Notes under the pieces: generated by a model
Databases searched by the model: none
What the model was told of the DNA's origin: nothing
Seen by the model: the letters and a program-made list of their open reading frames with translations, nothing else
Shown: positions 1 to 33,078 of the stretch, piece after piece
Layout of the letters: each line of letters begins with the position of its first letter
How positions within the stretch are numbered: the first letter of the stretch is position 1
Position numbers and translations under genes: made by a program
DNA from: Nitrospirota bacterium
GTDB lineage: Bacteria > Nitrospirota > CAKKRA01 > 9FT-COMBO-42-15
DNA: 33,078 nucleotides
Assembly: GCA_023248415.1 (NCBI GenBank)
Contig: JAHFEP010000002.1
Location: 1-33,078 of the forward strand
Reading direction: 5' to 3'

Positions 1-115
1 CTGCTGGTTTTGCCACAGTCTCACCCTCTGCCTTTGTTGTTGCCTTCTTTGCACAACCTGAAATTATTACCCCTGCTAAAATAGCAATGAGAATTACATA
101 AAACCCCTTTTTCAT
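1..115 (-). CDS. Lipoprotein, N-terminal part only (gene runs off the left edge)
   Basis: Not in the ORF track because it is too short within the window. Reverse-strand ATG at 115-113 is preceded by AAGGAGG (complement of ~125-131). Translation MKKGFYVILIAILAGVIISGCAKKATTKAEGETVAKPA shows a basic n-region, a hydrophobic core and lipobox I-S-G-C. Confidence 0.6.
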   Translation of the reverse strand, partial: MKKGFYVILIAILAGVIISGCAKKATTKAEGETVAKPA

Positions 116-224
116 TGTATTTGCCCTCCTTTTATTAGATTATTTTGATTTAAATTACATCCTTTATATAAACCACTTTAACCAATATTTCAACTGCAAA
201 ATGAAATTTTAATGAATTTAAATA

Positions 225-1730
225 TTAATCAAGCCATTTGTACAGGTTTTCTTTTATATATTTAATTGCATCGCTTTTGTTCTTTAATAATCCAGCGCCC
301 CTCTGCTCCTCAATATCCTTTAATATCCTGCCAATAACAGGCCCTGGCTGAACCTTGAATCTTTTAATCAGGTAACTGCCGGACATAAGGGGTCTTTTCT
401 TATGCTTTTTATATTCATTATAATAATAATCCAATATCTTTTTTACTACCTCAATTACTGTTTTATAGCTTACATCTGCTGAAGCTGAAATATCGGGCTG
501 CGTTGCCATTGCATCTGCGATTGAAAGCAAAAGCACATCAATGCCTGAATCGCCTGCATCACGAAAAAAGCGGTACATTGCCCGCCTTGTAATAAATCCC
601 CCCTTCCCCCCTTTATTAAAGGGGGGTGAGGGGGGATTATATAGCTGTGTAAGATACAATGGCCTCATGTGATTTTCTGTAATCCTGCGCACAATTTCCT
701 CAGATTTTGCGCTCATCTTAAGCCTTCTGCATATACCTTTATTTATCTCTGCGCCAACAATCCAGTGCTGATAAAAACTTATCTTATCGCCTTCTGTTTT
801 TATAGTTGAGGGCTTGCCAGTATCGTGCAGGAGCGCTGAGAATTTCAGAAGACTCAATCTGTCTATGCCCTGCTCTATCTCCAATCTTAGATGCCTTTTT
901 ATCCTCTCGTTATATTCAGGAAGATATAATTTGATATTTTTTATCACATCTTCAAGATACTCAACGGTCTTCAAAGAATGCATCCAGAGCTCATATACAT
1001 GATAACTACCCTGCTTAAGGCCTTTCATATCGTTTACCTCTGGAATGACGACATTCAAAAGCCCGTATTCCTCAAACATGGAAATATAATATGATGCCCT
1101 ATCATTTTTAAATATCTTAAACAGCTCGTCTCTTACACGTTCAGAAGAGACCGTCTCTAAAGAAGGGGCGAGGTTTTTAATGTATACAATAGTCTTATCC
1201 TCAATTTTAAAATCAAGGTCAGAGGCAAACCTTATTGCCCTCAACATCCTTAAAGGGTCATCAGAAAAGGCATTGGGTTTTATTAGCCTGATAATCTTTT
1301 CCTTTAAATCGCTTCTCCCATTGTAAGGATCTATAAGGCTGCCTGCCCCCAATCCCAAGCCTCCAGCCCCTATCTTTACTGCCATTGCATTTATTGTAAA
1401 ATCCCTGTTAGAAAGGTCTTCTAATATGTCCTTGCCTTTAAACATTGCAAAGTCAAATTGAAGGGTCTTTCTCCCCTCTTTTTTTACAACCCTTGCAACA
1501 CCTTCTTCTTCACTCATAACAAAAAAACTCCCGCCTGTTTTGTCGGCAATTTTTTTTGCAATTTTAATGGAATCTGATGATACTGCAATATCAATATCCC
1601 TTAAAGCCCGCTTTAGCAGGATATCCCTGACAGAGCCGCCGACAAGATAGATTTCCTTTAATTTTAAACGGGTTATGATAGACAAGTAATGCCGGAGAAT
1701 AGAAAGAGAGCCCATTATATAATCCCTCAA
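225..1730 (-). CDS. cca: CCA-adding enzyme / poly(A) polymerase-family tRNA nucleotidyltransferase with C-terminal HD domain
   Basis: N-terminal LVGGSVRDILL...DIDI nucleotidyltransferase motif, RDFTINA and PLRMLRAIRF motifs, HD-domain LLHDTGKP. True start may be the internal MGSLS (1715). Confidence 0.8.
   Translation of the reverse strand: MRDYIMGSLSILRHYLSIITRLKLKEIYLVGGSVRDILLKRALRDIDIAVSSDSIKIAKKIADKTGGSFFVMSEEEGVARVVKKEGRKTLQFDFAMFKGKDILEDLSNRDFTINAMAVKIGAGGLGLGAGSLIDPYNGRSDLKEKIIRLIKPNAFSDDPLRMLRAIRFASDLDFKIEDKTIVYIKNLAPSLETVSSERVRDELFKIFKNDRASYYISMFEEYGLLNVVIPEVNDMKGLKQGSYHVYELWMHSLKTVEYLEDVIKNIKLYLPEYNERIKRHLRLEIEQGIDRLSLLKFSALLHDTGKPSTIKTEGDKISFYQHWIVGAEINKGICRRLKMSAKSEEIVRRITENHMRPLYLTQLYNPPSPPFNKGGKGGFITRRAMYRFFRDAGDSGIDVLLLSIADAMATQPDISASADVSYKTVIEVVKKILDYYYNEYKKHKKRPLMSGSYLIKRFKVQPGPVIGRILKDIEEQRGAGLLKNKSDAIKYIKENLYKWLD
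593..640. repeat. Imperfect palindrome (C6-TT-C6 ... G6-TGA-G6) embedded in frame in cca
   Basis: Plus strand reads ATAAATCCCCCCTTCCCCCCTTTATTAAAGGGGGGTGAGGGGGGATTAT. The arms are reverse complements apart from two small indels. On the - strand it translates as NPPSPPFNKGGKGGF. Confidence 0.7.
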
Positions 1731-1921
1731 ATTTTAAGGCTATTATGCCTCTTATCCTCCTATTTTTCAAGGATATTTTCAATATTCGCCTCACTTGACA
1801 AATAAATATTTTATGATACCTTTAAATTATGCAGTTTTAAGTATCTAACTATAGATTTAAAAGAGCGGCTCACTGAATTATCAGTGGATTTTATTAACAA
1901 AAATTATAAGGAGGATGGGCT

Positions 1922-2428
1922 ATGAATAAGAAGGTGCTTTTGTTTGGGATTTGCATTGGATTAGTAGTTGGTCTTATGATTGGCTCTTTTGGAACAATTG
2001 CAGTAAATGCAGCAAACGGCTGGCTAACAGGCTCAGTGGAAGAAAAGTTAGATAAGTTAGCCTCAATTCAGCCAGGATACGGAATAATGATGCAGCAGAT
2101 TGGGCTAAGGTATAATGACTTGTATTTTTCAGCAAAGTCAGGCAACTGGGGATTTGCAGAGCATCAGGCAGATGAAATTCAGGTTATCCTGAAAGATATC
2201 CTCATGGTCACTAAGCCAAAACGAAATGAAGATGCAAAAAAATTCTTAGCAGCATCATATCCAATGATTTTGGATGCAATAAAGAAGGAAAAGTTCCCTG
2301 AATTTGAAAAGGCATTTGAAACCCTTCGCAACAATTGTATGAACTGCCATATCTCTCAGAAAGTTGAGTTTGTAAAATTAAAAAAACCAGTAATGTCCGC
2401 AAGCCCTGTATTAGCAGGAGTTAAGTAA
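1922..2428 (+). CDS. Membrane-anchored monohaem cytochrome c, class II (cytochrome c'/c556)-like
   Basis: N-terminal hydrophobic anchor. One CXXCH (CMNCH) near the C-terminus of a ~130-aa predicted helical domain, the architecture typical of class II cytochromes c. AGGAGG lies upstream of the ATG. Confidence 0.6.
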   Translation: MNKKVLLFGICIGLVVGLMIGSFGTIAVNAANGWLTGSVEEKLDKLASIQPGYGIMMQQIGLRYNDLYFSAKSGNWGFAEHQADEIQVILKDILMVTKPKRNEDAKKFLAASYPMILDAIKKEKFPEFEKAFETLRNNCMNCHISQKVEFVKLKKPVMSASPVLAGVK

Positions 2429-2433
2429 TAAAT

Positions 2434-2480
2434 CCCCTCACCCTACCTCTCCCCTTTGTGGAGAGGATAAAGGTGAGGGG
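2434..2480. repeat. Nested hairpin repeat (CCCCTCACC ... GGTGAGGGG with inner CCTCTCC/GGAGAGG)
   Basis: Outer 9-bp stem 2434-2442 pairs with 2472-2480; inner 7-bp stem 2446-2452 pairs with 2460-2466. It lies 6 nt after the cytochrome stop. It shares the CCCCTCACCCC core with the element inside cca. Confidence 0.7.
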
Positions 2481-2510
2481 AACACTTTATCAAATATTTT
2501 TTTTTAATCA

Positions 2511-3887
2511 ATGAAAAAGCTATTTTTTATACTAATTATAGTCTCCATAATATTGAACACTTCACTCTTGAGCTATTCAGATGAAAAAAAAGATAAAAAA
2601 GAGAAAGAAGAAAAACACGAAAAAGAGGAACATAAAAAGGGCTGGGAGGCAGTAGAAAAGAGATATAAGCATTTTGAAAATCCGCAGGTCTGCGGCGGCT
2701 GCCATCCTGAATTCTTTGAAGAATGGAAGGAATCCAAACACAGCAGGTCATTTACCAATAATATATTTCAAGGAATGTATAAATTATCCCTTTCCGATTT
2801 AAAGGGTAATGAAAATATAAAGGACGATATAAATAGATGCATCCTATGCCATTCTCCGAGCGCCTTTTTTGCAGGCGATATACCGCCGACACCCGATGAA
2901 GATAAATTAGCAGAAAGGGGTATAATGTGCGACTTCTGCCATACTGTAGAGGGCATTAAGGGCGCTCTACCGCATAATGGAAATTTTATAAATAACAACG
3001 GCCCTGATATTGACCCGAAGAGAGGGCCTTGGAAGGATGCGAAATCGCCGTATCACCAGACTATATATTCTGAGCTGCATACGAAATCAGAATTCTGCGG
3101 CACATGCCACAATCAGAAAAATTCCAATGGCGTATGGATTCAGGAGACATATAATGAATGGAAAAACAGCGAATGGGCAAAGGAAGGCTACCAGTGCCAG
3201 GACTGCCACATGATGGGAGAAGGAAAGTCTCATCCGATTATAAGCAAGGAATTCATGAAGGCAGATGCAAGACAGAAGACAGTCACTCACAGATTCCCCG
3301 GATTCGGCTCCAATGTAAAGATACCCGATGCGGTAATATTAAAGGTATCAGTAAATAAGCCTAAAGCCAAATTAGGCGAGGAGTTGATTATCAAGGTCAG
3401 TGTAACAAATAAAAAGGCGGGTCACAAATTCCCAAGCAGCTCGCCGAATTTAAGGCAGCTTTGGCTTGAGATAAATGCAATAGACAATAAAAAAAGGGCT
3501 CCCATCCTACTAAAGACAGATGAAGAAAAACCAGCCCCTTATGACATAACAAGCAATACACCAGCATATAAAGATATTGAAAGGGACGGCCTGCCTGAAG
3601 GAAACAGGATATATCACAGCGTATTTGTAGATAAGGGTAATCAGCATACTTACGCCTTCCATGATGCAGCAAAGATGGCTTTTGACAACAGGCTAAAACC
3701 AAAAGAGACAAGGATAGAAACCTATAAATGGAAGATACCAGAAGATACCCCTGTTGGCGAGGTTATAATATCAGCAAAGCTGAATTACAGGTCAATGCCG
3801 CAGTCTTTATCTGATTATATTGAGGCTGGCGAGATGCCGATTACAGAGGTTGCATATAATGAGGCATCAGTATTTGTAGCAAAATAA
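2511..3887 (+). CDS. Pentahaem c-type cytochrome with a haem-free C-terminal domain
   Basis: Signal peptide followed by a K/E-rich linker. Five CXXCH motifs: CGGCH, CILCH, CDFCH, CGTCH, CQDCH. The last ~200 aa have no haem motifs. Confidence 0.8.
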   Translation: MKKLFFILIIVSIILNTSLLSYSDEKKDKKEKEEKHEKEEHKKGWEAVEKRYKHFENPQVCGGCHPEFFEEWKESKHSRSFTNNIFQGMYKLSLSDLKGNENIKDDINRCILCHSPSAFFAGDIPPTPDEDKLAERGIMCDFCHTVEGIKGALPHNGNFINNNGPDIDPKRGPWKDAKSPYHQTIYSELHTKSEFCGTCHNQKNSNGVWIQETYNEWKNSEWAKEGYQCQDCHMMGEGKSHPIISKEFMKADARQKTVTHRFPGFGSNVKIPDAVILKVSVNKPKAKLGEELIIKVSVTNKKAGHKFPSSSPNLRQLWLEINAIDNKKRAPILLKTDEEKPAPYDITSNTPAYKDIERDGLPEGNRIYHSVFVDKGNQHTYAFHDAAKMAFDNRLKPKETRIETYKWKIPEDTPVGEVIISAKLNYRSMPQSLSDYIEAGEMPITEVAYNEASVFVAK

Positions 3888-3900
3888 AGCGCCTCTGTCT

Positions 3901-3987
3901 GTCATTCCCACGAAAGTGGGAATCCAGTTTTTCGTTTTCTGAATTCCTGCTGGAGTTTACCCCTGCGAAGGCAGGGACAGGAATGAC
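3901..3987. repeat. Composite REP/BIME-like palindromic element (GTCATTCC ... GGAATGAC)
   Basis: Hairpin GTCATTCCCACGAAAGTGGGAATCC (3901-3925) plus CCTGCGAAGGCAGG hairpin, ending GGAATGAC. The first 25 nt are the exact reverse complement of 13586-13610. Confidence 0.75.
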
Positions 3988-4034
3988 AAAATAAATAAGA
4001 AGAAGCCTCTCTTTAGGCAGAAAGGACAAAGGTA

Positions 4035-4619
4035 GTGGGAAGACAATACTTTATTAAAAAAGGGTTCCAGTCAAAATTTATCATTAAATTCTGTCTTATT
4101 GTCATCTTGGGTGCAATAATCTCTGGAATTATCCTCTATGCCTCTACAAATCAAAGATTGGGCAATACCTATCTTGAATCATTAAATACCATAAAGGTGC
4201 TTAATGATAATCTTATAAGTAATCTTATATATACAAGCTTGGCTACAGTTATCTTCATCAGCATTGTAACAATTATTATAACCCTTTTCGCCTCACATAA
4301 GATTGCAGGACCCCTCTTCCGCCTTGAAAAGAACACTGAAATAATAGGCAATGGCGATTTAACCCTTGAGACAAGGCTAAGAAAGAATGATGAGATAACC
4401 GGTGTTGCATCAGCATTAAATGAGATGGCAGGAAAACTGCGCAGCAAAATGATAGACATAAGAACAGACCTTGAAGAGGTTAAAAAGGGCAGCGCTGATA
4501 TAGAATCAGCGATTAAGGATAAGAGGCTTTCTGAAAAAGAACTTAAAAAACAGATAACAAGGCTTTCAAATAGAATAAAAAGTTTAAACAGGGCAATATC
4601 AAAATTTACAGTTTCATAA
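4035..4619 (+). CDS. HAMP-domain membrane protein without recognisable output domain
   Basis: GTG start. N-terminal YFIKKGFQSKFI motif, two TM helices separated by ~26 aa, HAMP (SHKIAGPLFRLEKNTEIIGNGDLTLE...NEMAGKL), then a coiled-coil tail. Paralogue of 5505-6113. Confidence 0.75.
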   Translation: MGRQYFIKKGFQSKFIIKFCLIVILGAIISGIILYASTNQRLGNTYLESLNTIKVLNDNLISNLIYTSLATVIFISIVTIIITLFASHKIAGPLFRLEKNTEIIGNGDLTLETRLRKNDEITGVASALNEMAGKLRSKMIDIRTDLEEVKKGSADIESAIKDKRLSEKELKKQITRLSNRIKSLNRAISKFTVS

Positions 4620-4638
4620 TGCTGAGCTTGGCGAATGT

Positions 4639-5496
4639 ATGAAAAATAAATTATTTTTTATTATACTATCTATCCTAATTATAACCTTTTCAACAATTGC
4701 GTATACTGTCATAAATGATGTCCCGCATAATTACCGCCTTGATGAATGTCTCCAATGCCATATATCTATACCTGATGAAACAAAAAAAATAGATAAGCCC
4801 ATGAGATTTATAGATAATATAAACAAGCTCTGCCAGCGCTGCCACACAGAAGATATACAACTCTCTCATCCGGTGGGAGTCAAACCATCTATGTCTATAC
4901 CTGCAGACATGCCCCTTAATGAAATGGGAGAGGTCACTTGCGCCACATGCCACAATATACATCAGAAAAGAGATGATATATTAGGTGATAAGTCATATCT
5001 GTTGAGAAGAAATGTAATGGGAAAGGCATTTTGTATGGCATGTCACGGAAAAGATGAGGCTAAAAAAAATGTTGAGACCTTTTCACTCGGCATGAGGAAG
5101 GTCACAAAGCCTTCTCACAGGGAATTTTTGTCTGAGGCGCACGGATTTAAGAAATACAGGATTATTGACTCATCCTCTCCAATAGACAGCATTTCAATAG
5201 AATGTTTAGGGTGCCATGACGGAACAATAGGCGCTGATACACAGGTTACAATTGGCGCAGGTATCTGGCAGCATTCGGAGGCAAATGCAAGCAGCCACCC
5301 AATAGGGATAGACTATACCGCCGCACAGCTAAATAACAGAACATTAAGACCAATGGAGCAGTTAAATAAGGCGATAAAATTCTTTAATGGCAAGATTGGA
5401 TGCGGGTCTTGCCATAACCCGTATTCTAATGTAAGCACACAGCTTGTTATGAGCAATAAAGGGAGCGCCTTATGCCTTGAATGTCATAAGAAATAG
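4639..5496 (+). CDS. Heptahaem c-type cytochrome
   Basis: Signal anchor. Seven CXXCH motifs: CLQCH, CQRCH, CATCH, CMACH, CLGCH, CGSCH, CLECH. Confidence 0.8.
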   Translation: MKNKLFFIILSILIITFSTIAYTVINDVPHNYRLDECLQCHISIPDETKKIDKPMRFIDNINKLCQRCHTEDIQLSHPVGVKPSMSIPADMPLNEMGEVTCATCHNIHQKRDDILGDKSYLLRRNVMGKAFCMACHGKDEAKKNVETFSLGMRKVTKPSHREFLSEAHGFKKYRIIDSSSPIDSISIECLGCHDGTIGADTQVTIGAGIWQHSEANASSHPIGIDYTAAQLNNRTLRPMEQLNKAIKFFNGKIGCGSCHNPYSNVSTQLVMSNKGSALCLECHKK

Positions 5497-5504
5497 GAGG
5501 TAAG

Positions 5505-6113
5505 ATGGAGAAGCCAAAAGCAGAAACAAAGTTCAGAAGAAGAAACTTTTTTATAAAAAAGGGTTTTCAGGCAAAATTCATCCTGCGATTTATTTTAATT
5601 ATATTCTTAGGGATAGTGGTTTCAAGCGGTATTGTATACTATTTGACCTCAAAAAGGATAGAAGAGGTTTATTACCGCTCCCACATTAAGATTGCATCAA
5701 CAGGTGAGATAATATACCCCATTTTGCTTACTGCAAACATAATTACACTCGGCATAATAATAGTTGTCACCATTATAATAACCTTGCTAATATCGCATAA
5801 AATAGCAGGCCCGCTTTACAGGATAGAAAAGAGCATCCATGAAATAGGCGAAGGCAACCTTGCTTTTAAGATATATCTCAGGGCAAAGGATGAGCTTATA
5901 ACACTTGCTGAGATATTTAACAACATGATTACAAAACTGCGGGGTAGGATTGAGAGGATACAGGATGCTGCTAATTATATGGACAGCACAATCAATCAAT
6001 GGACAGTTATCAAAAAAATGGACAAAAAGGCATTATCAAAGGATATAACAGCCATCCAAAAGAAAGCTAATGAGATTGAAAAGGTAATTGCAACATTTAA
6101 GCTGGAGAAATAG
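5505..6113 (+). CDS. HAMP-domain membrane protein without recognisable output domain (paralogue of 4035-4619)
   Basis: AGGAGG 8 nt upstream. NFFIKKGFQAKFI motif, two TM helices, SHKIAGPLYRIEKSIHEIGEGNL HAMP, coiled-coil tail. Confidence 0.75.
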   Translation: MEKPKAETKFRRRNFFIKKGFQAKFILRFILIIFLGIVVSSGIVYYLTSKRIEEVYYRSHIKIASTGEIIYPILLTANIITLGIIIVVTIIITLLISHKIAGPLYRIEKSIHEIGEGNLAFKIYLRAKDELITLAEIFNNMITKLRGRIERIQDAANYMDSTINQWTVIKKMDKKALSKDITAIQKKANEIEKVIATFKLEK

Positions 6114-6121
6114 GCTCGGTT

Positions 6122-6958
6122 TTATTTTGCCGCTGGTTTATTATTGTTTGTCAAACCGAGGTCATTGACAACTTCTTTGATTATACTTGCATCAATCCTC
6201 AGTTTCTTTCTTAAAAATCCCTCTAACAAGGAGTTGTCGCATATAGTATTTATAAGCCTTGGTATGCCGTGGGAATAATTATGGATAGCCTCTAAAGCAT
6301 CCTTTGTAAAAAGCTCGCTGCTGCTGCCAGCTATTTTTAGCCTAAATTTTATATATTCCTCTGTAGTGCTCTCTTCAAATGACAGGAGCTTGTATCTCAT
6401 TGCTATCCTCTGCTTTAACGGCTCATCAAGAGAAAGGCATGCGTCCAGCTCTGGCATCCCAAAGAGCACAAAGGTTATTAATTTATTCCCGTCTGTCTCA
6501 ATATTCAGAATCCCCCTGAACTCCTCCATAAGCTCCTTTGTTTGAAGCATCTGGGCCTCATCTATCAGCACTACTGCCTTTTTCCCTTCTTCATGAATCT
6601 CTATCAAACGCTTGCAAAGCGTGCTGAGCAGTTCTGTCTTCTCATCAGGCAGATCTTCTACGCCAAGCTGTGTAATTATCTTTTTCAGCAGCCATTCAGG
6701 GGTAATGTTTGAATGTATAATGACAAGGAGCGCTGATTCATATTCCTTTTCACTCAATTCATCAAGCATCCTTCTTGCAAGGGTTGTCTTGCCTGTTCCA
6801 ATGCTGCCAACCAATATTGCAAGGCCCTTCATTGTATTTATTGCATGTTTCAGTCTTAACAGCGCCTCTGAATGCTGGGCGCTGTTATAATAAAACTTTG
6901 TATCAACAGTATTTGTAAAAGGCTGCTCTTTTAGTTTATAAAATTCAAGATAACTCAT
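6122..6958 (-). CDS. ExeA/MshM-like AAA+ ATPase
   Basis: Walker A GSIGTGKTT and Walker B VVLIDEAQ. Overall length and layout match the ExeA (GspA) / MshM family. Confidence 0.8.
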   Translation of the reverse strand: MSYLEFYKLKEQPFTNTVDTKFYYNSAQHSEALLRLKHAINTMKGLAILVGSIGTGKTTLARRMLDELSEKEYESALLVIIHSNITPEWLLKKIITQLGVEDLPDEKTELLSTLCKRLIEIHEEGKKAVVLIDEAQMLQTKELMEEFRGILNIETDGNKLITFVLFGMPELDACLSLDEPLKQRIAMRYKLLSFEESTTEEYIKFRLKIAGSSSELFTKDALEAIHNYSHGIPRLINTICDNSLLEGFLRKKLRIDASIIKEVVNDLGLTNNNKPAAK

Positions 6959-6970
6959 GCTTATAACCTC

Positions 6971-7050
6971 TTGCCCTATAGCCTATAGCCTATGGCCTTA
7001 TGACCTTTTGCCCTTTGCCTTTTGCCCTTAGCCCTTTGCCCTTTGCCTTA
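6971..7050. repeat. Low-complexity direct repeats (CCTATAG/CCTATGG units then CCTTTGCC(C) units)
   Basis: TTGCCCTATAGCCTATAGCCTATGGCCTTATGACCTTTTGCCCTTTGCCTTTTGCCCTTAGCCCTTTGCCCTTTGCCTTA fills the whole spacer between the TPR gene stop and the ATPase start. Confidence 0.6.
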
Positions 7051-7051
7051 A

Positions 7052-9937
7052 CTATATATACGAAACCTTGCCCTTTTTGCTCTTCTTAGCATTTACAGCA
7101 GTCTCTATATCTTTGACTATAATCGGCTCAGGCTCCTCAGGTTTTTCATCAATAATCTTTGACACCCTTTTCTCAAAAGTTACTTTCTTCTCCACTGGTT
7201 TTATATCTTCCATAGGTTTTTTCTTTGAAACCTGACTTCCTTTTAGTTTGTCTATCTTCTCTGCCACATCCCTGAAATTTACATCAATTCCATATACATC
7301 CATAAATGCCTTGTATGCATCTTCCATAAGACCCATCTCTTCATAAATAACAGCAAGGTCGTATTTTAAAGAGAGAAATTCTGATTCATTATATCTGGGG
7401 TCATCTATTGCCCTCTTTAATTGAGTAACTGCAAGCTGGTGCATCCCCTTTTCTTCAAAACATAGGGCAAGCATACTGCTTGCATCAAAAAATCTTTCAG
7501 CGCCCTTGATTGCGAGCTGGAATTCACCTATTGCCTCATTGATCAGGCCCATCTCCTTATATGCGATGCCAAGGTTATAATGGGTTTCATGGTCCTCATC
7601 TCCAAGATATTCCTTCACACCCTTTTTAAATTCATGGAATATATCGCTCAGCTCCATATCCTTCAATGCTTTTGACTCTGGCGCAGCAGGAGCAGCAGCC
7701 ATCTCCTCTTTTAATTCTTCTGAAAGGTCAAAGAAATTTCCTTCTTCAACCTCATCTTCCTTTTCTAATATCTTAAAGCTTGCGCCGCCCTTCTTCACTT
7801 CCATGCCAACATCTTCTTTTTTCTCAACTATAGGCGCTGCCCTCTTATCTGGCTTAATGGTATTAAGCAGTTTGTCTAATCTTTCCTTAACCTCCTGATT
7901 ATCAGGCTGAATTGCAAGTATCCTTTCATAAATACCCTGTGCCTCTGGCACTAATCCCTGCTGGCTATAAAAATCTGCCTCTGCAATAAATTCCTGGATA
8001 TTTTCTAAAGAAACAGGCGGAAATTCTGCAGCCGGCTGAATCTCCTCTACAGGCTCTGCAGGCTCAAACGATTCAACAATTGGAATTTCTGCAACTGCCT
8101 CTTCTATCTCATGAGCAGGCACAGACTCAATATCTTCTGGTTTTTCAGGCGAAACAATAGATGCTATCCCCTCCAAGTCAAAATCAGTAAGCTCTACTGT
8201 CGGGATTCCTCTTTCTGCTGCTGCTTCTTCACGCGGCATCTCCGTCTGTTTTATCAAGGGAGCCCCTACAAGCGCACTTAATCTATTCCTCACCCTTTCG
8301 TTATCAGGGTCTAATTCAACGGCCTCTTTTAATGCCTCTTCTGCCTTCTTAATATCCCCTTTTTCATGATGCAGCCTTGATATTACTATGCACTCTTCTA
8401 CTGCCTTTGGGGTATTTCCCTCTATCTTGTAAATGTCCTTTAGCTTCTTACGCGCCTTCAGCTCACTTGGCTTAATCGCCAAAATAAGTTCTAACTGCTC
8501 AATGCTTTTATTTGTAAGCCCATATTTAAGATATACATCAGCCTCTGTGTAGCAGCCATCAATCTTTTCTGCATCCTCATCTGATATCGCCTGTTCCTCA
8601 ACACCAGCAAAGGACTGTATAACAGGAGGCGTCTCTTTAATCTCAGGTTTAATTTCTGGTTTAATCTCAGGCTTTATCTCTGCCTCAACCTCTCGCTGAA
8701 TTATCTTTTCAGGTTTTACAACTGTTTCTGACTGAACCTCTTTTTCCGGAGCCTTTTCCTGCGGCCTCTCCCTTGCAGAAATATCATCTAATCTCTTCTT
8801 TGCCTCAATATTATTTGGGTCTATTTTCAGAACTTCCCTATATACATTTGCAGCCTTCTCTAAATCAGACTGCTCCAAATAGATATCTGCAATAGACAGA
8901 TACTCTGCTATCTTGCCGCCCTCATTGCCTGTCTTTTCATAAACATCAATGAGCATTGTGTGGGCATCAATGTTTTTATTGTCTGCCTCAAGAATATCCT
9001 GAACAATCTTTTTTATCTTGTCAAATTCATGTTTCTGGGCATAGTCATCAATGATTATCTTAAACTCGGAAATGGCATTGCCAAATGCCCCCTTTCTTAA
9101 GAATACATAGCCTAATTTCTCATGATGTGCTGGATCAGCAGTCTCCAATGTTATCAGATGCCGCAAACCTTTTTCTGCCTTTGCATAATCGCCTGACTTG
9201 GTGCATGCATCAATAAACAGATTCAGGGTTTTTACATCGTCCGGCCTCTTTTCAAGGATGCCTTCCAGTATATTTATACCGTCCTGCAGTTTATCCTGTT
9301 TTAGCCTTAGATTTCCTATTCCGAAGGCAGCCTTCCTGTTCTCATGGTCAATGGAGAGCGCCTGATTAAAGAAGCTCTCAGCCTCTTTGACATCATTATT
9401 TTTCACATATACTTCTGCTATCTTATTGTATTCATCTGCTGCGTCCTTTTTAAGGCCCTCTTTGAGGCACATCTCTGCAATTCTCTGATGAACGCTGATA
9501 TTATCAGGCTCCAAGTCTGCAATCTTTTTATATACAGCAACAGCCTGTTTGCTCTGCCCCTGTTTTTGATAGAGCCTTGCAGCCTTTAGATAATCGTCTC
9601 TGGCGTTCCCTATCAAACCCCTCTCTGCATTAAGTGCAGCCAATTTTAGATACACCTCTATATTCTCAGGGTCTATCTTGTTAACCTTTTTATAGAGTGC
9701 GATTGTCTTTAAGGCAAAGCCAGCCTTGTAAAATGAATCGCCTGCTTTTATATATGCTGAAACTGCTTCTTGAATAGAGTTATTCCTAAGATACAGGTCG
9801 CCGATGGTATTATAGATATTGCCGTCGTTCGGGCTTTCCTGGATGAGCTTCTGCCACTCCTCAATGGCCTTGTCAAGCTGGCCTCTGGCAGTATATTTTT
9901 GGGCATTTTTTAATATGGTATTTTTATCTAATGGCAA
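7052..9937 (-). CDS. Large TPR-repeat protein with acidic/Pro-rich linkers (MshN-like partner of the ATPase)
   Basis: TTG start. Multiple TPR-type helical repeats (e.g. AIEEWQKLIQESPNDGNIYNTIGDLYL) in N-terminal, central and C-terminal blocks. The blocks are separated by E/P/K-rich low-complexity segments. Confidence 0.8.
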   Translation of the reverse strand: MPLDKNTILKNAQKYTARGQLDKAIEEWQKLIQESPNDGNIYNTIGDLYLRNNSIQEAVSAYIKAGDSFYKAGFALKTIALYKKVNKIDPENIEVYLKLAALNAERGLIGNARDDYLKAARLYQKQGQSKQAVAVYKKIADLEPDNISVHQRIAEMCLKEGLKKDAADEYNKIAEVYVKNNDVKEAESFFNQALSIDHENRKAAFGIGNLRLKQDKLQDGINILEGILEKRPDDVKTLNLFIDACTKSGDYAKAEKGLRHLITLETADPAHHEKLGYVFLRKGAFGNAISEFKIIIDDYAQKHEFDKIKKIVQDILEADNKNIDAHTMLIDVYEKTGNEGGKIAEYLSIADIYLEQSDLEKAANVYREVLKIDPNNIEAKKRLDDISARERPQEKAPEKEVQSETVVKPEKIIQREVEAEIKPEIKPEIKPEIKETPPVIQSFAGVEEQAISDEDAEKIDGCYTEADVYLKYGLTNKSIEQLELILAIKPSELKARKKLKDIYKIEGNTPKAVEECIVISRLHHEKGDIKKAEEALKEAVELDPDNERVRNRLSALVGAPLIKQTEMPREEAAAERGIPTVELTDFDLEGIASIVSPEKPEDIESVPAHEIEEAVAEIPIVESFEPAEPVEEIQPAAEFPPVSLENIQEFIAEADFYSQQGLVPEAQGIYERILAIQPDNQEVKERLDKLLNTIKPDKRAAPIVEKKEDVGMEVKKGGASFKILEKEDEVEEGNFFDLSEELKEEMAAAPAAPESKALKDMELSDIFHEFKKGVKEYLGDEDHETHYNLGIAYKEMGLINEAIGEFQLAIKGAERFFDASSMLALCFEEKGMHQLAVTQLKRAIDDPRYNESEFLSLKYDLAVIYEEMGLMEDAYKAFMDVYGIDVNFRDVAEKIDKLKGSQVSKKKPMEDIKPVEKKVTFEKRVSKIIDEKPEEPEPIIVKDIETAVNAKKSKKGKVSYI
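8636..8683. repeat. 12-bp tandem repeat x4 inside the TPR gene (encodes PEIK x4)
   Basis: TTTAATCTCAGG / TTTAATTTCTGG / TTTAATCTCAGG / CTTTATCTCTGC. The protein reads EIKPEIKPEIKPEIKE. Confidence 0.8.
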
Positions 9938-9979
9938 GCGAAATCCCTCATTTTAAAGATATTTTCAGTGCTATATTAA

Positions 9980-10008
9980 AAATTATCATATTTTCAACCA
10001 AGTGTCAA
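9980..10008 (-). promoter_or_regulatory. Candidate sigma70-type promoter for the TPR/ATPase operon
   Basis: On the - strand: TTGACA (10008-10003), 17-nt spacer, TAATTT (9985-9980), about 45 nt upstream of the TTG start. Confidence 0.3.
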
Positions 10009-10094
10009 CCCAGATTTGGTATATTCTTAACCATGAGAACATCCCATGAACAAGCATAACATATTGGAAATTAAGGTATTTTCCACAATTAGCT

Positions 10095-11717
10095 CTATGA
10101 ACTGCCATAAATCTCAACAATTGGATAAGCCACATTGCTTATATACGAATTTATCCTCCTTAAATTGCTTAATACATCAAGGTGGATGGAACTTGTATCA
10201 ATAGACTCTTTTAGTCCTTTGTGAAGCCTCTGAATATGTGCCTGCCTCAAGTTCCTCTCCATTTCAGCAAGCTCTATCTTATTTGCAAGCAGCTTTTTGG
10301 CAAGTCCTGCATCACCGCTGACAAATGCCGAGACCCCTATCTCAAAGTTTTCCAATATCTTTTTATGAAATCTTTCTATTTCATCAATACCTTCTTGTGA
10401 AAAGATAAGGCCGTTCTTTACCTTCTTCTTTGCCATCTCCATTAAATTCTTATCAACCACATCTCCGATATTTTCAAGGTCATTTATAAATGCAAGCAGA
10501 TCTTGCTCCATCCTGCTCTGCTGCGGCGTAAGGCTTTCATTGGATAATCTGGTTAAATACAGCTTTATCTCCCTGTCCAGCAGGTCAACATAATCGTCCC
10601 TCTTTTCTATGCTGTCTATCATATCAGGATCGTCCTTTTTAAATACAATTATGCTGTCTCTAAGCATCTCATGTGCAATATCAGCCATCCTGAGCGCCTC
10701 CCTCTTTGCCTGGCCAAAGGCAAGCACAGGAGAGCTCAGCACCCTTTTATCAAGATACTTTGGGGCAAACTTTTTTTCCTCGCCAGGCCTTTCAGGCACT
10801 ATCCTTGTTATTACATCTGTCATAACAGAGGTAAACGGCAAAAAGAAGATAGCGATTGCGCCATTAAACAACGTATGTGCATTTGCTATCTGCCTTGGCA
10901 CATCATCCGTCATAGAAATAACAAAATCTGCAAAGGGCTTAATAAATGGAAAGAATATAATCACGCCTAAAACCTTAAATAGTGTGTGGGCTGCTGCAAC
11001 GCGCTTTGCCTCAATATTTGAGCCTACACTTGAGATAATGGCAGTGGCACAGGTGCCGATATTTGCGCCAAAGATAAGGGGTATTGCTGCCTCAATGCTA
11101 ATTAAGCCCTGAAGCCCGAGTGCTAAGGCAAGGCCGATGATTGCTGCACTGCTATGAACAATGGCTGTAAATATGGCTGAGATAACAAGGCCAAGCAAAG
11201 GATTTGCAAGCAATGCCACAAGCACTGATTTAAATAATTCACTGGATTTTAAAGGCATCAGTGAATCGGACATGATTTTTATTGATAAAAAGATAAATGA
11301 AAAACCGAGGATACCCTCGCCTATATTCTTTAAAAACCTGCTCTTTGAAAGAAACATCATGCTGATTCCGATACCAACAAATAGAATGGCATAGTCGTAT
11401 ATCCTGAATGCAAGCAGTTGAACAGTAATTGTTGTTCCAATATCAGCGCCAAGTATTACGCCTATTGACTGTGGAAGGGTCATTAACCCGGAGCTGACAA
11501 AACCTACAAGCATAATTGTGGTAGCAGTGCTGCTCTGTAAAAAGACTGTTACAATAATACCGACACCAAGGCCAAGAAAGCGATTCTTCGTCAGGGAACT
11601 AACTATTGTCCGCAGTCTTGCGCCTGCTGCCCTTTGCAGACCCTCGCCGGCAAGCCTCATCCCATACAGGAGAATAGCCATGCCTCCGAACAGAGAAAAG
11701 AGCATAAGGTTAGTCAT
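10095..11717 (-). CDS. Na+/phosphate cotransporter family protein (NptA-type with PhoU-like C-terminal domain)
   Basis: LFGGMAILLYGMRLAGEGLQ and the duplicated Na_Pi_cotrans membrane repeat, followed by a soluble helical C-terminal domain. Confidence 0.85.
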   Translation of the reverse strand: MTNLMLFSLFGGMAILLYGMRLAGEGLQRAAGARLRTIVSSLTKNRFLGLGVGIIVTVFLQSSTATTIMLVGFVSSGLMTLPQSIGVILGADIGTTITVQLLAFRIYDYAILFVGIGISMMFLSKSRFLKNIGEGILGFSFIFLSIKIMSDSLMPLKSSELFKSVLVALLANPLLGLVISAIFTAIVHSSAAIIGLALALGLQGLISIEAAIPLIFGANIGTCATAIISSVGSNIEAKRVAAAHTLFKVLGVIIFFPFIKPFADFVISMTDDVPRQIANAHTLFNGAIAIFFLPFTSVMTDVITRIVPERPGEEKKFAPKYLDKRVLSSPVLAFGQAKREALRMADIAHEMLRDSIIVFKKDDPDMIDSIEKRDDYVDLLDREIKLYLTRLSNESLTPQQSRMEQDLLAFINDLENIGDVVDKNLMEMAKKKVKNGLIFSQEGIDEIERFHKKILENFEIGVSAFVSGDAGLAKKLLANKIELAEMERNLRQAHIQRLHKGLKESIDTSSIHLDVLSNLRRINSYISNVAYPIVEIYGSS

Positions 11718-11958
11718 ATAACCCCTTTTTATATCTGCCTAATAATACACCGAGATACTGGCCTGAAAAGGATATTGCTATCAAATACAGGATATACCAG
11801 CTTCCCAATCCCATCTGCAGCCTGACAGGGATAATAATAAGCACAGGGATATGAATGTATAAAAACCATCTTAATGAAAAACTCTTTGTTCCAGCCCTTA
11901 AAACACCGAAAAAGAGATTTAGCAAAAATGCAAAAATAGTAATGATTAGAATTGCCAC
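11710..11958 (-). CDS. Small hydrophobic membrane protein, unknown function
   Basis: 82 aa with ~3 TM segments. The stop overlaps the Na/Pi transporter start by 8 nt (ATGACTAA), suggesting translational coupling. Confidence 0.5.
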   Translation of the reverse strand: MAILIITIFAFLLNLFFGVLRAGTKSFSLRWFLYIHIPVLIIIPVRLQMGLGSWYILYLIAISFSGQYLGVLLGRYKKGLYD

Positions 11959-11970
11959 TATCAGATTACC

Positions 11971-13503
11971 TTATCCCAATGACTGCCTGATGCGCGCTGC
12001 CTCAACAATCTGCTCTTTGGGATCCTTCTTCTCCTTCCAGAGGAAATATATATTGGATGTAATGTTCCTGTGTATAAAATGCCTTGTATCTGTTGGACCA
12101 AGCTCTTTGCCAATAAATTCTTCTATAAGCTTTACATCCTCAGCAATATCATTCCATACCTTCTCTGTCTTTGCCAGGAAATACAGGTTCTCCTTGTTAA
12201 GATAATTCCCTGCCATCTGCATATCAGGTATAAAATTTTTATAAAATAGTTTAAGGTCTCTATCAAGCCCCTTTTTTACAATCTCCCTAATCCCCCTGCC
12301 AACGCCAATCAATTCAGGAGGTATGCCGAGGGAATACAATGCTGCTGTGAAGGTAATTGCCCGCGGGAGCCTCTTTTTGCCCATTCCCCTTGAATAGCCG
12401 AATAGGCCGATATGGAGCATTCTCTCCCTTCTCCTCGGGATATATTCTGACAGATTATTTATAGTACCTGCAATCTCCTCTATTGTTTTACAATAATATT
12501 TGCTGAATATTGATATAATCTTCTTCCCATTCTTCATATCAGATGTTGAAAAGGTCTTTGGCTTGCCTGTTCTTAACATCTTGTTAAGATACCTTACAGT
12601 CTTTCTCGCCTCATCAACAGGATAGTCGTATCTAAGTGCAGATTGTATTGTAACAGTCCTTACACCGCTGTATTCATCAAGAAAGTTTCTAACAGTAGAA
12701 GGTGAAAGCCCTCCCCTGAACGGCAGAGCGCCAACACCAATAATCGGAAAAACAGGGACACCGCTTTCTTCGCTGAATTTATAAAATTCAGAGAGTGCAA
12801 TCTTTGCAGCAATGGTTGCAGAGACTATGCCGGCGTTTAATGCAGGGTCAGAACGTGCAATAAACGGCCTCAGATATTCTGGAGGAGACTTATACTCCTT
12901 TTTATGCAGCCTGACATAATCATGCAGTATCTTTTTTGAGGATGTTAGCTCATTAATCCCCTCAATCAGAGGAATCACCCTCAAATAATTAAAGACCTTT
13001 ACTTTCTCGCCAAAGGCCTTATCTTTAAATTTTGCTATCTGGGCAAAGGTTTTTTGTAAATAAATAAGTTTTTCTGCCTTATCCGTCATCGGCAGGATTA
13101 CCTCAAAGACAGGCGGACTCGCCACCTTAAGGGCGCTTGAAAAATCAACAGATGTCAATATCGCCATGTATGCCCTTGCTATCCTGTAGCCCTTTTCAAG
13201 CCATATATTCGGAAGGCGGAATGTTAAGAATATGTCCTTGCCAAGCTGCCTCTTTCTAAAGAAGGTATAGTATGTGGTAAAGAGCTTGTCTACTACAGCC
13301 TCATCAACATGCTTCCCCTCCCAGTCCCACATATATTCATCACACATGTAATCACGGTATGACCTGAACGCCTCCTCAACCTCTTCTATTGTGCTGATAA
13401 ACGGGTCTCCATTCTCCTTCCAGAAAGGTGCAGAAACATTGTCAGGATGCTGGGTTGCCATTGTGGCAGGTATTTTTCTCTTTATGTTCACTTTTTTGTT
13501 CAT
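11971..13503 (-). CDS. ppcA: Archaeal-type phosphoenolpyruvate carboxylase (PEPcase type 2)
   Basis: ~510 aa, roughly half the size of bacterial Ppc. The N-terminal IPATMATQHPDN signature is characteristic of the archaeal-type PEPC family. Confidence 0.8.
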   Translation of the reverse strand: MNKKVNIKRKIPATMATQHPDNVSAPFWKENGDPFISTIEEVEEAFRSYRDYMCDEYMWDWEGKHVDEAVVDKLFTTYYTFFRKRQLGKDIFLTFRLPNIWLEKGYRIARAYMAILTSVDFSSALKVASPPVFEVILPMTDKAEKLIYLQKTFAQIAKFKDKAFGEKVKVFNYLRVIPLIEGINELTSSKKILHDYVRLHKKEYKSPPEYLRPFIARSDPALNAGIVSATIAAKIALSEFYKFSEESGVPVFPIIGVGALPFRGGLSPSTVRNFLDEYSGVRTVTIQSALRYDYPVDEARKTVRYLNKMLRTGKPKTFSTSDMKNGKKIISIFSKYYCKTIEEIAGTINNLSEYIPRRRERMLHIGLFGYSRGMGKKRLPRAITFTAALYSLGIPPELIGVGRGIREIVKKGLDRDLKLFYKNFIPDMQMAGNYLNKENLYFLAKTEKVWNDIAEDVKLIEEFIGKELGPTDTRHFIHRNITSNIYFLWKEKKDPKEQIVEAARIRQSLG

Positions 13504-13515
13504 ATCACCATGCTT

Positions 13516-13610
13516 GTCATTCCTGCGAAAGCAGGAATCTATGGTTCGACAGGCTCACCATGCATCCTGAGCTTGTCGAAGGACTGGATTCCCACTTTCG
13601 TGGGAATGAC
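13516..13610. repeat. Composite REP/BIME-like element with three hairpins and GTCATTCC/GGAATGAC termini
   Basis: GTCATTCCTGCGAAAGCAGGAATC (13516-13539); TTCGACAGGCTCA...TGAGCTTGTCGAA (13545-13580); GGATTCCCACTTTCGTGGGAATGAC (13586-13610, the exact reverse complement of 3901-3925). Confidence 0.8.
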
Positions 13611-13682
13611 GAAGAATTGTGTAAAAACTGTTTAATTGAATTAAAATAATTTAATATGTTATTATATCAGAAAGAGGCGATA

Positions 13683-14225
13683 ATGTCTTTACAAAAACCA
13701 AAAATGCTCCTGCATATCTGCTGTGCGCCATGCTCTACTGCTGTAATAGAGCGGCTAAAGGATGAATTTGACATCACAGGCTACTTCTATGACCCGAACA
13801 TACATCCGGAAGAAGAATACCTGCGCAGGCTTGAAGAAACAAAAGAACTTTATAATAAGTTAAGCATACCTTTAATTGAAGCGCAATATGACGCTGAAAG
13901 ATGGTTTAATCTAACAGAGAATCTTAAGCAGGAACCAGAGGGCGGCAAGAGATGCGAGGTCTGCTACGATATGCGGCTTGAAAAGACAGCAGGATTTGCA
14001 AGGGATAATGGCTTTGCTCTATTTACAACCGTGCTTTCAATAAGCCCGCATAAAAAGGCAGCAGTGATTAGCAGCATAGGCAGAAGGCTGTCTGAAAAAT
14101 ACAGTATAAAATTTTATGAGGCAGATTTTAAGAAGAAGGACGGTTTTAAAAGGAGCCTTGAACTAAGCAGGGAATATAATCTATACAGACAGGATTACTG
14201 CGGGTGTATCTACAGCAGAAGATAA
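13683..14225 (+). CDS. queH: Epoxyqueuosine reductase QueH (DUF208)
   Basis: LLHICCAPCS near the N-terminus and YRQDYCGC near the C-terminus are hallmark QueH Cys motifs. AAGAGG precedes the ATG at 13683; the track ORF starts at 13656. Confidence 0.8.
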   Translation: MSLQKPKMLLHICCAPCSTAVIERLKDEFDITGYFYDPNIHPEEEYLRRLEETKELYNKLSIPLIEAQYDAERWFNLTENLKQEPEGGKRCEVCYDMRLEKTAGFARDNGFALFTTVLSISPHKKAAVISSIGRRLSEKYSIKFYEADFKKKDGFKRSLELSREYNLYRQDYCGCIYSRR

Positions 14226-14232
14226 AAATATA

Positions 14233-14586
14233 TCAAACCTTATCCTTCTTACACGCCTCCATCTTTTTTAGGATATTATCAAGATATTCCTTGCCCTTTT
14301 CGCGGTCCTGGCCGCCTACCTTTTTTATCTTTGAAAGGTCAAAGACATCTCCAAGGCACTTTTCTGCAAACTGGCACCATTCAACGCATGACGGCGGCTT
14401 TGGCTCATCAGCATTTCTAAAAATATCTGCGCCGCACTTCGGGCACTCAACCTTAGGTTCATCAGCAAATATCTCTGTATCATAACCGCACTTTCTGCAC
14501 TTTACCTCTTCAGGCGGTGCATCAAGCATTGTCCTTGTGCCAGGACATTTGATTTTTGGTTTTTCTGCCTTCTTTTCCTCTGCCAT
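14233..14586 (-). CDS. Cys-rich zinc-ribbon protein, unknown function
   Basis: CRKCG...CPKCG zinc-ribbon pair plus CVEWCQFAEKC. Convergent with queH with a 7-nt gap. Confidence 0.5.
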   Translation of the reverse strand: MAEEKKAEKPKIKCPGTRTMLDAPPEEVKCRKCGYDTEIFADEPKVECPKCGADIFRNADEPKPPSCVEWCQFAEKCLGDVFDLSKIKKVGGQDREKGKEYLDNILKKMEACKKDKV

Positions 14587-14628
14587 AATAATTACCTCTT
14601 GGTTTTATAATAGTTCTTAATAATTTAT

Positions 14629-15093
14629 TCAGCCCATCTTCTTAGCCTTTATTATTTTAAGATATTCAATATCCTCTTTATCCTTTGAAGAAGGACTTTT
14701 CTTACAATTTTTTAGTGTTATTAAATCATCAATATTCGGGACTATGACTTTAAAACCTGTGGGGTCTTTAAAAACCTTTGCTTCTCGGTAACAATCTTCA
14801 AAGGTTATAGCCCTGCTATTTTTAGTTGCCATTTTTTTCACAAAAAAGACATCAATTTTCTCTTCTTCAGAATAAAAGATGGCTATCGGTTTTTTCCTTG
14901 AGCCTTCATCATATTCAAAACCAAATGAATCTGCCAATGAGAAAAAGGTTTCCTTTTGAGAAGGGTCAACCCAGAAGTCAAAATCAAAAGAAAACAATGG
15001 TGAACCGTATAGAGTCACCGCCTGCCCGCCAATCAAAATATATCTTACTCTCCTTTTTTCAAGCTCCTTAATAAAATCTTCTAAATTAAACAT
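14629..15093 (-). CDS. Minimal nucleotidyltransferase-fold protein (MNT/DUF6036-like)
   Basis: YILIGGQAVTLYGSPLFSFDFDFWV matches the G-x-A...(S/T)xDxD pattern of pol-beta-fold nucleotidyltransferases. The C-terminal IDDLITLK...KDKEDIEYL helix is typical of this small NTase group. Confidence 0.55.
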   Translation of the reverse strand: MFNLEDFIKELEKRRVRYILIGGQAVTLYGSPLFSFDFDFWVDPSQKETFFSLADSFGFEYDEGSRKKPIAIFYSEEEKIDVFFVKKMATKNSRAITFEDCYREAKVFKDPTGFKVIVPNIDDLITLKNCKKSPSSKDKEDIEYLKIIKAKKMG

Positions 15094-15259
15094 TGGTATT
15101 GTCTTTGCTCTTCAGGGCAAGGCCTCTGAGTCTCCTAAACCTAAGCGCGTTTTTTCTTGCTATACGAATTCTTTCTAAAAGAGTAAACCTTGAAAACCAT
15201 TTGACATTATCAACTTTGGCTTTGTCAAACCGTTTCCCTTTAATCACTATCTTCTCCAT
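15086..15259 (-). CDS. Unannotated 57-aa basic protein, upstream partner of the nucleotidyltransferase
   Basis: Hand-translated and absent from the ORF track: MEKIVIKGKRFDKAKVDNVKWFSRFTLLERIRIARKNALRFRRLRGLALKSKDNTNV. AAAGGAG lies 7 nt upstream. The stop overlaps the NTase start (ATGTTTAA, 8-nt overlap). Confidence 0.45.
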   Translation of the reverse strand: MEKIVIKGKRFDKAKVDNVKWFSRFTLLERIRIARKNALRFRRLRGLALKSKDNTNV

Positions 15260-15328
15260 ATTGATTACTCCTTTTAGGTAATATTAACATACTGATTGTT
15301 AGTATTCAAGGAATTGTATAAGCCAACA

Positions 15329-16570
15329 TCACACCACCCACGGTATAAACCTGTGCTTCACCTTTTTCACATACTCCCTGTATTCCTCAAACTTGCCGAG
15401 GTGCCGTTCTTCTGTAATGGCGCGGAGGATGTATATGACATTCCACATAATATGCCCAAAGAGAAAATCAATCCTCCAGAACTCCCTGTAAAACCCTGCC
15501 TGAACCCACCAGAGCAGAAGCTTAAAGGTTGTGCCAGGGTGCCTTATCATTCCATACAGTCCTCTTGTCTGAAGTTTCTTAAATGTAATATTTGCAATAG
15601 AAGGGCCAAGTGAGCAGTCTGCATATACATGGAAGACAAGGACTGTTATCTCTAATATCTTAATAAAATAAATGAAGGTAATATCCTGTAAAAAGATTGA
15701 ATCAGGATTTTTGCTGGCAGCAAATGGGCCAAAGGGAAAGAGTGTACCTGTAATATTATTTATTGGTGCATAGCAGGCAAGGCACACAAGCCAGCCGCCA
15801 ACTGTCATGTCAATTGAGCGGCTCCTGTTCTCTATCCATCTTGATTCAATGCAATAGCTCATAGAGGCATTGAGGGTATCTGTAAGCCATAGGATGGCTG
15901 ATGTCCACATTAGTATTGTAAGAAAATCGTAGCCCTTGAAATTGCCTTCAGAAAATCTTATTGAGTCATTGATATTTACATATACCTGAATTACCATGAA
16001 CGGGATAAAGTAGCCCCTCATAAGAAGATTCAGCAAAACCTTTTTGTTATATTGTTTTTTTAAAACACCAAATATGGGTCTGCTGTTATCCCTTTGGAAG
16101 ATTCTTAAAGATATCTGCTTAACGATATGAATCATCCTTATCGCAGGGTCATAAAAATCCTCTTTTGGAGAAGACTTGAATATCAGTGTTACAAAGAAAT
16201 ACGGCAGGCCGAATATTAGGTATAGTTGAAAGAAATACGAAAAAAAGGTCAGGTTCTTTTCTATCTGTTTGTAGAGCGGGTGCAGTTCGTAAAATTTATA
16301 ACCAGCATAGATAATAACAAGCCAGACAAGATACCGAGCTATTGATTTTTTGACTAATGGATAGAATTCAATCTCTTTTTGAATGGAAAAATAGCTATTG
16401 TCTTTTCTTTGTCTGATAAAATTAATAATGCCATAAACTACTGCTAATCCTAAGACTGGAACAAAAAAATATTTTTCGTGGGTGCCAATTTCTCTGAATA
16501 TCAGGAATGAAAGAATAGAAATCAGGAAGGTTGATATTACAAAAAGATGTGGTGAAATGTTATTGTGCAT
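15329..16570 (-). CDS. Polytopic membrane protein with C-terminal ICMT/PEMT-like methyltransferase domain
   Basis: ~10 TM segments. C-terminal GLYGMIRHPGTTF...EERHLGKFEEYREYVKKV resembles the isoprenylcysteine carboxyl / phospholipid methyltransferase family signature. Confidence 0.6.
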   Translation of the reverse strand: MHNNISPHLFVISTFLISILSFLIFREIGTHEKYFFVPVLGLAVVYGIINFIRQRKDNSYFSIQKEIEFYPLVKKSIARYLVWLVIIYAGYKFYELHPLYKQIEKNLTFFSYFFQLYLIFGLPYFFVTLIFKSSPKEDFYDPAIRMIHIVKQISLRIFQRDNSRPIFGVLKKQYNKKVLLNLLMRGYFIPFMVIQVYVNINDSIRFSEGNFKGYDFLTILMWTSAILWLTDTLNASMSYCIESRWIENRSRSIDMTVGGWLVCLACYAPINNITGTLFPFGPFAASKNPDSIFLQDITFIYFIKILEITVLVFHVYADCSLGPSIANITFKKLQTRGLYGMIRHPGTTFKLLLWWVQAGFYREFWRIDFLFGHIMWNVIYILRAITEERHLGKFEEYREYVKKVKHRFIPWVV

Positions 16571-16575
16571 TTATA

Positions 16576-17943
16576 TCAGAAACTTACACCTTTTGAATCG
16601 CCCAATATCTCCTTTAGCTTATCAGAAGCCTCTGTCTTTTTGTTCTCCTTCTTTGCTGAGTGCCTGCTGGCAATGACCTCAAATCCTTTATAAAATGCCT
16701 CTTTTCTCCCCTCTGGAATTTTTAACATAAAACCCTTTGGAAGAAATATTCTTGAATCAATTGCCTCTATTTGCAAAGATGGATTGAGTCGTTTTATTTC
16801 GTCCTTTGTTATGCTGCTGAATCTTTCAATATCCCTGACAAGGATACTCCTTTCAATCTGCACAACATCAACCTTTGCAGGCTGTTTGATGGAAATATCC
16901 CCGAAATAAGCCTTATAATTATTCACCACATCCAGCGCAGCCAGGAATTCTGCATAGAAGTTTTTAGAGGCAAAGCCGAATCTTCTCTGGCTGTAGTTAT
17001 TGATTATCTCCGGAAGGTGCGAAGAATTGGTCTTTTCAACTGCCCTTCTAATGCTGCCTGCGCCATGATTATATGCAGTAATTGCAAGGGGCCAGTTCCC
17101 AAGGGATTCATAATTTTTTGTAAGGAATTTTGCTGCTGCAACAGTTGCCAAAAGAGGGTCCCGCCTTTCATCAACAATACTGTTTATTTTCAGATATCTC
17201 TTGCCTGTTGCCTTTAAAAACTGCCACACGCCTGCAGCGCCTGATTTGGAATATGCATGAGGGTTAAACATGGATTCAACAAAGGTGAGCCTTGTCAGCT
17301 CCATTGGCAGGTCGTATTCCTCAAATATCCTTTCCATCTCAGAAAGATATTCGCCTGAATCTATAAGCCCTTTAATAAAAAAGTCCTTTTGTCCTGACTG
17401 CGCCCTGACCCTTTTCCCTCTCCTGTCCATCACAAATTTATCTTTATCCTCTATACTGCGGTACATCTCATAAACCCGCTTTTCCTCGTCACTCAGATTA
17501 CCTACATCCAAATTTTTTCTGGATAATTTAAGGAGGATTTTTTTATAGTAATCTTTAACCTCTTTACTCTTTCTATCTTTTACCCTTTCCTTATTCCTTT
17601 CAGATAAATCCTCATCTTTAAGATAAGCAAAGTCTAAATGGGTATATGTAATGCCCATGTATCTGCCGTCATGTATAACAACCTCATCAGAACTATACTT
17701 CGCATATATCTTCTTCCAGAACTCCACATTCTCTTTTAATTCTATGGGAATTGGAAATATCGCATTTTGCCCCTCCTCAACAAAATAATCTGCATCTGAC
17801 TCCTCTTGCTGCTCCTGGGCAGATATATCAAAATTCTCATCAGGCCTGATGCCTATGGTCATCAAAAAAACAACAAGCGCAATAAGATACCATCTCTTTT
17901 TGATATTGAAATTATATGCCTTTTTTAGTGATTTTCTTGCCAT
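16576..17943 (-). CDS. Membrane-bound lytic murein transglycosylase (MltD-like, SLT domain + LysM-like C-terminus)
   Basis: SLT catalytic motif FVESMFNPHAYSKSGAAGVWQF and AYNHGAGS. N-terminal signal anchor. 5-nt gap to the downstream gene. Confidence 0.75.
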   Translation of the reverse strand: MARKSLKKAYNFNIKKRWYLIALVVFLMTIGIRPDENFDISAQEQQEESDADYFVEEGQNAIFPIPIELKENVEFWKKIYAKYSSDEVVIHDGRYMGITYTHLDFAYLKDEDLSERNKERVKDRKSKEVKDYYKKILLKLSRKNLDVGNLSDEEKRVYEMYRSIEDKDKFVMDRRGKRVRAQSGQKDFFIKGLIDSGEYLSEMERIFEEYDLPMELTRLTFVESMFNPHAYSKSGAAGVWQFLKATGKRYLKINSIVDERRDPLLATVAAAKFLTKNYESLGNWPLAITAYNHGAGSIRRAVEKTNSSHLPEIINNYSQRRFGFASKNFYAEFLAALDVVNNYKAYFGDISIKQPAKVDVVQIERSILVRDIERFSSITKDEIKRLNPSLQIEAIDSRIFLPKGFMLKIPEGRKEAFYKGFEVIASRHSAKKENKKTEASDKLKEILGDSKGVSF

Positions 17944-18045
17944 TTATACCACTTTCCCTTATCTATGACTATACCAGACAAACCCTTTTGAGTCAAGAAA
18001 TGCAACAGATTGAATTAATTATGTTTTTTTATTTATCAGATTTTA

Positions 18046-18073
18046 TTGACAAAATATAACTCTATGATATATT
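18046..18073 (+). promoter_or_regulatory. Candidate sigma70-type promoter
   Basis: TTGACA (18046-18051), 16-nt spacer, TATATT (18068-18073). A perfect TATAAT follows at 18074-18079. Confidence 0.3.
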
Positions 18074-18110
18074 TATAATGAATATTCAATTGAATCTATT
18101 AAGGAGCACA

Positions 18111-18596
18111 ATGGAAGATATACCTTTATCAGGAAATATAAGAGACTACAGCCTGCCGCAGATATTAGAATCTTTACAAAGATTAAAAAAGACAGGCATA
18201 CTAAAGGTCAAGGCCAGTGGTGTGGAAAAGGCAGTCTATTTAAAAGACGGGCAGATTGTCTTTGCATCTTCCAATCTGATAGAAGATAGGTTGGGAGAGA
18301 TGTTAGTAAGGGCAGGCAAGATTACACCGAAGCAATTAACGACTGCTGGTAAGATATTAAAAGAAAGTGGTAGAAAATTGGGCGCTATAATGGTTGATGC
18401 TGGCTTTATAACACCAAAGCAGCTCTTCTGGGGACTGAAATTTCAGGTTAAGGAGATTATATTCACCCTGTTTCTGCTTGATGAAGGGGACTATAAATAT
18501 ACAGAAGGCGGCTATTCAAATGATATAATAGTGCTTCACATAGACACAGCAGAGCTGATTACAGAAATAATCCAGAAGATGGAAAAGGTGGGGTAA
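18111..18596 (+). CDS. DUF4388 domain protein
   Basis: LSGNIRDYSLPQILESLQRLKKTGILKV...GQIVFASS is the typical DUF4388 N-terminal pattern. AAGGAG 5 nt upstream supports the ATG at 18111 rather than the track start at 18078. Confidence 0.65.
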   Translation: MEDIPLSGNIRDYSLPQILESLQRLKKTGILKVKASGVEKAVYLKDGQIVFASSNLIEDRLGEMLVRAGKITPKQLTTAGKILKESGRKLGAIMVDAGFITPKQLFWGLKFQVKEIIFTLFLLDEGDYKYTEGGYSNDIIVLHIDTAELITEIIQKMEKVG

Positions 18597-18606
18597 CATT
18601 AAAACA

Positions 18607-18636
18607 GCAAGAGAGCAAGAGAGCAAGAGAGCAAGA
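18607..18636. repeat. 8-bp tandem repeat GCAAGAGA x3.75
   Basis: GCAAGAGA GCAAGAGA GCAAGAGA GCAAGA, lying between the DUF4388 stop and the lipoprotein signal-peptide coding region. Confidence 0.85.
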
Positions 18637-18822
18637 AAAACAGAAGGGATAATAAAAGCTCTATTATACCTTTCTTTAATTCTGATATTTTCATCCTGTG
18701 CTACACCAAAATCCATTGACAGCCTCTTAATCCTTCCTACACCAATACAGAACCCAAAATATAAGGTCTCAGGCAATACCATCATCTATGAAGACAATAA
18801 TGTCTCTGTAGTAGTAAAACAC

Positions 18823-19263
18823 TTGAACCCGTTAATGCTTAACAACTATTATATGGAAAGAAATCTTATAAACCCCTTTGCTGATTTTCCGGGAGATAAG
18901 AAATTCACAGTATTTGCTGTCAGATTCTTAAACAATTCTAAGGACAAGATAACATATAATCCCATGATGTCTGCTATGTTTGAGGGAAATGAAAAACCCA
19001 TACGGCCAATTGATGTTACAGATTTTTATATGCTCTTAAGCGAAGACCCGAATGTTGAAGCACGAATGAAGATGATTAAAAAGACAGCCTATGATGTCCA
19101 GTTTGTCTTACAGAGCAAAGAGCAAAAGGAAGCGATTCTGATTTTTCCTGCTATTGATTTGTCAACAAAGAATGTAACATTAATACTTAAAGATATGTAT
19201 TTCGGTTTTAAATGGGCTAATCTTCCCTTTGCGTTTGATGTGATGAAAAAGAAAGAAAACTAA
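18823..19263 (+). CDS. Putative lipoprotein of unknown function; the real 5' end is probably upstream (about 18649)
   Basis: The track ORF starts at TTG 18823. The same frame is open back to 18571 and encodes IIKALLYLSLILIFSSC, a signal peptide plus lipobox-like Cys, at 18649-18699. Confidence 0.6.
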   Translation: MNPLMLNNYYMERNLINPFADFPGDKKFTVFAVRFLNNSKDKITYNPMMSAMFEGNEKPIRPIDVTDFYMLLSEDPNVEARMKMIKKTAYDVQFVLQSKEQKEAILIFPAIDLSTKNVTLILKDMYFGFKWANLPFAFDVMKKKEN

Positions 19264-19274
19264 GCTCCTTTCCC

Positions 19275-19700
19275 TTCCCAATCACTATATTACGCCCTCT
19301 GTTTGATGCTGTAGAGCACTATGGCAAACCAAAATCTTTACGGACAGACAATGAACATCTCTTTACCTCATGGCTATTTAAATTCAGCTTATGGCTAATG
19401 GGTATTCGTCATCAGCTTATTGACAAGTGTTGTCCCTGGCAGAATGGACGGGTAGAGCGATTCTTTGGCACATTAAAAGAGAAGCTAAATCAATGGCAGG
19501 TAAACAATAGGGAACAACTTAATGGAGCGCTTGCTCAGTTTCGGTTCTGGTATAACCATGTTCGGCCGCATCAAAACCTGAACGGCAAAACGCCAGCAGA
19601 GGTTTGGAAAGGAATAGACATCTTTATCAGAAGACCCAAAAAGGAATACTGGTTTGAGGCATGGGATGGGCTTTTGACAGGGATATATCTGAAGATTTAA
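19275..19700 (+). pseudogene. 5'-truncated DDE (rve/integrase-core) transposase remnant
   Basis: The frame is open from 19239. YGKPKSLRTDNEHLF (second catalytic D) is followed 36 residues later by PWQNGRVERFF (catalytic E) and WYNHVRPHQNLNGKTPAEVW. The N-terminal HTH and first D are absent. It starts directly after the lipoprotein stop. Confidence 0.75.
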
Positions 19701-19854
19701 TCTGCCTATTAATTATAGTTGGCTAAAATTAGATTTGGAAAAAGAGGGTGTCCGTGGGAGGTTTGTGTTTATAAGTTAAACCTGACTGAAAATATTTCAA
19801 GGACATAAAAAAACAATACAAAAATACCGTTTAGAAGAAAAAAATTATGACAAA

Positions 19855-20019
19855 GAAGTTAAAATAACGCCTGATTACTTAAAAAAATAGCTCAAGCAAC
19901 GCAGGAAAGGTCTTACGGACAGTCGGACAGGACACAGAGAAGTTAAAATAACAGCGGATTTTCTAAAAAACAACTCAAGAATCAACAGGAACGGTCTTGC
20001 GGACAGACGGACAGGACAC
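19855..20019. repeat. Two tandem ~81-bp direct repeats (period 84 bp, ~80% identical)
   Basis: Both units run GAAGTTAAAATAAC...CTCAAG...GGTCTT(A/G)CGGACAG(T/A)CGGACAGGACAC (19855-19935 and 19939-20019). Confidence 0.8.
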
Positions 20020-20297
20020 CTCCTGCCAACTGCATCATAAGCAAGGCTGAAGCCTTGCCCTACACTGTTGATTAATGTATTAATACCTGTCAAGCGACTA
20101 TTAGAGTCGTAGCTATAACTCACCGTCGGCTGTCCCGCTACTGTCATGCTTGTCCTTCTCCCTATAGCATCGTATGTATAGTCAATAGCCCCCAGAGGTG
20201 TTACCTCCTTTATCACCTTGTCTGCAGCCCCACCACTGCAACTGCCTGTGCTGCATCCACTATTGGAATAGGTATAGGAGATAGAACCAGAGTGCAT
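20020..20297 (-). pseudogene. Rhs/YD-repeat core fragment
   Basis: YD repeats IDYTYDAIGRRTS, VSYSYDSNSRLTG and LAYDAVGRR. The frame then reads through the 81-bp repeats (CPVRLSARPF... twice), which is not Rhs sequence. Confidence 0.7.
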
Positions 20298-20329
20298 TTT
20301 ATGAGATGTGCTTCTCTAAACCAAAGCCT

Positions 20330-20887
20330 TCAGGTTGATTTATCTTCTATATCTTCTAATATGGATGTGCCAAGTCTCCTTTCTAATTTGGCAATGTAAA
20401 TTAATATAAATATCTGACTAATAAACCAAGCAATGCCACCCCCTACTGATACTATTTGTAAAAGTTGCTCCATGTGCCATTGCCGCAATCTTCTCAACAG
20501 ATGAAATGAATTAACTGCTGTGATTATTAATACCATCAATAAACCTCCCTTAAATTTAGCAAATTTAGTATCCTGTCTATAATATATAACATTACCCTTA
20601 ATCTTTTTCTCTATTACTTTTTTACATAAATAATACATCGGAATGCTTAATATTATACCAGTAAGAATTTTCTCTGGTATCTTTTTTGTCATATCACCAA
20701 CAGACAAGGATACTATCATCAACAGAAGCAAGCTCACTCCTAAGATATAGTAAGTGCTTTTTTTAAATAATCTGCCTTTAAAAACATAACTTTTTGCAAT
20801 CAAGCGCCATATAATAAGAATTATCATTCCTATTACTGCAACAACTAAATTCATAATGTGCCTCACTATGCCTGTAATAACAAGCAA
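20330..20887 (-). CDS. Polytopic membrane protein, candidate immunity protein for the upstream Rhs C-terminal domain
   Basis: 185 aa with ~5 TM segments. It starts 18 nt after the Rhs-CT stop. No recognisable family. Confidence 0.45.
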   Translation of the reverse strand: MLVITGIVRHIMNLVVAVIGMIILIIWRLIAKSYVFKGRLFKKSTYYILGVSLLLLMIVSLSVGDMTKKIPEKILTGIILSIPMYYLCKKVIEKKIKGNVIYYRQDTKFAKFKGGLLMVLIITAVNSFHLLRRLRQWHMEQLLQIVSVGGGIAWFISQIFILIYIAKLERRLGTSILEDIEDKST

Positions 20888-20905
20888 CAGATATTTACTA
20901 TCATT

Positions 20906-21625
20906 TCAATTGCAGCACCAATCATTCCCAGGTGGACAATAAGGGTCTACGGGTGGTCTAGGCGGACCGGGGGGCTTAGGCGGCTTGGGTGGATGACACC
21001 AGTAATCACATCCATATATACAAAAAATAGACGTACCAGCCCAACAAAGTGCTGTACACACTGGCATATATGGTCCAGCAGTTGCGCAAACATAGGCACA
21101 ATACATCGTCCCCCCTCCTCCACAAATAAGGCCACATGCAACATCACAACCTGTTACTTCTAATCCAAGGGGGTCAGTAAAGTTTATTGGCCGATTTCCC
21201 ACATAACTGAAAAAGTTAATATCTCCACCTTTTAATCTTATCGGGTCTTCTGATATAAACCTCTGCAGTTCAGGCGAGTAGTATCTTGCCCGATAGTAAT
21301 ACAACCCAGTCCCATTATTCTCTCTACCTGTGTATTGAAAAGGATTATCACTTGCCTCGCCTGTTATTGTTACAGCGCCAAAGGGGTCATAGGAGTAAGT
21401 TGTTTTAACTGCTCCTGTATTGTCTGTCAATGCTATCACTGAACCCAAAGCATCAGTCTGATAAAAGCGCAATGCGTTAGGCGTGATGCGGGCAAGAGGC
21501 TCGTCAATGTTCAATGTGCGGATGTAATTAATAGACACAGCTCCGCCCTCAATCTCCTGCACTATATCTAAACCATCATAAAGATACTGCTTTGTGATGC
21601 CGTTGATGGTCTTTTCTACGGACAC
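20906..21625 (-). CDS. Orphan Rhs C-terminal module: last YD repeats, DPxG-x19-DPLGL cleavage motif, 84-aa Cys/Pro-rich C-terminal domain
   Basis: YYYRARYYSPELQRFISEDPIRLKGGDINFFSYVGNRPINFTDPLGL, then EVTGCDVACGLICGGGG...HPPKPPKPPGPPRPPVDPYCPPGNDWCCN. GTG start with AAGGAAAG upstream. The Rhs N-terminus and most of the core are absent. Confidence 0.75.
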   Translation of the reverse strand: MSVEKTINGITKQYLYDGLDIVQEIEGGAVSINYIRTLNIDEPLARITPNALRFYQTDALGSVIALTDNTGAVKTTYSYDPFGAVTITGEASDNPFQYTGRENNGTGLYYYRARYYSPELQRFISEDPIRLKGGDINFFSYVGNRPINFTDPLGLEVTGCDVACGLICGGGGTMYCAYVCATAGPYMPVCTALCWAGTSIFCIYGCDYWCHPPKPPKPPGPPRPPVDPYCPPGNDWCCN

Positions 21626-21638
21626 TATTTCTTTCCTT

Positions 21639-22142
21639 CTACTTCTTCATAGATGTTTTCTTCAATATCAATTTTCCCAGTGCAATACCAATACCTATAT
21701 AAACTAAAACATCAAAAAAGGTAGTAAGTGTATCCCTAAGAAAATTAATAGTAATAGTGGATACAACAATAATACCCCCATCTGGCATTTTAACCTGATT
21801 GTATGACTGATTGTATGGAAAGAGAATTTCAAATATTCCTGAGATAGGTTTTAAAATCCAACCTGCTCCTCTTAACAAAATATGAGCTAAATAACTTGAG
21901 AAAAGCGAAGTATATACTGCAAGCACATTGAAGAGAATCAAGAATAAAGTCCCCACCACATTTAGCAATAAACCTATTCGTGCCCATTTCAGCCAGCCTG
22001 ATGCCTTTGGGAAATACTTGTTCGGCAAAAAAAGCAACAAAAATCCAACCCAAAAAAAGAATATTGATGGCATCTTTCCACCACTTAAGAAAGGAGCGAG
22101 AAATCCACAGATAATAATTAAAAAGCCCAAGAAATTAATCAT
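21639..22142 (-). CDS. Polytopic membrane protein, candidate immunity protein
   Basis: 167 aa with ~5 TM segments. It starts 38 nt after the second Rhs-CT stop. No recognisable family. Confidence 0.45.
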   Translation of the reverse strand: MINFLGFLIIICGFLAPFLSGGKMPSIFFFWVGFLLLFLPNKYFPKASGWLKWARIGLLLNVVGTLFLILFNVLAVYTSLFSSYLAHILLRGAGWILKPISGIFEILFPYNQSYNQVKMPDGGIIVVSTITINFLRDTLTTFFDVLVYIGIGIALGKLILKKTSMKK

Positions 22143-22180
22143 TCTATTATTATTTTCCCCTGTCCACTTTACTCAATTTA

Positions 22181-22543
22181 TCACCGTTGACATATCGTTC
22201 TCCACACGTTGGGAAGGGTCGTAGGGAAAAATATCATAAAAGTTGTATCACCTGCGATTCGTCTTTCATATTTATCAGAGGCTGTTGTATTTTCGGTTTT
22301 AATATAACAATTGCTGCAATCATCACAACATAAATAATAAATTGTAATATACCTCTTCATCCATCCTACCTCATATTTCCCCCAGTAACAATATCCAAGG
22401 ACTCCTTCAATCCTAGTTTCCCTACTTTCTACTCGCCACTCTGTTCGCCAAATGTCAAATTGATAGCCTGTTGTTGTCGACCATATCGGTACACAAAATA
22501 GGCCTAATGGATCAACCCAATTAATGACAGGACAGGACAGGAC
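22181..22543 (-). pseudogene. Rhs 3' remnant: ...INWVDPLGL followed by a 105-aa unrecognised C-terminal domain
   Basis: DPLGL is encoded at 22513-22499 and the CT at 22498-22181. The track ORF's N-terminus (to 22579) lies inside the inserted element, so there is no native start. Confidence 0.6.
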
Positions 22544-22546
22544 AGG
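22527..22546. repeat. Pentanucleotide microsatellite (ACAGG)x4
   Basis: ACAGGACAGGACAGGACAGG lies directly against the left inverted repeat of the Y1 element. It is read as PVLSCPV in the Rhs remnant frame. Confidence 0.85.
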
Positions 22547-23466
22547 GTCAAGTCTTGAAATATTAGTTCCTCCCTTCAACCTCTTTAATTGCTTTGCTTA
22601 TTGTAGTATAGTGGAGTCTCAGATAATCTGCAATCTCTTTTAATTTGTAGCCATATCTTATATGGGCCTGATATATCGCCTCTTTCCTCTTGCCACTGTC
22701 CTGCCTATCCTTAAATAGCTTTGCAAGCTCAGGTCTGCCAATATATCTCTGGCGCCTCGGTATCTCCTTTATCTCCTTCTTGTCTGATAATAATTCCTTA
22801 AATCTTGTGATAAATTCATCTTCTCCAAGCAGTATCTGGCCTTTTATCTCATCCCACGGCTTTCCTTTGTTATTCCCTGCCTTGACAAATTCTGCATATC
22901 TCTTTTCTGCCTTCTTTCTTTTGCTCCCAAATTGTCCAAGTATCCAGTCTACTGTAAGATATAAAGGAGTCTTTGTCTTGCCTATAGCAGCTAAATAGCT
23001 GCTCCATCTCCATTCCTCTGGCCTTTTTATAATGCCTGCTCTTACAGGGTTTAATACTACATATCTGCATAGCTCAAGCAGGTATTCTTCTTTTTCTACC
23101 AATATAGCCTTATATCTGCCTTGAAAGATATGTCCTGTCTTCTTATGCCTTCTATTGTATGCCTGTGTGTATACTCCATTTAGCTGCCTCATGCCTAAAG
23201 ACAGGTTAGGTTCAGGGGTTTCTATCATTATATGATAGTGATTGTCCATTAAACAGTAGGCATGGCAGAGCCAATTGTACCTTTTTATAACTGAACCTAA
23301 TATCTCAAGAAATAGCTCTCTATCTTTATTATCCTTGTATATTTTACTCCTTGCATTCCCTCTTGAGGTTATATGATATACTGCATTAGGGTATTCTATC
23401 CTTAATGGTCTTGACATAGCATTTTTATTATAGCATCGCAATATTTATTTTTCAAGACTTGACCCT
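22544..23466 (-). mobile_element. IS200-like (Y1/HUH transposase) element bounded by a perfect 15-bp inverted repeat
   Basis: AGGGTCAAGTCTTGA (22544-22558) is the exact reverse complement of TCAAGACTTGACCCT (23452-23466). Both are followed inward by AATATT, with a 6-nt indel on the right side. A single transposase gene lies between them. Confidence 0.7.
22563..23417 (-). CDS. Y1 (HUH) tyrosine transposase, IS200/RAYT-like, with C-terminal DnaA-C-like HTH domain
   Basis: RIEYPNAVYHITSRGN and HUH motif MDNHYHIMIE, with catalytic-Tyr region GHIFQGRYKAILV. C-terminal YQAHIRYGYKLKEIADYLRLHYTTISKAIKEVE is HTH-like. The ATG at 23417 is preferred over the TTG at 23441. Confidence 0.8.
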   Translation of the reverse strand: MSRPLRIEYPNAVYHITSRGNARSKIYKDNKDRELFLEILGSVIKRYNWLCHAYCLMDNHYHIMIETPEPNLSLGMRQLNGVYTQAYNRRHKKTGHIFQGRYKAILVEKEEYLLELCRYVVLNPVRAGIIKRPEEWRWSSYLAAIGKTKTPLYLTVDWILGQFGSKRKKAEKRYAEFVKAGNNKGKPWDEIKGQILLGEDEFITRFKELLSDKKEIKEIPRRQRYIGRPELAKLFKDRQDSGKRKEAIYQAHIRYGYKLKEIADYLRLHYTTISKAIKEVEGRN

Positions 23467-24071
23467 CTTTCTTCTCTTATGAAACGACCTATCTTCGCAT
23501 CATAATATCTTGCCCTGTAGTAATATATCCCTGATTCCTCGTCATATTCTCTACCAGTATAAGTATACGGTTGCACAAAAGAGGAGTCAAGCTGATAGGT
23601 TATCTCTCCGAAGCTGTTGTATTCATACCTCTGCACCACATTGCCAGAGCTATCTGTTATGGCGATGATGCTTCCCAGTCCATCGGCATGGTAATAATAT
23701 GTCTGATTGTTTCTTATCATTGCAATCGGCTCATCAATGCCTGGGCCGTGAAGGTATTCAGTTACGATATTGCCAGACGCGTCTAACTCAAACAAAATGT
23801 CTTCTCGGTCATAGACATATTTCTTAATAGTGACAGTGTTAGTAGCAGTGTCGGTAACAGACTTCTCAATCCTACGACCAAACGGATCATATTTATAAGT
23901 TACGAGTTGCGAGTTAGGAGTTGTGAGTTGAACAAGACGGTTTTCGGAGTCGTATTGATATGTAGTTGTTCCTGTAGTATCGGTTTTTGATGTCATATTG
24001 CCATTAGCGTCATATGTAAAGCCCGTGCCGTTCTGTGTTAAAAGCTCATTGCCATTGTTGTAAGTATACAC
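23445..24071 (-). pseudogene. Rhs core C-terminal fragment, truncated at both ends
   Basis: YD repeats (FTYDANGNMTS, YQYDSENRLV, YKYDPFGRRIEKS, YEYNSFGE) and YYYRARYYDAKIGRFI. The frame then runs into the right IR of the Y1 element (REERGSSLEK stop) before any DPxGL motif. Confidence 0.75.
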
Positions 24072-24074
24072 ACT

Positions 24075-24491
24075 TTATCTTTTATACCATAAATATAATT
24101 TAACTGTAAGAACAATAATCATTAATCCAACAAGACCTCCTACTATCCAGCCTAAAAAAGTTTTAATCAATCCAGCAATTAATCCTATACTTGCTCCACC
24201 AATCGCCAAACCTAAAAAAAGCCCAATCAACTTCATATCTATGTCTAAACCACCTGAAAAATGCGCAATAATAAATAAAATTATTATCAATATAGTAAGC
24301 AGCAAGCCATATAATATTGTTTTAAAAGAAGGATATTCGCTTGTTCCAATAAATTCAAACCCAAACTTTACAAAATATCCAATATAACCAAGTATAAAGA
24401 AGAATATAGCTACTTTAATAAAAATTCTTATTTCTTTATCCCACTTCTCAAAAAGTTTAATTATCCAATTATCTATTGAAAAATTTCCCAT
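24075..24491 (-). CDS. Small polytopic membrane protein (Gly-zipper-rich), possible orphan immunity gene
   Basis: 138 aa with 3-4 TM segments (GLAIGGASIGLIAGLIKTFLGWIVGGLVGL). Very A/T-rich. Its stop lies 3 nt before the Rhs fragment. Confidence 0.45.
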   Translation of the reverse strand: MGNFSIDNWIIKLFEKWDKEIRIFIKVAIFFFILGYIGYFVKFGFEFIGTSEYPSFKTILYGLLLTILIIILFIIAHFSGGLDIDMKLIGLFLGLAIGGASIGLIAGLIKTFLGWIVGGLVGLMIIVLTVKLYLWYKR

Positions 24492-24614
24492 ATTTTATGG
24501 CAATCCATAAAATCTTCTTAACGGTAATAAAGAATTCCACAAATCAGTGAAAGCATTGGAAAGCATTGGGGTCACCCTTTTAGACTTTTAGATATGCTTT
24601 TAGAAATGATTAGA

Positions 24615-24644
24615 AGAGGAGAGATAATTAATTATCTCTCCTCT
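24615..24644 (-). terminator. Perfect 30-bp palindrome overlapping the rpsR stop codon (probable operon terminator)
   Basis: AGAGGAGAGATAATT|AATTATCTCTCCTCT. The rpsR TAA lies in the loop region. On the - strand the downstream sequence is only moderately T-rich. Confidence 0.45.
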
Positions 24645-24862
24645 GTAAACGGCAGAAGCGCTATGTTTCTTGACTTTTTTACTGCGCTTGATAATACCCT
24701 CTGGTGCCTTGCACAGTTTCCTGAAATCCTACTCGGCACAATCTTTCCTCTGTCTGTTACAAAATTTCTCAGAACCTGAATATCTTTATAATCGATTGTA
24801 TCCTTTTTCTCTGCACAGAATCTGCAAACCTTTCTTCTTTGAAAAATCCTTTTTTGTTCCAT
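24632..24862 (-). CDS. rpsR: 30S ribosomal protein S18
   Basis: [47 protein letters not shown] is canonical S18. Confidence 0.92.
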
Positions 24863-24921
24863 ATTTTAAATTCTCCTCTTAGAATAGGTCATATGGGACT
24901 TATAAGACCTATTTTTGAATA

Positions 24922-25326
24922 TCAAAATGGCACATCATTATCTACAACATCTGTTTCAGCAGGGGCATCAGCTTTTTCATGGCTCGCTCCTGCCCCGGCC
25001 CTCTTTGGCATGAACTGGACCCTTTCTGCAACAACCTCGTACTTGCTCCTTTTCTGGCCGTCCTCTGTTTCCCAGCGCCGCTGCTGCAGTCTTCCGTCAA
25101 TCAAAGCGCCGTCACCCTTGCCAAGATACTTGCTGCAATTCTCAGCCTGCTTGCCAAATACAACAATATCTATAAAACTGACCTCTTCTTTTGTCTCCTC
25201 GCCCTGCTTATACTTCCTGTTAACAGCAATAGCAAAACTTGCGACAGGCGCGCCGTTAGGGGTATAGCGAATCTCAGGGTCACGCGTAAGATTGCCTATC
25301 AATATTACCTTGTTAAAGCTCGTCAT
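24922..25326 (-). CDS. ssb: Single-stranded DNA-binding protein
   Basis: OB-fold NKVILIGNLTRDPEIRYTPNGAPVASFAIAVNR and an acidic C-terminal tip DNDVPF. Confidence 0.92.
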   Translation of the reverse strand: MTSFNKVILIGNLTRDPEIRYTPNGAPVASFAIAVNRKYKQGEETKEEVSFIDIVVFGKQAENCSKYLGKGDGALIDGRLQQRRWETEDGQKRSKYEVVAERVQFMPKRAGAGASHEKADAPAETDVVDNDVPF

Positions 25327-25334
25327 ATTTATAC

Positions 25335-25793
25335 CTATTCCTTGGCAGTTTCTGCTACTCCTGCTGTCTCAGGAGAGGCAGCGACTTTCTCAGCAACTGC
25401 TGCGCCTTGTTGAACTGTCTCAGTCTTTACAGGCTTTTCCTTTACATCGTGAGCCTGCCGAACCGATGCCTCTGACTGCGTCGCAGGCTTTTGAAGAACA
25501 ACATCGCCCTTCAGCTTTACTGTAATAAACTTAATTACAGCATCGCTGAGCCTGTAATTCCTCTCAAGCTCCTTTACTAAAGGACCTTCTGCCTTGAAAT
25601 GTATCAGCACATAGTGTCCCTTTTTGTGCTTTTTAATCTCATAGGCCAGCTTCTTTTTACCCCAGTTTTCAATATTGATAATCTCACCGCCGCCAGCGGT
25701 AATTATCTCCTGCATCTTCTGGATTACCTTTTCAGTTTCTTCGTCTGATAAGGTCGGTTTAATAATAAATATTGACTCATAGGTACTTCTCAT
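25335..25793 (-). CDS. rpsF: 30S ribosomal protein S6 (with C-terminal extension)
   Basis: YESIFIIKPTLSDEE...WGKKKLAYEIKKHKKGHYVLIHF is canonical S6. GGAGG precedes the ATG. Confidence 0.9.
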   Translation of the reverse strand: MRSTYESIFIIKPTLSDEETEKVIQKMQEIITAGGGEIINIENWGKKKLAYEIKKHKKGHYVLIHFKAEGPLVKELERNYRLSDAVIKFITVKLKGDVVLQKPATQSEASVRQAHDVKEKPVKTETVQQGAAVAEKVAASPETAGVAETAKE

Positions 25794-25893
25794 CTTATCA
25801 CCTCCTTATGGGTTTAATAGCCCTAAACATAAACGCTTAGAGCAAGGGGTATTGTCATTTTTACCATATTCTTCTGCCAAAATCAACTAAAAA

Positions 25894-26991
25894 CTATACT
25901 GAAAATCTGAAATAAATTATATCGCCGTCTTTAACTATATAATCCTTGCCTTCAAGCCTCAAAAGCCCTTTGTCCTTCACAGCCTGTGCAGAGTTAAGCG
26001 AGATTAAATCATTGTATGTCATAACCTCTGCGCGGATAAAACCTCTTTCAATATCAGAGTGTATCTCTCCGGCAGCCTGCGGAGCCTTTGTGCCTGAAGA
26101 AATAGTCCATGCCTTTACCTCGTCTTCGCCTACTGTAAAAAATGTTATCAAATTAAGGAGCTTATAGGCTGCCTTTATAAGCGAATTGAGCCCAGGCTCT
26201 TGTATGCCAAGGACATTTATTAAATAGTCTATCCTCTCATTTTTATCCATCTCTGCAATCTCTGCCTCTGCCTTGCCGCTTATTACCACAAGCTCTGCCT
26301 TCTCTGAAGCAGCTATTGTCTTAACAATATCCACCCAGTTGTTTCCCTTTCCAAGATCCTTTTCAGAGACATTTGCAATATAAAGGACAGGTTTATCAGT
26401 TAAAAGATGGCATTCTTTCAGAATCCTTTTTTCTTCATCTGAGCATTCCATGCCCCTCACTAACTCGCCCTTTTGAAGCCTGTCTTTAAGCCTTTTTATA
26501 AACTCCATTTCAGCAACTGACTTCTTATCACCTGTTTTTGCTGCCTTCTCAACTCGGCTGAGCCTCTTTTCTATGGTATCCAAATCAGCAAGTATCAACT
26601 CCATATTTATAATCTCTACATCCCTTTTTGGGTCAACATTGCCTGCTACATGGATGATATCAGGGTCTTCAAAGCATCTTACAATATGAAGAATAGCCGC
26701 AACCTCCCTGATATGGCCAAGGAATTTATTGCCAAGACCTTCACCATGGCTCGCGCCCTTGACCAATCCTGCAATATCTACAAATTCAATAGTAGTCGGC
26801 GTAAGCTTCTTAGGTTTATACATCTCATTAAGTCTAATTAGCCTATCATCAGGAACCTCAACTACACCAATGTTAGGGTCTATAGTGCAAAAAGGATAAT
26901 TTGATGCCTGAGCGCCTGCAGATGTCAGTGCATTAAATATGGTTGACTTGCCGACATTTGGCAAACCTACTATTCCGCATTTGAAGCCCAT
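25894..26991 (-). CDS. ychF: Ribosome-binding ATPase YchF
   Basis: [24 protein letters not shown]-loop, [15 protein letters not shown], and a C-terminal TGS-like domain. The conserved start is MGFKCG at 26991; the track ORF extends to a TTG at 27009. Confidence 0.9.
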
Positions 26992-27007
26992 AAAATTTTT
27001 ATACCTC

Positions 27008-27045
27008 AAAAAACATAGAGGACTGGCATTAAATCACCAGTCCTC
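27008..27045 (-). terminator. Rho-independent terminator downstream of hppA
   Basis: 9-bp stem GAGGACTGG (27018-27026) pairs with CCAGTCCTC (27037-27045) around a 10-nt loop. On the - strand it is followed after 4 nt by TTTTTT (27013-27008). Confidence 0.55.
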
Positions 27046-27065
27046 GTATGACTGATTACTATTGC

Positions 27066-27090
27066 GGGTTCAAGTTTATAACTTGAACCC
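27066..27090. repeat. Perfect 10-bp stem hairpin GGGTTCAAGT-TTATA-ACTTGAACCC
   Basis: Read directly from the sequence. It lies in the 171-nt hppA-ychF spacer and has no adjacent T-run. Confidence 0.7.
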
Positions 27091-27180
27091 ATAAAGTTAG
27101 TATAGTGTAATATCGTTACGAACTGAATGGAGCAGGTTGCAAACATGCTCCCACAAAGATTACAACCTCACTTAATGTTA

Positions 27181-29199
27181 TTATATCAACAACGGTGCAA
27201 TAATCAGAGACACTATGCTCATCAGCTTTATCAATATATTCATTGCAGGGCCTGATGTATCCTTAAATGGATCGCCTACTGTATCGCCGACAACTGCTGC
27301 TTTATGTGCATCAGAGCCTTTGCCGCCGAGATGACCTTTTTCAATATATTTTTTAGCATTGTCCCATGCACCGCCTGCATTCGCCATAAAAATTGCCATA
27401 AGAACACCTGCTACTGTTGCTCCTGCGAGCATGCCGCCTAAAGCAGCAGGGCCTAATATAAAGCCGACTATTACGGGTGCAACAACTGCGGTAATGCCTG
27501 GCAATATCATCTCAGTAAGGGCTGCCTTTGTGCTTATATCAATACATTTTGCAACATCAGGCTTTACTCCAGGCTTTCCCTCAAGCAAGCCTGGTATCTC
27601 CCTGAACTGCCTTCTTATCTCATTAACCATCTTGAATGCTGCCTTGCCAACAGAGGTCATTGTTAACGCGCCAATGAAGAATGGAATAATACCGCCGACT
27701 AATAAACCGATGACAACATACGGATCAGTTATAAGTATCTCAAATATCTTGCCTGTCTTTGCGCTGATTGACTGAGTGTATGCAGAAAAGAGTGCAAGAG
27801 CAGTAAGTGCTGCGGACCCAATAGCAAAACCCTTGCCTATGGCTGCTGTTGTATTGCCAAGTGCATCAAGGCTGTCTGTTATATCCCTTACATCTTTGCC
27901 CAGATGGCTCATCTCAGAGATGCCGCCGGCATTATCTGCAATAGGACCATAGGCATCAACACTCATTACAATGCCGACTGTAGCAAGCATACCCACTGCT
28001 GAGATGCCAATACCGTACAGACCGCTGGTATAGTTTGCTACAAATATTGCCGCACAGATTGCCAGCACTGGAAGTGCGGTGCTTTCAAGTCCGACTGCTA
28101 AACCTGAAATAATATTTGTGCCAGCGCCTGTCTGACTGGAATTAGCTATCCTTTCAACAGGCTTGCCTGATGTATAATGCTCTGTAAGAAGCCCGATTGC
28201 AATGCCGCCAACACATCCTGAAAGAACTGCCCAGTAAACACCATTGTTTACATCAATGTAGTAGACTACTGCATAGCCAAAAATAAGGAAGAGGCCTGCT
28301 GCAATAAATGTTGCGTAACGAAGCGCTGCTGCAGGATTAAAGCTCTCAAGTATTCTCATTGATAAGATGCCGATTACAGATGCAACAAGCCCTACCATTG
28401 CCAGGATAACAGGTAAAGACATTAATGCCATTGCAGAACCGAGTTTAGCAATCTCGCTGCCTGCAAGAGTAGCTCCAATTGCAATGGTTGCAACAACAGC
28501 ACCTACATAAGACTCAAATATATCAGCGCCAAGGCCTGCAACATCGCCGACATTATCACCGACATTGTCTGCAATAACACCTGGGTTTCTTGGGTCATCC
28601 TCTGGTATGCCTGCATCTATCTTTCCTGCAAGGTCAGAACCTACATCTGCTGTCTTTGTATAGATGCCGCCGCCGACCCTTGCAAAAAGGGCAATGGATG
28701 ATGCGCCCATTGCATAGCCGTTTATAATTGCCGCTGTTTCGGGTTTGCCATAGAGGATAAAAAATATACCAACACCAATAAGCCCAATGCTTGCAACTGA
28801 AAGCCCCATCACAGAGCCGCCTAAGAATGCAACTGACAGGGCCTTTGCTGTATCAGGCTTATAAAGGTTTGCTGCCTGTGCAGTCCTTACATTCGCCTTT
28901 GTTGCTGCCTGCATACCAAAGAAACCTGCAAGCATGGAGGATATGCCGCCTCCTACATACGCAATTCCTGTCTGCCAGTTGATAAATTTCCACAGGAGAA
29001 TGAAGACAATGGCTATAAATACAAAAAGTATTGTATACTGCCTTCTTAGATAGACCATTGCCCCGTCGTGAATCATGTCCGAGATCTCTTTCATCAGGTC
29101 TGTGCCAACCGGCTTTTTTGCAATAGAAAAATAGATTATAAGCGCTAAAACTAAACCAGCCAAACCAAATACAGGTGATAACTTAATAAATAATTCCAT
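27181..29199 (-). CDS. hppA: Membrane-integral ion-translocating pyrophosphatase (K+-dependent subfamily signature)
   Basis: [39 protein letters not shown] and [10 protein letters not shown] motifs; ~16 TM segments. Confidence 0.9.
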
Positions 29200-29240
29200 A
29201 AACCCCTCCTTTTTTTAGTTCATATAATTTAATAAATAAC

Positions 29241-29801
29241 CTACCTATTAAACCTGCTCATTGCAGCAACTGTATCATTCTTTATCAAAAACAAAAGGGC
29301 ATCTGATGCCTTCTTCTTTACCTCTTTTAATATTGGCAATTCGTCTTTTTTAAAATTAGATAGGACATAATCTGAAGAATCAATACCAGCACAAGGCCTC
29401 CCTATCCCGATTTTTATCCTTACAAAGGAATCTGTGCCAATTGCATTTATAATGGATTTTATCCCTCTGTGGCCTCCGTGGCTCCCCTTATCCTTTATCC
29501 TTAGCCTCCCAATATCCAGATCCATATCGTCGTATATGATGATAAGGTCATCAGCGCTGAGATTGAATCCTTTAATCATCTGTGCCACAGAATCCCCGCT
29601 TAGATTCATAAAGGTCTGAGGCTTTGCAATAATAACCTCAATATCATTTATTAAACCTTTTCCAAAAAGCGCCTTATACTTTTTTTTATTAATATCTATT
29701 TTGTAAACAGACGCAAGCTCATCAATAACCATGAAACCGACATTATGCCTTGTCTGTTTATATTCATTACCCGGATTGCCGAGACCAACAATAAGTTTCA
29801 C
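29241..29801 (-). CDS. pth: Peptidyl-tRNA hydrolase
   Basis: MKLIVGLGNPGNEYKQTRHNVGFMVIDEL is canonical Pth. Confidence 0.92.
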   Translation of the reverse strand: MKLIVGLGNPGNEYKQTRHNVGFMVIDELASVYKIDINKKKYKALFGKGLINDIEVIIAKPQTFMNLSGDSVAQMIKGFNLSADDLIIIYDDMDLDIGRLRIKDKGSHGGHRGIKSIINAIGTDSFVRIKIGIGRPCAGIDSSDYVLSNFKKDELPILKEVKKKASDALLFLIKNDTVAAMSRFNR

Positions 29802-29819
29802 CTTCTGCTACCATCTTTA

Positions 29820-30572
29820 TTATTTTGGCTTCTCAGCCTTTGTTGTCTTCTCTGCTTTTGCAGCCTTTTCCGGCTTCTCAGTCTTCTCAGCCTTCTCAGC
29901 CTTTACGCCCTCTTCACCAGGCGCTGCCTCTTTACCCTTTGCTAAAACCTCTGGTTCTTTTGCTTCAGCAGGTGTTGCAGTCAGCATCTGTTCTAACTTT
30001 GTCTCGGACATCGGCGCAGCAACAGATACAACAGCCATACCGCTGTCATCAATGATTTTGACGCCTTCAGAAATCTTAATATCCCTTACATGAATAACAT
30101 CGCCAATCTTTAAGGCAGAGGCATCAATCTTGATATGGTCTGGTATTAGGGAAGGCAGGCATTCAACCATAACCTCACGCATATTGTGCTGCAGCAGTCC
30201 GCCCTCTTTAACGCCTGCTGGCACATCTCCTGTTATTTCTACATGTACCTTTACCTTGATAGACTTGTCCATGGAAATCTCAAAAAGGTCTGCATGAAGC
30301 AGCTTGCCTGTTACAGGGTCTGTTTGAAAATCCCTGAGAATGGCCACCTTTTCAGTCTCTTTGTCTTTTACCATCAGCTTCAGATTAATCAGGGTATTCT
30401 CACCTGATTCTGAATGAAGAATCTTCAGGACATCAGAAGGGTTAAGGCTTATAGTTTTAGCTGCGCCCTGGCCGTAAAGAACAGCCGGAATCCTGCCGTC
30501 GCGCCTTATGCTCCTTGCTGCGCCCTTTCCAGACTTTTCCCTGATATCTGCACTTAATCCAATCTTTTGCAT
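29820..30572 (-). CDS. rplY: 50S ribosomal protein L25, Ctc form, with K/E/A-rich C-terminal tail
   Basis: RRDGRIPAVLYG and a two-domain Ctc-type length. The tail reads KAEKAEKTEKPEKAAKAEKTTKAEKPK. Confidence 0.85.
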   Translation of the reverse strand: MQKIGLSADIREKSGKGAARSIRRDGRIPAVLYGQGAAKTISLNPSDVLKILHSESGENTLINLKLMVKDKETEKVAILRDFQTDPVTGKLLHADLFEISMDKSIKVKVHVEITGDVPAGVKEGGLLQHNMREVMVECLPSLIPDHIKIDASALKIGDVIHVRDIKISEGVKIIDDSGMAVVSVAAPMSETKLEQMLTATPAEAKEPEVLAKGKEAAPGEEGVKAEKAEKTEKPEKAAKAEKTTKAEKPK

Positions 30573-30643
30573 CTTTAAACCTCCAATGAATTAAAATAAA
30601 TCCTAAATCCGAAATTCTAAATTCTAAACAATTTAATTTTATA

Positions 30644-31588
30644 TTACACAAACAACGAACTTACCGATTCCTCAGTATGTATCCTTTTTATTGCCTCGCC
30701 GAGCAGCGGAGCTACAGAAAGAACTGTCATCTTCTTCTTGCACTCCTTATATTTATCATTTAACGGAATAGAATCAGTTAAAATTACCTCTTCTATTGCA
30801 GAGTCATTAATTCTTTTAATGGCGCTGCCAGAAAATATGCCATGCGTACATGCTACAATTACCTTTTGTGCGCCCTTCTTCTTTATTGCATCTGCTGCCT
30901 GTGTTATTGTCCCTGCTGTATCTATCATATCATCAAGCAGGAGAGCATTTTTATTCTCTACATCGCCTATAATATTCATTACCTCTGAAACATTCGGTCC
31001 ATCCCTTCTCTTATCAACAATTGCAAGGGTTGCCTTCAGCCTCTTTGCAAATGCCCTTGCCCTTTCAACACCGCCTGCATCAGGAGAAACAACAACCAAA
31101 TCCTTTAGATTCAGCTTAAAAAGATAATCAAGTATAACAGGCGTTGCATACAGATGGTCGACAGGTATATTGAAAAAACCCTGTATCTGGCCTGCATGAA
31201 GGTCCATTGTAAGCACCCTCTGTGCGCCTGCAGCAGTAATCAAATCAGCAATCAATTTGGCTGTAATAGGCGCCCTTGACTGCACCTTCCTGTCCTGCCT
31301 TGCATATCCAAAATAAGGGAGAACTGCCGTAATCCTGTAAGCAGACGCCCTTTTTAAGGCATCTGTCATTATCAGCAGCTCCATTATGCTCCTGTTAACA
31401 GGATTTGATGAGGACTGAACTATAAATATGTCCATGCCCCTTACATTCTCATTAAGCTGCACCATTATTTCCCCATCGCTGAATGTGGAAACAGTTACAT
31501 CACCTAATGGCATCTTTAAATAATCGCATATACCTTTTGCCAAAGCAATATTGGCATTTCCTGAGAAAATCTTCAAGTCCTTTGACAT
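30644..31588 (-). CDS. prs: Ribose-phosphate pyrophosphokinase
   Basis: KIFSGNANIALAKGICDYL, YFGYARQDRK and the DLHAGQIQGFF and PRPP-binding loop LLDDMIDTAGT motifs. Confidence 0.92.
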   Translation of the reverse strand: MSKDLKIFSGNANIALAKGICDYLKMPLGDVTVSTFSDGEIMVQLNENVRGMDIFIVQSSSNPVNRSIMELLIMTDALKRASAYRITAVLPYFGYARQDRKVQSRAPITAKLIADLITAAGAQRVLTMDLHAGQIQGFFNIPVDHLYATPVILDYLFKLNLKDLVVVSPDAGGVERARAFAKRLKATLAIVDKRRDGPNVSEVMNIIGDVENKNALLLDDMIDTAGTITQAADAIKKKGAQKVIVACTHGIFSGSAIKRINDSAIEEVILTDSIPLNDKYKECKKKMTVLSVAPLLGEAIKRIHTEESVSSLFV

Positions 31589-31604
31589 TTTTTACCCTTA
31601 ACAG

Positions 31605-33078: not shown

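Follow-up and report, generated by a model that had tools for sequence, protein, structure and literature searches.

The island at positions 19264 to 24614 of the window, by which we mean the whole 33,078-nucleotide stretch of Nitrospirota DNA analyzed here, is a decayed mosaic of displaced Rhs toxin-tip/immunity pairs. Most probably, it is a strain-specific fragment of a mosaic Rhs displacement array that was split from its parent and then decayed, with immunity genes that are likely protective. In the source array, successive rhs core pieces would each have been followed by a polymorphic toxin tip and an immunity gene. After separation of the fragment from any parent, decay would have reduced CT0 to a 17-codon stump, ended core A at a Y1 element, left CT2 coreless, and cut the fourth module at an insertion sequence (IS), with the three polytopic-membrane immunity genes and the core B/CT1/imm1 orphan still intact. 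The locus is of a kind already known (a bacterial-warfare locus) and represents an ordinary finding with some unusual details. Its features and those of its flanks are as follows.

18649..19263, + strand: flank; gene convergent with rpsR that encodes a lipoprotein (lipobox SSC; 203 in-frame codons)
19281..19700, + strand: IS481/IS3-like transposase remnant, aa 166 to 304, in frame
19850..20019, − strand: two tandem 84-bp copies of the IS right terminus (GTGTCCTGTCCGnCTGTCCGnAAGACC…)
20020..20297, − strand: N-terminal piece of a fourth orphan module (P0024-like, ca. 400 aa), cut by the IS end
20330..20887, − strand: imm1, polytopic membrane protein of 174 to 185 aa (hydropathy, L027 homology)
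20906..21625, − strand: intact orphan, B-type core tail (155 aa) plus 84-aa CT1
21639..22142, − strand: imm2, polytopic membrane protein of 167 aa (hydropathy, L027 collinearity)
22181..22525, − strand: CT2 remnant, last 9 core codons (PINWVDPLGL) plus 105-aa CT2
22526..22546, − strand: (GACAG)4 run at the Y1/CT2 junction, resembling the first ca. 19 nt of the IS end
22544..23466, − strand: Y1 element with a Y1/HUH gene (HYH motif) and C-terminal HTH (ORF 22563-23441, −)
23445..24071, − strand: core fragment A, A-type Rhs shell tail, no toxin attached
24075..24491, − strand: imm0, polytopic membrane protein of 138 aa (hydropathy, P0121 homology)
24495..24546, − strand: CT0, 3' stump of a lost toxin gene, ca. 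17 codons plus stop
24547..24614, − strand: unassigned island-end DNA, 68 nt, containing GGGTGACCCC and two copies of AATGCTTTCC
24615..24644, no strand: flank; perfect palindrome with 15-nt arms, including the rpsR stop codon (inverted repeat I8)

Toxin tips and immunity genes of the array

Window positions 24546 to 24082 were 92.5% identical to positions 9946 to 10410 of L112, a locus of a related MAG, where the end of a 255-aa Rhs-CT orphan (…RDLWNSLLPLRRFYGLP*) is followed by another gene. The product of the latter (P0121), encoded 4 nt after the orphan and downstream of a full-length Rhs protein of 2,818 aa, was 90% identical to imm0, which we regard as the putative immunity gene of the lost CT0 module. 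Among 5.8 billion proteins, only 4 relatives of imm0 turned up. The neighboring core fragment A contains RHS repeats and the first 48 of the 76 positions of Rhs_assc_core (HMM domain calls) and stops at RFIREE, ca. 25 aa short of DPxGL. Its identity is 74% with the core of the L112 parent (2,818 aa) and 53% with a Nitrospinota Rhs protein in L003.

The only intact orphan consists of core B and CT1. Core B contains a complete Rhs_assc_core (DPIRL…DPLGL; 87 bits versus a cutoff of 32.5) and corresponds to the final ca. 150 residues of Rhs and TcC shells whose structures have been solved. CT1, with 13 cysteines in 84 aa and a polyproline tail, was modeled (pLDDT of 78) as two 26-residue helices that form a hairpin, with a predicted five-rung cysteine ladder whose mirror-symmetric positions are conserved in P0005. 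This relative, 45% identical over the CT, is followed in L027 to L029 by a gene 43% identical to imm1, and the last 112 nt of imm1 are 94% identical to L027. We regard imm1 as the predicted partner of CT1.

The CT2 remnant has neither a core nor a start codon, and its homology to an intact module in L027 (82% aa and 91% nt identity) begins exactly at position 22525. We considered whether the core tail at 24071 to 23445 and DPLGL-CT2 were halves of one interrupted gene and rejected this, as they belong to different Rhs subtypes. Relatives of CT2 are always C-terminal on Rhs carriers, among them an uninterrupted 480-aa Rhs fragment and a 1,001-aa Rhs protein, and always directly follow PINWVDPLGL; an imm2 homolog comes next after the Rhs-fused relatives. 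CT2 and imm2 are collinear with L027 (86% nt identity over 886 nt), the pair is present in both L027 and L028, and imm2 is 71 to 77% identical to homologs in arrays that carry CT2, of which it would be the cognate partner. CT2 contains 7 cysteines in 105 aa, and its structure model was weak (pLDDT of 67).

The piece of the fourth module, 80% identical to positions 9926 to 10213 of L025, lies in an ORF (19875-20297, −) with a YD repeat detected by HMM. The adjoining units are collinear with the IS in L025 and L030, and homology stops at the outer end of the unit. They had been described as 81-bp repeats; the repetition held (2.0 copies), but the period is 84 bp, and the repeated sequence is the IS terminus. 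The transposase remnant, cut within ca. 17 nt of the island boundary, includes the C terminus of an IS3/IS481 integrase (ORF 19398-19700, +; HMM). It is 82% identical in amino acids to the transposase of L025, and L030 carries aa 187 to 304.

Both CT/membrane-protein pairs are also neighbors in other arrays, which supports the layout of displaced orphan rhs-CT/immunity modules proposed in a preliminary description of this DNA, and the YD fragments pass Rhs HMM thresholds rather than falling into a nontoxin family. As noted there, the three membrane-protein genes are A/T rich (GC content of 27 to 34% versus 39.6% for the window), and their products are polytopic (ca. four hydrophobic segments each and GRAVY values of 0.70 to 1.19, by hydropathy), with no match to Pfam or NCBIfam families. 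Both CTs, called unrecognizable, indeed matched no Pfam or NCBIfam family and, in fold or sequence, no characterized toxin. Sister modules bear known toxin domains (Tlde1, PLA2, M23, and NlpC/P60).

Parent type and possible exchange with the array

The L112 parent (2,818 aa) combines Kelch, Big_5, TIG, NHL, and CarboxypepD_reg domains with 12 RHS repeats and a DPLGL-CT; its N terminus is signal-like, judged by eye, and domain analysis found no PAAR in it. Judging from this protein, the parent type in the clade appears to be teneurin-like, with a Sec signal (by eye) and a Kelch/Ig/NHL/YD-shell architecture without PAAR or VgrG, and the clade's arrays would sit behind such giant YD-shell proteins, not behind T6SS PAAR-Rhs proteins. 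Within the window, the reported absence of a parent rhs, PAAR, VgrG, or other delivery gene was borne out by a Pfam scan, in which none of 30 ORFs matched PAAR, VgrG, T6SS, or T7SS (a few ORFs of at least 100 aa, among them 32049-32954, lay outside the scan). With a parent type of this kind, Sec-signal bearing and PAAR free, the lack of T6SS-type genes is to be expected.

We infer that the immunity genes, presumably expressed at present, shield the cell from matching Rhs toxins of neighboring relatives. These toxins would be small and Cys rich, would probably fold oxidatively, and would probably attack the cytoplasmic membrane from the periplasm; such a target would account for the membrane embedding of all the immunity proteins. 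Along similar lines, the CTD of a bacterial teneurin-like protein (TLP) shows toxicity only once exported to the periplasm and causes membrane damage (PMC13018210).

The retained core pieces could in principle recombine with a parent rhs at some other genomic locus. It is conceivable, although doubtful, that the array is an active toxin reservoir, as in the classic orphan model. The core fragments would then act as homology arms through which CT1/imm1, or CT2/imm2 once repaired, could be joined to a full-length rhs gene elsewhere in the same genome and so change the deployed toxin. Core B (465 nt) and core A (ca. 600 nt) offer sufficient length for homologous recombination, there is experimental precedent (Salmonella, PMC3967940; Poole et al. 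2011, PMC3150448), and the array is a mosaic, with closest relatives that differ by segment and break points in core sequence, as repeated core-mediated exchange predicts. However, of the four toxin parts, a single one is intact, and the public-data matches listed, which also missed the L112 parent, included no near-identical parent core. The best protein identities were 81% (core A) and 84% (core B), the best 120 matches for each being 163 to 416 aa long, and the sole full-length parent found was 74% identical in amino acids and ca. 76% in nucleotides, which is low for efficient RecA recombination.

Insertion site and preservation of the island

The island is strain specific and lies where the rpsR and lipoprotein genes converge, at a variable insertion site in the genome of an uncultured Nitrospirota bacterium. 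Alignment to the empty-site contig L122 (positions 2676 to 2943 corresponding to window positions 24881 to 24614 and 2941 to 6870 to 19264 to 15331) defined an insertion of 5,351 bp at window positions 19264 to 24614, in agreement with the preliminary description, which had placed the island at 19263 to 24600 and whose ORFs were all found at their given positions. The insertion point is bordered on one side by the lipoprotein stop codon and on the other by the right arm of the rpsR terminator, the palindrome at 24615 to 24644 probably being a bidirectional terminator. The comparison of syntenic genomes suggested there revealed an empty site in two related Nitrospirota contigs, L122 and L123, where the rpsR terminator abuts the lipoprotein stop codon and the two stop codons are only 16 nt apart. 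A strain 96% identical has an island-free allele (L023), and in L126 and L127, the same site holds a different 3.4-kb insert with unrelated cargo. The flanks are ordinary housekeeping DNA, syntenic in relatives (the lipoprotein is 87% identical to a 204-aa protein of L122). As to taxon, every protein in the PEP carboxylase cluster comes from a Nitrospirota MAG. No IS ends were found at the island borders, the sole junction feature being a CTT trinucleotide at each of the two junctions, and the 68 nt at 24547 to 24614 matched neither any of the loci compared nor the rest of the window.

Two further assemblies cover this region: L001 (ENA assembly; 7,109 nt at 99.8%) extends from ychF-rpsF-ssb-rpsR through the whole array into the IS remnant, and L002 (Logan; 2.3 kb at 100%) confirms the Y1/CT2/imm2 joins. 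Because of these independent assemblies and the empty-site relatives, a hidden rhs gene contiguous with the fragments, against which the preliminary description had cautioned, is excluded.

That the island is inert debris seems unlikely to us. It would then be a neutral remnant of an array that was acquired horizontally or rearranged, tolerated in the permissive space that two convergent genes leave and heading to deletion. Of its four toxin parts, three have been destroyed, two mobile elements lie inside the island, close relatives (including the 96%-identical strain) lack it, and its site carries unrelated cargo in other genomes. The dN/dS values, all from single pairwise comparisons with small counts, were ca. 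1.25 for CT2 and 0.71 for imm2, as expected of such debris, and 0.49 for imm1 (saturated dS), those of imm2 and imm1 being compatible with relaxed constraint; in contrast, imm0 had a value of 0.19. Also at odds with debris, all three immunity genes are intact and full length, with neither frameshift nor stop, amid broken toxins, and the core B-CT1 ORF keeps a complete autoprotease core domain.

It is very unlikely that core B-CT1/imm1 is a self-contained intracellular TA-like module and not an intercellular weapon or shield. A Salmonella orphan Rhs has been described as a type II TA-like module (PMC7043789), and the core B-CT1 ORF has, besides its complete Rhs_assc_core, a GTG start with AAGGA upstream; however, because its 13 cysteines lie in a predicted mirror-symmetric ladder, CT1 would fold oxidatively outside the cytoplasm, and its partner imm1 is no soluble antitoxin but a polytopic membrane protein. 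An assembly chimera joining a foreign rhs array at a repeated sequence is extremely improbable: the window is of metagenomic origin, has repeats and an IS at the low-coordinate end, and alone covers the junction at 19264 to 19630, but L001 and L002 support the remaining joins, and because the flanks adjoin in L023, L122, and L123, the chimera would have had to enter and leave at one base of one genome.

Relation to known systems

The C-terminal displacement model of rhs was reportedly put forward by Jackson et al. in 2009. As in the orphan rhs-CT/rhsI modules of Enterobacteria (Poole et al. 2011, PMC3150448; Koskiniemi et al. 2014, PMC3967940), a module of the island runs from an rhs core piece via DPxGL to a polymorphic CT and has a small ORF downstream, with ragged core lengths, a mosaic makeup, and the same CT on longer Rhs proteins elsewhere. 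Unlike them, the island lacks an upstream parent rhs, is inserted precisely amid housekeeping genes of a Nitrospirota genome, contains a Y1 element that interrupts it and an IS end that caps it, and has only polytopic membrane proteins as immunity proteins; instead of PAAR/VgrG, teneurin-like domains and a Sec signal mark its apparent parent type.

The L112 parent resembles Sec-dependent YD-shell toxins such as TLPs and WapA (PMC13018210; PDB 9ifo and 9pt5) in its signal-like N terminus, NHL repeats, YD shell, and small polymorphic CTD, in the small gene that follows it, and in the lack of a dedicated secretion system in its vicinity. Unlike TLPs, it has Kelch, Big_5, TIG, and CarboxypepD_reg domains, in a comparison of domains other than the TIP domain and FN-plug that define TLPs, and the window itself holds no such parent. 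Orphan arrays are not mentioned in the TLP paper (PMC13018210), where "orphan" has 0 occurrences.

Like orphan immunity arrays, the island keeps immunity genes without a working toxin, lies beside mobile-element genes, and is strain variable. The acquired interbacterial defense clusters of Bacteroidales are arrays of this kind. Others are known from the Vibrio cholerae T6SS (PMC5361080) and the Rhs orphan immunities of Serratia (PMC10539506). Unlike in those arrays, recognizable toxin remnants still surround the immunity genes here, one toxin module has stayed intact, and an array-dedicated recombinase is not evident in the island.

Pore-forming colicins, CdiA-CT EC93, and TspA/TsaI are membrane-acting toxins with polytopic-membrane immunity, and the island pairs share with them short toxins and integral-membrane immunity proteins of ca. 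four hydrophobic segments. The predicted helix-loop-helix of CT1, with CxxxC rungs facing across the hairpin, recalls the CxxxC…CxxxC helical hairpins of plant alpha-hairpinins (PMC7191063), although these have two rungs and CT1 has five potential rungs plus a PPxPPx tail. No sequence or fold match of the CTs to any of these proteins was found.

The Y1 element

The Y1 protein (HYH motif at residue 60) scored 51.9 bits for Y1_Tnp and 86.8 bits for REP_Tyr_transpos, above the NCBIfam RAYT cutoff of 80, and shares the HUH (HYH) motif and the conserved Tyr with RAYTs and IS200-IS605 Y1 transposases. Just as RAYT genes are flanked by inverted REPs, the element is flanked by inverted repeats of 17 to 20 nt (AGGGTCAAGTCTTGAAA; I5) that are 95% complementary and contain a small palindrome. 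Unlike RAYTs, the protein has ca. 290 aa with a C-terminal HTH extension, the element lies at a junction inside an rhs array, and only two flanking repeat copies occur in 33 kb, with no dispersed REP population here. The inverted-repeat core is also present in about 60 of 80 relatives, and a promoter-like site (TTGAAA-17-TATAAT; 11 of 12 consensus matches) overlaps the left repeat of the element.

Composition of the island

We regard the island (window 19264-24614, 5,351 bp, read on the - strand) as a real, parentless and decayed mosaic array of Rhs toxin/immunity modules inserted at a hotspot of a Nitrospirota genome. The window is metagenome-derived, and the structure of the island was repeated by two separate assemblies, L001 (99.8% identity across 7.1 kb, from ychF through the array to the IS remnant) and L002 (100% identity across 2.3 kb, spanning the Y1 element, CT2 and imm2); housekeeping proteins placed the organism in the Nitrospirota. 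In reading order, with CT for a C-terminal, toxin-position domain and imm for an immunity-position gene, the island holds a CT0 stump, imm0, core A, the Y1 element, a CT2 remnant, imm2, core B with CT1, imm1, a fragment of a fourth module, two 84-bp units and the IS remnant. All the ORFs listed in the preliminary description were recovered where it had placed them, on the - strand, and the parts recognized by domain were the following:

23445-24071, - strand: core A, with three RHS repeats and Rhs_assc_core positions 1 to 48 of 76, breaking off at RFIREE
22563-23441, - strand: Y1/HUH transposase gene, above the NCBIfam cut-off for RAYTs (REP-associated tyrosine transposases)
22544-23466, - strand: whole Y1 element, bounded by 17-20-nt inverted repeats (AGGGTCAAGTCTTGAAA)
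20906-21625, - strand: core B + CT1, with a complete Rhs_assc_core, DPLGL and then 84 residues
19875-20297, - strand: YD fragment, a YD repeat from the middle of the shell
19398-19700: integrase C-terminus of the IS3/IS481 type, found by profile search

The Rhs_assc_core profile (TIGR03696) matched the ORF at 20906-21625 over all 76 positions with 87.2 bits (cut-off, 32.5) and core A over positions 1 to 48 with 43.4 bits, while the RHS_repeat matches scored 65.8, 26.1 and 35.6 bits (cut-off, 22). CT2 is preceded by nine core codons plus DPLGL; Rhs core coding is thus retained upstream of the DPxGL demarcation, which is a feature of orphan modules. Profile searches gave no family match for the three immunity-position ORFs or for either CT, in line with the first reading, and a hydropathy scan bore out that the three ORFs encode membrane proteins, with about four hydrophobic segments each. 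Their genes are indeed A/T-rich (27 to 34% GC, versus 39.6% for the window). One detail had to be corrected: the supposed 81-bp repeats have a period of 84 bp, in two copies.

Orphan modules lie behind a full-length rhs gene; here, rpsR is directly upstream of the island, and no large YD protein was found in the 33-kb window. The absence of delivery genes held as well, with no match to PAAR, VgrG, T6SS or T7SS among the 30 window ORFs scanned against Pfam, in which the locus differs from those of T6SS-delivered Rhs effectors.

A precise insertion at a variable gap

A profile scan of the window ORFs confirmed that the island is flanked by ordinary housekeeping genes, and syntenic contigs of relatives were obtained via PEP carboxylase. 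The empty site proposed between the lipoprotein gene and rpsR was found in two of them, L122 and L123, in which only 16 nt separate the end of the ychF-rpsF-ssb-rpsR series from the stop codon of a convergent gene for a 204-aa lipoprotein. These 16 nt are the right arm of the rpsR terminator palindrome. The alignment of both relatives to the window is broken exactly at 24614 and 19264, with CTT common to both island junctions and no flanking bases lost. For the 68 nt with which the island ends on its rpsR side, no match was found in the fetched loci or in the rest of the window.

A 96%-identical strain from a sister sample (L023) is island-free as well. In this strain, a further 15 nt have been deleted, joining the fifth-from-last codon of the lipoprotein gene to the terminator arm, and we dropped L023 as a pristine empty site; it is an island-free allele with a 15-nt deletion, the true empty sites being L122 and L123. 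Its reading as proof of an ancestral island that was later deleted was likewise revised after comparison with those two contigs. Other relatives have different contents at this place. L126 and L127 (1597-5018) carry another 3.4-kb insert at the same gap, made up of a Y1 gene, a PIN toxin gene and small ORFs; the flanks of L118 are rearranged (at about 5030), with a synteny break and pyruvate:ferredoxin oxidoreductase genes, and L125 shows a synteny break too. Judged by these sequence comparisons, the convergent rpsR/lipoprotein gap is therefore a recurrent landing place, a hotspot for variable DNA.

At 24615-24644, the window has a perfect palindrome with 15-nt arms and the rpsR stop codon at its center. 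Since in the empty-site relatives the lipoprotein stop codon lies just past the other arm, a single hairpin is probably the terminator of both convergent genes. The lipoprotein gene of the window has 203 codons, all in frame, is 87% identical to that of L122 and begins with ATA (ATG in the relatives), which could reflect loss of the start codon, a noncanonical start or a variable 5' region. Just upstream of it, at 18606-18636, is a perfect tandem repeat, (AGCAAGAG)x3.9.

Toxin/immunity pairs recur in other arrays

Core B + CT1 and core A were each searched against 5.8 billion proteins, giving thousands of Rhs matches each. The best 120 of the thousands in each search were proteins of 163 to 416 aa with a ragged core tail followed by an unrelated C-terminal domain, and the sources named for the best matches were Nitrospirota, Thermodesulfovibrio, “Candidatus Sulfobium” and Nitrospinae MAGs. 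Among these short Rhs-tail proteins, the core before DPxGL spanned 110 to 350 aa, a spread that rules out a stand-alone family with a fixed start. Some sister modules carry recognizable toxin domains (Tlde1, phospholipase A2, M23 and NlpC/P60). On the contigs of the matches, we found long arrays, with at least eight modules in a row in L025 and at least seven in L027; IS elements are scattered through many of them, and some lack a long rhs gene in the surrounding 10 kb.

The pairs of the island recur in these arrays, which upheld the original interpretation of the layout as displaced rhs-CT/immunity modules. CT2 is 82% (protein) and 91% (DNA) identical to the C terminus of an uninterrupted 480-aa Rhs fragment in arrays L027 and L028, the gene that follows it there is 71 to 77% identical to imm2, and collinearity with L027 extends over all of CT2-imm2 (86% over 886 nt). 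When 1.8 billion representatives were searched exhaustively with HMMER, CT2 turned up in only five further clusters, in all of them C-terminal and directly after PINWVDPLGL; its carriers include the 480-aa L027 fragment, the 1001-aa Rhs protein P0126, P0029 and P0125 to P0129. For CT1, the closest relative is P0005 (45% over the CT), followed in L027 to L029 by a gene 43% identical to imm1. CT1 relatives were found on short orphans only (P0005 and P0109), so fusion of the domain to a longer Rhs protein, which holds for CT2, holds only in part for CT1. In both cases, the small downstream ORF, the candidate immunity gene, covaries with the CT, as CT2/imm2 and CT1-like/imm1-like pairs recur in L027 to L029.

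The head of the island has another source. Only four relatives of imm0 were found, and one of them, 90% identical, lies in the related MAG locus L112, separated by 4 nt from the 255-aa Rhs-CT orphan that precedes it. The final ca. 17 codons of the toxin of that orphan survive in the window directly ahead of imm0 (24546-24495), at 92.5% DNA identity. This stump, together with the likeness of core A to the full-length parent in L112, indicates that the head derives from a parent-linked, A-type array, and by sequence comparison the remainder is derived from B-type arrays such as L027 and L025. The last ca. 112 nt of imm1 with its downstream spacer (20322-20433) are 94% identical to L027 3400-3511, compared with 43 to 47% identity over the whole imm1 protein and its L027 homolog, which indicates that a recombination breakpoint lies within imm1.

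A Y1 element at the junction of two Rhs subtypes

The Y1 protein has the HUH motif (HYH at residue 60), a catalytic Tyr (Y112 and Y119 are invariant between two aligned homologs) and scores above threshold with NF047646 (86.8 bits; cut-off, 80) and PF01797 (51.9 bits; cut-off, 23), as expected of a RAYT or IS200/IS605 Y1 transposase. The CT2 module is homologous to its intact counterpart from exactly 22525 onward, right after a (GACAG)4 run; the Y1 element lies upstream of the run, and core A ends at the opposite inverted repeat. About 18 core codons are missing at this place, and the Rhs subtype differs between the two sides. Therefore, the Y1 element marks a junction rather than a simple insertion. 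That core A and CT2 are the halves of one gene split by the element was rejected on the same grounds, as the L027 partner of CT2 has a B-type core and core A is of the other subtype.

A tie between the Y1 family and Rhs arrays was suggested by L003, a Nitrospinota Rhs locus found via core A that has a Y1 homolog with the same repeat core. As a general rule it was ruled out: across 421 kb from 80 metagenome loci that carry Y1 relatives, no homolog of Rhs, a CT or an immunity gene was detected. The family is thus an autonomous element, widespread and not specially linked to Rhs. The core of the inverted repeat is common to Y1 homologs in L003 (27 nt, perfect), L126 and about 60 of the 80 metagenomic relatives; in the 33-kb window, the repeat occurs only in the two flanking copies. 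Members of the family (window 22544-23466; L003 2322-3358; L126 about 1739-2748; L032 to L111) are single-gene elements of about 0.9 to 1.0 kb whose protein has a C-terminal HTH. The repeat core, GGGTCA(G/A)(G/A)(T/C)CTTG, has its left arm about 45 nt before the ATG and its right arm 10 to 25 nt after the stop codon, and is kept even between proteins with 36% identity. The best promoter-like site in the island is that of the Y1 gene (23427-23455, - strand; TTGAAA-17-TATAAT, with an upstream TG, 11 of 12 matches). Its -35 hexamer falls inside the left inverted repeat, which suggests that the gene may be autoregulated through the HTH domain of its protein.

A probable IS end that recurs where modules begin

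With 80% identity to the P0024 module of L025, the YD fragment represents the beginning of a fourth module, which is cut off by the two tandem 84-bp units. These units, the ca. 150 nt beyond and the transposase remnant (amino acids 166 to 304 left, in frame from 19281; rve_3, 63.5 bits) are collinear with an IS481/IS3-like element that terminates the L025 and L030 arrays in very different genomic surroundings, with homology stopping at the outer end of the unit. Collinearity across the three loci suggests that one IS terminus is present, with the motif GTGTCCTGTCCGNCTGTCCGNAAGACC as a candidate for its outermost bases. Neither a left end nor an intact copy turned up in the loci compared. Each of the three arrays, in its different context, ends with the unit followed by an opposite-strand transposase, whose truncation point differs between the window and L030 and which is a 304-aa ORF in L025.

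In L025 and L030, partial copies of the unit also border internal modules on their 5' side, always in array orientation, and the (GACAG)4 run ahead of CT2 is similar to the first bases of the unit. Copies of the 84-nt unit were located as follows:

L025: 11-43, 1725-1757, 9864-9927 and 11162-11227
L030: 1719-1754 and 3406-3481
window: 19850-20019

The internal copies may be scars of IS-mediated truncation or an inter-module repeat targeted by the IS. Putative solitary right-end scars at internal 5' boundaries and the capping of three arrays are the basis for reading these elements as movers of cassettes. On this reading, which we consider unlikely, Rhs cassettes of the Nitrospirota clade would be captured, truncated and moved by the IS481/IS3-like element, beside core-to-core homologous recombination, and would carry a new class of cysteine-ladder, helical-hairpin membrane toxins; parentless arrays could thereby reach permissive hotspots, such as the rpsR/lipoprotein gap, as portable immunity islands.

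A full-length parent in a relative

In L112, the 255-aa orphan is preceded by a 121-aa gene and a 2,818-aa protein (192-8648). The latter has a signal-like N terminus (judged by eye), a Kelch propeller and Big_5, TIG, Glucodextran_B and CarboxypepD_reg domains, followed by NHL repeats, twelve RHS repeats, an A-type core, DPLGL and a Cys/Pro-rich CT; a domain scan found no PAAR. Core A is 74% identical to its core (306 bits). Despite this score, the parent was missing from the match list of the large protein search; therefore, the lack of long proteins among the best matches is partly a property of the database, and it is unsafe to conclude from the absence of full-length Rhs among the 240 best matches that parents are absent from the clade. 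Searches of this size can miss full-length Rhs parents, as happened here.

The NHL repeats of the parent matched PF01436 (1e-10), with TEN_NHL under its cut-off, and its YD-shell regions matched the structures 9ifo and 9pt5 of bacterial teneurin-like proteins (TLPs) at about 1e-30, a weaker match than the one to T6SS Rhs shells. TLPs proper are further marked by an N-terminal TIP domain, present in 96% of them, and an FN-plug (PMC13018210). The parent, a candidate TLP at most, looks more like Sec-dependent, teneurin-like YD proteins than like PAAR-Rhs effectors. With a teneurin-like, PAAR-free parent type, the puzzle of the “missing secretion machinery” is removed.

Predicted architecture of CT1

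Both domains are rich in cysteine (13 in 84 aa for CT1; 7 in 105 aa for CT2). Five models of CT1 (pLDDT, 72 to 78) agreed on a hairpin built of two helices of 26 residues each, with an extended PPxPPx tail behind it; this polyproline tail is conserved within the CT1 family. The ten hairpin cysteines (window 20996-21160) are mirror-symmetric, in five pairs with i + j = 60 (5/55, 9/51, 13/47, 21/39 and 25/35), and the 45%-identical P0005 has a matching symmetry in residues 244 to 294 (i + j = 55). In the model, this is the pattern expected for a five-rung disulfide ladder. Foldseek against the PDB gave nothing significant for CT1 (pLDDT, 78) or for the weak model of CT2 (pLDDT, 67), and the sequence search of the PDB with CT1 gave no match; in sequence as in fold, neither domain could be matched to a solved structure. 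Sister CTs (P0004, P0027, P0094, P0111 and P0113) share the short length, hydrophobicity and Cys richness, so that the family of such toxins may be a larger one.

A recently studied bacterial teneurin-like toxin must reach the periplasm to do harm, which it does there by damaging the membrane (PMC13018210). Because of this precedent, together with the small size and Cys richness of the domains, the hairpin model of CT1 and the polytopic partners, the CT toxins are probably extracytoplasmic and membrane directed.

Decay, selection and relation to known systems

The three immunity-position genes and one orphan toxin ORF are intact, the other toxin parts being a stump, a toxin-less fragment, CT2 without its core and a truncated start. 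Pairwise dN/dS values against the closest relative were 0.19 for imm0, 0.49 for imm1 (dS saturated), 0.71 for imm2 and about 1.25 for CT2; the counts are small, so these values amount to a hint and not to proof. If maintained at all, the island would be kept for immunity against matching toxins of neighboring relatives, with a residual potential as a recombination substrate.

[quoted passage not shown] Immunity genes that outlast their toxins are a parallel with the orphan immunity arrays of Vibrio and Serratia. Some originality can be claimed for the precise insertion with empty-site controls, the Sec/teneurin-like lineage rich in orphan arrays, the probable IS end found repeatedly at the borders of modules and the toxin predicted to form a cysteine-ladder hairpin, with its membrane-protein immunity partner. 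If our reading is right, the orphan-module biology of Enterobacteria also holds in an uncultured phylum of environmental importance, whose Rhs proteins seem to be teneurin-like surface proteins exported through Sec, with no T6SS; there, array pieces can persist apart from any parent, the immunity genes outlasting the toxins. It would also supply two putative toxin domains with membrane-embedded immunity partners, CT1 having an unusual predicted architecture. Current understanding is not overturned; this is a well-documented case and no surprise.

Elsewhere in the window, between an AAA_22 ATPase gene and a 961-aa TPR gene (6975-7049), there are heptamer tandem repeats, CCTATAG and TTTGCCC, in up to about 8 copies.

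Follow-up and report, generated by a model that had tools for sequence, protein, structure and literature searches.

An orphan Rhs cassette in a Nitrospirota genome carries a candidate membrane-targeting C-terminal domain with ten mirrored cysteines

The stretch of DNA analyzed here (the window; 33,078 nucleotides) contains, at positions 19875-24491, a tandem array of three Rhs fragments and as many genes for small membrane proteins, cut by IS elements. From the array head to the element that bounds it, the features are:

24075-24491, minus strand: gene for a 138-aa membrane protein at the array head, directly after rpsF-ssb-rpsR
23445-24071, minus strand: Rhs core fragment of 208 aa (RHS_repeat, E 3.8e-18; Rhs_assc_core, positions 1-48 of 76 only)
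22563-23441, minus strand: IS200-like/REP-associated tyrosine transposase gene (PF01797, E 1e-13; NF047646, E 1.3e-24)
22181-22579, minus strand: remnant of the preceding Rhs cassette (...DPVLSCPVINWVDPLGL) with an unrelated 8-Cys C-terminal domain (CT); no family match
21639-22142, minus strand: gene for a 167-aa membrane protein, putatively the immunity gene of the disrupted cassette before the orphan
20906-21625, minus strand: orphan Rhs fragment of 239 aa, with a GTG start and its stop codon at 20906-20908
20330-20854, minus strand: putative cognate immunity gene for a 174-aa polytopic membrane protein, assigned from its position and from a partner gene at a second locus, L002
19875-20297, minus strand: truncated fragment of YD repeats, downstream of the putative immunity gene (RHS_repeat, E 1.1e-8)
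19398-19700, plus strand: IS3/IS481-type integrase remnant bounding the array (rve_3, E 1.5e-17; IS481/IS3 models)

The locus is a degenerate, decayed array of Rhs-CT/immunity cassettes in a Nitrospirota MAG. The tyrosine transposase gene is inserted in the Rhs core of the preceding cassette, and its insertion truncated the 208-aa fragment inside the ...RFI(S/R)E(D/E) region; at the other end, the tail of the YD-repeat fragment enters two tandem copies of ~84 bp (repeats at 19850-20019). The gene for the 167-aa membrane protein ends 13 nt before the GTG of the orphan fragment and is 84% identical in nucleotides to positions 114-601 of L002, which holds a syntenic array longer by one cassette, placed between repeated core segments. 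The neighboring CTs in both arrays are also Cys-rich, which suggests an oxidizing, extracytoplasmic site of action. No full-length rhs, PAAR, VgrG, T6SS gene or secretion system was found within the 33-kb window, and a promoter and terminator scan of the array gave no enrichment over shuffles.

By translation, the orphan ORF consists of the 3′ end of an Rhs core (155 aa) followed by an 84-aa CT, with the following parts, all on the minus strand:

21161-21625, minus strand: Rhs core remnant (aa 1-155), with the final YD repeats plus the RHS repeat-associated core domain
21161-21247, minus strand: DPIRL-x19-DPLGL aspartyl autoproteolysis motif, read from the translation and from the point at which shell alignments end
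20993-21160, minus strand: CT core (CT aa 1-56), almost uncharged, with ten mirror-symmetric Cys and a GP..P turn
20951-20992, minus strand: polyproline tract PPKPPKPPGPPRPP (PPx repeated five times), read from the translation and conserved in the homologue from L002
20909-20950, minus strand: variable C-terminal tail VDPYCPPGNDWCCN with three extra Cys, read from the translation and unconserved in that homologue

In the core remnant, TIGR03696 (Rhs_assc_core) matches residues 79-155 with an E-value of 7.6e-25 (87 bits against a cutoff of 32.5), and PF05593 matches as well. The remnant aligns with the C-terminal end of solved Rhs/TcC/teneurin shells, and these alignments stop at residue 155; for the cleaved Rhs core chains 8cp6_B (Tse5), 8qjb_A and 4o9x_A, the alignment end is Leu155 of the orphan. 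The protease motif reads DPIRL-KGGDINFFSYVGNRPINFT-DPLGL, with 19 residues between its halves, and cleavage is predicted after Leu155, in keeping with the role described for DPxxL-type Rhs self-cleavage motifs (PMC9637101). The original prediction had placed the 84-residue C-terminus directly behind this motif, which is exact (CT, nucleotides 20909-21160), and had taken the carrier for an Rhs protein, of which it is a fragment. A full-length Rhs architecture, with an N-terminal delivery domain such as PAAR and a complete YD-repeat shell of ~1000 aa, is absent from the 239-aa ORF. Because the ORF is this short, has an in-frame TGA immediately upstream and covers only positions 1156-1261 of the 1261 in NF041261 (RHS_core), it was classified as an orphan fragment. 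An AAGGA lies 8 nt before its GTG start, the gene call is identical on the ENA contig (L001), and the protein forms a singleton cluster.

Cysteine accounts for 13 of the 84 residues of the CT (15.5%), compared to 1.0% in window ORFs of at least 200 aa. The translation bears out what had been reported of its composition, namely the 13 Cys, six CxxxC spacings, the PPKPPKPPGPPRPP tract and the terminal WCCN. The Cys lie at CT positions 5, 9, 13, 21, 25, 35, 39, 47, 51, 55, 75, 82 and 83, and six pairs at i,i+4 are more than residue shuffles yield (p~0.002 over the full CT, and 0.0003 when its first 56 aa are taken). The description of the domain as CxxxC-periodic is correct for these six spacings and yet understates the signal, which is an exact mirror symmetry of five plus five Cys: the core pairs 5/55, 9/51, 13/47, 21/39 and 25/35 all satisfy i+j=60 (5 of 5), for which the exact chance is 4.5e-5. 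Such symmetry implies a putative antiparallel hairpin with five Cys-Cys rungs. The only charged residues in the core are D6, D52 and E1, with no K or R and just two Asp in 50 residues, and hydrophobicity is moderate (Kyte-Doolittle 19-residue maximum of 1.4, and 1.63 in the homologue), a figure that is partly due to Cys being counted as hydrophobic.

An AF2 model of the CT, built on a two-sequence alignment, is a helix-turn-helix with helices at 5-29 and 34-60 (89-aa numbering) and a core pLDDT of 77-83; the polyproline tract has no regular secondary structure (pLDDT 57). A Foldseek search of the PDB with this hairpin returned a single, nonsignificant match (E 6.8) to ATP synthase subunit c, a transmembrane hairpin that serves as an analogy only. 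On an ideal alpha-helix, the Cys spacings of 4, 4, 8 and 4 sweep 200 degrees, so that five simultaneous inter-helix rungs would need strong supercoiling or a kink; judged by Cys spacing, a beta-ribbon would fit better than an alpha-helix.

The gene downstream of the CT encodes a membrane protein for which Pfam, NCBIfam and PADLOC profiles gave no family match and plasmid searches no match. It had been placed 18 nt downstream of the orphan fragment, a distance that corresponds to an alternative TTG start at 20887 (185 aa). That start is less likely; the most likely one is the ATG at 20854, 51 nt after the stop, because of a GAGG 6 nt upstream, the gene caller's choice and alignment with M1 of the homologue. 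The proposed five transmembrane segments stand in part: four to five hydrophobic segments are seen in the sequence, and five helices in an AF2 model whose low confidence (pLDDT 54) restricts its use to counting helices. From its position and co-conservation, this protein is probably the immunity protein that neutralizes the CT.

A HMMER scan of 1.84 billion (1.84e9) cluster representatives recovered one true homologue of the CT, P0002 (E 2.3e-4), from the groundwater contig that carries L002. A second match, P0001 (E 1e-13), is a tandem-repeat protein matched via ten short stretches and was rejected as spurious. P0002 retains all ten core Cys at an overall identity of 48% and a non-Cys identity of ~22%, and the chance of retaining all ten at the observed identity is below ~1e-4. 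Its Cys symmetry is maintained, at i+j=53, despite a 3-aa loop deletion, and two Cys codons differ synonymously between the two sequences. The proline tract is conserved as PPKPPEPPKPPAPPAPP (PPxPP), while the C-terminal end is GDGGSTC, unlike the window tail. The conservation of Cys and mirror symmetry at such low identity argues that the CT is a real, constrained domain. In the CT core, dN/dS is ~0.9; outside the Cys, a silent orphan under relaxed selection would likewise show a value near 1. Downstream of P0002 lies a gene for a 168-aa membrane protein; its identity to the window partner is 42%, and the AWFISQIFILIYIAKLE run is the same in both. Thus, the pairing of CT and downstream membrane protein, whose failure to recur would have spoken against the proposed toxin-immunity pair, does recur in L002; that locus is a syntenic one in a related organism and not another delivery scaffold, and the apparent toxin-immunity linkage is one of synteny, not of independent co-occurrence. 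The family has two known members, both in orphan arrays of related organisms.

As originally proposed, the CT could be assigned to no known toxin family, having no significant match in Pfam, NCBIfam, PADLOC or PDB sequences. In Pfam, zero families matched at E<=10 (core) or E<=1 (CT); the best NCBIfam matches to the CT had E-values of 0.11-0.84; PADLOC gave none; and PDB chains, including the Tse5 entries, gave no CT match at E<=10. Nothing was retrieved by a word-indexed homology search with the CT or with the two-sequence CT alignment, or by comparison of the CT with phages. When GTDB genomes and JGI metagenomes were scanned with patterns back-translated from the CT and immunity alignments, there were pattern matches, but tblastn confirmed none of them as a relative. 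A DNA pattern for the ten Cys (TGY spacing, with a loop of either 9 or 6 aa) run against IMG/VR found no CT-like ORF; the ORFs matched were all (C-x3)n low-complexity repeats with at least 13 Cys. A plasmid tblastn search with the CT matched only Ralstonia (E=2-9), and the match that was inspected lay mostly just past an annotated gene, with nothing CT-like.

Taken together, these results favor, with a probability of roughly 0.55, an orphan (displaced) Rhs toxin/immunity cassette whose payload is a new family of small hydrophobic membrane-targeting CTs, comparable to Tse5/Tsi5 or BiTLP-CTD. The 84-aa payload would found a previously undescribed toxin-domain family of a kind that is already known, a membrane-targeting Rhs CT with a membrane immunity protein. 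Membranes are the most likely target of the CT, a mode of killing already known among Rhs toxins, and the combination of a nearly uncharged core with a polytopic membrane partner fits a membrane-directed toxin.

The mechanism that we infer covers cleavage, compartment, disulfides, membrane insertion, toxicity and immunity. The payload would comprise an almost uncharged antiparallel hairpin with two arms of ~25 residues, a rigid PPxPPxPPxPPxPP rod and a short variable Cys tail, the five Cys-Cys pairs forming a ladder at the interface of the hairpin arms. Since the window holds no delivery domain, full shell or secretion system, its copy is undeliverable as it stands; the retained core of ~155 aa could provide homology for recombination into a full-length rhs, as in known rhs systems. 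Fused to a functional Rhs protein, the CT would be delivered into the periplasm of a neighbor and the peptide released. The Cys ladder would hold the hairpin, either through disulfides formed in the oxidizing periplasm or as a small-residue zipper, and the peptide would partition into the cytoplasmic membrane, oligomerize and dissipate the membrane potential, while in the producer the 174-aa inner-membrane partner would intercept it within the bilayer and so protect the cell.

A bolder version of this reading is offered tentatively, and we consider it doubtful: the CT may be the first of a new structural class, a membrane-inserting hairpin zipped by a five-rung Cys ladder with redox state as the switch. 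While enclosed by the Rhs cocoon in the cytoplasm of the producer, the CT would be reduced and unfolded; in the victim's periplasm it would be oxidized to a rigid, protease-resistant transmembrane staple, with the polyproline rod projecting from the membrane, a principle unrelated to that of glycine-zipper or colicin-type pore formers.

The alternative that survives best, though an unlikely one, is a soluble disulfide-stapled hairpin that would act in the periplasm or at the envelope not by forming pores but by binding one particular target, for example a lipid-linked wall precursor or a membrane protein at its periplasmic face; the downstream membrane protein would then confer immunity by sequestering the peptide or shielding its target. 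The fold could be an alpha-hairpin (alpha-hairpinin- or twin-CX3C-like, with five rungs) or a long beta-ribbon (tachyplesin/gomesin-like). Mirrored CxxxC...CxxxC is the signature of disulfide-stapled hairpins such as the alpha-hairpinins (PMC7191063), and halocin C8, a ten-Cys hydrophobic peptide, is reported to damage the envelope (bioRxiv 10.64898/2026.07.27.741052). The beta-ribbon would also suit the Cys spacings, all of which are even and would set five rungs in register, and the abundance in the core of beta-formers and Gly (C, G, T, Y, V, I). However, the surface of the CT is essentially without charged or strongly polar residues, unlike that of soluble hairpin peptides, AF2 prefers helices, and a polytopic membrane immunity protein best suits an encounter within the membrane.

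The cassette could also be a nonfunctional relic, a silent, decaying orphan no longer expressed or deliverable, whose Cys pattern is a residue of an ancestral toxin; this is improbable. The CT family is extremely rare, the window fragment has neither a delivery domain nor, within the window, a secretion system, the array is full of IS elements and truncated fragments, and a dN/dS of ~0.9 in the CT core would be compatible with decay. At L002, the protease motif of P0002 is interrupted by an insertion of 25 aa and the ORF upstream is broken, so that at least this copy is decaying. Against a relic, the CT and the membrane protein downstream of it each have an intact ORF at the two loci, the ten Cys are kept, with their symmetry and the Pro tract, at an overall identity of 48%, and the window copy has a plausible ribosome-binding site and an intact cleavage motif. 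Furthermore, cells are known to keep orphan immunity genes as protection, and an orphan rhs module can become active again or serve as a toxin-antitoxin pair (PMC3967940, PMC7043789).

It is very improbable that the CT is a divergent halocin C8-like domain, a ten-Cys hydrophobic archaeocin-type peptide fused to RHS. Precedent exists in Nitrolancea (N. hollandica), where halocin C8-like domains are fused to RHS proteins (bioRxiv 10.64898/2026.07.27.741052), so that a small hydrophobic Cys-rich Rhs C-terminus is not in itself without parallel. Of the models compared with the 56-aa core, TIGR04449 scores best (12.6 bits, E 0.2), both domains have ten Cys and are small (~55-75 aa), hydrophobic and Gly/Ala-rich, and local similarities occur (GC..ACG, C...CA..G). 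Nevertheless, this score, like the 10.7 bits of the 84-aa CT, is well below the 24-bit cutoff, P0002 has no match to the model, and hhalign of the CT alignment against the halocin C8 alignment, both of them small, gives a probability of 12%. A word-indexed search for bridging sequences with the halocin C8 alignment produced one archaeal match and no bridge. Halocin C8 Cys spacing, as read from four haloarchaeal domains on plasmids (in H. volcanii, CxxC-x7-C-x3-C-x7-C-x13-C-x7-C-x8-C-x8-C-x6-C), is neither CxxxC-periodic nor mirror-symmetric, and these domains have no Pro tract. A metal-binding thiolate-lined hairpin or bundle (Cu(I), Zn or Fe-S), or a RiPP-like precursor with enzymatically cross-linked Cys, is likewise very improbable: the CxxxC rows of the CT do face a partner row, resembling both the Cys-lined helical bundles of Csp copper-storage proteins and the CxxxCxxxC hairpins of sactipeptides, and Cys-Xaa3 repeat radical-SAM targets match nonsignificantly (E 3.9-7), but the adjacent genes include none for a radical-SAM enzyme, a maturase, a transporter or metal handling, PDB sequences gave no match, and the Rhs-CT position with a downstream membrane protein is polymorphic-toxin grammar.

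Rhs proteins and other polymorphic toxins are a main source of new antibacterial mechanisms, and to our knowledge only a handful of their payloads act on membranes. If the CT is toxic, it would be a very small (~55-residue) membrane-directed warhead built on a mirrored five-pair Cys ladder, and the cassette would offer a clean system for studying toxin recognition by a polytopic membrane protein inside the bilayer. The size of the CT suits chemical synthesis, biophysics and engineering. As far as we know, contact-dependent antagonism is essentially unstudied in Nitrospirota; the orphan-cassette array documented here in uncultured groundwater Nitrospirota extends the Rhs arsenal beyond the well-studied Proteobacteria.

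Among the closest known systems is Tse5 (RhsP1, PA2684) of Pseudomonas aeruginosa, whose CT is a pore-forming Rhs C-terminus with a membrane immunity protein, Tsi5 (PMC9637101, PMC10684867). Like the window CT, that of Tse5 directly follows the cleavage motif (DPxGL-x18/19-DPxGL), is hydrophobic and has no enzymatic signature; Tsi5, an integral inner-membrane protein, is likewise encoded immediately downstream; and the window core aligns to the Tse5 shell up to the Tse5 cleavage site. In contrast, Tse5-CT has 149 aa with several predicted transmembrane or amphipathic helices, no Cys ladder and no sequence similarity to the window CT, Tsi5 has two predicted transmembrane segments compared to the four to five hydrophobic segments of the window partner, and the orphan fragment of the window contrasts with Tse5, a full-length PAAR-like/Rhs effector that belongs to a defined T6SS.

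A second parallel is BiTLP-CTD, from a teneurin-like protein of Bacillus inaquosorum (PDB 9PT5), which is hydrophobic and is reported to be toxic only on export to the periplasm and to associate with membranes in simulation (PMC13018210). It too is small (~93 aa), Gly/Ala-rich and located behind an RHS/YD-shell cleavage site, and after it comes a short Pro-rich, Cys-containing stretch (...CPQEPPKPANKCP...). BiTLP is the only PDB chain aligning beyond DPLGL; homology of the two domains was rejected, as the extension past DPLGL adds only ~4.5 bits and hhalign gives 1.4%. BiTLP differs from the window in having no Cys ladder, a teneurin-like scaffold and a Gram-positive host.

In twin-CX3C small Tim proteins (alpha) and tachyplesin/gomesin-type peptides (beta), mirrored CxxxC motifs pair their Cys across an antiparallel hairpin. 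The alpha-hairpinins have the same mirrored CxxxC...CxxxC, with C1-C4 and C2-C3 pairing (PMC7191063). The CT pattern extends this two-CxxxC arrangement to five mirrored pairs, modeled by AF2 as a helical hairpin, with no sequence homology to hairpinins. The known Cys-stapled peptides have two rungs and are eukaryotic, cationic or polar, soluble and unrelated in sequence, whereas the window CT has five putative rungs (3+2 with a gap) and an uncharged surface and is a bacterial Rhs payload. The halocin C8-like domain (TIGR04449) shares the ten Cys, the wealth of small residues, the hydrophobicity and a similar size and is used as a secreted antimicrobial; it differs from the CT in its Cys spacing, in lacking a polyproline tract and in its immunity function, which is the N-terminal HalI domain of the same precursor and not a downstream membrane protein.

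In its organization, the locus most resembles the orphan rhs-CT/rhsI modules known from Salmonella, E. coli and Dickeya among the Enterobacteria (PMC3967940, PMC3150448, PMC7043789), although it has no main rhs upstream within the window, follows rpsF-ssb-rpsR and belongs to a Nitrospirota host. Those modules are likewise 5′-truncated, consisting of the 3′ end of the core, a CT and an immunity gene, and they are also tandem and IS-associated. Recombination between repeated core segments, described for such modules together with their immunity genes (PMC3967940, PMC3150448), brings about cassette gain and loss in Enterobacteria, and the same difference is seen between the window and L002.

The 84-aa Cys-rich C-terminal domain (CT) was placed by the original prediction on an Rhs protein, but its carrier is an orphan fragment rather than a full Rhs protein, since the ORF is preceded immediately by an in-frame TGA and retains no more than the final ~155 aa of an Rhs core. 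This 239-aa ORF starts at a GTG located 13 nt past the stop of the preceding gene and 8 nt after an AAGGA; it matches TIGR03696 (E 7.6e-25) and is covered by NF041261 only at model positions 1156-1261 of 1261. Residues 127-155 form the self-cleavage motif, DPIRL-KGGDINFFSYVGNRPINFT-DPLGL, and translation confirmed that the 84 aa originally quoted are exactly those following it. Residues ~6-155 align with solved shells of the Rhs, TcC, and teneurin-like types, and the alignments end at the Leu of DPLGL, which is the end point of cleaved chains such as Tse5 8cp6_B. The surrounding array is organized as follows:

24075-24491, reverse strand: membrane protein, 138 aa, at the array head after rpsF-ssb-rpsR
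23445-24071, reverse strand: Rhs fragment, 208 aa, its core cut by the transposase gene
22563-23441, reverse strand: IS200-like/REP-associated tyrosine transposase gene with a C-terminal HTH, inside the Rhs core
22181-22579, reverse strand: cassette remainder, 132 aa (...DPLGL plus an unrelated CT), split off by the transposase
21639-22142, reverse strand: membrane protein, 167 aa, directly before the studied orphan
20906-21625, reverse strand: studied orphan Rhs ORF, 239 aa
20330-20854, reverse strand: membrane protein, 174 aa, directly after the orphan (putative immunity gene)
19875-20297, reverse strand: truncated YD fragment running into two 84-bp tandem copies
19398-19700: IS3/IS481 integrase remnant adjoining the tandem copies

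The 8-Cys CT (~110 aa) of the 22181-22579 remnant had no family match. The two ~84-bp tandem copies (19850-20019; 81-91% identity) sit where the YD fragment is truncated and produce the odd repeated tail (CPVRLS[AV]RPFL) of ORF 19875-20297. Elsewhere, the 33-kb contig encodes housekeeping functions (H+-PPase, ychF, pth, prs, ispE, multihaem cytochromes, and an archaeal-type PEP carboxylase), and no secretion system was found there. The PEP carboxylase (PEPcase_2) falls in a 90% cluster whose name in NCBI MAGs is 'Nitrospirota bacterium', and two genes for multihaem c-type cytochromes are interspersed with two for HAMP-domain proteins (2511-6113, forward, and 11971-13503, reverse, spans that also cover PEPcase_2).

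As originally described, the CT contains 13 Cys (positions 5, 9, 13, 21, 25, 35, 39, 47, 51, 55, 75, 82, and 83; 15.5% vs 1.0% in the window's long ORFs), six Cys pairs at i,i+4 spacing, a PPKPPKPPGPPRPP tract, and a terminal WCCN. Six such pairs are rare in residue shuffles (p~0.002 for the whole CT; 0.0003 in its 56-aa core). A striking and previously unremarked feature is the exact mirror symmetry of the ten core Cys (5+55 = 9+51 = 13+47 = 21+39 = 25+35 = 60), for which the exact combinatorial chance with ten Cys placed randomly in 56 positions is 4.5e-5. This symmetry implies an antiparallel hairpin whose arms would face each other via five Cys-Cys rungs, an outer set of three and an inner pair, separated by a gap at G17/T43. 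An AF2 model from a two-sequence alignment is a helix-turn-helix (core pLDDT 77-83); the predicted hairpin could be alpha or beta alike, because the 4,4,8,4 spacings sweep 200 degrees on an ideal alpha-helix, whereas all rungs are in register on a beta-ribbon. Such rungs would also suit a soluble, disulfide-stapled, envelope-binding peptide, a less likely reading. The core is composed of the residues C, G, A, T, Y, V, and I, with no Lys/Arg and only two Asp in ~50 residues.

Word-indexed searches found no CT relatives, and HMMER, run in full against 1.84 billion cluster representatives, returned two matches, of which P0001 was rejected as a tandem-repeat artefact. The other, P0002 (213 aa, E 2.3e-4), is likewise an Rhs fragment and occurs both on a Hainich groundwater contig (L002) and in a Logan assembly. 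Past DPLGL it has ten core Cys spaced as in the window CT, with a loop three residues shorter, then PPKPPEPPKPPAPPAPP and a tail unlike the window's. Its Cys sums are all 53, so the symmetry withstands the loop deletion, and its rung gap is W15/A38. A silent relic is improbable. The two known copies are both orphans; all ten core Cys are invariant despite ~22% non-Cys identity and a core dN/dS of ~0.9, two of their codons differing synonymously. The L002 copy (2166-3250) is split into 142-aa and 213-aa ORFs, with 25 aa inserted between its DPI and DPLGL; it therefore has the look of an orphan in decay, although neither its CT ORF nor its immunity ORF is disrupted.

Recurrence with a homologous downstream membrane protein, as predicted, was seen once: the 168-aa protein after P0002 is 42% identical to the window's 174-aa protein and shares an identical AWFISQIFILIYIAKLE run. 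Both window proteins are singleton clusters among ~15 billion proteins, and no further family members were found in GTDB genomes, JGI metagenomes, IMG/VR, plasmids, or phages. L002 is syntenic with the window's array, its first gene being 84% identical in nucleotides to 21642-22171; thus, the pair recurs only once and by common descent. (Many viral contigs, such as IMG/VR loci L184, L052, L138, and L153, encode long ORFs of uninterrupted (Cys-x3)n with small residues, e.g., CSGSCSANCAADCSSGC; these are unrelated to the CT.) In L002, two ~71%-identical Rhs core segments flank one additional Rhs-CT/immunity cassette, an outcome that recombination between repeated cores would produce. This cassette (593-2127), missing from the window, comprises a 348-aa Rhs fragment with a 78-aa CT (6 Cys; Pro-rich ends, RPIIPIPPG... 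and KPGPIPPPPFDVGPKPRIPF), followed by a 153-aa protein with a signal-like N-terminus; payloads rich in both Cys and Pro seem typical of the Rhs array in this lineage.

The putative immunity gene had been placed 18 nt downstream, where the start is a TTG; ATG 20854, 51 nt downstream of the CT stop, is most likely the start because it follows a GAGG by 6 nt, is the gene caller's choice, and aligns with Met1 of the homologue. The product is predicted to be polytopic, as proposed, with four to five hydrophobic helices. Its last ~39 aa (20330-20446) match L002 3707-3802 at 87% nucleotide and 72% amino acid identity, including a 17-aa identical run, vs 33% amino acid identity elsewhere in the gene. 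This far more conserved 3' end, together with jumps in synonymous divergence between adjacent segments (Rhs core 2.4, CT core 0.72, upstream membrane gene 0.18), suggests a mosaic, recombining history.

Neighbouring CTs in both arrays are likewise Cys-rich, suggesting that the toxin would act outside the cytoplasm, in an oxidising environment. Given the almost uncharged core, the hydrophobic-helix partner, these Cys-rich neighbours, and two characterized precedents, the most likely reading (probability roughly 0.55) is a Cys-laddered hairpin that inserts into membranes, paired with an immunity protein acting inside the membrane. We infer that the CT would be released by cleavage, act as a toxin in that compartment, perhaps with its Cys oxidised, and be countered by the adjoining protein. 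A metal-binding or RiPP-like peptide is very improbable.

As predicted, the CT has no significant match in Pfam, NCBIfam, PADLOC, or PDB sequences. A small Cys-rich or hydrophobic Rhs payload is, however, not new. The best family lead is TIGR04449, the halocin C8-like domain, reported as a fusion with RHS proteins in Nitrolancea (bioRxiv 10.64898/2026.07.27.741052); halocin C8, like the CT core, is a ten-Cys hydrophobic peptide. Membership as a divergent halocin C8 domain was rejected and has little probability: the CT core scores 12.6 bits vs a cutoff of 24, P0002 does not match TIGR04449, hhalign gives 12%, and the Cys spacing in four haloarchaeal domains taken from plasmids differs and lacks symmetry. 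The sole PDB chain aligning past DPLGL is a Bacillus inaquosorum teneurin-like protein (BiTLP, 9PT5), whose CTD is also small and hydrophobic and is followed by ...EPPKP...; the extension adds only ~4.5 bits (hhalign 1.4%), so BiTLP-CTD was rejected as a homologue and is an analogue only. For the CT model, Foldseek gave a single match, to the transmembrane hairpin of ATP synthase subunit c (E 6.8). The pores formed by Tse5-CT are cation-selective, and Tsi5, an inner-membrane protein, neutralises this toxin (PMC9637101); BiTLP-CTD is reported to associate with membranes in simulation and to require export for toxicity (PMC13018210). Rhs/YD shells thus do deliver small hydrophobic membrane toxins. 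The window array has the anatomy of the orphan rhs-CT/immunity arrays described in Enterobacteria (PMC3967940, PMC3150448), differing in being degenerate and in a different phylum, and the CT represents a genuine toxin-domain family, conserved but very rare, within this known kind of system.
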